The notes beneath the pieces were generated by a model that had not been told where the DNA came from, ran no database searches, and saw only the letters and a program-made list of their open reading frames with translations. 64,000 nt of DNA from Eledone cirrhosa (taxonomy: Eukaryota). Numbering within the stretch: the stretch's first letter is position 1; each line of letters starts with the position of its first letter. Shown here piece by piece: positions 1 through 64,000 of the stretch. Position numbers and translations under genes: made by a program. The stretch is taken from positions 288,610,001 through 288,674,000 of the forward strand of contig OZ024742.1 of assembly GCA_964016885.1 (NCBI GenBank), given 5' to 3'.

Positions 1-3000
1 CACTATAGTAGGTGGTGTACCAACAGTCACAGACACACACACACTATAGTAGGTGGTGTACCAACAGTCACAGACACACACACACACACTATAGTAGGTG
101 GTGTACCAACAGTCACAGACACACACACACTATAGTAGGTGGTGTACCAACAGTCACAGACACACACACACACACACTATAGTAGGTGGTGTACCAACAG
201 TCACAGACACACACACACTATAGTAGGTGGTGTACCAACAGTCACAGACACACACACACACACACTATAGTAGGTGGTGTACCAACAGTCACAGACACAC
301 ACATACACTATAGTAGGTGGTGTACCAACAGTCACAGACACACACATACACTATAGTAGGTGGTGTACCAACAGTCACAGATACACACACACACACTATA
401 GTAGGTGGTGTACCAACAGTCACAGACACACACACACACTATAGTAGGTGGTGTACCAACAGTCACAGATACACACACACACTATAGTAGGTGGTGTACC
501 AACAGTCACAGATACACACACACACACTATAGTAGGTGGTGTACCAACAGTCACAGATACACACACACACACTATAGTAGGTGGTGTACCAACAGTCACA
601 GATACACACACACACACTATAGTAAGTGGTGTACCAACAGTCACAGATACACACACACACACTATAGTAGGTGGTGTACCAACAGTCACAGACACACACA
701 CACACACTATAGTAGGTGGTGTACCAACAGTCACAGACACACACATACACTATAGTAGGTGGTGTACCAACAGTCACAGATACACACACACACACTATAG
801 TAGGTGGTGTACCAACAGTCACAGACACACACATACACTATAGTAGGTGGTGTACCAACAGTCACAGACACACACATACACTATAGTAGGTGGTGTACCA
901 ACAGTCACAGATACACACACACACACTATAGTAGGTGGTGTACCAACAGTCACAGACACACACATACACTATAGTAGGTGGTGTACCAACAGTCACAGAC
1001 ACACACATACACTATAGTAGGTGGTGTACCAACAGTCACAGACACACACATACACTATAGTAAGTGTTGTACCAACAGTCACAGACACACACACACTATA
1101 GTAGGTGGTGTACCAACAGTCACAGACACACACACAGCTATAGTAGGTGGTGTACCAACAGTCACAGATACACACACACACTATAGTAGGTGGTGTACCA
1201 ACAGTCACAGACACACACACACTATAGTAAGGTGGTGTACCAACAGTCACAGATACACACACACACACTATAGTAGGTGGTGTACCAACAGTCACAGACA
1301 CACACACACACACTATAGTAGGTGGTGTACCAACAGTCACAGACACACACACACACTATAGTAGGTGGTGTACCAACAGTCACAGACACACATACACTAT
1401 AGTAGGTGGTGTACCAACAGTCACAGACACACACACACACACTATAGTAGGTGGTGTACCAACAGTCACAGACACACACACACTATAGTAGGTGGTGTAC
1501 CAACAGTCACAGACACACACACACACTATAGTAGGTGGTGTACCAACAGTCACAGACACACACATACACTATAGTAGGTGGTGTACCAACAGTCACAGAC
1601 ACACACATACACTATAGTAGGTGGTGTACCAACAGTCACAGATACACACACACACACACTATAGTAGGTGGTGTACCAACAGTCACAGACACACACACAC
1701 ACTATAGTAGGTGGTGTACCAACAGTCACAGACACACACACACACACTATAGTAGGTGGTGTACCAACAGTCACAGACACACACACACTCTATAGTAGGT
1801 GGTGTACCAACAGTCACAGATACACACACACACACTATAGTAGGTGGTGTACCAACAGTCACAGATACACACACACACACTATAGTAGGTGGTGTACCAA
1901 CAGTCACAGATACACACACACACACTATAGTAAGTGGTGTACCAACAGTCACAGATACACACACACACACTATAGTAGGTGGTGTACCAACAGTCACAGA
2001 CACACACACACACACTATAGTAGGTGGTGTACCAACAGTCACAGACACACACATACACTATAGTAGGTGGTGTACCAACAGTCACAGATACACACACACA
2101 CTATAGTAGGTGGTGTACCAACAGTCACAGACACACACACTATAGTAGGTGGTGTACCAACAGTCACAGACACACACACACGCTATAGTAGGTGGTGTAC
2201 CAACATTCACAGATACACACACACGCTATAGTAGGTGGTGTACCAACAGTCACAGACACACACACACTATAGTAAGTGGTGTACCAACAGTCACAGATAC
2301 ACACACACACACTATAGTAGCTGGTGTACCAACAGTCACAGACACACACACACTATAGTAGGTGGTGTACCAACAGTCACAGACACACACATCCACTATA
2401 GTAAGTGGTGTAACAACAGTCACAGATACACACACACACACTATAGTAGGTGGTGTACCAACAGTCACAGACACACACAACACACTATAGTAGGTGGTGT
2501 ACCAACAGTCACAGATACACACACACACTATAGTAGGTGGTGTACCAACAGTCACAGACACACACACTATAGTAGGTGGTGTACCAACAGTCACAGACAC
2601 ACACATACACTATAGTAGGTGGTGTACCAACAGTCACAGACACACACACACTATAGTAGGTGGTGTACCAACAGTCACAGACACACACACACACACTATA
2701 GTAGGTGGTGTACCAACAGTCACAGACACACATAACACTATAGTAGGTGGTGTACCAACAGTCACAGACACACACACACACTATAGTAGGTGGTGTACCA
2801 ACAGTCACAGACACACACACACTATAGTAGGTGGTGTACCAACAGTCACAGACACACACACACACACTATAGTAGGTGGTGTACCAACAGTCACAGACAC
2901 ACACATACACTATAGTAGGTGGTGTACCAACAGTCACAGACACACACATACACTATAGTAGGTGGTGTACCAACAGTCACAGATACACACACACACACAC

Positions 3001-6000
3001 TATAGTAGGTGGTGTACCAACAGTCACAGACACACACACACACTATAGTAGGTGGTGTACCAACAGTCACAGACACACACACACACACACTATAGTAGGT
3101 GGTGTACCAACAGTCACAGACACACACACACTCTATAGTAGGTGGTGTACCAACAGTCACAGATACACACACACACACTATAGTAGGTGGTGTACCAACA
3201 GTCACAGATACACACACACACACTATAGTAGGTGGTGTACCAACAGTCACAGATACACACACACACACTATAGTAAGTGGTGTACCAACAGTCACAGATA
3301 CACACACACACACTATAGTAGGTGGTGTACCAACAGTCACAGACACACACACACACACTATAGTAGGTGGTGTACCAACAGTCACAGACACACACATACA
3401 CTATAGTAGGTGGTGTACCAACAGTCACAGATACACACACACACACTATAGTAGGTGGTGTACCAACAGTCACAGACACACACATACACTATAGTAGGTG
3501 GTGTACCAACAGTCACAGACACACACATACACTATAGTAGGTGGTGTACCAACAGTCACAGATACACACACACACACTATAGTAGGTGGTGTACCAACAG
3601 TCACAGACACACACATACACTATAGTAGGTGGTGTACCAACAGTCACAGACACACACATACACTATAGTAGGTGGTGTACCAACAGTCACAGACACACAC
3701 ATACACTATAGTAAGTGTTGTACCAACAGTCACAGACACACACACTATAGTAGGTGGTGTACCAACAGTCACAGACACACACACACGCTATAGTAGGTGG
3801 TGTACCAACAGTCACAGATACACACACACACACTATAGTAGGTGGTGTACCAACAGTCACAGACACACACACACACACTATAGTAGGTGGTGTACCAACA
3901 GTCACAGAACACACACACACACTATAGTAGGTGGTGTACCAACAGTCACAGACACACATAAACTATAGTAGGTGGTGTACCAACAGTCACAGACACACAC
4001 ACACACACTATAGTAGTTGGTGTACCAACAGTCACAGACACACACACACTATAGTAGGTGGTGTACCAACAGTCACAGACACACACACACACACTATAGT
4101 AGGTGGTGTACCAACAGTCACAGACACACACATACACTATAGTAGGTGGTGTACCAACAGTCACAGACACACACATACACTATAGTAGGTGGTGTACCAA
4201 CAGTCACAGATACACACACACACACACTATAGTAGGTGGTGTACCAACAGTCACAGACACACACACACACTATAGTAGGTGGTGTACCAACAGTCACAGA
4301 CACACACACACACACTATAGTAGGTGGTGTACCAACAGTCACAGACACACACACACTCTATAGTAGGTGGTGTACCAACAGTCACAGATACACACACACA
4401 CACTATAGTAGGTGGTGTACCAACAGTCACAGATACACACACACACACTATAGTAGGTGGTGTACCAACAGTCACAGATACACACACACACACTATAGTA
4501 AGTGGTGTACCAACAGTCACAGATACACACACACACACTATAGTAGGTGGTGTACCAACAGTCACAGACACACACACACACACTATAGTAGGTGGTGTAC
4601 CAACAGTCACAGACACACACATACACTATAGTAGGTGGTGTACCAACAGTCACAGATACACACACACACACTATAGTAGGTGGTGTACCAACAGTCACAG
4701 ACACACACACACACTATAGTAGGTGGTGTACCAACAGTCACAGACACACACATACACTATAGTAGGTGGTGTACCAACAGTCACAGACACACACATACAC
4801 TATAGTAGGTGGTGTACCAACAGTCACAGACACACACACACGCTATAGTAGGTGGTGTACCAACAGTCACAGACACACACATACACTATAGTAGGTGGTG
4901 TACCAACAGTCACAGACACACACATACTCTATAGTAAGTGTTGTACCAACAGTCACAGACACACACACTATAGTAGGTGGTGTACCAACAGTCACAGACA
5001 CACACATACACTATAGTAGGTGGTGTACCAACAGTCACAGATACACACACACGCTATAGTAGGTGGTGTACCAACAGTCACAGACACACACACACTATAG
5101 TAAGTGGTGTACCAACAGTCACAGATACACACACACACACTATAGTAGGTGGTGTACCAACAGTCACAGACACACACACACACACTATAGTAGGTGGTGT
5201 ACCAACAGTCACAGACACACACATCCACTATAGTAAGTGGTGTAACAACAGTCACAGATACACACACACACACTATAGTAGGTGGTGTACCAACAGTCAC
5301 AGACACACACATACACTATAGTAGGTGGTGTACCAACAGTCACAGATACACACACACACTATAGTAAGTGGTGTACCAACAGTCACAGACACACACATAC
5401 ACTACAGTAGGTGGTGTACCAACAGTCACAGACACACACACACTATAGTAGGTGGTGTACCAACAGTCACAGACACACACACACTATAGTAGGTGGTGTA
5501 CCAACAGTCACAGACACACACATACACTATAGTAGGTGGTGTACCAACAGTCACACACACATACACTATAGTAGGTGGTGTACCAACAGTCACAGATACA
5601 CACACACACACTATAGTAGGTGGTGTACCAACAGTCACAGACATACACACACACTATAGTAGGTGGTGTACCAACAGTTACAGACACACACACACACACA
5701 CTATAGTAGGTGGTGTACCAACAGTCACAGACACACACACACACTATAGTAGGTGGTGTACCAACAGTCACAGATACACACACACACACTATAGTAGGTG
5801 TTGTACCAACAGTCACAGATACACACAAACACACTATAGTAGGTGGTGTACCAACAGTCACAGATACACACACACACACTATAGTAAGTGGTGTACCAAC
5901 AGTCACAGATACACATACACACACTATAGTAGGTGGTGTACCAACAGTCACAGACACACACACTATAGTAGGTGGTGTACCAACAGTCACAGACACACAC

Positions 6001-8019
6001 ATACACTATAGTAGGTGGTGTACCAACAGTCACAGACACACACATACACTATAGTAAGTGGTGTACCAACAGTCACAGATACACACACACACTATAGTAG
6101 GTGGTGTACCAACAGTCACAGACACACACACACACTATAGTAGGTGGTGTACCAACAGTCACAGATACACACACACACTATAGTAGGTGGTGTACCAACA
6201 GTCACAGACACACACACACTATAGTAAGTGGTGTACCAACAGTCACAGATACACACACACACACTATAGTAGGTGGTGTACCAACAGTCACAGACACACA
6301 CACACACACTATAGTAGGTGGTGTACCAACAGTCACAGACACACACATACACTATAGTAAGTGGTGTACCAACAGTCACAGATACACGCACACACACTAT
6401 AGTAGGTGGTGTACCAACAGTCACAGACACACACATACACTATAGTAGGTGGTGTACCAACAGTCACAGATACACACACACACACTATAGTAGGTGGTGT
6501 ACCAACAGTCACAGATACACACACACACACTATAGTAAGTGGTGTACCAACAGTCACAGACACACACATACACTACAGTAGGTGGTGTACCAACAGTCAC
6601 AGATACACACACACACACTATAGTAGGTGGTGTACCAACAGTCACAGATACACACACACACACTATAGTAGGTGGTGTACCAACAGTCACAGATACACAC
6701 ACACACACTATAGTAGGTGGTGTACCAACAGTCAAAGACACACACACACACACTATAGTAGGTGGTGTACCAACAGTCACAGACACACACACTATAGTAG
6801 GTGGTGTACCAACAGTCACAGATACACACACACACACTATAGTAGGTGGTGTACCAACAGTCACAGACACACACACACACTATAGTAGGTGGTGTACCAA
6901 CAGTCACAGACACACACACACACTATAGTAGGTGGTGTACCAACAGTCACAGACACACACACACACTATAGTAGGTGGTGTACCACCAACAGTCACAGAT
7001 ACACACACACACACTATAGTAGGTGGTGTACCAACAGTCACAGACACACACACACACACTATAGTAGGTGGTGTACCAACAGTCACAGACACACACACAC
7101 ACACTATAGTAGGTAGTGTACCAACAGTCACATACACACACATACACTATAGTATGTGGTGTACCAACAGTCACAGATACACACACACACACTATAGTAG
7201 GTGGTGTACCAACAGTCACAGACACACACATACACTATAGTAGGTGGTGTACCAACAGTCACAGAGACACACATACACTATAGTAGGTGGTGTACCAACA
7301 GTCACAGATACACACACACACACTATAGTAGGTGGTGTACCAACAGTCACAGATACACACACACACTATAGTAAGTGGTGTACCAACAGTCACAGACACA
7401 CACATACACTACAGTAGGTGGTGTACCAACAGTCACAGATACACACACACACACTATAGTAGGTGGTGTACCAACAGTCACAGACACACACACACACTAT
7501 AGTAAGTGGTGTACCAACAGTCACAGACACACACATACACTACAGTAGGTGGTGTACCAACAGTCACAGATACACACACACACACTATAGTAGGTGGTGT
7601 ACCAACAGTCACAGATACACACACACACACTATAGTAGGTGGTGTACCAATGGTCACAGACACACACACACACACTATAGTTGGTGGTGTACCAACAGTC
7701 ACAGACACACACACACACTATAGTAGGTGGTGTACCAACAGTCACAGATACACACACACACACTATAGTAGGTGGTGTACCAACAGTCACAGACACACAC
7801 TATAGTAGGTGGTGTACCAACAGTCACAGACACACACACACACTATAGTAGGTGGTGTACCAACAGTCACAGACACACACACACACTATAGTAGGTGGTG
7901 TACCAACAGTCACAGACACACACACACACTATAGTAGGTGGTGTACTAACAGTCACAGATACACACACACACACTATAGTAGGTGGTGTACCAACAGTCA
8001 CAGACACACACACACACTA

Positions 8020-8875
8020 TAGTAGGTGGTGTACCAACACACACACACTACAGTAGGTGGTGTACCAACACACACACATACACACACTACAGTAGGTGGT
8101 GTACCAACAGTCACACACACACTATAGTAGGTGGTGTACCAACAGTCACACACACACACACACACTACAGTAGGTGGTGTATCAACAGTCACACACACAC
8201 ACACACACTACAGTAGGTGGTGTACCAACAGTCACACACACACACACTATAGTAGCTGGTGTACCAACACACACACTAAAGTAGGTCCTGTACCAACATT
8301 CACACACACACTACAGTAGGTGGTGTACCAACACACACACACACACACTACAGTAGGTGGTGTACCAACAGTCACACACACACACACACACACACTATAG
8401 TAGGTGGTGTACCAACACACATACACACTACAGTAGGTGATGTACCAACAGTCACATACACACTACAGTAGGTGATGTACCAACACACACTATAGTAGGT
8501 GGTGTACCAACACATACACACTACAGTAGGTGATGTACCAACAGTCACATACACACTACAGTAGGTGATGTACCAACACACACTATAGTAGGTGGTGTAC
8601 CAACACATACACACTACAGTAGGTGATGTACCAACACACACACACACACCCACACACACTCTACAGTAGGTGGTGTACCAACAGTCACACACACTACAGT
8701 AGGTGGTGTACCAACACACACACACATTACAGTAGGTGGTCTACCAACACACACACACACTACAGTAGGTCCTGTACCAACACACATGCAGACACTACAG
8801 TAGGTGGTGTACCAACACACACACACACACTACAGTAGGTCCTGTACCAACACACACACACACTACAGTAGGTGG
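8020..8875. repeat. Divergent short-monomer block of satellite A; internal copy of the array's right edge
   Basis: Monomers lack all or part of AGTCACAGA. They carry GTAGCTGG, CTAAAGTAGGTCCTG, GGTGATGTACC, CACCCACAC and CATGCAGAC in the same order as 48,230-49,095 (offset about 40,218). Confidence 0.9.
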
Positions 8876-11800
8876 TGTACCAACAGTCACAGATACACAC
8901 ACACACACTATAGTAGGTGGTGTACCAACAGTCACAGATACACACACACACACTATAGTAGGTGGTGTACCAACAGTCACAGATACACACACACACACTA
9001 TAGTAGGTGGTGTACCAACAGTCACAGACACACACACACACACTATAGTAGGTGGTGTACCAACAGTCACAGACACACACACTATAGTAGGTGGTGTACC
9101 AACAGTCACAGATACACACACACACACTATAGTAGGTGGTGTACCAACAGTCACAGACACACACACACACTATAGTAGGTGGTGTACCAACAGTCACAGA
9201 CACACACACACACTATAGTAGGTGGTGTACCAACAGTCACAGACACACACACACACTATAGTAGGTGGTGTACCACCAACAGTCACAGATACACACACAC
9301 ACACTATAGTAGGTGGTGTACCAACAGTCACAGACACACACACACACACTATAGTAGGTGGTGTACCAACAGTCACAGACACACACACACTATAGTAGGT
9401 GGTGTACCAACAGTCACAGACACACACATACACTATAGTAAGTGGTGTACCAACAGTCACAGACACACACATACACTATAGTAAGTGGTGTACCAACAGT
9501 CACAGATACACACACACACACTATAGTAGGTGGTGTACCAACAGTCACAGACACACACATACACTATAGTAGGTGGTGTACCAACAGTCACAGACACACA
9601 CATACACTATAGTAGGTGGTGTACCAACAGTCACAGATACACACACACACACTATAGTAGGTGGTGTACCAACAGTCACAGATACACACACACACTATAG
9701 TAAGTTCTGTGCCAACAGTCACAGACACACACATACACTACAGTAGGTGGTGTACCAACAGTCACAGATACACACACACACACTATAGTAGGTGGTGTAC
9801 CAACAGTCACAGACACACACACACACTATAGTAAGTGGTGTACCAACAGTCACAGACACACACATACACTACAGTAGGTGGTGTACCAACAGTCACAGAT
9901 ACACACACGCACACTATAGTAGGTGGTGTACCAACAGTCACAGATACACACACACACACTACAGTAGGTGGTGTACCAACGGTCACAGACACACACACAC
10001 ACACTATAGTTGGTGGTGTACCAACAGTCACAGACACACACACACTATAGTAAGTGGTGTACCAACAGTCACAGATACACACACACACACACTATAGTAG
10101 GTGGTGTACCAACAGTCACAGACACACACACACACACTATAGTAGGTGGTGTACCAACAGTCACAGACACACACATAGACTATAGTAAGTGGTGTACCAA
10201 CAGTCACAGATACACACACACACACTATAGTAGGTGGTGTACCAACAGTCACAGACACACACATACACTATAGTAGGTGGTGTACCAACAGTCACAGATA
10301 CACACACACACACTATAGTAGGTGGTGTACCAACAGTCACAGATACACACACACACTATAGTAAGTGGTGTACCAACAGTCACAGACACACACATACACT
10401 ACAGTAGGTGGTGTACCAACAGTCACAGACACACACATACACTATAGTAAGTGGTGTACCAACAGTCACAGACACACACATACACTATAGTAAGTGGTGT
10501 ACCAACAGTCACAGATACACACACACACACTATAGTAGGTGGTGTACCAACAGTCACAGACACACACATACACTATAGTAGGTGGTGTACCAACAGTCAC
10601 AGACACACACATACACTATAGTAGGTGGTGTACCAACAGTCACAGATACACACACACACACTATAGTAGGTGGTGTACCAACAGTCACAGATACACACAC
10701 ACACTATAGTAAGTGGTGTACCAACAGTCACAGACACACACATACACTACAGTAGGTGGTGTACCAACAGTCACAGATACACACACACACACTATAGTAG
10801 GTGGTGTACCAACAGTCACAGACACACACACACACACTATAGTAAGTGGTGTACCAACAGTCACAGACACACACATACACTACAGTAGGTGGTGTACCAA
10901 CAGTCACAGATACACACACACACACTATAGTAGGTGGTGTACCAACAGTCACAGATACTCACACACACACTATAGTAGGTGGTGTACCAACGGTCACAGA
11001 CACACACACACACACTATAGTTGGTGGTGTACCAACAGTCACAGACACACACATACACTATAGTAGGTGGTGTACCAACAGTCACAGACACACACATACA
11101 CTATAGTAAGTGGTGTACCAACAGTCACAGATACACACACACACTATAGTAGGTGGTGTACCAACAGTCACAGACACACACACACACTATAGTAGGTGGT
11201 GTACCAACAGTCACAGATACACACACACACTATAGTAGGTGGTGTACCAACAGTCACAGACACACACACACACACACTATAGTAGGTGGTGTACCAACAG
11301 TCACAGACACACACATAGACTATAGTAAGTGGTGTACCAACAGTCACAGATACACACACACACACTATAGTAGGTGGTGTACCAACAGTCACAGACACAC
11401 ACATACACTATAGTAGGTGGTGTACCAACAGTCACAGATACACACACACACACTATAGTAGGTGGTGTACCAACAGTCACAGATACACACACACACTATA
11501 GTAAGTGGTGTACCAACAGTCACAGACACACACATACACTACAGTAGGTGGTGTACCAACAGTCACAGACACACACATACACTATAGTAAGTGGTGTACC
11601 AACAGTCACAGACACACACATACACTATAGTAAGTGGTGTACCAACAGTCACAGATACACACACACACACTATAGTAGGTGGTGTACCAACAGTCACAGA
11701 CACACACATACACTATAGTAGGTGGTGTACCAACAGTCACAGACACACACATACACTATAGTAGGTGGTGTACCAACAGTCACAGATACACACACACACA

Positions 11801-14800
11801 CTATAGTAGGTGGTGTACCAACAGTCACAGATACACACACACACTATAGTAAGTGGTGTACCAACAGTCACAGACACACACATACACTACAGTAGGTGGT
11901 GTACCAACAGTCACAGATACACACACACACTATAGTAGGTGGTGTACCAACAGTCACAGACACACACACACACACTATAGTAAGTGGTGTACCAACAGTC
12001 ACAGACACACACATACACTACAGTAGGTGGTGTACCAACAGTCACAGATACACACACACACACTATAGTAGGTGGTGTACCAACAGTCACAGATACTCAC
12101 ACACACACTATAGTAGGTGGTGTACCAACGGTCACAGACACACACACACACACTATAGTTGGTGGTGTACCAACAGTCACAGACACACACATACACTATA
12201 GTAGGTGGTGTACCAACAGTCACAGACACACACATACACTATAGTAAGTGGTGTACCAACAGTCACAGATACACACACACTATAGTAGGTGGTGTACCAA
12301 CAGTCACAGACACACACACACTATAGTAGGTGGTGTACCAACAGTCACAGATACACACACACACTATAGTAGGTGGTGTACCAACAGTCACAGACACACA
12401 CACACTATAGTAAGTGGTGTACCAACAGTCACAGATACACACACACACACGATAGTAGGTGGTGTACCAACAGTCACAGACACACACACACACACTATAG
12501 TAGGTGGTGTACCAACAGTCACAGACACACACATAGACTATAGTAAGTGGTGTACCAACAGTCACAGATACACACACACACACTATAGTAGGTGGTGTAC
12601 CAACAGTCACAGACACACACATACACTATAGTAGGTGGTGTACCAACAGTCACAGATACACACACACACACTATAGTAGGTGGTGTACCAACAGTCACAG
12701 ATACACACACACACTATAGTAAGTGGTGTACCAACAGTCACAGACACACACATACACTACAGTAGGTGGTGTACCAACAGTCACAGATACACACACACAC
12801 ACTATAGTAGGTGGTGTACCAACAGTCACAGATACACACACACACACTATAGTAGGTGGTGTACCAACAGTCACAGATACACACACACACACTATAGTAG
12901 GTGGTGTACCAACAGTCACAGACACACACACACACACTATAGTAGGTGGTGTACCAACAGTCACAGACACACACACTATAGTAGGTGGTGTACCAACAGT
13001 CACAGATACACACACACACACTATAGTAGGTGGTGTACCAACAGTCACAGACACACACACACACTATAGTAGGTGGTGTACCAACAGTCACAGACACACA
13101 CACACACACTATAGTAGGTGGTGTACCAACAGTCACAGACACACACACACACTATAGTAGGTGGTGTACCACCAACAGTCACAGATACACACACACACAC
13201 TATAGTAGGTGGTGTACCAACAGTCACAGACACACACACACACACTATAGTAGGTGGTGTACCAGCAGTCACAGACACACACACACACACTATAGTAGGT
13301 AGTGTACCAACAGTCACAGACACACACATACACTATAGTAAGTGGTGTACCACCAGTCACAGATACACACACACACACTATAGTAGGTGGTGTACCAACA
13401 GTCACAGACGCACACACGCACACTATAGTAGGTGGTGTACCAACAGTCACAGACACACACATACACTATAGTAAGTGGTGTACCAACAGTCACAGATACA
13501 CACACACACACTATAGTAGGTGGTGTACCAACAGTCACAGACACACACATACACTATAGTAGGTGGTGTACCAACAGTCACAGACACACACACATACACT
13601 ATAGTAGGTGGTGTACCAACAGTCACAGATACACACACACACACACTATAGTAGGTGGTGTACCAACAGTCACATATACACACACACACTATAGTAAGTG
13701 GTGTACCAACAGTCACAGACACACACATACACTACAGTAGGTGGTGTACCAACAGTCACAGATACACACACTATAGTAGGTGATGTACCAACAGTCTCAG
13801 ACACACACACACACTATAGTTAGTGGTGTACCCACAGTCACAGATACACACATACACTACAGTAGGTGGTGTACCAACAGTCACAGATATACACACACAC
13901 ACACTATAGTAGGTGGTGTACCAACAGTCACAGATACACACACACACACTATAGTAGGTGGTGTACCAACGGTCACAGACACACACACACACACACACAC
14001 TATAGTTGGTGGTGTACCAACAGTCACAGACACACACACACACTATAGTAGGTGGTGTACCAACAGTCACAGATACACACACACACACTATAGTAGGTGG
14101 TGTACCAACAGTCACAGACACACACACACACTATAGTAGGTGGTGTACCAACAGTCACAGACACACACACACACTATAGTAGGTGGTGTACCAACAGTCA
14201 CAGACACACACACACACTATAGTAGGTGGTGTACCAACAGTCACAGACACACACACACACTATAGTAGGTGGTGTACCAACAGTCACAGACACACACATA
14301 GACTATAGTAAGTGGTGTACCAACAGTCACAGATACACACACACACACTATAGTAGGTGGTGTATCAACAGTCACAGACACACACATACACTATAGTAGG
14401 TGGTGTACCAACAGTCACAGATACACACACACACACTATAGTAGGTCGTGTACCAACAGTCACAGATACACACACACACTATAGTAAGTGGTGTACCAAC
14501 AGTCACAGACACACACATACACTACAGTAGGTGGTGTACCAACAGTCACAGACACACACATACACTATAGTAAGTGGTGTACCAACAGTCACAGACACAC
14601 ACATACACTATAGTAAGTGGTGTACCAACAGTCACAGATACACACACACACACTATAGTAGGTGGTGTACCAACAGTCACAGACACACACATACACTATA
14701 GTAGGTGGTGTACCAACAGTCACAGACACACACATACACTATAGTAGGTGGTGTACCAACAGTCACAGATACACACACACACACTATAGTAGGTGGTGTC

Positions 14801-17800
14801 CCAACAGTCACAGATACACACACACACACTATAGTAGGTGGTGTACCAACAGTCACAGACACACACATACACTATAGTAGGTGGTGTACCAACAGTCACA
14901 GACACACACACATACACTATAGTAGGTGGTGTACCAACAGTCACAGATACACACACACACACACTATAGTAGGTGGTGTACCAACAGTCACATATACACA
15001 CACACACTATAGTAAGTGGTGTACCAACAGTCACAGACACACACATACACTACAGTAGGTGGTGTACCAACAGTCACAGATACACACACTATAGTAGGTG
15101 ATGTACCAACAGTCTCAGACACACACACACACTATAGTAAGTGGTGTACCAACAGTCACAGACACACACATACACTACAGTAGGTGGTGTACCAACAGTC
15201 ACAGATATACACACACACACACTATAGTAGGTGGTGTACCAACAGTCACAGATACACACACACACACTATAGTAGGTGGTGTACCAACGGTCACAGACAC
15301 ACACACACACACACACTATAGTTGGTGGTGTACCAACAGTCACAGACACACACACACACTATAGTAGGTGGTGTACCAACAGTCACAGATACACACACAC
15401 ACACTATAGTAGGTGGTGTACCAACAGTCACAGACACACACACACACTATAGTAGGTGGTGTACCAACAGTCACAGACACACACACACACTATAGTAGGT
15501 GGTGTACCAACAGTCACAGACACACACACACACTATAGTAGGTGGTGTACCAACAGTCACAGACACACACACACACTATAGTAGGTGGTGTACCAACAGT
15601 CACAGACACACACATAGACTATAGTAAGTGGTGTACCAACAGTCACAGATACACACACACACACTATAGTAGGTGGTGTATCAACAGTCACAGACACACA
15701 CATACACTATAGTAGGTGGTGTACCAACAGTCACAGATACACACACACACACTATAGTAGGTCGTGTACCAACAGTCACAGATACACACACACACTATAG
15801 TAAGTGGTGTACCAACAGTCACAGACACACACATACACTACAGTAGGTGGTGTACCAACAGTCACAGACACACACATACACTATAGTAAGTGGTGTACCA
15901 ACAGTCACAGACACACACATACACTATAGTAAGTGGTGTACCAACAGTCACAGATACACACACACACACTATAGTAGGTGGTGTACCAACAGTCACAGAC
16001 ACACACATACACTATAGTAGGTGGTGTACCAACAGTCACAGACACACACATACACTATAGTAGGTGGTGTACCAACAGTCACAGATACACACACACACAC
16101 TATAGTAGGTGGTGTCCCAACAGTCACAGATACACACACACACTATAGTAAGTGGTGTACCAACAGTCACAGACACACACATACACTACAGTAGGTGGTG
16201 TACCAACAGTCACAGATACACACACACACACACTATAGTAGGTGGTGTACCAACAGTCACAGACACACACACACACACTATAGTAAGTGGTGTACCAACA
16301 GTCACAGACACACACATACACTACAGTAGGTGGTGTACCAACAGTCACAGATACACACACACACACTATAGTAGGTGGTGTACCAACAGTCACAGATACT
16401 CACACACACACTATAGTAGGTGGTGTACCAACGGTCACAGACACACACACACACACTATAGTTGGTGGTGTACCAACAGTCACAGACACACACATACACT
16501 ATAGTAGGTGGTGTACCAACAGTCACAGACACACACATACACTATAGTAAGTGGTGTACCAACAGTCACAGACATACACACACTATAGTAAGTGGTGTAC
16601 CAACAGTCACAGATACACACACACACACGATAGTAGGTGGTGTACCAACAGTCACAGACACACACACACACACTATAGTAGGTGGTGTACCAACAGTCAC
16701 AGACACACACATAGACTATAGTAAGTGGTGTACCAACAGTCACAGATACACACACATACACTATAGTAGGTGGTGTACCAACAGTCACAGACACACACAT
16801 ACACTATAGTAGGTGGTGTACCAACAGTCACAGATACACACACACACACTATAGTAGGTGGTGTACCAACAGTCACAGATACACACACACACTATAGTAA
16901 GTGGTGTACCAACAGTCACAGACACACACATACACTACAGTAGGTGGTGTACCAACAGTCACAGATACACACACACACACTATAGTAGGTGGTGTACCAA
17001 CAGTCACAGATACACACACACACACTATAGTAGGTGGTGTACCAACAGTCACGGATACACACACACACACTATAGTAGGTGGTGTACCAACAGTCACAGA
17101 CACACACACACACACTATAGTAGGTGGTGTACCAACAGTCACAGACACACACACTATAGTAGGTGGTGTACCCACAGTCACAGATACACACACACACACT
17201 ATAGTAGGTGGTGTACCAACAGTCACAGACACACACACACACTATAGTAGGTGGTGTACCAACAGTCACAGACACACACACACACACTATAGTAGGTGGT
17301 GTACCAACAGTCACAGACACACACACACACTATAGTAGGTGGTGTACCACCAACAGTCACAGATACACACACACACACTATAGTAGGTGGTGTACCAACA
17401 GTCACAGACACACACACACACACTATAGTAGGTGGTGTACCAGCAGTCACAGACACACACACACACACTATAGTAGGTAGTGTACCAACAGTCACAGACA
17501 CACACATACACTATAGTAAGTGGTGTACCACCAGTCACAGATACACACACACACACTATAGTAGGTGGTGTACCAACAGTCACAGACACACACACACACA
17601 CACTATAGTAGGTGGTGTACCAACAGTCACAGACACACACATACACTATAGTAAGTGGTGTACCAACAGTCACAGATACACACACACACACTATAGTAGG
17701 TGGTGTACCAACAGTCACAGACACACACATACACTATAGTAGGTGGTGTACCAACAGTCACAGACACACACACATACACTATAGTAGGTGGTGTACCAAC

Positions 17801-19299
17801 AGTCACAGATACACACACACACACACTATAGTAGGTGGTGTACCAACAGTCACATATACACACACACACTATAGTAAGTGGTGTACCAACAGTCACAGAC
17901 ACACACATACACTACAGTAGGTGGTGTACCAACAGTCACAGATACACACACTATAGTAGGTGGTGTACCAACAGTCTCAGACACACACACACACTATAGT
18001 AAGTGGTGTACCAACAGTCACAGACACACACATACACTACAGTAGGTGGTGTACCAACAGTCACAGATATACACACACACACACTATAGTAGGTGGTGTA
18101 CCAACAGTCACAGATACACACACACACACTATAGTAGGTGGTGTACCAACGGTCACAGACACACACACACACACACACACTATAGTTGGTGGTGTACCAA
18201 CAGTCACAGACACACACACACACTATAGTAGGTGGTGTACCAACAGTCACAGATACACACACACACACTATAGTAGGTGGTGTACCAACAGTCACAGACA
18301 CACACACACACTATAGTAGGTGGTGTACCAACAGTCACAGACACACACACACACTATAGTAGGTGGTGTACCAACAGTCACAGACACACACACACACTAT
18401 AGTAGGTGGTGTACCAACAGTCACAGACACACACACACACTATAGTAGGTGGTGTACCAACAGTCACAGATACACACACACTCACTATAGTAGGTGGTGT
18501 ACCAACAGTCACAGACACACACGCACACTATAGTAGGTGGTGTACCAACAGTCACAGATACACACACACACACTATAGTAGGTGGTGTACCAACAGTCAC
18601 AGATACACACACACACACTATAGTAGGTGGTGTACCAACAGTCACAGACACACACACACACACTATAGTAGGTGGTGTACCAACAGTCACAGACACACAC
18701 ACTATAGTAGGTGGTGTACCAACAGTCACAGATACACACACACACACACTATAGTAGGTGGTGTACCAACACTCACAGACACACACACACACTATAGTAG
18801 GTGGTGTACCAACAGTCACAGACACACACACACACTATAGTAGGTGGTGTACCAACAGTCACAGACACACACACACACTATAGTAGGTGGTGTACCACCA
18901 ACAGTCACAGATACACACACACACACACTATAGTAGGTGGTGTACCAACAGTCACAGACACACACACACACACTATAGTAGGTGGTGTACCAACAGTCAC
19001 AGACACACACACACTATAGTAGGTGGTGTACCAACAGTCACAGACACACACATACACTATAGTAAGTGGTGTACCAACAGTCACAGACACACACATACAC
19101 TATAGTAAGTGGTGTACCAACAGTCACAGATACACACACACACACTATAGTAGGTGGTGTACCAACAGTCACAGACACACACATACACTATAGTAGGTGG
19201 TGTACCAACAGTCACAGACACACACATACACTATAGTAGGTGGTGTACCAACAGTCACAGATACACACACACACACTATAGTAGGTGGTGTACCAACAG

Positions 19300-22200
19300 T
19301 CACAGACACACACACACACTATAGTAAGTGGTGTACCAACAGTCACAGACACACACATACACTACAGTAGGTGGTGTACCAACAGTCACAGATACACACA
19401 CACACTATAGTAGGTGGCGTACCAACAGTCACAGATACACACACACACACTATAGTAGGTGGTGTACCAACGGTCACAGACACACACACACACACTATAG
19501 TTGGTGGTGTACCAACAGTCACAGACACACACATACACTATAGTAGGTGGTGTACCAACAGTCACAGACACACACATACACTATAGTAAGTGGTGTACCA
19601 ACAGTCACAGATACACACACACACTATAGTAGGTGGTGTACCAACAGTCACAGACACACACACACACTATAGTAGGTGGTGTACCAACAGTCACAGATAC
19701 ACACACACACTATAGTAGGTGGTGTACCAACAGTCACAGACACACACACACTATAGTAAGTGGTGTACCAACAGTCACAGATACACACACACACACACTA
19801 TAGTAGGTGGTGTACCAACAGTCACAGACACACACACACACACTATAGTAGGTGGTGTACCAACAGTCACAGACACACACATAGACTATAGTAAGTGGTG
19901 TACCAACAGTCACAGATACACACACACACACTATAGTAGGTGGTGTACCAACAGTCACAGACACACACATACACTATAGTAGGTGGTGTACCAACAGTCA
20001 CAGATACACACACACACACTATAGTAGGTGGTGTACCAACAGTCACAGATACACACACAGACTATAGTAAGTGGTGTACCAACAGTCACAGACACACACA
20101 TACACTACAGTAGGTGGTGTACCAACAGTCACAGACACACACATACACTATAGTAAGTGGTGTACCAACAGTCACAGACACACACATACACTATAGTAAG
20201 TGGTGTACCAACAGTCACAGATACACACACACACACTAGAGTAGGTGGTGTACCAACAGTCACAGACACACACATACACTATAGTAGGTGGTGTACCAAC
20301 AGTCACAGACACACACATACACTATAGTAGGTGGTGTACCAACAGTCACAGATACACACACACACACTATAGTAGGTGGTGTACCAACAGTCACAGATAC
20401 ACACACACACTATAGTAAGTGGTGTACCAACAGTCACAGACACACACATACACTACAGTAGGTGGTGTACCAACAGTCACAGATACACACACACACACAC
20501 TATAGTAGGTGGTGTACCAACAGTCACAGACACACACACACACACTATAGTAAGTGGTGTACCAACAGTCACAGACACACACATACACTACAGTAGGTGG
20601 TGTACCAACAGTCACAGATACACACACACACACTATAGTAGGTGGTGTACCAACAGTCACAGATACACACACACACACTATAGTAGGTGGTGTACCAACG
20701 GTCACAGACACACACACACACACTATAGTTGGTGGTGTTCCAACAGTCACAGACACACACATACACTATAGTAGGTGGTGTACCAACAGTCACAGACACA
20801 CACATACACTATAGTAAGTGGTGTACCAACAGTCACAGATACACACACACACTATAGTAGGTGGTGTACCAACAGTCACAGACACACACACACACTATAG
20901 TAGGTGGTGTACCAACAGTCACAGATACACACACACACTATAGTAGGTGGTGTACCAACAGTCACAGACACACACACACTATAGTAAGTGGTGTACCAAC
21001 AGTCACAGATACACACACACACACGATAGTAGGTGGTGTACCAACAGTCACAGACACACACACACACACTATAGTAGGTGGTGTACCAACAGTCACAGAC
21101 ACACACATAGACTATAGTAAGTGGTGTACCAACAGTCACAGACACACACACACTATAGTAGGTGGTGTACCAACAGTCACAGACACACACATACACTATA
21201 GTAAGTGGTGTACCAACAGTCACAGACACACACATACACTATAGTAAGTGGTGTACCAACAGTCACAGATACACACACACACACTATAGTAGGTGGTGTA
21301 CCAACAGTCACAGACACACACATACACTATAGTAGGTGGAGTACCAACAGTCACAGACACACACATACACTATAGTAGGTGGTGTACCAACAGTCACAGA
21401 TACACACACACACACTATAGTAGGTGGTATACCAACAGTCACAGATACACACACACACTATAGTAAGTTCTGTGCCAACAGTCACAGACACACACATACA
21501 CTACAGTAGGTGGTGTACCAACAGTCACAGATACACACACACACACTATAGTAGGTGGTGTACCAACAGTCACAGACACACACACACACTATAGTAAGTG
21601 GTGTACCAACAGTCACAGACACACACATACACTACAGTAGGTGGTGTACCAACAGTCACAGATACACACACACACACTATAGTAGGTGGTGTACCAACAG
21701 TCAGAGATACACACACACACACTATAGTAGGTGGTGTACCAACGGTCACAGACACACACACACACACTATAGTTGGTGGTGTACCAACAGTCACAGACAC
21801 ACACATACACTATAGTAGGTGGTGTACCAACAGTCACAGACACACACATACACTATAGTAAGTGGTGTACCAACAGTCACAGATACACACACACACTATA
21901 GTAGGTGGTGTACCAACAGTCACAGACACACACACACACTATAGTAGGTGGTGTACCAACAGTCACAGATACACACACACACTATAGTAGGTGGTGTACC
22001 AACAGTCACAGACACACACACACTATAGTAAGTGGTGTACCAACAGTCACAGATACACACACACACACACTATAGTAGGTGGTGTACCAACAGTCACAGA
22101 CACACACACACACACTATAGTAGGTGGTGTACCAACAGTCACAGACACACACATAGACTATAGTAAGTGGTGTACCAACAGTCACAGATACACACACACA

Positions 22201-25200
22201 CACTATAGTAGGTGGTGTACCAACAGTCACAGACACACACATACACTATAGTAGGTGGTGTACCAACAGTCACAGATACACACACACACACTATAGTAGG
22301 TGGTGTACCAACAGTCACAGATACACACACAGACTATAGTAAGTGGTGTACCAACAGTCACAGACACACACATACACTACAGTAGGTGGTGTACCAACAG
22401 TCACAGACACACACATACACTATAGTAAGTGGTGTACCAACAGTCACAGACACACACATACACTATAGTAAGTGGTGTACCAACAGTCACAGATACACAC
22501 ACACACACTAGAGTAGGTGGTGTACCAACAGTCACAGACACACACATACACTATAGTAGGTGGTGTACCAACAGTCACAGACACACACATACACTATAGT
22601 AGGTGGTGTACCAACAGTCACAGATACACACACACACACTATAGTAGGTGGTGTACCAACAGTCACAGATACACACACACACTATAGTAAGTGGTGTACC
22701 AACAGTCACAGACACACACATACACTACAGTAGGTGGTGTACCAACAGTCACAGATACACACACACACACACTATAGTAGGTGGTGTACCAACAGTCACA
22801 GACACACACACACACACTATAGTAAGTGGTGTACCAACAGTCACAGACACACACATACACTACAGTAGGTGGTGTACCAACAGTCACAGATACACACACA
22901 CACACTATAGTAGGTGGTGTACCAACAGTCACAGATACACACACACACACTATAGTAGGTGGTGTACCAACGGTCACAGACACACACACACACACTATAG
23001 TTGGTGGTGTTCCAACAGTCACAGACACACACATACACTATAGTAGGTGGTGTACCAACAGTCACAGACACACACATACACTATAGTAAGTGGTGTACCA
23101 ACAGTCACAGATACACACACACACTATAGTAGGTGGTGTACCAACAGTCACAGACACACACACACACTATAGTAGGTGGTGTACCAACAGTCACAGATAC
23201 ACACACACACTATAGTAGGTGGTGTACCAACAGTCACAGACACACACACACTATAGTAAGTGGTGTACCAACAGTCACAGATACACACACACACACGATA
23301 GTAGGTGGTGTACCAACAGTCACAGACACACACACACACACTATAGTAGGTGGTGTACCAACAGTCACAGACACACACATAGACTATAGTAAGTGGTGTA
23401 CCAACAGTCACAGACACACACACACTATAGTAGGTGGTGTACCAACAGTCACAGACACACACATACACTATAGTAAGTGGTGTACCAACAGTCACAGACA
23501 CACACATACACTATAGTAAGTGGTGTACCAACAGTCACAGATACACACACACACACTACAGTAGGTGGTGTACCAACAGTCACAGACACACACATACACT
23601 ATAGTAGGTGGAGTACCAACAGTCACAGACACACACATACACTATAGTAGGTGGTGTACCAACAGTCACAGATACACACACACACACTATAGTAGGTGGT
23701 ATACCAACAGTCACAGATACACACACACACTATAGTAAGTTCTGTGCCAACAGTCACAGACACACACATACACTACAGTAGGTGGTGTACCAACAGTCAC
23801 AGATACACACACACACACTATAGTAGGTGGTGTACCAACAGTCACAGACACACACACACACTATAGTAAGTGGTGTACCAACAGTCACAGACACACACAT
23901 ACACTACAGTAGGTGGTGTACCAACAGTCACAGATACACACACACACACTATAGTAGGTGGTGTACCAACAGTCAGAGATACACACACACACACTATAGT
24001 AGGTGGTGTACCAACAGTCACAGACACACACACACACACTATAGTTGGTGGTGTACCAACAGTCACAGACACACACATACACTATAGTAGGTGGTGTACC
24101 AACAGTCACAGACACACACATACACTATAGTAAGTGGTGTACCAACAGTCACAGATACACACACACACTATAGTAGGTGGTGTACCAACAGTCACAGACA
24201 CACACACACACTATAGTAGGTGGTGTACCAACAGTCACAGATACACACACACACTATAGTAGGTGGTGTACCAACAGTCACAGACACACACACACTATAG
24301 TAAGTGGTGTACCAACAGTCACAGATACACACACACACACACTATAGTAGGTGGTGTACCAACAGTCACAGACACACACACACACACTATAGTAGGTGGT
24401 GTACCAACAGTCACAGACACACACATAGACTATAGTAAGTGGTGTACCAACAGTCACAGATACACACACACACACTATAGTAGGTGGTGTACCAACAGTC
24501 ACAGACACACACATACACTATAGTAGGTGGTGTACCAACAGTCACAGATACACACACACACACTATAGTAGGTGGTGTACCAACAGTCACAGATACACAC
24601 ACAGACTATAGTAAGTGGTGTACCAACAGTCACAGACACACACATACACTACAGTAGGTGGTGTACCAACAGTCACAGACACACACATACACTATAGTAA
24701 GTGGTGTACCAACAGTCACAGACACACACATACACTATAGTAAGTGGTGTACCAACAGTCACAGATACACACACACACACTAGAGTAGGTGGTGTACCAA
24801 CAGTCACAGACACACACATACACTATAGTAGGTGGTGTACCAACAGTCACAGACACACACATACACTATAGTAGGTGGTGTACCAACAGTCACAGATACA
24901 CACACACACACTATAGTAGGTGGTGTACCAACAGTCACAGATACACACACACACTATAGTAAGTGGTGTACCAACAGTCACAGACACACACATACACTAC
25001 AGTAGGTGGTGTACCAACAGTCACAGATACACACACACACACACTATAGTAGGTGGTGTACCAACAGTCACAGACACACACACACACACTATAGTAAGTG
25101 GTGTACCAACAGTCACAGACACACACATACACTACAGTAGGTGGTGTACCAACAGTCACAGATACACACACACACACTATAGTAGGTGGTGTACCAACAG

Positions 25201-25690
25201 TCACAGATACACACACACACACTATAGTAGGTGGTGTACCAACGGTCACAGACACACACACACACACTATAGTTGGTGGTGTTCCAACAGTCACAGACAC
25301 ACACATACACTATAGTAGGTGGTGTACCAACAGTCACAGACACACACATACACTATAGTAAGTGGTGTACCAACAGTCACAGATACACACACACACTATA
25401 GTAGGTGGTGTACCAACAGTCACAGACACACACACACACTATAGTAGGTGGTGTACCAACAGTCACAGATACACACACACACTATAGTAGGTGGTGTACC
25501 AACAGTCACAGACACACACACACTATAGTAAGTGGTGTACCAACAGTCACAGATACACACACACACACGATAGTAGGTGGTGTACCAACAGTCACAGACA
25601 CACACACACACACTATAGTAGGTGGTGTACCAACAGTCACAGACACACACATAGACTATAGTAAGTGGTGTACCAACAGTCACAGATACA
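19300..25690. repeat. 2,272 bp higher-order repeat of satellite A, about 2.8 tandem copies
   Basis: The rare variant CTAGAG occurs at 20,236, 22,508 and 24,780. Identical ORF-track entries occur at 19,719/21,991/24,263 and at 20,376/22,648/24,920. Boundaries are approximate. Confidence 0.9.
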
Positions 25691-28600
25691 CACACACACA
25701 CTATAGTAGGTGGTGTACCAACAGTCACAGACACACACGCACACTATAGTAGGTGGTGTACCAACAGTCACAGATACACACACACACACTATAGTAGGTG
25801 GTGTACCAACAGTCACAGATACACACACACACTATAGTAAGTGGTGTACCAACAGTCACAGACACACACATACACTACAGTAGGTGGTGTACCGACAGTC
25901 ACAGATACACACACACACACTATAGTAGGTGGTGTACCAACAGTCACAGATACACACATACACTACAGTAGGTGGTGTACCAACAGTCACAGATACACAC
26001 ACACACACTATAGTAGGTGGTGTACCAACAGTCACAGACACACACACACACACTATAGTAGGTGGTGTACCAACAGTCACAGACACACACACTATAGTAG
26101 GTGGTGTACCAACAGTCACAGATACACACACACACACTATAGTAGGTGGTGTACCAACAGTCACAGACACACACACACACTATAGTAGGTGGTGTACCAA
26201 CAGTCACAGACACACACACACACTATAGTAGGTGGTGTACCAACAGTCACAGACACACACACACACTATAGTAGGTGGTGTACCACCAACAGTCACAGAT
26301 ACACACACACACACTATAGTAGGTGGTGTACCAACAGTCACAGACACACACACACACACTATAGTAGGTGGTGTACCAGCAGTCACAGACACACACACAC
26401 ACACTATAGTAGGTAGTGTACCAACAGTCAGAGACACACACATACACTATAGTAAGTGGTGTACCAACAGTCACAGATACACACACACACACTATAGTAG
26501 GTGGTGTACCAACAGTCACAGACACACACACACACACTATAGTAGGTGGTGTACCAACAGTCACAGACACACACATACACTATAGTAAGTGGTGTACCAA
26601 CAGTCACAGATACACACACACACACTATAGTAGGTGGTGTACCAACAGTCACAGACACACACATACACTATAGTAGGTGGTGTACCAACAGTCACAGACA
26701 CACACACATACACTATAGTAGGTGGTGTACCAACAGTCACAGATACACACACACACACACTATAGTAGGTGGTGTACCAACAGTCACAGATACACACACA
26801 CACTATAGTAAGTGGTGTACCAACAGTCACAGACACACACATACACTACAGTAGGTGGTGTACCAACAGTCACAGATATACACACACACACACTATAGTA
26901 GGTGGTGTACCAACAGTCACAGATACACACACACACACTATAGTAGGTGGTGTACCAACGGTCACAGACACACACACACACACTATAGTTGGTGGTGTAC
27001 CAACAGTCACAGACACACACACACACTATAGTAGGTGGTGTACCAACAGTCACAGATACACACACACACACTATAGTAGGTGGTGTACCAACAGTCACAG
27101 ACACACACACACACACTATAGTAGGTGGTGTACCAACAGTCACAAACACACACACACACTATAGTAGGTGGTGTACCAACAGTCACAGACACACACACAC
27201 ACACTATAGTAGGTGGTGTACCACCAACAGTCACAGATACACACACACACACTATAGTAGGTGGTGTACCAACAGTCACAGACACACACACACACACTAT
27301 AGTAGGTGGTGTACCAGCAGTCACAGACACACACACACACACTATAGTAGGTAGTGTACCAACAGTCAGAGACACACACATACACTATAGTAAGTGGTGT
27401 ACCAACAGTCACAGATACACACACACACACTATAGTAGGTGGTGTACCAACAGTCACAGACACACACACACACACTATAGTAGGTGGTGTACCAACAGTC
27501 ACAGACACACACATACACTATAGTAAGTGGTGTACCAACAGTCACAGATACACACACACACACTATAGTAGGTGGTGTACCAACAGTCACAGACACACAC
27601 ATACACTATAGTAGGTGGTGTACCAACAGTCACAGACACACACACATACACTATAGTAGGTGGTGTACCAACAGTCACAGATACACACACACACTATAGT
27701 AAGTGGTGTACCAACAGTCACAGACACACACATACACTACAGTAGGTGGTGTACCAACAGTCACAGATACACACACTATAGTAGGTGGTGTACCAACAGT
27801 CTCAGACACACACACACACTATAGTAAGTGGTGTACCAACAGTCACAGATACACACACACACTATAGTAAGTGGTGTACCAACAGTCACAGACACACACA
27901 TACACTACAGTAGGTGGTGTACCAACAGTCACAGATACACACACACACACACTATAGTAGGTGGTGTACCAACAGTCACAGACACACACACACACACTAT
28001 AGTAAGTGGTGTACCAACAGTCACAGACACACACATACACTACAGTAGGTGGTGTACCAACAGTCACAGATACACACACACACACTATAGTAGGTGGTGT
28101 ACAAACAGTCACAGATACACACACACACACTATAGTAGGTGGTGTACCAACGGTCACAGACACACACACACACACTATAGTTGGTGGTGTACCAACAGTC
28201 ACAGACACACACATACACTATAGTAGGTGGTGTACCAACAGTCACAGACACACACATACACTATAGTAAGTGGTGTACCAACAGTCACAGATACACACAC
28301 ACACTATAGTAGGTGGTGTACCAACAGTCACAGACACACACACACACTATAGTAGGTGGTGTACCAACAGTCACAGATACACACACACACTATAGTAGGT
28401 GGTGTACCAACAGTCACAGACACACACACACTATAGTAAGTGGTGTACCAACAGTCACAGATACACACACACACACGATAGTAGGTGGTGTACCAACAGT
28501 CACAGACACACACACACACACTATAGTAGGTGGTGTACCAACAGTCACAGACACACACATAGACTATAGTAAGTGGTGTACCAACAGTCACAGATACACA

Positions 28601-31199
28601 CACACACACTATAGTAGGTGGTGTACCAACAGTCACAGACACACACGCACACTATAGTAGGTGGTGTACCAACAGTCACAGATACACACACACACACACT
28701 ATAGTAGGTGGTGTACCAACAGTCACAGATACACACACACACTATAGTAAGTGGTGTACCAACAGTCACAGACACACACATACACTACAGTAGGTGGTGT
28801 ACCGACAGTCACAGATACACACACACACACTATAGTAGGTGGTGTACCAACAGTCACAGATACACACATACACTACAGTAGGTGGTGTACCAACAGTCAC
28901 AGATACACACACACACACTATAGTAGGTGGTGTACCAACAGTCACAGACACACACACACACACTATAGTAGGTGGTGTACCAACAGTCACAGACACACAC
29001 ACTATAGTAGGTGGTGTACCAACAGTCACAGATACACACACACACACTATAGTAGGTGGTGTACCAACAGTCACAGACACACACACACACTATAGTAGGT
29101 GGTGTACCAACAGTCACAGACACACACACACACTATAGTAGGTGGTGTACCAACAGTCACAGACACACACACACACTATAGTAGGTGGTGTACCACCAAC
29201 AGTCACAGATACACACACACACACTATAGTAGGTGGTGTACCAACAGTCACAGACACACACACACACACTATAGTAGGTGGTGTACCAGCAGTCACAGAC
29301 ACACACACACACACTATAGTAGGTAGTGTACCAACAGTCAGAGACACACACATACACTATAGTAAGTGGTGTACCAACAGTCACAGATACACACACACAC
29401 ACTATAGTAGGTGGTGTACCAACAGTCACAGACACACACACACACACTATAGTAGGTGGTGTACCAACAGTCACAGACACACACATACACTATAGTAAGT
29501 GGTGTACCAACAGTCACAGATACACACACACACACTATAGTAGGTGGTGTACCAACAGTCACAGACACACACATACACTATAGTAGGTGGTGTACCAACA
29601 GTCACAGACACACACACATACACTATAGTAGGTGGTGTACCAACAGTCACAGATACACACACACACACACTATAGTAGGTGGTGTACCAACAGTCACAGA
29701 TACACACACACACTATAGTAAGTGGTGTACCAACAGTCACAGACACACACATACACTACAGTAGGTGGTGTACCAACAGTCACAGATACACACACTATAG
29801 TAGGTGGTGTACCAACAGTCTCAGACACACACACACACTATAGTAAGTGGTGTACCAACAGTCACAGACACACACATACACTACAGTAGGTGGTGTACCA
29901 ACAGTCACAGATATACACACACACACACTATAGTAGGTGGTGTACCAACAGTCACAGATACACACACACACACTATAGTAGGTGGTGTACCAACGGTCAC
30001 AGACACACACACACACACTATAGTTGGTGGTGTACCAACAGTCACAGACACACACTATAGTAGGTGGTGTACCAACAGTCACAGATACACACACACACAC
30101 TATAGTAGGTGGTGTACCAACAGTCACAGACACACACACACACACACACTATAGTAGGTGGTGTACCAACAGTCACAAACACACACACACACTATAGTAG
30201 GTGGTGTACCAACAGTCACAGACACACACATACACACTATAGTAGGTGGTGTACCACCAACAGTCACAGATACACACACACACACTATAGTAGGTGGTGT
30301 ACCAACAGTCACAGACACACACACACACACTATAGTAGGTGGTGTACCAGCAGTCACAGACACACACACACACACTATAGTAGGTAGTGTACCAACAGTC
30401 AGAGACACACACATACACTATAGTAAGTGGTGTACCAACAGTCACAGATACACACACACACACTATAGTAGGTGGTGTACCAACAGTCACAGACACACAC
30501 ACACACACTATAGTAGGTGGTGTACCAACAGTCACAGACACACATACACTATAGTAAGTGGTGTACCAACAGTCACAGATACACACACACACACTATAGT
30601 AGGTGGTGTACCAACAGTCACAGACACACACATACACTATAGTAGGTGGTGTACCAACAGTCACAGACACACACACATACACTATAGTAGGTGGTGTACC
30701 AACAGTCACAGATACACACACACACTATAGTAAGTGGTGTACCAACAGTCACAGACACACACATACACTACAGTAGGTGGTGTACCAACAGTCACAGATA
30801 CACACACTATAGTAGGTGGTGTACCAACAGTCTCAGACACACACACACACTATAGTAAGTGGTGTACCAACAGTCACAGACACACACATACACTACAGTA
30901 GGTGGTGTACCAACAGTCACAGATATACACACACATACACTATAGTAGGTGGTGTACCAACAGTCACAGATACACACACCCACTATAGTAGGTGGTGTAC
31001 CAACGGTCACAGACACACACACACACACACACTATAGTTGGTGGTGTACCAACAGTCACAGACACACACACACACTATAGTAAGTGGTGTACCAACAGTC
31101 ACAGACACACACACACACTATAGTAGGTGGTGTACCAACAGTCACAGACACACACACACACTATAGTAGGTGGTGTACCAACAGTCACAGACACACACA

Positions 31200-34100
31200 C
31201 ACACTATAGTAGGTGGTGTACCAACAGTCACAGACACACACACACACTATAGTAGGTGGTGTACCAACAGTCACAGATACACACACACACACTATAGTAG
31301 GTGGTGTACCAACAGTCACAGACACACACGCACACTATAGTAAGTGGTGTACCAACAGTCACAGACACACACACACACACTATAGTAGGTGGTGTACCAA
31401 CAGTCACAGACACACACATAGACTATAGTAAGTGGTGTACCAACAGTCACAGATACACACACACACACTATAGTAGGTGGTGTACCAACAGTCACAGACA
31501 CACACGCACACTATAGTAGGTGGTGTACCAACAGTCACAGATACACACACACACACTATAGTAGGTGGTGTACCAACAGTCACAGATACACACACACACT
31601 ATAGTAAGTGGTGTACCAACAGTCACAGACACACACATACACTACAGTAGGTGGTGTACCAACAGTCACAGATACACACACACACACTATAGTAGGTGGT
31701 GTACCAACAGTCACAGATACACACACACACACTATAGTAGGTGGTGTACCAACAGTCACAGATACACACACACACACTATAGTAGGTGGTGTACCAACAG
31801 TCACAGACACACACACACACACTATAGTAGGTGGTGTACCAACAGTCACAGACACACACACTATAGTAGGTGGTGTACCAACAGTCACAGATACACACAC
31901 ACACACTATAGTAGGTGGTGTACCAACAGTCACAGACACACACACACACTATAGTAGGTGGTGTACCAACAGTCACAGACACACACACACACTATAGTAG
32001 GTGGTGTACCACCAACAGTCACAGATACACACACACACACTATAGTAGGTGGTGTACCAACAGTCACAGACACACACACACACACTATAGTAGGTGGTGT
32101 ACCAGCAGTCACAGACACACACACACACACTATAGTAGGTAGTGTACCAACAGTCAGAGACACACACATACACTATAGTAAGTGGTGTACCAACAGTCAC
32201 AGATACACACACACACACTATAGTAGGTGGTGTACCAACAGTCACAGACACACACACACACACTATAGTAGGTGGTGTACCAACAGTCACAGACACACAC
32301 ATACACTATAGTAAGTGGTGTACCAACAGTCACAGATACACACACACACACTATAGTAGGTGGTGTACCAACAGTCACAGACACACACATACACTATAGT
32401 AGGTGGTGTACCAACAGTCACAGACACACACACATACACTATAGTAGGTGGTGTACCAACAGTCACAGATACACACACACACACACTATAGTAGGTGGTG
32501 TACCAACAGTCACAGATACACACACACACTATAGTAAGTGGTGTACCAACAGTCACAGACACACACATACACTACAGTAGGTGGTGTACCAACAGTCACA
32601 GATACACACACTATAGTAGGTGGTGTACCAACAGTCTCAGACACACACACACACTATAGTAAGTGGTGTACCAACAGTCACAGACACACACATACACTAC
32701 AGTAGGTGGTGTACCAACAGTCACAGATATACACACACACACACTATAGTAGGTGGTGTACCAACAGTCACAGATACACACACACACACTATAGTAGGTG
32801 GTGTACCAACGGTCACAGACACACACACACACACTATAGTTGGTGGTGTACCAACAGTCACAGACACACACACACACTATAGTAGGTGGTGTACCAACAG
32901 TCACAGATACACACACACACACTATAGTAGGTGGTGTACCAACAGTCACAGACACACACACACACACTATAGTAGGTGGTGTACCAACAGTCACAAACAC
33001 ACACACACACTATAGTAGGTGGTGTACCAACAGTCACAGACACACACACACACTATAGTAGGTGGTGTACCACCAACAGTCACAGATACACACACACACA
33101 CTATAGTAGGTGGTGTACCAACAGTCACAGACACACACACACACACTATAGTAGGTGGTGTACCAGCAGTCACAGACACACACACACACACTATAGTAGG
33201 TAGTGTACCAACAGTCAGAGACACACACATACACTATAGTAAGTGGTGTACCAACAGTCACAGATACACACACACACACTATAGTAGGTGGTGTACCAAC
33301 AGTCACAGACACACACACACACACTATAGTAGGTGGTGTACCAACAGTCACAGACACACACATACACTATAGTAAGTGGTGTACCAACAGTCACAGATAC
33401 ACACACACACACTATAGTAGGTGGTGTACCAACAGTCACAGACACACACATACACTATAGTAGGTGGTGTACCAACAGTCACAGACACACACACATACAC
33501 TATAGTAGGTGGTGTACCAACAGTCACAGATACACACACACACTATAGTAAGTGGTGTACCAACAGTCACAGACACACACATACACTACAGTAGGTGGTG
33601 TACCAACAGTCACAGATACACACACTATAGTAGGTGGTGTACCAACAGTCTCAGACACACACACACACTATAGTAAGTGGTGTACCAACAGTCACAGACA
33701 CACACATACACTACAGTAGGTGGTGTACCAACAGTCACAGATATACACACACATACACTATAGTAGGTGGTGTACCAACAGTCACAGATACACACACCCA
33801 CTATAGTAGGTGGTGTACCAACGGTCACAGACACACACGCACACACACACTATAGTTGGTGGTGTACCAACAGTCACACACACACACTATAGTAGGTGGT
33901 GTACCAACAGTCACAGATACACACACACACACTATAGTAGGTGGTGTACCAACAGTCACAGACACACACACACGCTATAGTAGGTGGTGTACCAACAGTC
34001 ACAGACACACACACACACTATAGTAGGTGGTGTACCAACAGTCACAGACACACACACACACTATAGTAGGTGGTGTACCAACAGTCACAGACACACACAC

Positions 34101-37100
34101 ACACTATAGTAGGTGGTGTACCAACAGTCACAGATACACACACACACACTATAGTAGGTGGTGTACCAACAGTCACAGACACACACGCACACTATAGTAG
34201 GTGGTGTACCAACAGTCACAGACACACACGCACACTATAGTAGGTGGTGTACCAACAGTCACAGACACACACACACACTATAGTAGGTGGTGTACCAACA
34301 GTCACAGATACACACACACACACTATAGTAGGTGGTGTACCAACAGTCACAGACACACACACACACACTATAGTAGGTGGTGTACCAACAGTCACAGACA
34401 CACACACACACACTATAGTAGGTGGTGTACCAACAGTCACAGACACACACACACACACTATAGTAGGTGGTGTACCAACAGTCACAGACACACACATACA
34501 CTATAGTAAGTGGTGTACCAACAGTCACAGACACACACACACTATAGTAGGTGGTGTACCAACAGTCACAGATACACACACACACACTATAGTAGGTGGT
34601 GTACCAACAGTCACAGACACACACACACACTATAGTAGGTGGTGTACCAACAGTCACGCACACTACAGCAGGTGGTGTACTAACACACAGACGCACTACA
34701 GTAGGTGGTGTACTAACACACAGACGCACTACAGTAGGTGGTGTACTAACACACACACACACTACAGTAGGTGGTGTACCAACAGTCACACACACACACA
34801 CACACTATAGTAGGTGGTGTACCAGCAGTCACAGACACACACACACACACTATAGTAGGTAGTGTACCAACAGTCAGAGACACACACATACACTATAGTA
34901 AGTGGTGTACCAACAGTCACAGATACACACACACACACTATAGTAGGTGGTGTACCAACAGTCACAGACACACACACACACACTATAGTAGGTGGTGTAC
35001 CAACAGTCACAGACACACACATACACTATAGTAAGTGGTGTACCAACAGTCACAGATACACACACACACACTATAGTAGGTGGTGTACCAACAGTCACAG
35101 ACACACACATACACTATAGTAGGTGGTGTACCAACAGTCACAGACACACACACATACACTATAGTAGGTGGTGTACCAACAGTCACAGATACACACACAC
35201 ACACACTATAGTAGGTGGTGTACCAACAGTCACAGATACACACACACACTATAGTAAGTGGTGTACCAACAGTCACAGACACACACATACACTACAGTTG
35301 GTGGTGTACCAACAGTCACAGATACACACACTATAGTAGGTGGTGTACCAACAGTCTCAGACACACACACACACTATAGTAAGTGGTGTACCAACAGTCA
35401 CAGACACACACATACACTACAGTAGGTGGTGTACCAACAGTCACAGATATACACACACACACACACTATAGTAGGTGGTGTACCAACAGTCACAGATACA
35501 CACACACACACTATAGTAGGTGGTGTACCAACGGTCACAGACACACACACACACACTATAGTTGGTGGTGTACCAACAGTCACAGACACACACACACACT
35601 ATAGTAGGTGGTGTACCAACAGTCACAGATACACACACACACACTATAGTAGGTGGTGTACCAACAGTCACAGACACACACACACACTATAGTAGGTGGT
35701 GTACCAACAGTCACAGACACACACACACACTATAGTAGGTGGTGTACCAACAGTCACGCACACTACAGCAGGTGGTGTACTAACACACAGACGCACTACA
35801 GTAGGTGGTGTACTAACACACAGACGCACTACAGTAGGTGGTGTACTAACACACACACACACTACAGTAGGTGGTGTACCAACAGTCACACACACACACA
35901 CACACTATAGTAGGTGGTGTACCAACAGTCACAGACACACACATACACTATAGTAGGTGGTGTACCAACAGTCACAGACACACACACATACACTATAGTA
36001 GGTGGTGTACCAGCAGTCACAGATACACACACACACACACTATAGTAGGTGGTGTACCAACAGTCACAGATACACACACACACTATAGTAAGTGGTGTAC
36101 CAACAGTCACAGACACACACATACACTACAGTAGGTGGTGTACCAACAGTCACAGATACACACACTATAGTAGGTGGTGTACCAACAGTCTCAGACACAC
36201 ACACACACTATAGTAAGTGGTGTACCAACAGTCACAGACACACACATACACTACAGTAGGTGGTGTACCAACAGTCACAGATATACACACACACACACAC
36301 TATAGTAGGTGGTGTACCAACAGTCACAGATACACACACACACACTATAGTAGGTGGTGTACCAACGGTCACAGACACACACACACACACTATAGTTGGT
36401 GGTGTACCAACAGTCACAGACACACACACACACTATAGTAGGTGGTGTACCAACAGTCACAGATACACACACACACACTATAGTAGGTGGTGTACCAACA
36501 GTCACAGACACACACACACACTATAGTAGGTGGTGTACCAACAGTCACAGACACACACACACACTATAGTAGGTGGTGTACCAACAGTCACAGACACACA
36601 CACACACTATAGTAGGTGGTGTACCACCAACAGTCACAGATACACACACACACACTATAGTAGGTGGTGTACCAACAGTCACAGACACACACACACACAC
36701 TATAGTAGGTGGTGTACCAGCAGTCACAGACACACACACACACACTATAGTAGGTAGTGTACCAACAGTCAGAGACACACACATACACTATAGTAAGTGG
36801 TGTACCAACAGTCACAGATACACACACACACACTATAGTAGGTGGTGTACCAACAGTCACAGACACACACACACACACTATAGTAGGTGGTGTACCAACA
36901 GTCACAGACACACACATACACTATAGTAAGTGGTGTACCAACAGTCACAGATACACACACACACACTATAGTAGGTGGTGTACCAACAGTCACAGACACA
37001 CACATACACTATAGTAGGTGGTGTACCAACAGTCACAGACACACACACATACACTATAGTAGGTGGTGTACCAACAGTCACAGATACACACACACACACT

Positions 37101-40100
37101 ATAGTAGGTGGTATACCAACAGTCACAGACACACACACACACACTATAGTAGGTGGTGTACCAACAGTCACAAACACACACACACACTATAGTAGGTGGT
37201 GTACCAACAGTCACAGACACACACACACACTATAGTAGGTGGTGTACCACCAACAGTCACAGATACACACACACACACTATAGTAGGTGGTGTACCAACA
37301 GTCACAGACACACACACACACACTATAGTAGGTGGTGTACCAGCAGTCACAGACAGACACACACACACTATAGTAGGTAGTGTACCAACAGTCAGAGACA
37401 CACACATACACTATAGTAAGTGGTGTACCAACAGTCACAGATACACACACACACACTATAGTAGGTGGTGTACCAACAGTCACAGACACACACACACACA
37501 CTATAGTAGGTGGTGTACCAACAGTCACAGACACACACATACACTATAGTAAGTGGTGTACCAACAGTCACAGATACACACACACACACTATAGTAGGTG
37601 GTGTACCAACAGTCACAGACACACACATACACTATAGTAGGTGGTGTACCAACAGTCACAGACACACACACATACACTATAGTAGGTGGTGTACCAACAG
37701 TCACAGATACACACACACACTATAGTAAGTGGTGTACCAACAGTCACAGACACACACATACACTACAGTAGGTGGTGTACCAACAGTCACAGATACACAC
37801 ACTATAGTAGGTGGTGTACCAACAGTCTCAGACACACACACACACTATAGTAAGTGGTGTACCAACAGTCACAGACACACACATACACTACAGTAGGTGG
37901 TGTACCAACAGTCACAGATATACACACACATACACTATAGTAGGTGGTGTACCAACAGTCACAGATACACACACCCACTATAGTAGGTGGTGTACCAACG
38001 GTCACAGACACACACACACACACACAATATAGTTGGTGGTGTACCAACAGTCACAGACACACACACACACTATAGTAGGTGGTGTACCAACAGTCACAGA
38101 TACACACACACACACTATAGTAGGTGGTGTACCAACAGTCACAGACACACACACACACTATAGTAGGTGGTGTACCAACAGTCACAGACACACACACACA
38201 CTATAGTAGGTGGTGTACCAACAGTCACAGACACACACACACACTATAGTAGGTGGTGTACCAACAGTCACAGACACACACACACACACTATAGTAGGTG
38301 GTGTACCAACAGTCAGAGATACACACACACACACTATAGTAGGTGGTGTACCAACAGTCACAGACACACACGCACACTATAGTAGGTGGTGTACCAACAG
38401 TCACAGACACACACGCACACTATAGTAGGTGGTGTACCAACAGTCACAGACACACACACACACTATAGTAGGTGGTGTACCAACAGTCACAGATACACAC
38501 ACACACACTATAGTAGGTGGTGTACCAACAGTCACAGACACACACGCACACTATAGTAAGTGGTGTACCAACAGTCACAGACACACACACACACACTATA
38601 GTAGGTGGTGTACCAACAGTCACAGACACACACATAGACTATAGTAAGTGGTGTACCAACAGTCACAGATACACACACACACACTATAGTAGGTGGTGTA
38701 CCAACAGTCACAGACACACACGCACACTATAGTAGGTGGTGTACCAACAGTCACAGATACACACACACACACTATAGTAGGTGGTGTACCAACAGTCACA
38801 GATACACACACACACTATAGTAAGTGGTGTACCAACAGTCACAGACACACACATACACTACAGTAGGTGGTGTACCAACAGTCACAGATACACACACACA
38901 CACTATAGTAGGTGGTGTACCAACAGTCACAGATACACACACACACACTATAGTAGGTGGTGTACCAACAGTCACAGATACACACACACACACTATAGTA
39001 GGTGGTGTACCAACAGTCACAGACACACACACACACACTATAGTAGGTGGTGTACCAACAGTCACAGACACACACACTATAGTAGGTGGTGTACCAACAG
39101 TCACAGATACACACACACACACTATAGTAGGTGGTGTACCAACAGTCACAGACACACACACACACTATAGTAGGTGGTGTACCAACAGTCACAGACACAC
39201 ACACACACTATAGTAGGTGGTGTACCACCAACAGTCACAGATACACACACACACACTATAGTAGGTGGTGTACCAACAGTCACAGACACACACACACACA
39301 CTATAGTAGGTGGTGTACCAGCAGTCACAGACACACACACACACACTATAGTAGGTAGTGTACCAACAGTCAGAGACACACACATACACTATAGTAAGTG
39401 GTGTACCAACAGTCACAGATACACACACACACACTATAGTAGGTGGTGTACCAACAGTCACAGACACACACACACACACTATAGTAGGTGGTGTACCAAC
39501 AGTCACAGACACACACATACACTTTAGTAAGTGGTGTACCAACAGTCACAGATACACACACACACACTATAGTAGGTGGTGTACCAACAGTCACAGACAC
39601 ACACATACACTATAGTAGGTGGTGTACCAACAGTCACAGACACACACACATACACTATAGTAGGTGGTGTACCAACAGTCACAGATACACACACACACAC
39701 ACTATAGTAGGTGGTGTACCAACAGTCACAGATACACACACACACTATAGTAAGTGGTGTACCAACAGTCACAGACACACACATACACTACAGTAGGTGG
39801 TGTACCAACAGTCACAGATACACACACTATAGTAGGTGGTGTACCAACAGTCTCAGACACACACACACACTATAGTAAGTGGTGTACCAACAGTCACAGA
39901 CACACACATACACTACAGTAGGTGGTGTACCAACAGTCACAGATATACACACACACACACTATAGTAGGTGGTGTACCAACAGTCACAGATACACACACA
40001 CACACTATAGTAGGTGGTGTACCAACGGTCACAGACACACACACACACACTATAGTTGGTGGTGTACCAACAGTCACAGACACACACACACACTATAGTA

Positions 40101-43100
40101 GGTGGTGTACCAACAGTCACAGATACACACACACACACTATAGTAGGTGGTGTACCAACAGTCACAGACACACACACACACACTATAGTAGGTGGTGTAC
40201 CAACAGTCACAAACACACACACACACTATAGTAGGTGGTGTACCAACAGTCACAGACACACACACACACTATAGTAGGTGGTGTACCACCAACAGTCACA
40301 GATACACACACACACTATAGTAGGTGGTGTACCAACAGTCACAGACACACACACACACACTATAGTAGGTGGTGTACCAGCAGTCACAGACACACACACA
40401 CACACTATAGTAGGTAGTGTACCAACAGTCAGAGACACACACATACACTATAGTAAGTGGTGTACCAACAGTCACAGATACACACACACACACTATAGTA
40501 GGTGGTGTACCAACAGTCACAGACACACACACACACACTATAGTAGGTGGTGTAACAACAGTCACAGACACACACATACACTATAGTAAGTGGTGTACCA
40601 ACAGTCACAGATACACACACACACACTATAGTAGGTGGTGTACCAACAGTCACAGACACACACATACACTATAGTAGGTGGTGTACCAACAGTCACAGAC
40701 ACACACACATACACTATAGTAGGTGGTGTACCAACAGTCACAGATACACACACACACTATAGTAAGTGGTGTACCAACAGTCACAGACACACACATACAC
40801 TACAGTAGGTGGTGTACCAACAGTCACAGATACACACACTATAGTAGGTGGTGTACCAACAGTCTCAGACACACACACACACTATAGTAAGTGGTGTACC
40901 AACAGTCACAGACACACACATACACTACAGTAGGTGGTGTACCAACAGTCACAGATATACACACACATACACTATAGTAGGTGGTGTACCAACAGTCACA
41001 GATACACACACCCACTATAGTAGGTGGTGTACCAACGGTCACAGACACACACGCACACACACACTATAGTTGGTGGTGTACCAACAGTCACACACACACA
41101 CTATAGTAGGTGGTGTACCAACAGTCACAGATACACACACACACACTATAGTAGGTGGTGTACCAACAGTCACAGACACACACACACGCTATAGTAGGTG
41201 GTGTACCAACAGTCACAGACACACACACACACTATAGTAGGTGGTGTACCAACAGTCACAGACACACACACACACTATAGTAGGTGGTGTACCAACAGTC
41301 ACAGACACACACACACACTATAGTAGGTGGTGTACCAACAGTCACAGATACACACACACACACTATAGTAGGTGGTGTACCAACAGTCACAGACACACAC
41401 GCACACTATAGTAGGTGGTGTACCAACAGTCACAGACACACACGCACACTATAGTAGGTGGTGTACCAACAGTCACAGACACACACACACACTATAGTAG
41501 GTGGTGTACCAACAGTCACAGATACACACACACACACTATAGTAGGTGGTGTACCAACAGTCACAGACACACACACACACACTATAGTAGGTGGTGTACC
41601 AACAGTCACAGACACACACACACACACACTATAGTAGGTGGTGTACCAACAGTCACAGACACACACACACACACTATAGTAGGTGGTGTACCAACAGTCA
41701 CAGACACACACATACACTATAGTAAGTGGTGTACCAACAGTCACAGACACACACACACTATAGTAGGTGGTGTACCAACAGTCACAGATACACACACACA
41801 CACTATAGTAGGTGGTGTACCAACAGTCACAGACACACACACACACTATAGTAGGTGGTGTACCAACAGTCACGCACACTACAGCAGGTGGTGTACTAAC
41901 ACACAGACGCACTACAGTAGGTGGTGTACTAACACACAGACGCACTACAGTAGGTGGTGTACTAACACACACACACACTACAGTAGGTGGTGTACCAACA
42001 GTCACACACACACACACACACTATAGTAGGTGGTGTACCAGCAGTCACAGACACACACACACACACTATAGTAGGTAGTGTACCAACAGTCAGAGACACA
42101 CACATACACTATAGTAAGTGGTGTACCAACAGTCACAGATACACACACACACACTATAGTAGGTGGTGTACCAACAGTCACAGACACACACACACACACT
42201 ATAGTAGGTGGTGTACCAACAGTCACAGACACACACATACACTATAGTAAGTGGTGTACCAACAGTCACAGATACACACACACACACTATAGTAGGTGGT
42301 GTACCAACAGTCACAGACACACACATACACTATAGTAGGTGGTGTACCAACAGTCACAGACACACACACATACACTATAGTAGGTGGTGTACCAACAGTC
42401 ACAGATACACACACACACACACTATAGTAGGTGGTGTACCAACAGTCACAGATACACACACACACTATAGTAAGTGGTGTACCAACAGTCACAGACACAC
42501 ACATACACTACAGTTGGTGGTGTACCAACAGTCACAGATACACACACTATAGTAGGTGGTGTACCAACAGTCTCAGACACACACACACACTATAGTAAGT
42601 GGTGTACCAACAGTCACAGACACACACATACACTACAGTAGGTGGTGTACCAACAGTCACAGATATACACACACACACACACTATAGTAGGTGGTGTACC
42701 AACAGTCACAGATACACACACACACACTATAGTAGGTGGTGTACCAACGGTCACAGACACACACACACACACTATAGTTGGTGGTGTACCAACAGTCACA
42801 GACACACACACACACTATAGTAGGTGGTGTACCAACAGTCACAGATACACACACACACACTATAGTAGGTGGTGTACCAACAGTCACAGACACACACACA
42901 CACTATAGTAGGTGGTGTACCAACAGTCACAGACACACACACACACTATAGTAGGTGGTGTACCAACAGTCACAGACACACACACACACTATAGTAGGTG
43001 GTGTACCACCAACAGTCACAGATACACACACACACACTATAGTAGGTGGTGTACCAACAGTCACAGACACACACACACACACTATAGTAGGTGGTGTACC

Positions 43101-44800
43101 AGCAGTCACAGACACACACACACACACTATAGTAGGTAGTGTACCAACAGTCAGAGACACACACATACACTATAGTAAGTGGTGTACCAACAGTCACAGA
43201 TACACACACACACACTATAGTAGGTGGTGTACCAACAGTCACAGACACACACACACACACTATAGTAGGTGGTGTACCAACAGTCACAGACACACACATA
43301 CACTATAGTAAGTGGTGTACCAACAGTCACAGATACACACACACACACTATAGTAGGTGGTGTACCAACAGTCACAGACACACACATACACTATAGTAGG
43401 TGGTGTACCAACAGTCACAGACACACACACATACACTATAGTAGGTGGTGTACCAACAGTCACAGATACACACACACACACTATAGTAGGTGGTGTACCA
43501 ACAGTCACAGACACACACACACTATAGTAGGTGGTGTACCAACAGTCACAAACACACACACACACTATAGTAGGTGGTGTACCAACAGTCACAGACACAC
43601 ACACACACTATAGTAGGTGGTGTACCACCAACAGTCACAGATACACACACACACACTATAGTAGGTGGTGTACCAACAGTCACAGACACACACACACACA
43701 CTATAGTAGGTGGTGTACCAGCAGTCACAGACAGACACACACACACTATAGTAGGTAGTGTACCAACAGTCAGAGACACACACATACACTATAGTAAGTG
43801 GTGTACCAACAGTCACAGATACACACACACACACTATAGTAGGTGGTGTACCAACAGTCACAGACACACACACACACACTATAGTAGGTGGTGTACCAAC
43901 AGTCACAGACACACACATACACTATAGTAAGTGGTGTACCAACAGTCACAGATACACACACACACACTATAGTAGGTGGTGTACCAACAGTCACAGACAC
44001 ACACATACACTATAGTAGGTGGTGTACCAACAGTCACAGACACACACACATACACTATAGTAGGTGGTGTACCAACAGTCACAGATACACACACACACTA
44101 TAGTAAGTGGTGTACCAACAGTCACAGACACACACATACACTACAGTAGGTGGTGTACCAACAGTCACAGATACACACACTATAGTAGGTGGTGTACCAA
44201 CAGTCTCAGACACACACACACACTATAGTAAGTGGTGTACCAACAGTCACAGACACACACATACACTACAGTAGGTGGTGTACCAACAGTCACAGATATA
44301 CACACACATACACTATAGTAGGTGGTGTACCAACAGTCACAGATACACACACCCACTATAGTAGGTGGTGTACCAACGGTCACAGACACACACACACACA
44401 CACAATATAGTTGGTGGTGTACCAACAGTCACAGACACACACACACACTATAGTAGGTGGTGTACCAACAGTCACAGATACACACACACACACTATAGTA
44501 GGTGGTGTACCAACAGTCACAGACACACACACACACTATAGTAGGTGGTGTACCAACAGTCACAGACACACACACACACTATAGTAGGTGGTGTACCAAC
44601 AGTCACAGACACACACACACACTATAGTAGGTGGTGTACCAACAGTCACAGACACACACACACACACTATAGTAGGTGGTGTACCAACAGTCACAGATAC
44701 ACACACACACACTATAGTAGGTGGTGTACCAACAGTCACAGACACACACGCACACTATAGTAGGTGGTGTACCAACAGTCACAGACACACACGCACACTA
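31200..44800. repeat. About 7.2 kb/6.4 kb tandem segmental duplication within satellite A
   Basis: Matching ORF-track entries and rare variants sit at offsets 7,214-7,216 (31,565/38,781; 32,620/39,836; 34,596/41,812; 35,383/42,599), then at 6,378-6,382 (36,530/42,912; 37,811/44,189). The difference equals an 834 bp internal duplication (35,383/36,217) present only in the first copy. Confidence 0.8.
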
Positions 44801-47800
44801 TAGTAGGTGGTGTACCAACAGTCACAGACACACACACACACTATAGTAGGTGGTGTACCAACAGTCACAGATACACACACACACACTATAGTAGGTGGTG
44901 TACCAACAGTCACAGACACACACACACACACTATAGTAGGTGGTGTACCAACAGTCACAGACACACACACACACACTATAGTAGGTGGTGTACCAACAGT
45001 CACAGACACACACACACACACTATAGTAGGTGGTGTACCAACAGTCACAGACACACACATACACTATAGTAAGTGGTGTACCAACAGTCACAGACACACA
45101 CACACTATAGTAGGTGGTGTACCAACAGTCACAGATACACACACACACACTATAGTAGGTGGTGTACCAACAGTCACAGACACACACACACACTATAGTA
45201 GGTGGTGTACCAACAGTCACGCACACTACAGCAGGTGGTGTACTAACACACAGACGCACTACAGTAGGTGGTGTACTAACACACAGACGCACTACAGTAG
45301 GTGGTGTACTAACACACACACACACTACAGTAGGTGGTGTACCAACAGTCACACACACACACACACACTATAGTAGGTGGTGTACCAGCAGTCACAGACA
45401 CACACACACACACTATAGTAGGTAGTGTACCAACAGTCAGAGACACACACATACACTATAGTAAGTGGTGTACCAACAGTCACAGATACACACACACACA
45501 CTATAGTAGGTGGTGTACCAACAGTCACAGACACACACACACACACTATAGTAGGTGGTGTACCAACAGTCACAGACACACACATACACTATAGTAAGTG
45601 GTGTACCAACAGTCACAGATACACACACACACACTATAGTAGGTGGTGTGCCAACAGTCACAGACACACACATACACTATAGTAGGTGGTGTACCAACAG
45701 TCACAGACTCACACACATACACTATAGTAGGTGGTGTACCAACAGTCACAGATACACACACACACACACTATAGTAGGTGGTGTACCAACAGTCACAGAT
45801 ACACACACACACTATAGTAAGTGGTGTACCAACAGTCACAGACACACACATACACTACAGTAGGTGGTATACCAACAGTCACAGATACACACACTATAGT
45901 AGGTGGTGTACCAACAGTCTCAGACACACACACACACTATAGTAAGTGGTGTACCAACAGTCACAGACACACACATACACTACAGTAGGTGGTGTACCAA
46001 CAGTCACAGATATACACACACACACACACTATAGTAGGTGGTGTACCAACAGTCACAGATACACACACACACACTATAGTAGGTGGTGTACCAACGGTCA
46101 CAGACACACACACACACACTATAGTTGGTGGTGTACCAACAGTCACAGACACACACACACACTATAGTAGGTGGTGTATCAACAGTCACAGATACACACA
46201 CACACACTATAGTAGGTGGTGTACCAACAGTCACAGACACACACACACACTATAGTAGGTGGTGTACCAACAGTCACAGACACACACACACACTATAGTA
46301 GGTGGTGTACCAACAGTCACAGACACACACACACACTATAGTAGGTGGTGTACCACCAACAGTCACAGATACACACACACACACTATAGTAGGTGGTGTA
46401 CCAACAGTCACAGACACACACACACACACTATAGTAGGTGGTGTACCAGCAGTCACAGACACACACACACACACTATAGTAGGTAGTGTACCAACAGTCA
46501 GAGACACACACATACACTATAGTAAGTGGTGTACCAACAGTCACAGATACACACACACACACTATAGTAGGTGGTGTACCAACAGTCACAGACACACACA
46601 CACACACTATAGTAGGTGGTGTACCAACAGTCACAGACACACACATACACTATAGTAAGTGGTGTACCAACAGTCACAGATACACACACACACACTACAG
46701 TAGGTGGTGTACCAACAGTCACAGACACACACATACACTATAGTAGGTGGTGTACCAACAGTCACAGACACACACACATACACTATAGTAGGTGGTGTAC
46801 CAACAGTCACAGATACACACACACACACACTATAGTAGGTGGTGTACCAACAGTCACAGATACACACACACACTATAGTAAGTGGTGTACCAACAGTCAC
46901 AGACACACACATACACTACAGTAGGTGGTGTACCAACAGTCACAGATACACACACTATAGTAGGTGGTGTACCAACAGTCTCAGACACACACACACACTA
47001 TAGTAAGTGGTGTACCAACAGTCACAGACACACACATACACTACAGTAGGTGGTGTACCAACAGTCACAGATATACACACACACACACACTATAGTAGGT
47101 GGTGTACCAACAGTCACAGATACACACACCCACTATAGTAGGTGGTGTACCAACGGTCACAGACACACACACACTATAGTTGGTGGTGTACCAACAGTCA
47201 CAGACACACACACACACTATAGTAGGTGGTGTACCAACAGTCACAGATACACACACACACACTATAGTAGGTGGTGTACCAACAGTCACAGACACACACA
47301 CACACTATAGTAGGTGGTGTACCAACAGTCACAGACACACACACACACTATAGTAGGTGGTGTACCAACAGTCACAGACACACACACACACTATAGTAGG
47401 TGGTGTACCAACAGTCACAGACACACACACACACTATAGTAGGTGGTGTACCAACAGTCACAGATACACACACACACACTATAGTAGGTGGTGTACCAAC
47501 AGTCACAGACACACACGCACACTATAGTAGGTGGTGTACCAACAGTCACAGACACACACGCACACTATAGTAGGTGGTGTACCAACAGTCACAGACACAC
47601 ACACACACTATAGTAGGTGGTGTACCAACAGTCACAGATACACACACACACACTATAGTAGGTGGTGTACCAACAGTCACAGACACACACACACACACTA
47701 TAGTAGGTGGTGTACCAACAGTCACAGACACACACACACACACTATAGTAGGTGGTGTACCAACAGTCACAGACACACACACACACACTATAGTAGGTGG

Positions 47801-47979
47801 TGTACCAACAGTCACAGACACACACATACACTATAGTAAGTGGTGTACCAACAGTCACAGACACACACACACTATAGTAGGTGGTGTACCAACAGTCACA
47901 GATACACACACACACACTATAGTAGGTGGTGTACCAACAGTCACAGACACACACACTATAGTAGGTGGTGTACCAACAG

Positions 47980-49519
47980 TCACGCACACTACAGCAGGTG
48001 GTGTACTAACACACAGACGCACTACAGTAGGTGGTGTACTAACACACAGACGCACTACAGTAGGTGGTGTACTAACACACATACACACTACAGTAGGTGG
48101 TGTACCAACAGTCACACACACACGCAGACACTACAGTAGGTGGTGTACCAACACACACACTAAAGTAGGTCCTGTACCAACATTCACACACACACTACAG
48201 TAGGTGGTGTACCAACACACACACTACAGTAGGTGGTGTACCAACACACACACACTACAGTAGGTGGTGTACCAACACACACACACACACACTACAGTAG
48301 GTGGTGTACCAACAGTCACACACACACACACACACACACTATAGTAGGTGGTGTACCAACAGTCACACACACACACACACACTACAGTAGGTGGTGTACC
48401 AACAGTCACACACACACACACACACACTACAGTAGGTGGTGTACCAACAGTCACACACACACACACTATAGTAGCTGGTGTACCAACACACACACTAAAG
48501 TAGGTCCTGTACCAACATTCACACACACACTACAGTAGGTGGTGTACCAACACACACACACACACACTACAGTAGGTGGTGTACCAACAGTCACACACAC
48601 ACACACACACACTATAGTAGGTGGTGTACCAACACACATACACACTACAGTAGGTGATGTACCAACAGTCACATACACACTACAGTAGGTGATGTACCAA
48701 CACACACTATAGTAGGTGGTGTACCAACACATACACACTACAGTAGGTGATGTACCAACAGTCACATACTCACTACAGTAGGTGATGTACCAACACACAC
48801 TATAGTAGGTGGTGTACCAACACATACACACTACAGTAGGTGATGTACCAACACACACACACACACCCACACACACTCTACAGTAGGTGGTGTACCAACA
48901 GTCACACACACTACAGTAGGTGGTGTACCAACACACACACACATTACAGTAGGTGGTCTACCAACACACACACACACTACAGTAGGTCCTGTACCAACAC
49001 ACATGCAGACACTACAGTAGGTGGTGTACCAACACACACACACACACACTACAGTAGGTCCTGTACCAACACACACACACACTACAGTAGGTGGTGTACC
49101 AACACACACACACACACACACACTACAGTAGGTGGTGTACCAACAGTCACACACACACTACAGTAGGTGGTGTACCAACACACACACACACACACTACAG
49201 TATGTCCTGTACCATCACACACACTACAGTAGGTGGTGTACCAACACACACACTACAGTAGGTGGTGTACCAACACACACACGCACACTACAGTAGGTGG
49301 TGTACCAACACACATACGCTCTGCTGTAGGTGCTGTACCAACACACACACACACACTACAGTAGGTGCTGTACCAGCACACACGCAGACACTACAGTAGG
49401 TGCTGTACCAACACACATACGCACTGCTGTAGGTGCTGTACCAACACACACACACAGGAACTGAGCGAATACACACTCAGACACACTACAGTAAGTGTAC
49501 CAAAACACACACACACAAA
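47980..49519. repeat. Degenerate edge zone of satellite A with short CTACAGTAGGTGGTGTACCAA(CA)n monomers
   Basis: The AGTCACAGA segment is lost and substitutions accumulate (GGTCCTG, GGTGCTG, CTGCTGTAGG) towards the unique island. Confidence 0.9.
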
Positions 49520-49538
49520 CTGTAATATAGAACCATTA

Positions 49539-49566
49539 TTTAATCGATGTTCCTATTTATTGACAG
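49539..49566 (+). promoter_or_regulatory. 3' splice site: candidate branch point (TTTAAT), T-rich tract and CAG acceptor
   Basis: TTTAAT at 49,539-49,544 is followed by GTTCCTATTTATTGACAG ending at 49,566. There is no other AG after 49,530. Confidence 0.75.
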
Positions 49567-49716
49567 GAATATTTGCTACGTCCTAAATGTCCTGTGTTGA
49601 TTATATCATATGAGATGTTTGTACGAAATGTTAAGGACTTGGAAAAGCTGAATTTTGATTTGATCATCTGTGATGAGGGCCACCGTCTGAAGAACACATC
49701 AATTAAAACATCAACA
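49567..49716 (+). CDS. RAD54B: Internal coding exon (150 bp, phase 0/0) of a SNF2-family ATPase, RAD54 subfamily, best match RAD54B
   Basis: Flanked by ...TTGACAG and GTAAGT. My translation is EYLLRPKCPVLIISYEMFVRNVKDLEKLNFDLIICDEGHRLKNTSIKTST, with no stops and the Walker B/motif II DEGH. From recall, VLIISYEM...FDLxICDEGHRLKNxxIKT fits vertebrate RAD54B better than RAD54L (SYETF...GLVICDEGHRLKNSENQT) or ARIP4. The family is secure; the paralog call is less so. Confidence 0.88.
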
Positions 49717-49722
49717 GTAAGT
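49717..49722 (+). promoter_or_regulatory. 5' splice donor GTAAGT
   Basis: A consensus GTAAGT follows immediately after codon 50 (ACA) of the exon. Confidence 0.85.
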
Positions 49723-49732
49723 AAAATCCATT

Positions 49733-52700
49733 TGTGGGGGATATAATTGGTCTAGTGTGGGGATATAATTGGTCTACTGTGGGGATATAATTGGTCTAGT
49801 GTGGGGATATAATTGGTCTATTGTGGGGATATAATTGGTCTACTGTGGGGATATAATTGGTCTACTGTGGGGATATAATTGGTATAGTGTGGGGATATAA
49901 TTGGTCAAGTGTGGGGATATAATTGGTCTAGTGTGGGAATATAATTGGTCTACTGTAGGGATATAATTGGTCTACTGTGGGGATATAATTGGTTTAGTGT
50001 GGGGATATAATTGGTCTGCTGTGGCGATATAATTGGTCGAGTGTGGGGATATAATTGAACTGCTGTGGCGATATGATAGATCTTCTGTGGGAATATAATT
50101 GGTCGAGTGTGGGGATTTAATTGGTCTAGTGTGGGGATATAATTTGTCTACTGTGGGGAGATTATTGTTCTAGTGTGGGGATATAATTGGTCTAGTGTGG
50201 GGTATAATTTGTCTACTGTGGGGATATAATTGGTCTACTGTTGGGATATAATTTCTCTACTGTGGGGATATAATTGGTCTAGTGTGGGGTATAATTTGTC
50301 TACCGTGGGGATATAATTGGTCTACTGTGCGGATATTATTGGTCGAGTGGGGGGATATAATTTGTGTACTGTAGGGATATAATTGGTCTACTGTGGGGAT
50401 ATAATTGGTCGAGTGTGGGGATATAATTGGTCTACTGTTGGGATATAATTTGTCTACTGTGGGGAGATTATTGGTCTATTGTGGGGATATAATTGGTCTA
50501 CTGTGGGGATATAATTGGTCTACTGTAGGGATATAATTGGTCGAGTGTGGGGATTTAATTTGTCTACTGTGGGGATATAATTGGTCCACTGTGGCGATAG
50601 AATTGGTTGAGCGTGGGGATATAATTGGTCTACTGTGGGGGTATAATTGGTCTAGTATGGGGATATAATTGGTCGAGTGTGGGGATATAATTGGTCTACT
50701 GTGGGGATATAATTGGTCTAGTATGGGGACATAATTCGTCGAGTGTGGGGGTATAATTGATCTCCTGTGGGGATGTAATTGGTCGAGTGTGGGGATATAA
50801 TTGGTCTAGTGTGGGAATATAATTCGTCTAGTGTGGGGATATAATTGGTCAACTCTGGGGATATAATTGGTCGAGTGTGGGGATATAATTGGTCTAGTAT
50901 GGGGACATAATTGGTCGTGTGAGGGGATATAATTGGTCTACCGTGGGGATATTATTGGTCTACTGTGGGGATATAATTGGTCTAGTATGGGCACATAATT
51001 CGTCGAGTGTGGGGATATAATTGGTCGAGTATGGGGATATAATTTGTCTACTGCGGGGATGTAATTGGTCTAGTGTGGGTGTATAATTGGTCTACTGTGG
51101 GGATATAATTGGCCTACTGTGGGGATATAATTGGTCTACTGTGGGGATATAATTGGTCTACCTTTGTGGTATAATTGGTCTAATGTGAGGATATAATTTG
51201 TGTACTGTAGGGATATAATTGGTCTACTGTGGGGATATAATTGGTCGAGTGTGGGGATATAATTGGTCTACTTTTGGGATATAATTTGTCTACTGTGGGG
51301 ATATAATTGGTCTAGTGTGGGCATATAATTGGTCTACTGTGGCGATATAAATGGTCTACTGTGGGGATTTAATTGGTTTAGTGTGGGGACACAATTGGTC
51401 TATTGTGGGGATATAATTTGACTACTGTGGGGAGATTATTGGTCTATTGTGGGGATATAATTGGTCTACTGTGGGGATATAATTGGTCTACCTTTGTGGT
51501 ATAATTGGTCTAATGTGAGGATATAATTGGTCTACTGTGGGGATTTAATTGCTCTACAGTGGGGATATAATTGGTCTACCTTTGTGGTATAATTGGTCCA
51601 ATGTGAGGATATAATTGGTCTACTGTGGGGATTTAATTGCTCTACAGTGGGGATATAATTGGTCGAGTGTGGGGATATAATTGGTCTAGTGTGGGGATAT
51701 AATTGGTCTATTGTGGGGGTATAATTGGTCTACTGTGGGGATTTAATTGCTCTAATGTGGGGATTTAATTGGTTTAGTGTGGGGACATAATTGGTCTAGT
51801 GTGGGGATATAATTTGTCTAGTATGGGGACATAATTCGTCGAGTGTGGGGGTATAATTGTTCTATTGTGGGGATGTAATTGGTCGAGTGTGGGGATTTAA
51901 TTTGTCTACTGTGGGGATATAATTGGTCTACTGTGGGGATAGAATTGGTCTGCTGTGGGGATATAATTGGTCGAGTGTGGGGATATAATTGGTCTACTGT
52001 GGGGATATAATTAGTCTAGTATGGGGACATAATTCGTCGAGTGTGGGGGTATAATTGGTCTATTGTGGGGATGTAATTGGTAGAGCGTGGGGGTTATAAT
52101 TGGTCTGCTGTGGGGATATAATTGGCCTACTGTGGGGATATAATTGGTCGAGTATGGGGCTATATTTGTTCTACTGTGGGGATATAATTGGTCTACAGTG
52201 GGGGTATAATTGGTCTGCTGTGGGGATATAATTGGTCTACTGTTGGGATATAATTGGTTTATTATGGGGACATAATTGGTCGAGTGTGGGGATATAATTG
52301 GGCTACTGCAACGATATAATTGGTCGAGTGTGGGGATATAATTGGTCTACTGTGGGGATATAATTGGTCTACTGTGGGGATATAATTGGTCAAGTGTGAA
52401 GATATAATTGGTCTACCGTGGGGAAAAAATTGTTCTACTGCGCGGATATAATTAGTCTACTGTAGGGATATCATTTTTCTAGTGTAGGGATTTAATTACT
52501 CTATTGTGGGGATATAAGGGGTCTACTGTGGTGCGACAATTGGTCTTCTGTGGGGATATAATTGGTCTAGTGTGGGGATATAATTGGTCTACTGTGGGGA
52601 TATAATTGGTTTCCTGTCGGGATATAATTGGTCTAGTGTCGGGATATAATTGGTCTAGTGTCGGGATATAATTGGTCTCCAATGGGGATATAATTGGTCG

Positions 52701-53605
52701 AGTGTAGGGATATAATTGGTCTAGTGTGGGTATATAATTCGTCTAGTGTGGTGATATAATTGGTCAACTCTGGGGATATAATTGGTCTAGTATGGGGATA
52801 TAATTGGTCGAGTGTTGGGATATAATTGGTCTAGTATGGGGACATAATTTGTCGAGTGAGGGAATATAATTGGTCTACTGTTTGGGATATTATTGGTCTA
52901 CTGTGGGGATATAATTGGTCTAGTATGGGCACATAATTCGTCGAGTGTGGGGATATAATTTGTCTACTGTAGTGATATAATTGGTCTACTGTGGGGATAT
53001 AATTGGTCTAGTGTGGGGATATAATTGGTCTAGTGTGGGGATATAATTGGTCTACTGTGAGGATATAATTGGTCTACTGTGGGGATTTAATTGGTCTAGT
53101 GTGGGGATATAACTTGTCTACTGTGGGGATTTAATTGGTTTAGTGTGGGGATATAATTGGTCTACTGTTCAGATATAATTGGTCTACTGTGGGGATATAA
53201 TTGGCCTACTGTGGCGATATAATTGGTCTACTGCTTAGATGCAATTGGTCTACTGTGGCGATATAATTGGTCTACTGCTTAGATGTAATTAGTCTACTGT
53301 GGGGATGTAATTGGTTTAGTGTGGAGATATAATTGGTCTAGTGTGGGGATATAATTGTTCTACTGTGGGGATATAATTGGTCTAGTGTGGGGATATAATT
53401 GGTCTACTGTGGGATTATAATTGGTCTACTGTGGGGATATAAGTGGTCGAGTGTGGGGATATAATTGGTCTGCTGTGGCGATATAATTGGTCGAGTGTGG
53501 GGATATAATTGATCTACTGTGGCGATATAATAGATCTACTGTGGCAATATAATTGGTCGACTGTGGGGATTTAATTGGTCTAGTGTGGGGATATAATTGG
53601 TCTAC
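49733..53605. repeat. Satellite B, 22 bp monomer GGTCTACTGTGGGGATATAATT, segment 1
   Basis: ATATAATTGG recurs every 22 bp (49,741, 49,763, ...). Common variants are GGTCTAGT and GGTCGAGT. It is visibly more diverged than satellite A. Confidence 0.98.
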
Positions 53606-54169
53606 TATAGAGATTTAGCAGGGTAGAAGTAATGAAGGTCGTTAGTTGACAGTGTGGTAAAATGATAGTATCTTCGTTGGATTGTCTTGTCGACATAGAC
53701 GTGAGGGAAGGTCCCTCGACCTATTTACCATCTTTGTATTTACAATATTCCTTTTGTCAGGTCGCCAATTCCAGCAGCATGGATTATAGATGTTATTGAG
53801 ACACGAGTAACACAATAATGATTTCAACAGCAGAAATCAGAGATGAAATGTATGTTTATTTTTGATGTAGCACAAACAATGTTTGTTAACTTATATGGTT
53901 GAAGTTACATATAAAAAGAGGTTACAAAAGGGAATGTGCCATTGCGCCGGAGAGCCGGCGAGGCTAGGGGTGCAAAATCTCACCGTTACATTGTGCGTGC
54001 TGCTGGTTCGAAGTTCCTGGTACAAGAGAGAGATTCTTCAAATCTTCGCGGGGAATTTATTCCTCAGGGTGCGTAGGGATACATCCTCTTCTACTGGCGC
54101 TGATTGGCTGAACTGAGCCAAATCACGCACAGAGAATGTATGTGAGCCCGCGGAATGTAGGTCACTACA
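53606..54169 (-). mobile_element. About 564 bp non-satellite insertion, possibly a solo or partial LTR
   Basis: Boundaries with satellite B are sharp. The minus strand begins TGTAGTGA, and the termini TATAGAGA/TCACTACA are a 6/8 inverted match. The minus strand has CAGCCAATCA (54,101-54,110), AATAAA (53,855-53,860) and a PBS-like TGGCGACCTGACA (53,755-53,767). There is no clear target-site duplication. Confidence 0.45.
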
Positions 54170-57100
54170 GGGATATAAATGGTCTACTGTGGGGATATAA
54201 TTAGTTTAGTGTGGGGACATAATTGGTCTAGTGTGGGGATATAATTTGTCTACTGTGGGGAGATTATTGTTCTAGTGTGGGGATATAATTGGTCTAGAGT
54301 GGGGTATAATTTGTCTACTGTGGGGATATAATTGGTCTCTGTGGGGATATAGTTGGTCTACTATGGGTATATAATTGGTCTGCTGTGGCGATATAATTGG
54401 TCGAGTGTGGGGATATAATTGATCTGCTGTGGCGATATAATAGATCTTCTGTGGGAATATAATTGGTCGAGTGTGGGGATATAATTGGTCTGCTGTGGCG
54501 ATATAATTGGTCGAGTGTGGGGATATAATTGATCTGCTGTGGCGATATGATAGATCTTCTGTGGGAATATAATTGGTCGAGTGTGGGGATATAATTTGTC
54601 TACTGTGGGGAGATTATTGTTCTAGTGTGGGGATATAATTGGTCTAGTGTGGGATATAATTTGTCTACTGTGGGGATATAATTGGTCTACTGTGGGGATA
54701 TTATTGGTCGAGTGTGGGGATATAATTGGTCGAGTGTGGGGATATAATTGGTCTACTGTTGGGATATTATTTGTCTACTGTGGGGATATAATTGGTCTAG
54801 TGTGGGGATATAATTGGTCTACTGTGGGGATTTAATTTGTCTAGTGTGGGCATATAATTGGTCTACTGTGGCGATATAAATGGTCAACCTTTGGGGTATA
54901 ATTGGTCTAATGTGAGGATATAATTGGTCTACTGTGGGGATTTAATTGCTCTACAGTGGGAATATAATTGGTCTACTGTTGGGATATAATTGGTCGAGTG
55001 TGGGGATATAATTGGTCTATTGTGGGGGTATAATTGGTCTACTGTGGGGATTTAATTGCTCTAATGTGGGGATTTAATTGGTTTAGTGTGGGGACATAAT
55101 TGGTCTAGTGTGGGGATATAATTTGTCTACTGTGGGGAGATTATTGGTCTATTGTGGGGATATAATTGGTCTACTGTGGGGATATAATTGGTCTACTGTA
55201 GGGATATAATTGGTCGAGTGTGGGGATTTAATTTGTCTACTGTGGAGATATAATTGGTCTACTGTGGGGATATAATTGGTCTACCGTGGGGATATAATTG
55301 GTCGAGTGTGGGGATATAATTGGTCTACTGTGGGGATATAATTGGTCTACTGTGGGGATATAATTGGTCTAGTATGGGGACATAATTCGTCGAGTGTGGG
55401 GGTATAATTGGTCTATTGCGGGGATGTAATTGGTCGAGTGTGGGGGTTATAATTGGTCTGCTGTGGGGATATAATTGGCCTACTGTGGGGATATAATTGG
55501 TCCAGTGTGGGGGTATAATTGGTCTACTGTGGGGATATAATTTGTGTAGTATGGTGACATAATTGGTCAAGTGTCGCGATATGATTGGTCGAGTGTGGGG
55601 CTATATTTGTTCTACTGTGGGGATATAATTGGTCTACAGTGGGGGTATAATTGGTCTGCTGTGGGGATATAATTGGTCGAGTGTAGGGGTATAATTGGTC
55701 TACTGTGGGGATATAATTGGTCTTCTGTGGAGATATAATCGGTCTAGTATGGGGACATAATTGGTCGAGTGTGGGGACATAATTGGTCTACTGTGGGGAT
55801 ATAATTGGTCTACTGCAACGATATAATTGGTCGAGTGTGGGGATATAATTGGTCAAGTATGGGCATATAATTGGTCTACTGTGGGGATAGTATTGGTCAA
55901 GTGTGAAGATATAATTGGTCTACTGTGGGGATGAAATTGTTCTACTGCGCGGATATAATTAGTCTACTGTAGGGATATAATTTTTCTAATGTGGAGATTT
56001 AATTAGTCTATTGTGGGGATGTAATTGGTCTAGTGTTGGGATATAAGGGGTCTACTGTGGGGCGACAATTGGTCTTCTGTGGGGATATATTTGGTCTACT
56101 GTGGGGATCTAATTGGTCTACTGTGGGGATATAATTGGCCTCCTGTCGGGATATAATTGGTCTAGTGTTGGGATATTATTGGTCTACTGCTGAGATGTAA
56201 TTGGTCTACTGAGGGGATATAATTGGTCTACTGTGGGGGTATAATTGATCTCCTGTGGGGATATAATTGGTCGAGTATGGGGATATAATTGGTCTAGTGT
56301 GGGAATATAATTCGTCTAGTGTGGGGATATAATTGGTCAACTCTGGGGATATAATTGGTGGAGTGTGGGGATATAATTGGTCTAGTATGGGGATATAATT
56401 GGTCGAGTGTTGGGATATAATTGGTCTAGTATGGGGACATAATTGGTCTACTGTTTGGGATATTCTTGGTCTACTGTGGGGATATAATTGGTCTAGTATG
56501 GGCACATAATTCGTCGAGTGTGGGGATATAATTGGTCGAGTATGGGGATATAATTGGTCTACTGCGGGGATGTAATTGGTCGTGTGTGGGTGTATAATTG
56601 GTCTACTGTGGGGATATAATTGGCCTACTGTGGGGATATTATTGGTCGAGTGTGGGGATATGATTTGTCTACTGTAGGGATATAATTGGTCTACCGTGGG
56701 GATATAATTGGTCGAGTGTGGGGATATAATTGGTCTACTGTGGGGATAGAATTGGTTGAGTGTGGGGATATAATTGGTCTACTGTGGGGATATAATTGGT
56801 CTAGTATGGGGACATAATTCGTCGAGTGTGGGGGTATAATTGGTCTATTGCGGGGATGTAATTGGTCGAGTGTGGGGGTTATAATTGGTCTGCTGTGGGG
56901 ATATAATTGGCCTACTGTGGGGATATAATTGGTCGAGTGTGGGGGTATAATTGGTCTACTGTGGGGATATAATTGGTCTAGTATGGGGACATAATTGGTC
57001 AAGCGTCGCGATATGATTGGTCGAGTGTGGGGCCATATTTGTTCTACTGTGGGGATATAATTGGTCTACAGTGGGGGTATAATTGGTCGAGTGTAGAGGT

Positions 57101-59311
57101 ATAATTGGTCTTCTGTGGAGATATAATTGGTCTAGTATGGGGACATAATTGGTCGAGTGTGGGGATATAATTGGTCTACTGTGGGGATATAATTGGTCTA
57201 CTGCAACGATATAATTGGTCGAGTGTGGGGATATAATTGGTCAAGTATGGGCATATAATTGGTCTACTGTGGGGATATTATTAGTCTAGTGTGGGGATAT
57301 AATTGGTCTACTGTGGGGATATTATTGGTCTACTGCGCGGATATAATTAGTCTACTGTAGTGATATAATTTTTCTAGTGTGGAGATTTAATTAGTCAATT
57401 GTGGGGATGTAATTGGTCTAGTGTGGGGATATAAGGGGTCTACTGTGGGGCGACAATTGGTCTTCTGTGGGGATATATTTGGTCTACTGTGGGGATATAA
57501 TTGGTCTACTGTGGGGATATAATTGGCCTCCTGTCGGGATATAATTGGTCTAGTGTTGGGATATTATTGGTCTACTGCTGAGATGTAATTGGTCTACTTA
57601 GGGGATATAATTGGTCTACTGTGGGGGTATAATTGATCTCCTGTGGGGATATAATTGGTCGAGTGTGGGGATATAATTGGTCTAGTGTGGGAATATAATT
57701 CGTCTAGTGTGGGGATATAATTGGTCAACTCTGGGGATATAATTGGTCTAGTATGGGCACATAATTCGTCGAGTGTGCGGATATAATTGGTCTACTGCGG
57801 GGATGTAATTGGTCATGTGTGGGTGTATAATTGGTCTACTGTGGGGATATGATTGGTCTACTGTGGGGATATTATTGGTCGAGTTTGGGGATATAATTTG
57901 TCTACTGTAGGGATATAATTGGTCTACTGTGGGGATATAATTGGTCGAGTGTGGGGATATAATTGGTCGAGTGTGGGGATATAATTGGTCTACTGTGAGG
58001 ATATAATTGGTCTACTGTGGGGATTTAATTGGTCTAGTGTGGGGATATAATTTGTCTACTGTGGGGATTTAATTGGTTTAGTGTGGGGACATAATTGGTT
58101 TAGTGTGGAGATATAATTGGTCTACTGTGGGGATATAATTGTTCTACTGTGGGGATTTAATTGCTCTACTGTGGGGATATAATTCTTCTACTGTGGGGAT
58201 ATAATTGGTCTAGTGTGGGGTATAATTGATCTACTGTGGGGATTTAATTGCCCTACTGTGGGGATATAATTGGTCTACTGTGGGATTATAATTGGTCTAC
58301 TGTGGGGATATAATTGGTCGAGTGTGAGGATTTAATTGGTCTAGTGTGGGGGCATAATTGGTTTACTGTTGGGATATAATTGGTCTAGTGTGGGGATATA
58401 ATTGCTCTACTGTGGGGATATAATTGGTCTAGTATGTGTACATAATTGGTAGAGACTGGGCATATAATTGGTCTATTGTGGGGATATAATTGGTGTACTG
58501 TGGGGATATAATTGGTCTAGTGTGGGGATATAATTGGTCTACTGGTGGGATATAACTGGTCTACTGTGGGGAAATAATTTGTCTAGTGTGGGGTATAATT
58601 TGTCTACTGTGGGGATATAATTGGATTAGTTTGGGATATAATTGGTCTACTGTGGGGATATAAATGGTCTAGTGTGGGGATATAATTGGTTGAATGTGTG
58701 GGGATATAATTGGTCGAGTGTGGCGATTTAATTGGTCTACTGTGGGGATATAAATGATCTACTGTGGGGATATAATTGGTCTAATTTGGGGAAATAATTG
58801 GTCTAGTGTGGGAATATAATTGGTCTACTGTGGAATATTCTTGGTCTAATGTGGGGATATAATTGGTCTAGTGTGGGGATGTAATTGGTCCACTGTGGGG
58901 ATATAATTGGTCTACTGTGGGGTTTTAATTGGTCTAGTGTGGGTATATAATTGGTCTACTGTGGGGATTTAATTGCTCTGCTGTGGGGATATAATTGGTC
59001 TACTGTGGGGATATAATTGGTCTACTGTGGGGGATATAATTTCCCTACTGTGGGGATATAATTTGTCTACTGTGGGGATATAATTGGTCTACTGTGGGGA
59101 TTTAATTGCTCTACTGTGGGGATATAATTGGTCGAGTGTGGGGATTTAATCGGTCTAGTGTGGCGGCATAATTGGTCTAGTGTTGGGATATCATTGGTCT
59201 ACTGTGGGGATATAATTGCTCTACTGTGGGGATATAATTGGTCTACTGTGGGGATATAATTGGTCTAGTGTGGGGATATAGTTGGTTGAGTGTGGGGATA
59301 TAATTGGTCTA
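54170..59311. repeat. Satellite B, segment 2, including a 1,388 bp tandem duplication
   Basis: The 22 bp periodicity continues. Rare markers CTGCAACG occur at 55,813/57,201 and AAGGGGTCTAC at 56,045/57,433. Confidence 0.98.
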
Positions 59312-59331
59312 ATCATCATCATCATCATCAT
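59312..59331 (-). repeat. (GAT)n 3' tail of the RTE element
   Basis: The plus strand reads ATCATCATCATCATCATCAT and abuts satellite B directly. Short tandem-repeat tails are typical of RTE elements. Confidence 0.85.
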
Positions 59332-59629
59332 AACCGGTTTACGTCCGTTCTTCCACGCTATCATGGGTTAGAAGGGTTGTCCTGTTGTGGGCAGTGTCTG
59401 GTCGGCTGACCATGCCTTGCTCATACAGGAACTGATTTGGCTTGATTTCTACAGCTGGATGCCCTTCCTAACACCAACCTCATTTACAGTGAGTGCTGGG
59501 TGCTTTTTCGTGGTGCCTACACGTCCACTTTACCGCGTGGGCTGGGTGCTTTTTTGCCGTGGCACCTCCACGACCACCTTGCGGTGGGGGCATATAGTCT
59601 ATATGCTTCAGCTTGTACCCATGGGAGGT

Positions 59630-61779
59630 CGGGTACTCTATTACTGCGTGACGCCAGAAGTCACAGTCGTGTGTCATTGTCTTTGAGAGGTGTAATTGGG
59701 TAAGGTCGGCTTTTATCACCTCATCCCAGTCATCTTGGGTCTCCCCACTCCGCAGTTTCCATCAGCTTCTAGTGCTCTGCACCTTTTTATGCAGCTGTCA
59801 TCCTTCATACGCATCACATGTCCATACCAGCGCAACCGCCTCTTATGCTCAGTCTCTCTCTCAATTCATTTATGCTTTGTCGTTCACGTATATTACTGTT
59901 ACACATCCATCGGAGCATGCAGGCTTCGTTTCTCTCTAATCTCCGTAAGTCTTCCACCTTCAGCGCCCAGGTCTCACTACCATGCAACATCGCTGTTCGG
60001 ATACACGCATCATACAGTCTGCCTTTCATTCTGAGGTAGAGCATTTTGCAGCTAGCTGTGGTAGTAGTTCCCTAAACTTCTTCCATCCCGTTCTTACCCT
60101 AGTTATTGTACTTTCTGAACACCCACCTCCGCTGCTAATTCGGTCACCTAGGTAGCAGAAGCTGTCTACTGTTTCTACAGGGCCCTCCCAGAGATTGGTA
60201 GTACTTGTTTCCTGTGGCTGTTTGCTGCTTGCTGTCTCAGCACAGTTGCTGCATGTGAATCCTACATTCTTAATTAAGCTTCCTGAGATCCCGCTACATC
60301 TCTTGTGTACCCATTGTTTGCATTTGGGGCAGAGAATGGAGTTCCTACCTACACCTTTCCTACATACTGAGCAAGGCCATTTCCCTGAGGGGATCTGGGT
60401 TCTGTTTTCTCGTCTACTTACAAGGACCTTAGTCTTTGTCATGTTGACTTTGAGACCCTTTCTTTCTAGTCCCTGCTTCCAAGTTTGGAATTTATTCTCT
60501 AGTTCTACCATAGATTCAGCTATGAGTGCGAGGTCATCGGCATACAGGAGTTCCCATGGGCATCCGGTCTTAAACTCCTCCCTTATTGCCTGTAGGACTA
60601 TGATGAACAGGAGAGGGCTAAGAACAGAGCCCTGGTGGACCCCAACCTATACGCTAAATTCCTCGCTATACTCATTGCTAATCCTAACTTTGCTGACTGC
60701 TCCCCTATACATGGCTTGTACCACTTTCACAAGCCATCTCATCTACTCCTAGTTTTCTAAGAGCCCACCAGATTACAGCACGTGGAACTCTGTCAAAGGC
60801 TTACTCAAGGTCGACAAATGCCAAGTAGAGTGGCTTACTTTTAGCTAGGTACTTTTCCTGTAATTGCCTCACAAGGAAGAGGGCACCAGTGGTGCCTCTC
60901 CCTGGTACAAACCCAAATTGCATCTCGTCTATTTTCACCCGGTCCCTAATCAGCTGTGCTATAACTCGTTCTGTTACTTTCATGACCTGGTCCATCAACT
61001 TTATACCTCTATAGTTTCCTCTATCTAGTGCATCGCCTTTACCTTTGTAGCAGTTGACAATGATGCTACTGTACCAATCTAGTATTACCTGGTTAACGAT
61101 ACGTGTGGTTATAGTGTGACCTACAGACCCAGGTGCCTTCAGCATCTCGGCAGCTATACCCGATGGACCGGTTGCCTTCCCCATCTTCATATCTTTGATT
61201 GCGTTACTTACTACGCTGCTGCTGACTTGTACTGCTCGTCCCTCTATAGGGTCTATTTGGGGTAGAATCTCTTCTACCCATACATTCTCCTCATTTAGTA
61301 ATCTATCATAATGACTCTTCCATGTTTCTTTCTTCTCAGCACTTGTGAGGGCAAGCTCACCTTTATCATTCCGGATACACTTCTCTCCAATGACATCACA
61401 ACTATATCTGACACACTGCCTCGCAATCTTGAATACCTCCTGTTTCTGGTCCTCACGTTGCAAAACATGCTTGAATTTTCTATCCTCTGCTTCCCTCCTA
61501 GCTAAGTATACTTGTCGCCTAGCTTCCCTCTTGGTCTCTATGTAATGTACCCTGCTCCCCCCGTTCTTCCATTCTTTCCATGCCTGTCTCTTGGCCTTAA
61601 CTGCCTTATCTACCTTATTGTTCCACCACCAAGTCACTCTGCTCCTGCTTGAGGTCTTACTCCATCCACAGACCTCATCCGTCGCCTCTAGTAAATTATT
61701 TTTGTGGAACTCCCAGTTCTCTTCTACATTAAATGTCTCTATCTGTTATTCTTTACTGTCGTAGGCGTTGAGTAAAATA
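59630..61779 (-). pseudogene. Decayed RTE ORF (linker, reverse transcriptase, inserted PHD finger, C-terminal region)
   Basis: YADD lies at 60,533-60,544. In-frame stops occur at 60,801-60,803 (DLE*AFD), 60,647-60,649 and about 61,746. Frameshifts occur near 60,738, 60,040, 59,840 and 59,728. Confidence 0.9.
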
Positions 61780-64000
61780 TCTAGCATGGGGACATAATTG
61801 GTCGAGTGTGGGGATATAATTGGTCTACTGTGGGGATATAATTGGTCTACTGTGGGGATGTAATTGGTCGAGTGTGGCGTATAATTTGTCTACTATAGGG
61901 ACATAATTGGTTGAGTCTGGGGACATAATTTGTTGAGTGTGGGGATATAATTGGTCGAGTGTGGGATGTAATTGGTCTACTGTGGGGATATAATTGGTCT
62001 ACTGTAGTGATATAATTAGTCTACTATGGGGATATAATTGGTCGAGTGTGGGGATATAATTGTTCTACTGTGGGGATATAATTGGTTTAGTGTGGGGAAA
62101 TAATTGGTCTACTGTGGGGATAAAATTGCTCTACTGTGGGGATATAATTGGTCTAATGTGGGGTATAATTTTTGCTACTTTGGGATATAATTGGTCTAGT
62201 GTGGGATTATAATTGGTCTACTGTGGGGATATAATTGGTCTACTGTGGGGATATCACAGTGATCGAGTGTGGTGTATAATTTGTCTACTGTAGGGATATA
62301 ATTGATCGAGTGTGGGGATATAGTTGGTCAAGTGTGGGGTATAATTTGTCTACTGTGGGGATATAATTGGTCTACTGTGGGGGTATAATTGGTCTAGTAT
62401 GGGGATATAGTTGGTCGAGTGTGGGGATATAATTGGTCTACTGTGGGAATATAATTGGTCTAGTATGGGGACATAATTGGTCGAGTATGGGGATATAATT
62501 GGTCTATTGTGGGGATGTAATTGGTCTAGTATGGGGACATAATTGGTCTAGTATGGGGACATAATTGGTCGAGTATGGGGATATAATTGGTCTATTGTGG
62601 GCATATAATTGGTCTATTGTGGGGATATAATTGGTGTACTGTGGGGATGTAATTGGTCTACTGTGGGGATATCATTGGTCTAGTATGGGTACATAATTGG
62701 TCGAGTCTGGGCATATAATTGGTCTGCTGTGGGGATATAATTGGTCAAGTGTGGGGATGTAATTGGTCTACTGTGGGGATGTAATTGGTCTACTGTGGGG
62801 ATATAATTGGTTGAGTGTGGGGATATAATTGTTCTACTGTGGGGATATAATTGGTCTACTGTGGGGATATAATTGGTTGAGTGTGGGGATATAATTGTTC
62901 TACTGTGGGGATATAATTGGTTGAGTGTGGAAATATAATTGGCCTTCTGTCGGGATATAATTGGTCTACTGTGGGGGTATAATTGGTCTAGTATGGGGAT
63001 ATAATTGGTCGAGTGTGGGGATTTAATTGCTCTACTGTGGGGATATAATTGGTCTAATGTGGGGTATAATTTGTCTACTGTGGGGATATAATTGGTCTTC
63101 TGTGGGGATATAATTGGTCTACTGTGGGGATATTACTGGTCTACTGTGGGGTATAATTTGTCTACTGTGTGGATATAATTGGTCTAGTGTGGGGATATAA
63201 TTGGTCGAGTGTGGCGGTATAATTTGTCTAGTATGGGGATATAATTGGTTAGTGTGGGGATATAATTGGTCGAGTGTGGGGATATAATTGGTCTAGTATG
63301 GGGACATAATTGGTCGGGTGTGGGGATATGATTGGTCTACTGTAGGGATATAATTGGTCTACTGTGGGGATATAATTGGTCTACTGTGGGGATATAATTG
63401 ATCTACTGTCGGGATATAATTGGTCTAGTATGGGGACATAATTGGTCGAGTATGGGGATATAATTGGTCTATTGTGGGCATATAATTGGTCTACTGTGGG
63501 GATATAATTGGTCTATTGTAGGGATATAATTGTTCTACTGTGGGGATTAAATTGGTCTAGTGTGGGGATATAATTGGTCTACTGTGGGGATATAATTGTT
63601 CTAGTGTGTGGATATAATTGGTCTACTGTGGGGATATAATTGGTATAGTGTGGGGATATAATTGGTCTACTGTGGGGATATTATTGGTCTAGTGTGGGGA
63701 TATAATTGGTCTAGTGTGGGGATTTAATTGCTCTACTGTGGGGATATAATTGGTCTAATGTGGGGTATAGTTTGTCTATTATGGGGATATAAGTGGTCTA
63801 GTGTGGGGATATAACTGGTCTATTGTGGGGATATAGTTGGTCAAGTGTGGGGTATAATTTGTCTACTGTGGGGATATAATTGGTGCACTGTGGGGTATAA
63901 TTGGTCTAGTATGGGGATATAGTTGGTCGAGTGTGGGGATATAATTGGTCTATTGTGGGGATGTAATTACTCGAGCGTCGAAATATAATTGGCTTACTGT
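61780..64000. repeat. Satellite B, segment 3; runs off the right window edge
   Basis: The 22 bp monomer resumes at TCTAGCATGGGGACATAATTGG. Confidence 0.98.

What the first reader, a model, noticed from the sequence alone, without database searches (positions are those of the whole stretch)
49520..49732. Intact RAD54B-like exon isolated between two giant satellite arrays (satellite-driven intron gigantism)
Seen: a ~213 bp island holds a stop-free 150 bp exon with canonical splice sites encoding the catalytic DEGH motif. I found no other host exon, in particular not the expected next motif III (LTGTP), so the flanking introns would be over 49.5 kb and over 14.2 kb and almost pure satellite. Established: satellite-filled giant introns are known from Drosophila Y fertility genes (kl-3, kl-5), where they need dedicated RNA-binding factors. 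Inference: a conserved homologous-recombination gene is transcribed through tens of kb of satellite, with a different satellite in each intron, and gene predictors could easily miss it. This is the strongest candidate here for an undescribed system.
Basis: partly seen in the sequence, partly recalled or inferred. Interest (0 to 1): 0.85.

Follow-up and report, generated by a model that had tools for sequence, protein, structure and literature searches.

The report
Octopod genes with satellite-filled giant introns
In an octopus-like genome, an intact exon of the DNA-repair gene RAD54B is spliced out from between a 121-kb and a 55-kb intron, each filled with a repeat found nowhere else in the assembly; a second gene shows the same layout and a third likely does, so this is likely a genome-wide tendency of small repeats to run away inside genes rather than a special control system for RAD54B.

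Summary
Observation confirmed and extended. Window 49,567-49,716 is exon 14 of an intact 25-exon RAD54B gene (925 aa, 85-86% identical to octopod RAD54B), the only copy found. Intron 13 is 121,487 bp as assembled (one 200-N gap) and is pure 43-bp CA-rich repeat. Intron 14 is 55,128 bp of 22-bp repeat with two insertions. The other 22 introns have a median of 845 bp. Every exact pattern match to both repeats lies in this locus. A 2,920-nt contig from a public run joins exons 13, 14 and 15 exactly, so the orphan-fragment reading fails. RAD54B is not special: myosin IX has a 145-kb intron and nine further arrays, each different; another myosin locus holds a 38-kb array grown inside one SINE-like copy; 8 of 40 evenly spaced 10-kb samples are wholly tandem array. 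Best reading: local runaway amplification of small intronic minisatellites, tolerated by ordinary splicing. The Drosophila Y-loop criteria I could test (megabase size, over 99% simple satellite) are not met, and nothing tested supports a dedicated system. My searches found no description of this in cephalopods.

The parts
1..49456 (+). 3' part of the 43-bp CA-rich tandem array that fills RAD54B intron 13 (whole array G000:C3:288,538,161-288,659,456, about 2,800 units, no insertion, one 200-N gap outside the window)
   Evidence: 1863 of 1863 exact pattern matches in the assembly lie in this locus
49457..49566 (+). Degenerate array edge and unique 3' end of intron 13 with pyrimidine tract and AG acceptor
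   Evidence: acceptor score 11.8, mid-range among the gene's 24 acceptors
49567..49716 (+). RAD54B exon 14 of 25; 50 aa, phase 0/0, with the DEGH motif
   Evidence: spliced contig of run X4 covers exactly these bases and continues into exons 13 and 15
49717..49736 (+). GTAAGT donor and about 20 unique bases at the start of intron 14
49737..64000 (+). 5' part of the 22-bp G/T-rich tandem array that fills intron 14 (whole array to about C3:288,714,343, about 2,400 units)
   Evidence: 75 of 75 exact pattern matches in the assembly lie in this intron
53600..54169 (.). About 0.6-kb high-copy dispersed repeat inserted in the 22-bp array (not classified; 5' edge approximate)
   Evidence: contig depth 6,000-45,000 in runs X1-X3
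59312..61780 (-). Truncated, broken LINE retrotransposon inserted in the 22-bp array; its 3' end carries a short 48-bp tandem repeat
   Evidence: reverse-transcriptase-like ORF pieces of 314, 206 and 85 aa; the LINE (RTE-like) label is recalled from the motifs and comes from no call

Best explanation
RAD54B exon 14 is a normal, spliced exon of an intact gene whose two flanking introns are filled by locus-private 43-bp and 22-bp arrays, which likely grew in place from small intronic minisatellites by repeated unequal exchange and are likely tolerated by ordinary splicing, as part of a likely genome-wide tendency. Shown: gene structure, splicing across both introns, privacy of the arrays within the assembly, kilobase-scale internal duplications, degenerate edges around homogeneous cores, and similar arrays in other genes. 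Inferred step 1, seeding: many introns carry a 100-500 bp degenerate minisatellite, some derived from a piece of a dispersed element and some with no parent found. Inferred step 2, amplification: a few are amplified a hundredfold or more by unequal crossing-over or related recombination-based copying. Inferred step 3, tolerance: the arrays persist because they offer almost no acceptor sites or polyadenylation hexamers on the sense strand and leave the real splice sites intact, so exon definition still works.
For: Gene: 25 exons, 24 GT-AG introns, 2,778-nt CDS giving 925 aa plus stop. Splicing: the X4 contig's 30-nt flanks match the end of exon 13 and the start of exon 15 exactly. Seeds: 9 of the 22 small RAD54B introns hold a tandem array of 100 bp or more (counted). 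Amplification: 71% of intron 13 lies in exact duplications of 300 bp or more, blocks up to 4 kb; intron 14 has a 9.46-kb segment duplication. Core mismatches are 0.3-0.9 per 28 nt inside the intron 13 array and 4.4 in its last bin. Generality: myosin IX has a 145-kb intron with an 81-kb 40-bp array (386 of 386 matches local), and tandem repeats cover 72% of 285 kb. At a C6 myosin locus a 37.7-kb array is the head of one SINE-like copy repeated about 838 times, with the rest of the element following directly. 8 of 40 evenly spaced 10-kb samples are wholly one array, and they share no 13-mers with each other or with the RAD54B arrays. Tolerance: intron 13 has 0 strong acceptors and 0 AATAAA/ATTAAA in 121 kb; intron 14's satellite has 1 and 2 in 52 kb.
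Against: The mechanism of amplification is read from sequence pattern only. No parent element was found for either RAD54B unit (one search compared units only with each other and with the two inserts in the window; some searches were exact-match searches). Lack of acceptors and polyadenylation hexamers is expected for most short units by chance. Intron 13 carries 329 donor-like ATA|GTAAGT variants, so it is not free of splice signals. The genome-wide figure mixes kinds: 3 of the 8 full arrays span at least 410 kb and one is telomere-derived, and I did not test whether any of the 8 lies in a gene. Only 2 of 19 multi-hit myosin loci showed an array of 30 kb or more, and none of 14 other SNF2 loci had a gap above about 30 kb between matched exons. 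X4 is a different sample from X1-X3 and is not on record as RNA.
Confidence: 0.78

Rival explanations
1. A regulated intron-gigantism system like Drosophila kl-3/kl-5: the satellites are functional platforms that bind dedicated RNA-binding proteins and time RAD54B expression, for example in the germline.
For: The gene is spliced across the arrays. Only the two introns around the DEGH exon are giant. The units carry CA-runs and G-runs, which are known hnRNP L and hnRNP F/H motifs in vertebrates (recalled, no call), and intron 13 has 329 donor-like sites.
Against: The introns are 121 and 55 kb rather than megabases, and arrays are about 85% of the gene (compare PMC6508621 abstract). Unrelated genes show the same layout with unrelated units. 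The arrays look young and unstable.
Confidence: 0.08
2. Same origin, but purifying selection actively filters which units can expand inside genes, removing those with sense-strand polyadenylation signals or acceptors.
For: Among 42 array families in gene bodies, 4 carried AATAAA/ATTAAA on the antisense strand only and 0 on the sense strand only. Intron 14 has 2 sense against 141 antisense hexamers; the myosin IX 40-bp array has 0 against 20.
Against: The sign test gives p = 0.125. Two myosin IX arrays lean the other way at low counts (4/0 and 2/0). Within intron 14 the double variant that makes ATTAAA occurs 2 times against about 1.7 expected from single-variant counts. Copies are not independent.
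Confidence: 0.3
3. The intron sizes are partly an assembly artefact (arrays over-expanded or mis-joined).
For: A 200-N gap lies inside the intron 13 array at C3:288,590,701. Exact multi-kb duplications exist in both arrays. No read or contig spans either array.
Against: Intron 14 has no gap. Contigs of three runs (X1-X3, one sample) run from the 43-bp edge through the exon into the 22-bp repeat. Units vary along the arrays. Those runs may be the source of the assembly, so they are not independent.
Confidence: 0.1
4. The exon is an orphan duplicated fragment stranded in satellite.
For: No other exon lies in the window.
Against: 24 further exons are collinear on the same strand and give one open frame only with this exon. 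The spliced contig includes it. No second copy was found (one search used a stricter first look).
Confidence: 0.01

Closest known systems
Drosophila Y-loop genes kl-3 and kl-5 (PMC6508621, abstract and outline seen; PMC11207136, passages seen)
   Same: Small exons separated by transcribed introns made of tandem repeat; mature mRNA is produced.
   Different: There the introns are megabases of simple satellite, over 99% of the locus, on the Y, with dedicated RNA-binding proteins. Here they are 55-145 kb, with 22-48 bp private units, in DNA-repair and motor-protein genes on long chromosomes; no evidence on tissue or factors.
Transposon-derived minisatellite expansion in frog extended subtelomeres (PMC10794172, passages seen)
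   Same: Arrays grown from a roughly 50-bp piece of a SINE or LINE, attributed to unequal crossing-over; that paper gives 10.67% of X. tropicalis chromosomes in tandem arrays.
   Different: The word 'intron' does not occur in that paper's main text. Here single arrays reach 38-121 kb inside single introns. RAD54B lies 90 Mb from the nearest end of C3, whereas both myosin cases lie within 3 Mb of a chromosome end.
Locus-specific minisatellites (VNTRs) in introns (search listing only; size range recalled)
   Same: Unit length 10-100 bp, single locus, degenerate edges.
   Different: The arrays here are about 40-120 kb, far above typical VNTR length (recalled); length polymorphism was not tested.
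Large vertebrate introns such as those of dystrophin (PMC11207136, passages seen)
   Same: Introns over 100 kb are spliced.
   Different: Intron 13 here is one tandem unit from end to end with no transposon insertion.
RAD54B (SNF2 family; Argonauta hians and Octopus sinensis RAD54B)
   Same: 85-86% identity over the full length; intact reading frame.
   Different: Nothing unusual in the protein; intron sizes in the relatives could not be obtained.

Membership tests
RAD54B orthologue | Best matches are RAD54B over the full length | tested here: met
   Exon 92% to Argonauta RAD54B-like; 925-aa model 85-86% to P0002 and P0005
RAD54B orthologue | Distinct from RAD54L, which is present separately | tested here: met
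   The C6 gene scores 995 bits against zebrafish Rad54 (1z3i), against 538 for octopus RAD54B
RAD54B orthologue | Intact frame and spliced transcript | tested here: met
RAD54B orthologue | dN/dS below 1 | not testable with these tools
   No coding DNA of relatives was available
Drosophila Y-loop intron gigantism | Megabase-sized introns | tested here: not met
   121,487 and 55,128 bp as assembled; intron 13 has a gap of unknown true size
Drosophila Y-loop intron gigantism | Simple satellite makes up over 99% of the locus | tested here: not met
   About 173 of 204 kb (85%), units of 43 and 22 bp
Drosophila Y-loop intron gigantism | Satellite introns are transcribed | tested here: inconclusive
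   Implied by cis-splicing across them. One 65-nt contig of the 43-bp repeat in X4 at depth 2 could be pre-mRNA or DNA carry-over
Drosophila Y-loop intron gigantism | Germline-restricted expression and dedicated RNA-binding proteins | not testable with these tools
   Tissue of X4 is not given; no protein-RNA data
Locus-specific minisatellite (VNTR) | Unit of 10-100 bp in head-to-tail array | tested here: met
Locus-specific minisatellite (VNTR) | Confined to one locus | tested here: met
   1863 of 1863 and 75 of 75 exact matches in the assembly; diverged relatives were not searched genome-wide
Locus-specific minisatellite (VNTR) | Copy number varies between alleles | not testable with these tools
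   Only one assembly is held
Transposon-derived, subtelomeric minisatellite expansion (frog type) | Unit derives from part of a dispersed element | tested here: inconclusive
   Met for the C6 45-bp array and for 6 of 105 array units matching the LINE 3' repeat; no parent found for the two RAD54B giants
Transposon-derived, subtelomeric minisatellite expansion (frog type) | Located in terminal chromosome regions | tested here: not met
   RAD54B lies at 288.6 of 378.9 Mb; the two myosin cases lie within 3 Mb of an end

The most novel reading that the evidence does not exclude
This octopod genome converts ordinary introns of ordinary genes, probably a thousand or more (rough extrapolation from 2 of 19 myosin loci), into 30-150 kb arrays that are each private to one intron, and splices them without a special programme. 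Only units without sense-strand polyadenylation signals or acceptors survive expansion. That would be a satellite-driven route to intron and genome expansion not reported for cephalopods in the papers I could search, and a natural set of allelic reporters for how intron length alone affects transcription and splicing.
Probability: 0.3. Interest if true: 0.7.

Novelty: new variant of a known kind. Interest (0 to 1): 0.47.

Why it matters
The cephalopod genome papers I could check attribute genome size to transposons and larger introns or set simple repeats aside (PMC6279123, PMC8967140, passages). In this assembly about 40% of sampled bases are tandem repeat and about 21% lie in arrays of 5 kb or more, and some sit inside conserved genes, one unit per intron. 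If that holds genome-wide it changes the account of how octopod genes and genomes grow. It would also mean short-read assemblies and aligners with intron caps lose such exons, and it offers many independent arrays in which to test whether splicing and polyadenylation signals constrain satellite evolution. RAD54B itself is an ordinary intact gene.

Tried and rejected
No RNA holder was listed by the run search; the spliced evidence came from laying an unlabelled run. Rfam found 0 families in window 47,500-64,000. No YAG|GTRAG recursive-splicing motif was found in either giant intron. The satellites do not hide coding micro-exons in the one transcript seen, because exons 13, 14 and 15 join directly. 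The 53,600-54,169 island was considered as a host exon and rejected: it is high-copy and absent from the spliced contig. A whole-genome search with full-length myosin IX gave no answer twice, so its exons were mapped by tblastn on fetched stretches; C3:890,001-920,000 was not fetched and residues 308-326 were not placed. Nine of the 11 myosin loci whose gaps I sampled showed no array of 30 kb or more in the 10-kb spots taken. Dynein heavy-chain hits gave neighbouring-exon gaps under 3 kb. Tests for selection against polyadenylation signals were inconclusive. Earlier scan notes held nothing on this genome; the eight notes returned concern micro-exon or repeated-exon arrays in other genomes and do not bear on this. 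Literature searches and term searches in PMC10700109, PMC9068888, PMC8967140, PMC9635652, PMC13652810 and PMC6279123 (main-text passages only, supplements not read) found no description of satellite-filled introns in cephalopods. Supplementary repeat tables of those papers may hold tandem-repeat totals.

Full report
The observation. Window 49,567-49,716 translates without a stop to 50 aa containing DEGH, is bounded by AG and GTAAGT and matches Pfam SNF2-rel_dom. Its best matches are octopod RAD54B proteins: Argonauta hians 92% and Octopus sinensis 86%. The organism is therefore an octopod by protein similarity; I did not identify it further. A 43-bp array lies upstream and a 22-bp array downstream. 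The downstream array is interrupted by a roughly 0.6-kb high-copy repeat and a broken LINE.

The gene. The window is G000:C3:288,610,001-288,674,000 in a 3.0-Gb assembly. A full-length RAD54B query gave collinear plus-strand matches from 288,523,516 to 288,727,263. After fetching the locus I placed 25 exons with 24 GT-AG introns; they give 2,778 nt, 925 aa and one terminal stop, 85-86% identical to the Argonauta and O. sinensis proteins. The focal exon is exon 14. Intron 13 is 121,487 bp with one 200-N gap, intron 14 is 55,128 bp with none, and the other 22 introns have a median of 845 bp. The only other close match in the genome is a single-ORF gene on C6 that is RAD54L. One search ran with a stricter first look, so weak matches may be missing.

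Splicing. No run was listed as RNA. Run X4 nevertheless holds a 2,920-nt contig, depth 20, that matches exactly 49,567-49,716 with no difference. Its 30-nt flanks match the last bases of exon 13 (288,538,050-079, followed by GTGAGT) and the first of exon 15 (288,714,845-874, preceded by CAG). The exon starts at contig position 1,223 against CDS position 1,216, which fits a nearly full-length mRNA. Runs X1-X3 (one sample) show the unspliced form, with contigs running from the 43-bp edge through the exon into the 22-bp repeat. Limits: one contig, one study, tissue unknown, and X4 is a different sample whose array lengths are unknown.

The arrays. All 1863 exact matches of a 27-nt pattern from the 43-bp unit and all 75 of a 36-nt pattern from the 22-bp unit in the assembly lie in this locus. 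Intron 13 has 2,796 unit cores and no insertion; 71% of it lies in exact duplications of 300 bp or more. Its core differs by 0.3-0.9 bases per 28 inside and 4.4 in the last bin. Intron 14 is more diverged (79% matches), has a 9.46-kb segment duplication and fades into degenerate 23-bp units at its 3' end. Nine of the 22 small introns hold their own array of 100 bp or more (counted). Inference: small, old minisatellites are common seeds, and two of them underwent recent kilobase-scale unequal exchange.

Is RAD54B special? No. A myosin-head search gave 19 loci with two or more matches. I sampled gaps in the 11 with the larger spans; the other 8 span under 30 kb. Two had an array of 30 kb or more. 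Myosin IX on C3 has its first coding exon at 1,201,001-1,200,165 and the next at 1,054,936, an intron of about 145 kb with an 81-kb 40-bp array that is private (386 of 386). Nine more arrays of 3-41 kb with different units lie further into the gene, one more lies upstream of that exon, and tandem repeats cover 72% of 285 kb. At a C6 myosin locus a 37.7-kb 45-bp array lies between head-domain matches on one strand; the exons in between were not all mapped, so 'intronic' is likely rather than shown. That array is the head of one SINE-like copy repeated about 838 times: 108 of 441 pattern matches lie outside it, six fetched dispersed ones are single copies of a roughly 200-bp element, and the rest of the element follows the array directly (the SINE label is recalled). 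Against generality: none of 14 other multi-hit SNF2 loci had a gap above about 30 kb between matched exons, and dynein hits were under 3 kb apart.

Genome-wide sample. Forty 10-kb stretches taken every 72 Mb along the 27 long contigs had 40 +/- 6% tandem cover, 21 +/- 6% in arrays of 5 kb or more, and 8 of 40 were wholly one array. The 8 share no 13-mers with each other or with the RAD54B and myosin arrays. Probes at -300, -100, -30, +30 and +100 kb show 2 under 70 kb, 3 of at least 140 kb but not reaching -300 kb (one telomere-derived), and 3 spanning at least 410 kb, which may be centromeric. Whether any of the 8 lies in a gene was not tested. Of 105 array units from 92 sampled loci plus the two RAD54B units, one cluster of 8 included 6 that match the 48-bp repeat at the 3' end of the window's LINE; two members of that cluster are small arrays in RAD54B introns 3 and 10. 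The two giant RAD54B units matched neither insert.

How it is tolerated. With matrices built from the gene's own 24 introns (a small training set), intron 13's array has 0 strong acceptors and 0 AATAAA/ATTAAA on the sense strand in 121 kb, and intron 14's has 1 and 2 in 52 kb, against 0.22 and 1.9 per kb in the small introns. Intron 13 does carry 329 ATA|GTAAGT donor-like variants. No YAG|GTRAG motif was found. The real sites score within the gene's range. Absence of such motifs is expected for most short units, so I tested for strand bias. Among 42 array families in gene bodies (filtered for unit 15 bp or more, length 250 bp or more and complexity; a 9-kb 41-bp myosin IX array fell out), 0 were sense-only and 4 antisense-only, p = 0.125. 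Within intron 14 the ATTAAA-making variant occurs 2 times against about 1.7 expected. Filtering by selection remains a hint.

Comparison with what is known. Fingerhut et al. (PMC6508621, abstract and outline; PMC11207136, passages) define the Drosophila case by megabase introns of simple satellite, over 99% of the locus, and dedicated RNA-binding proteins. The first two features were tested and not met; the third cannot be tested here. This works like that case only in that repeat-filled introns are spliced. The closer parallel for origin is frog subtelomeric minisatellite expansion from SINE and LINE pieces by unequal crossing-over (PMC10794172, passages), which that text does not link to introns. 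Five cephalopod genome papers never use the word satellite in the main text and a sixth uses it once in methods (passages only, supplements unread). One notes that simple repeats were a significant portion and were discarded. Ten library searches found no report of satellite-filled introns in cephalopods; the library lacks most subscription papers.

Verdict. The feature is real and the gene is intact and spliced. It is best read as one clear instance of runaway, intron-private minisatellite growth in an unusually tandem-rich octopod genome, not as a new regulatory system. New variant of a known kind; interest 0.47, carried mainly by the genome-wide pattern rather than by RAD54B.

Noticed in passing
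L002:187-2406 (G000:C6, about 17,347,718-17,349,937, minus): RAD54L is encoded as one uninterrupted 739-aa ORF with no intron, in contrast to the 25-exon RAD54B; possibly a retrocopy that replaced the parent gene.
   Followed up: partly
L073, L149-L153 (G000:C3:184.54-184.95 Mb): A 16-bp telomere-like satellite of at least 140 kb with (TTAGGG)n-type repeat at the -100 kb and -300 kb probes, in the middle of C3; likely the scar of a chromosome fusion. C1-C4 are 379-443 Mb while the other long contigs are 22-136 Mb.
   Followed up: no
G000:C6:99,966,272-100,003,949 (L025, L101, L026, L102): A 37.7-kb array formed by about 838 copies of the 45-bp head of a single SINE-like element, with the element's body intact behind it.
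   Followed up: yes
G000:C3:886,096-1,201,001: Myosin IX: about 530 codons spread over more than 314 kb, with ten different arrays of 3-81 kb in its introns.
   Followed up: yes
window about 59,480-59,580: The LINE's 3' end carries a short 48-bp tandem repeat that resembles several arrays elsewhere, including one of at least 10 kb on C1 (L060).
   Followed up: partly
window 8,004-9,250 and 34,617, 35,717, 41,833, 45,180: Degenerate patches like the old 3' edge of the 43-bp array recur inside the homogeneous core, four of them as matching 181-bp blocks, a trace of long-range copying within the array.
   Followed up: partly
L065, L088, L097 and G000:C3 about 288,714,550: A shared 48-49 bp unit forms arrays on C2, C8 (at least 210 kb) and C24, and a similar single piece lies near the 3' end of intron 14; probably another dispersed element acting as seed.
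   Followed up: no
L172 (G000:C19:39,150,001): The 54-bp array on C19 switches orientation between the +30 kb and +100 kb probes.
   Followed up: no
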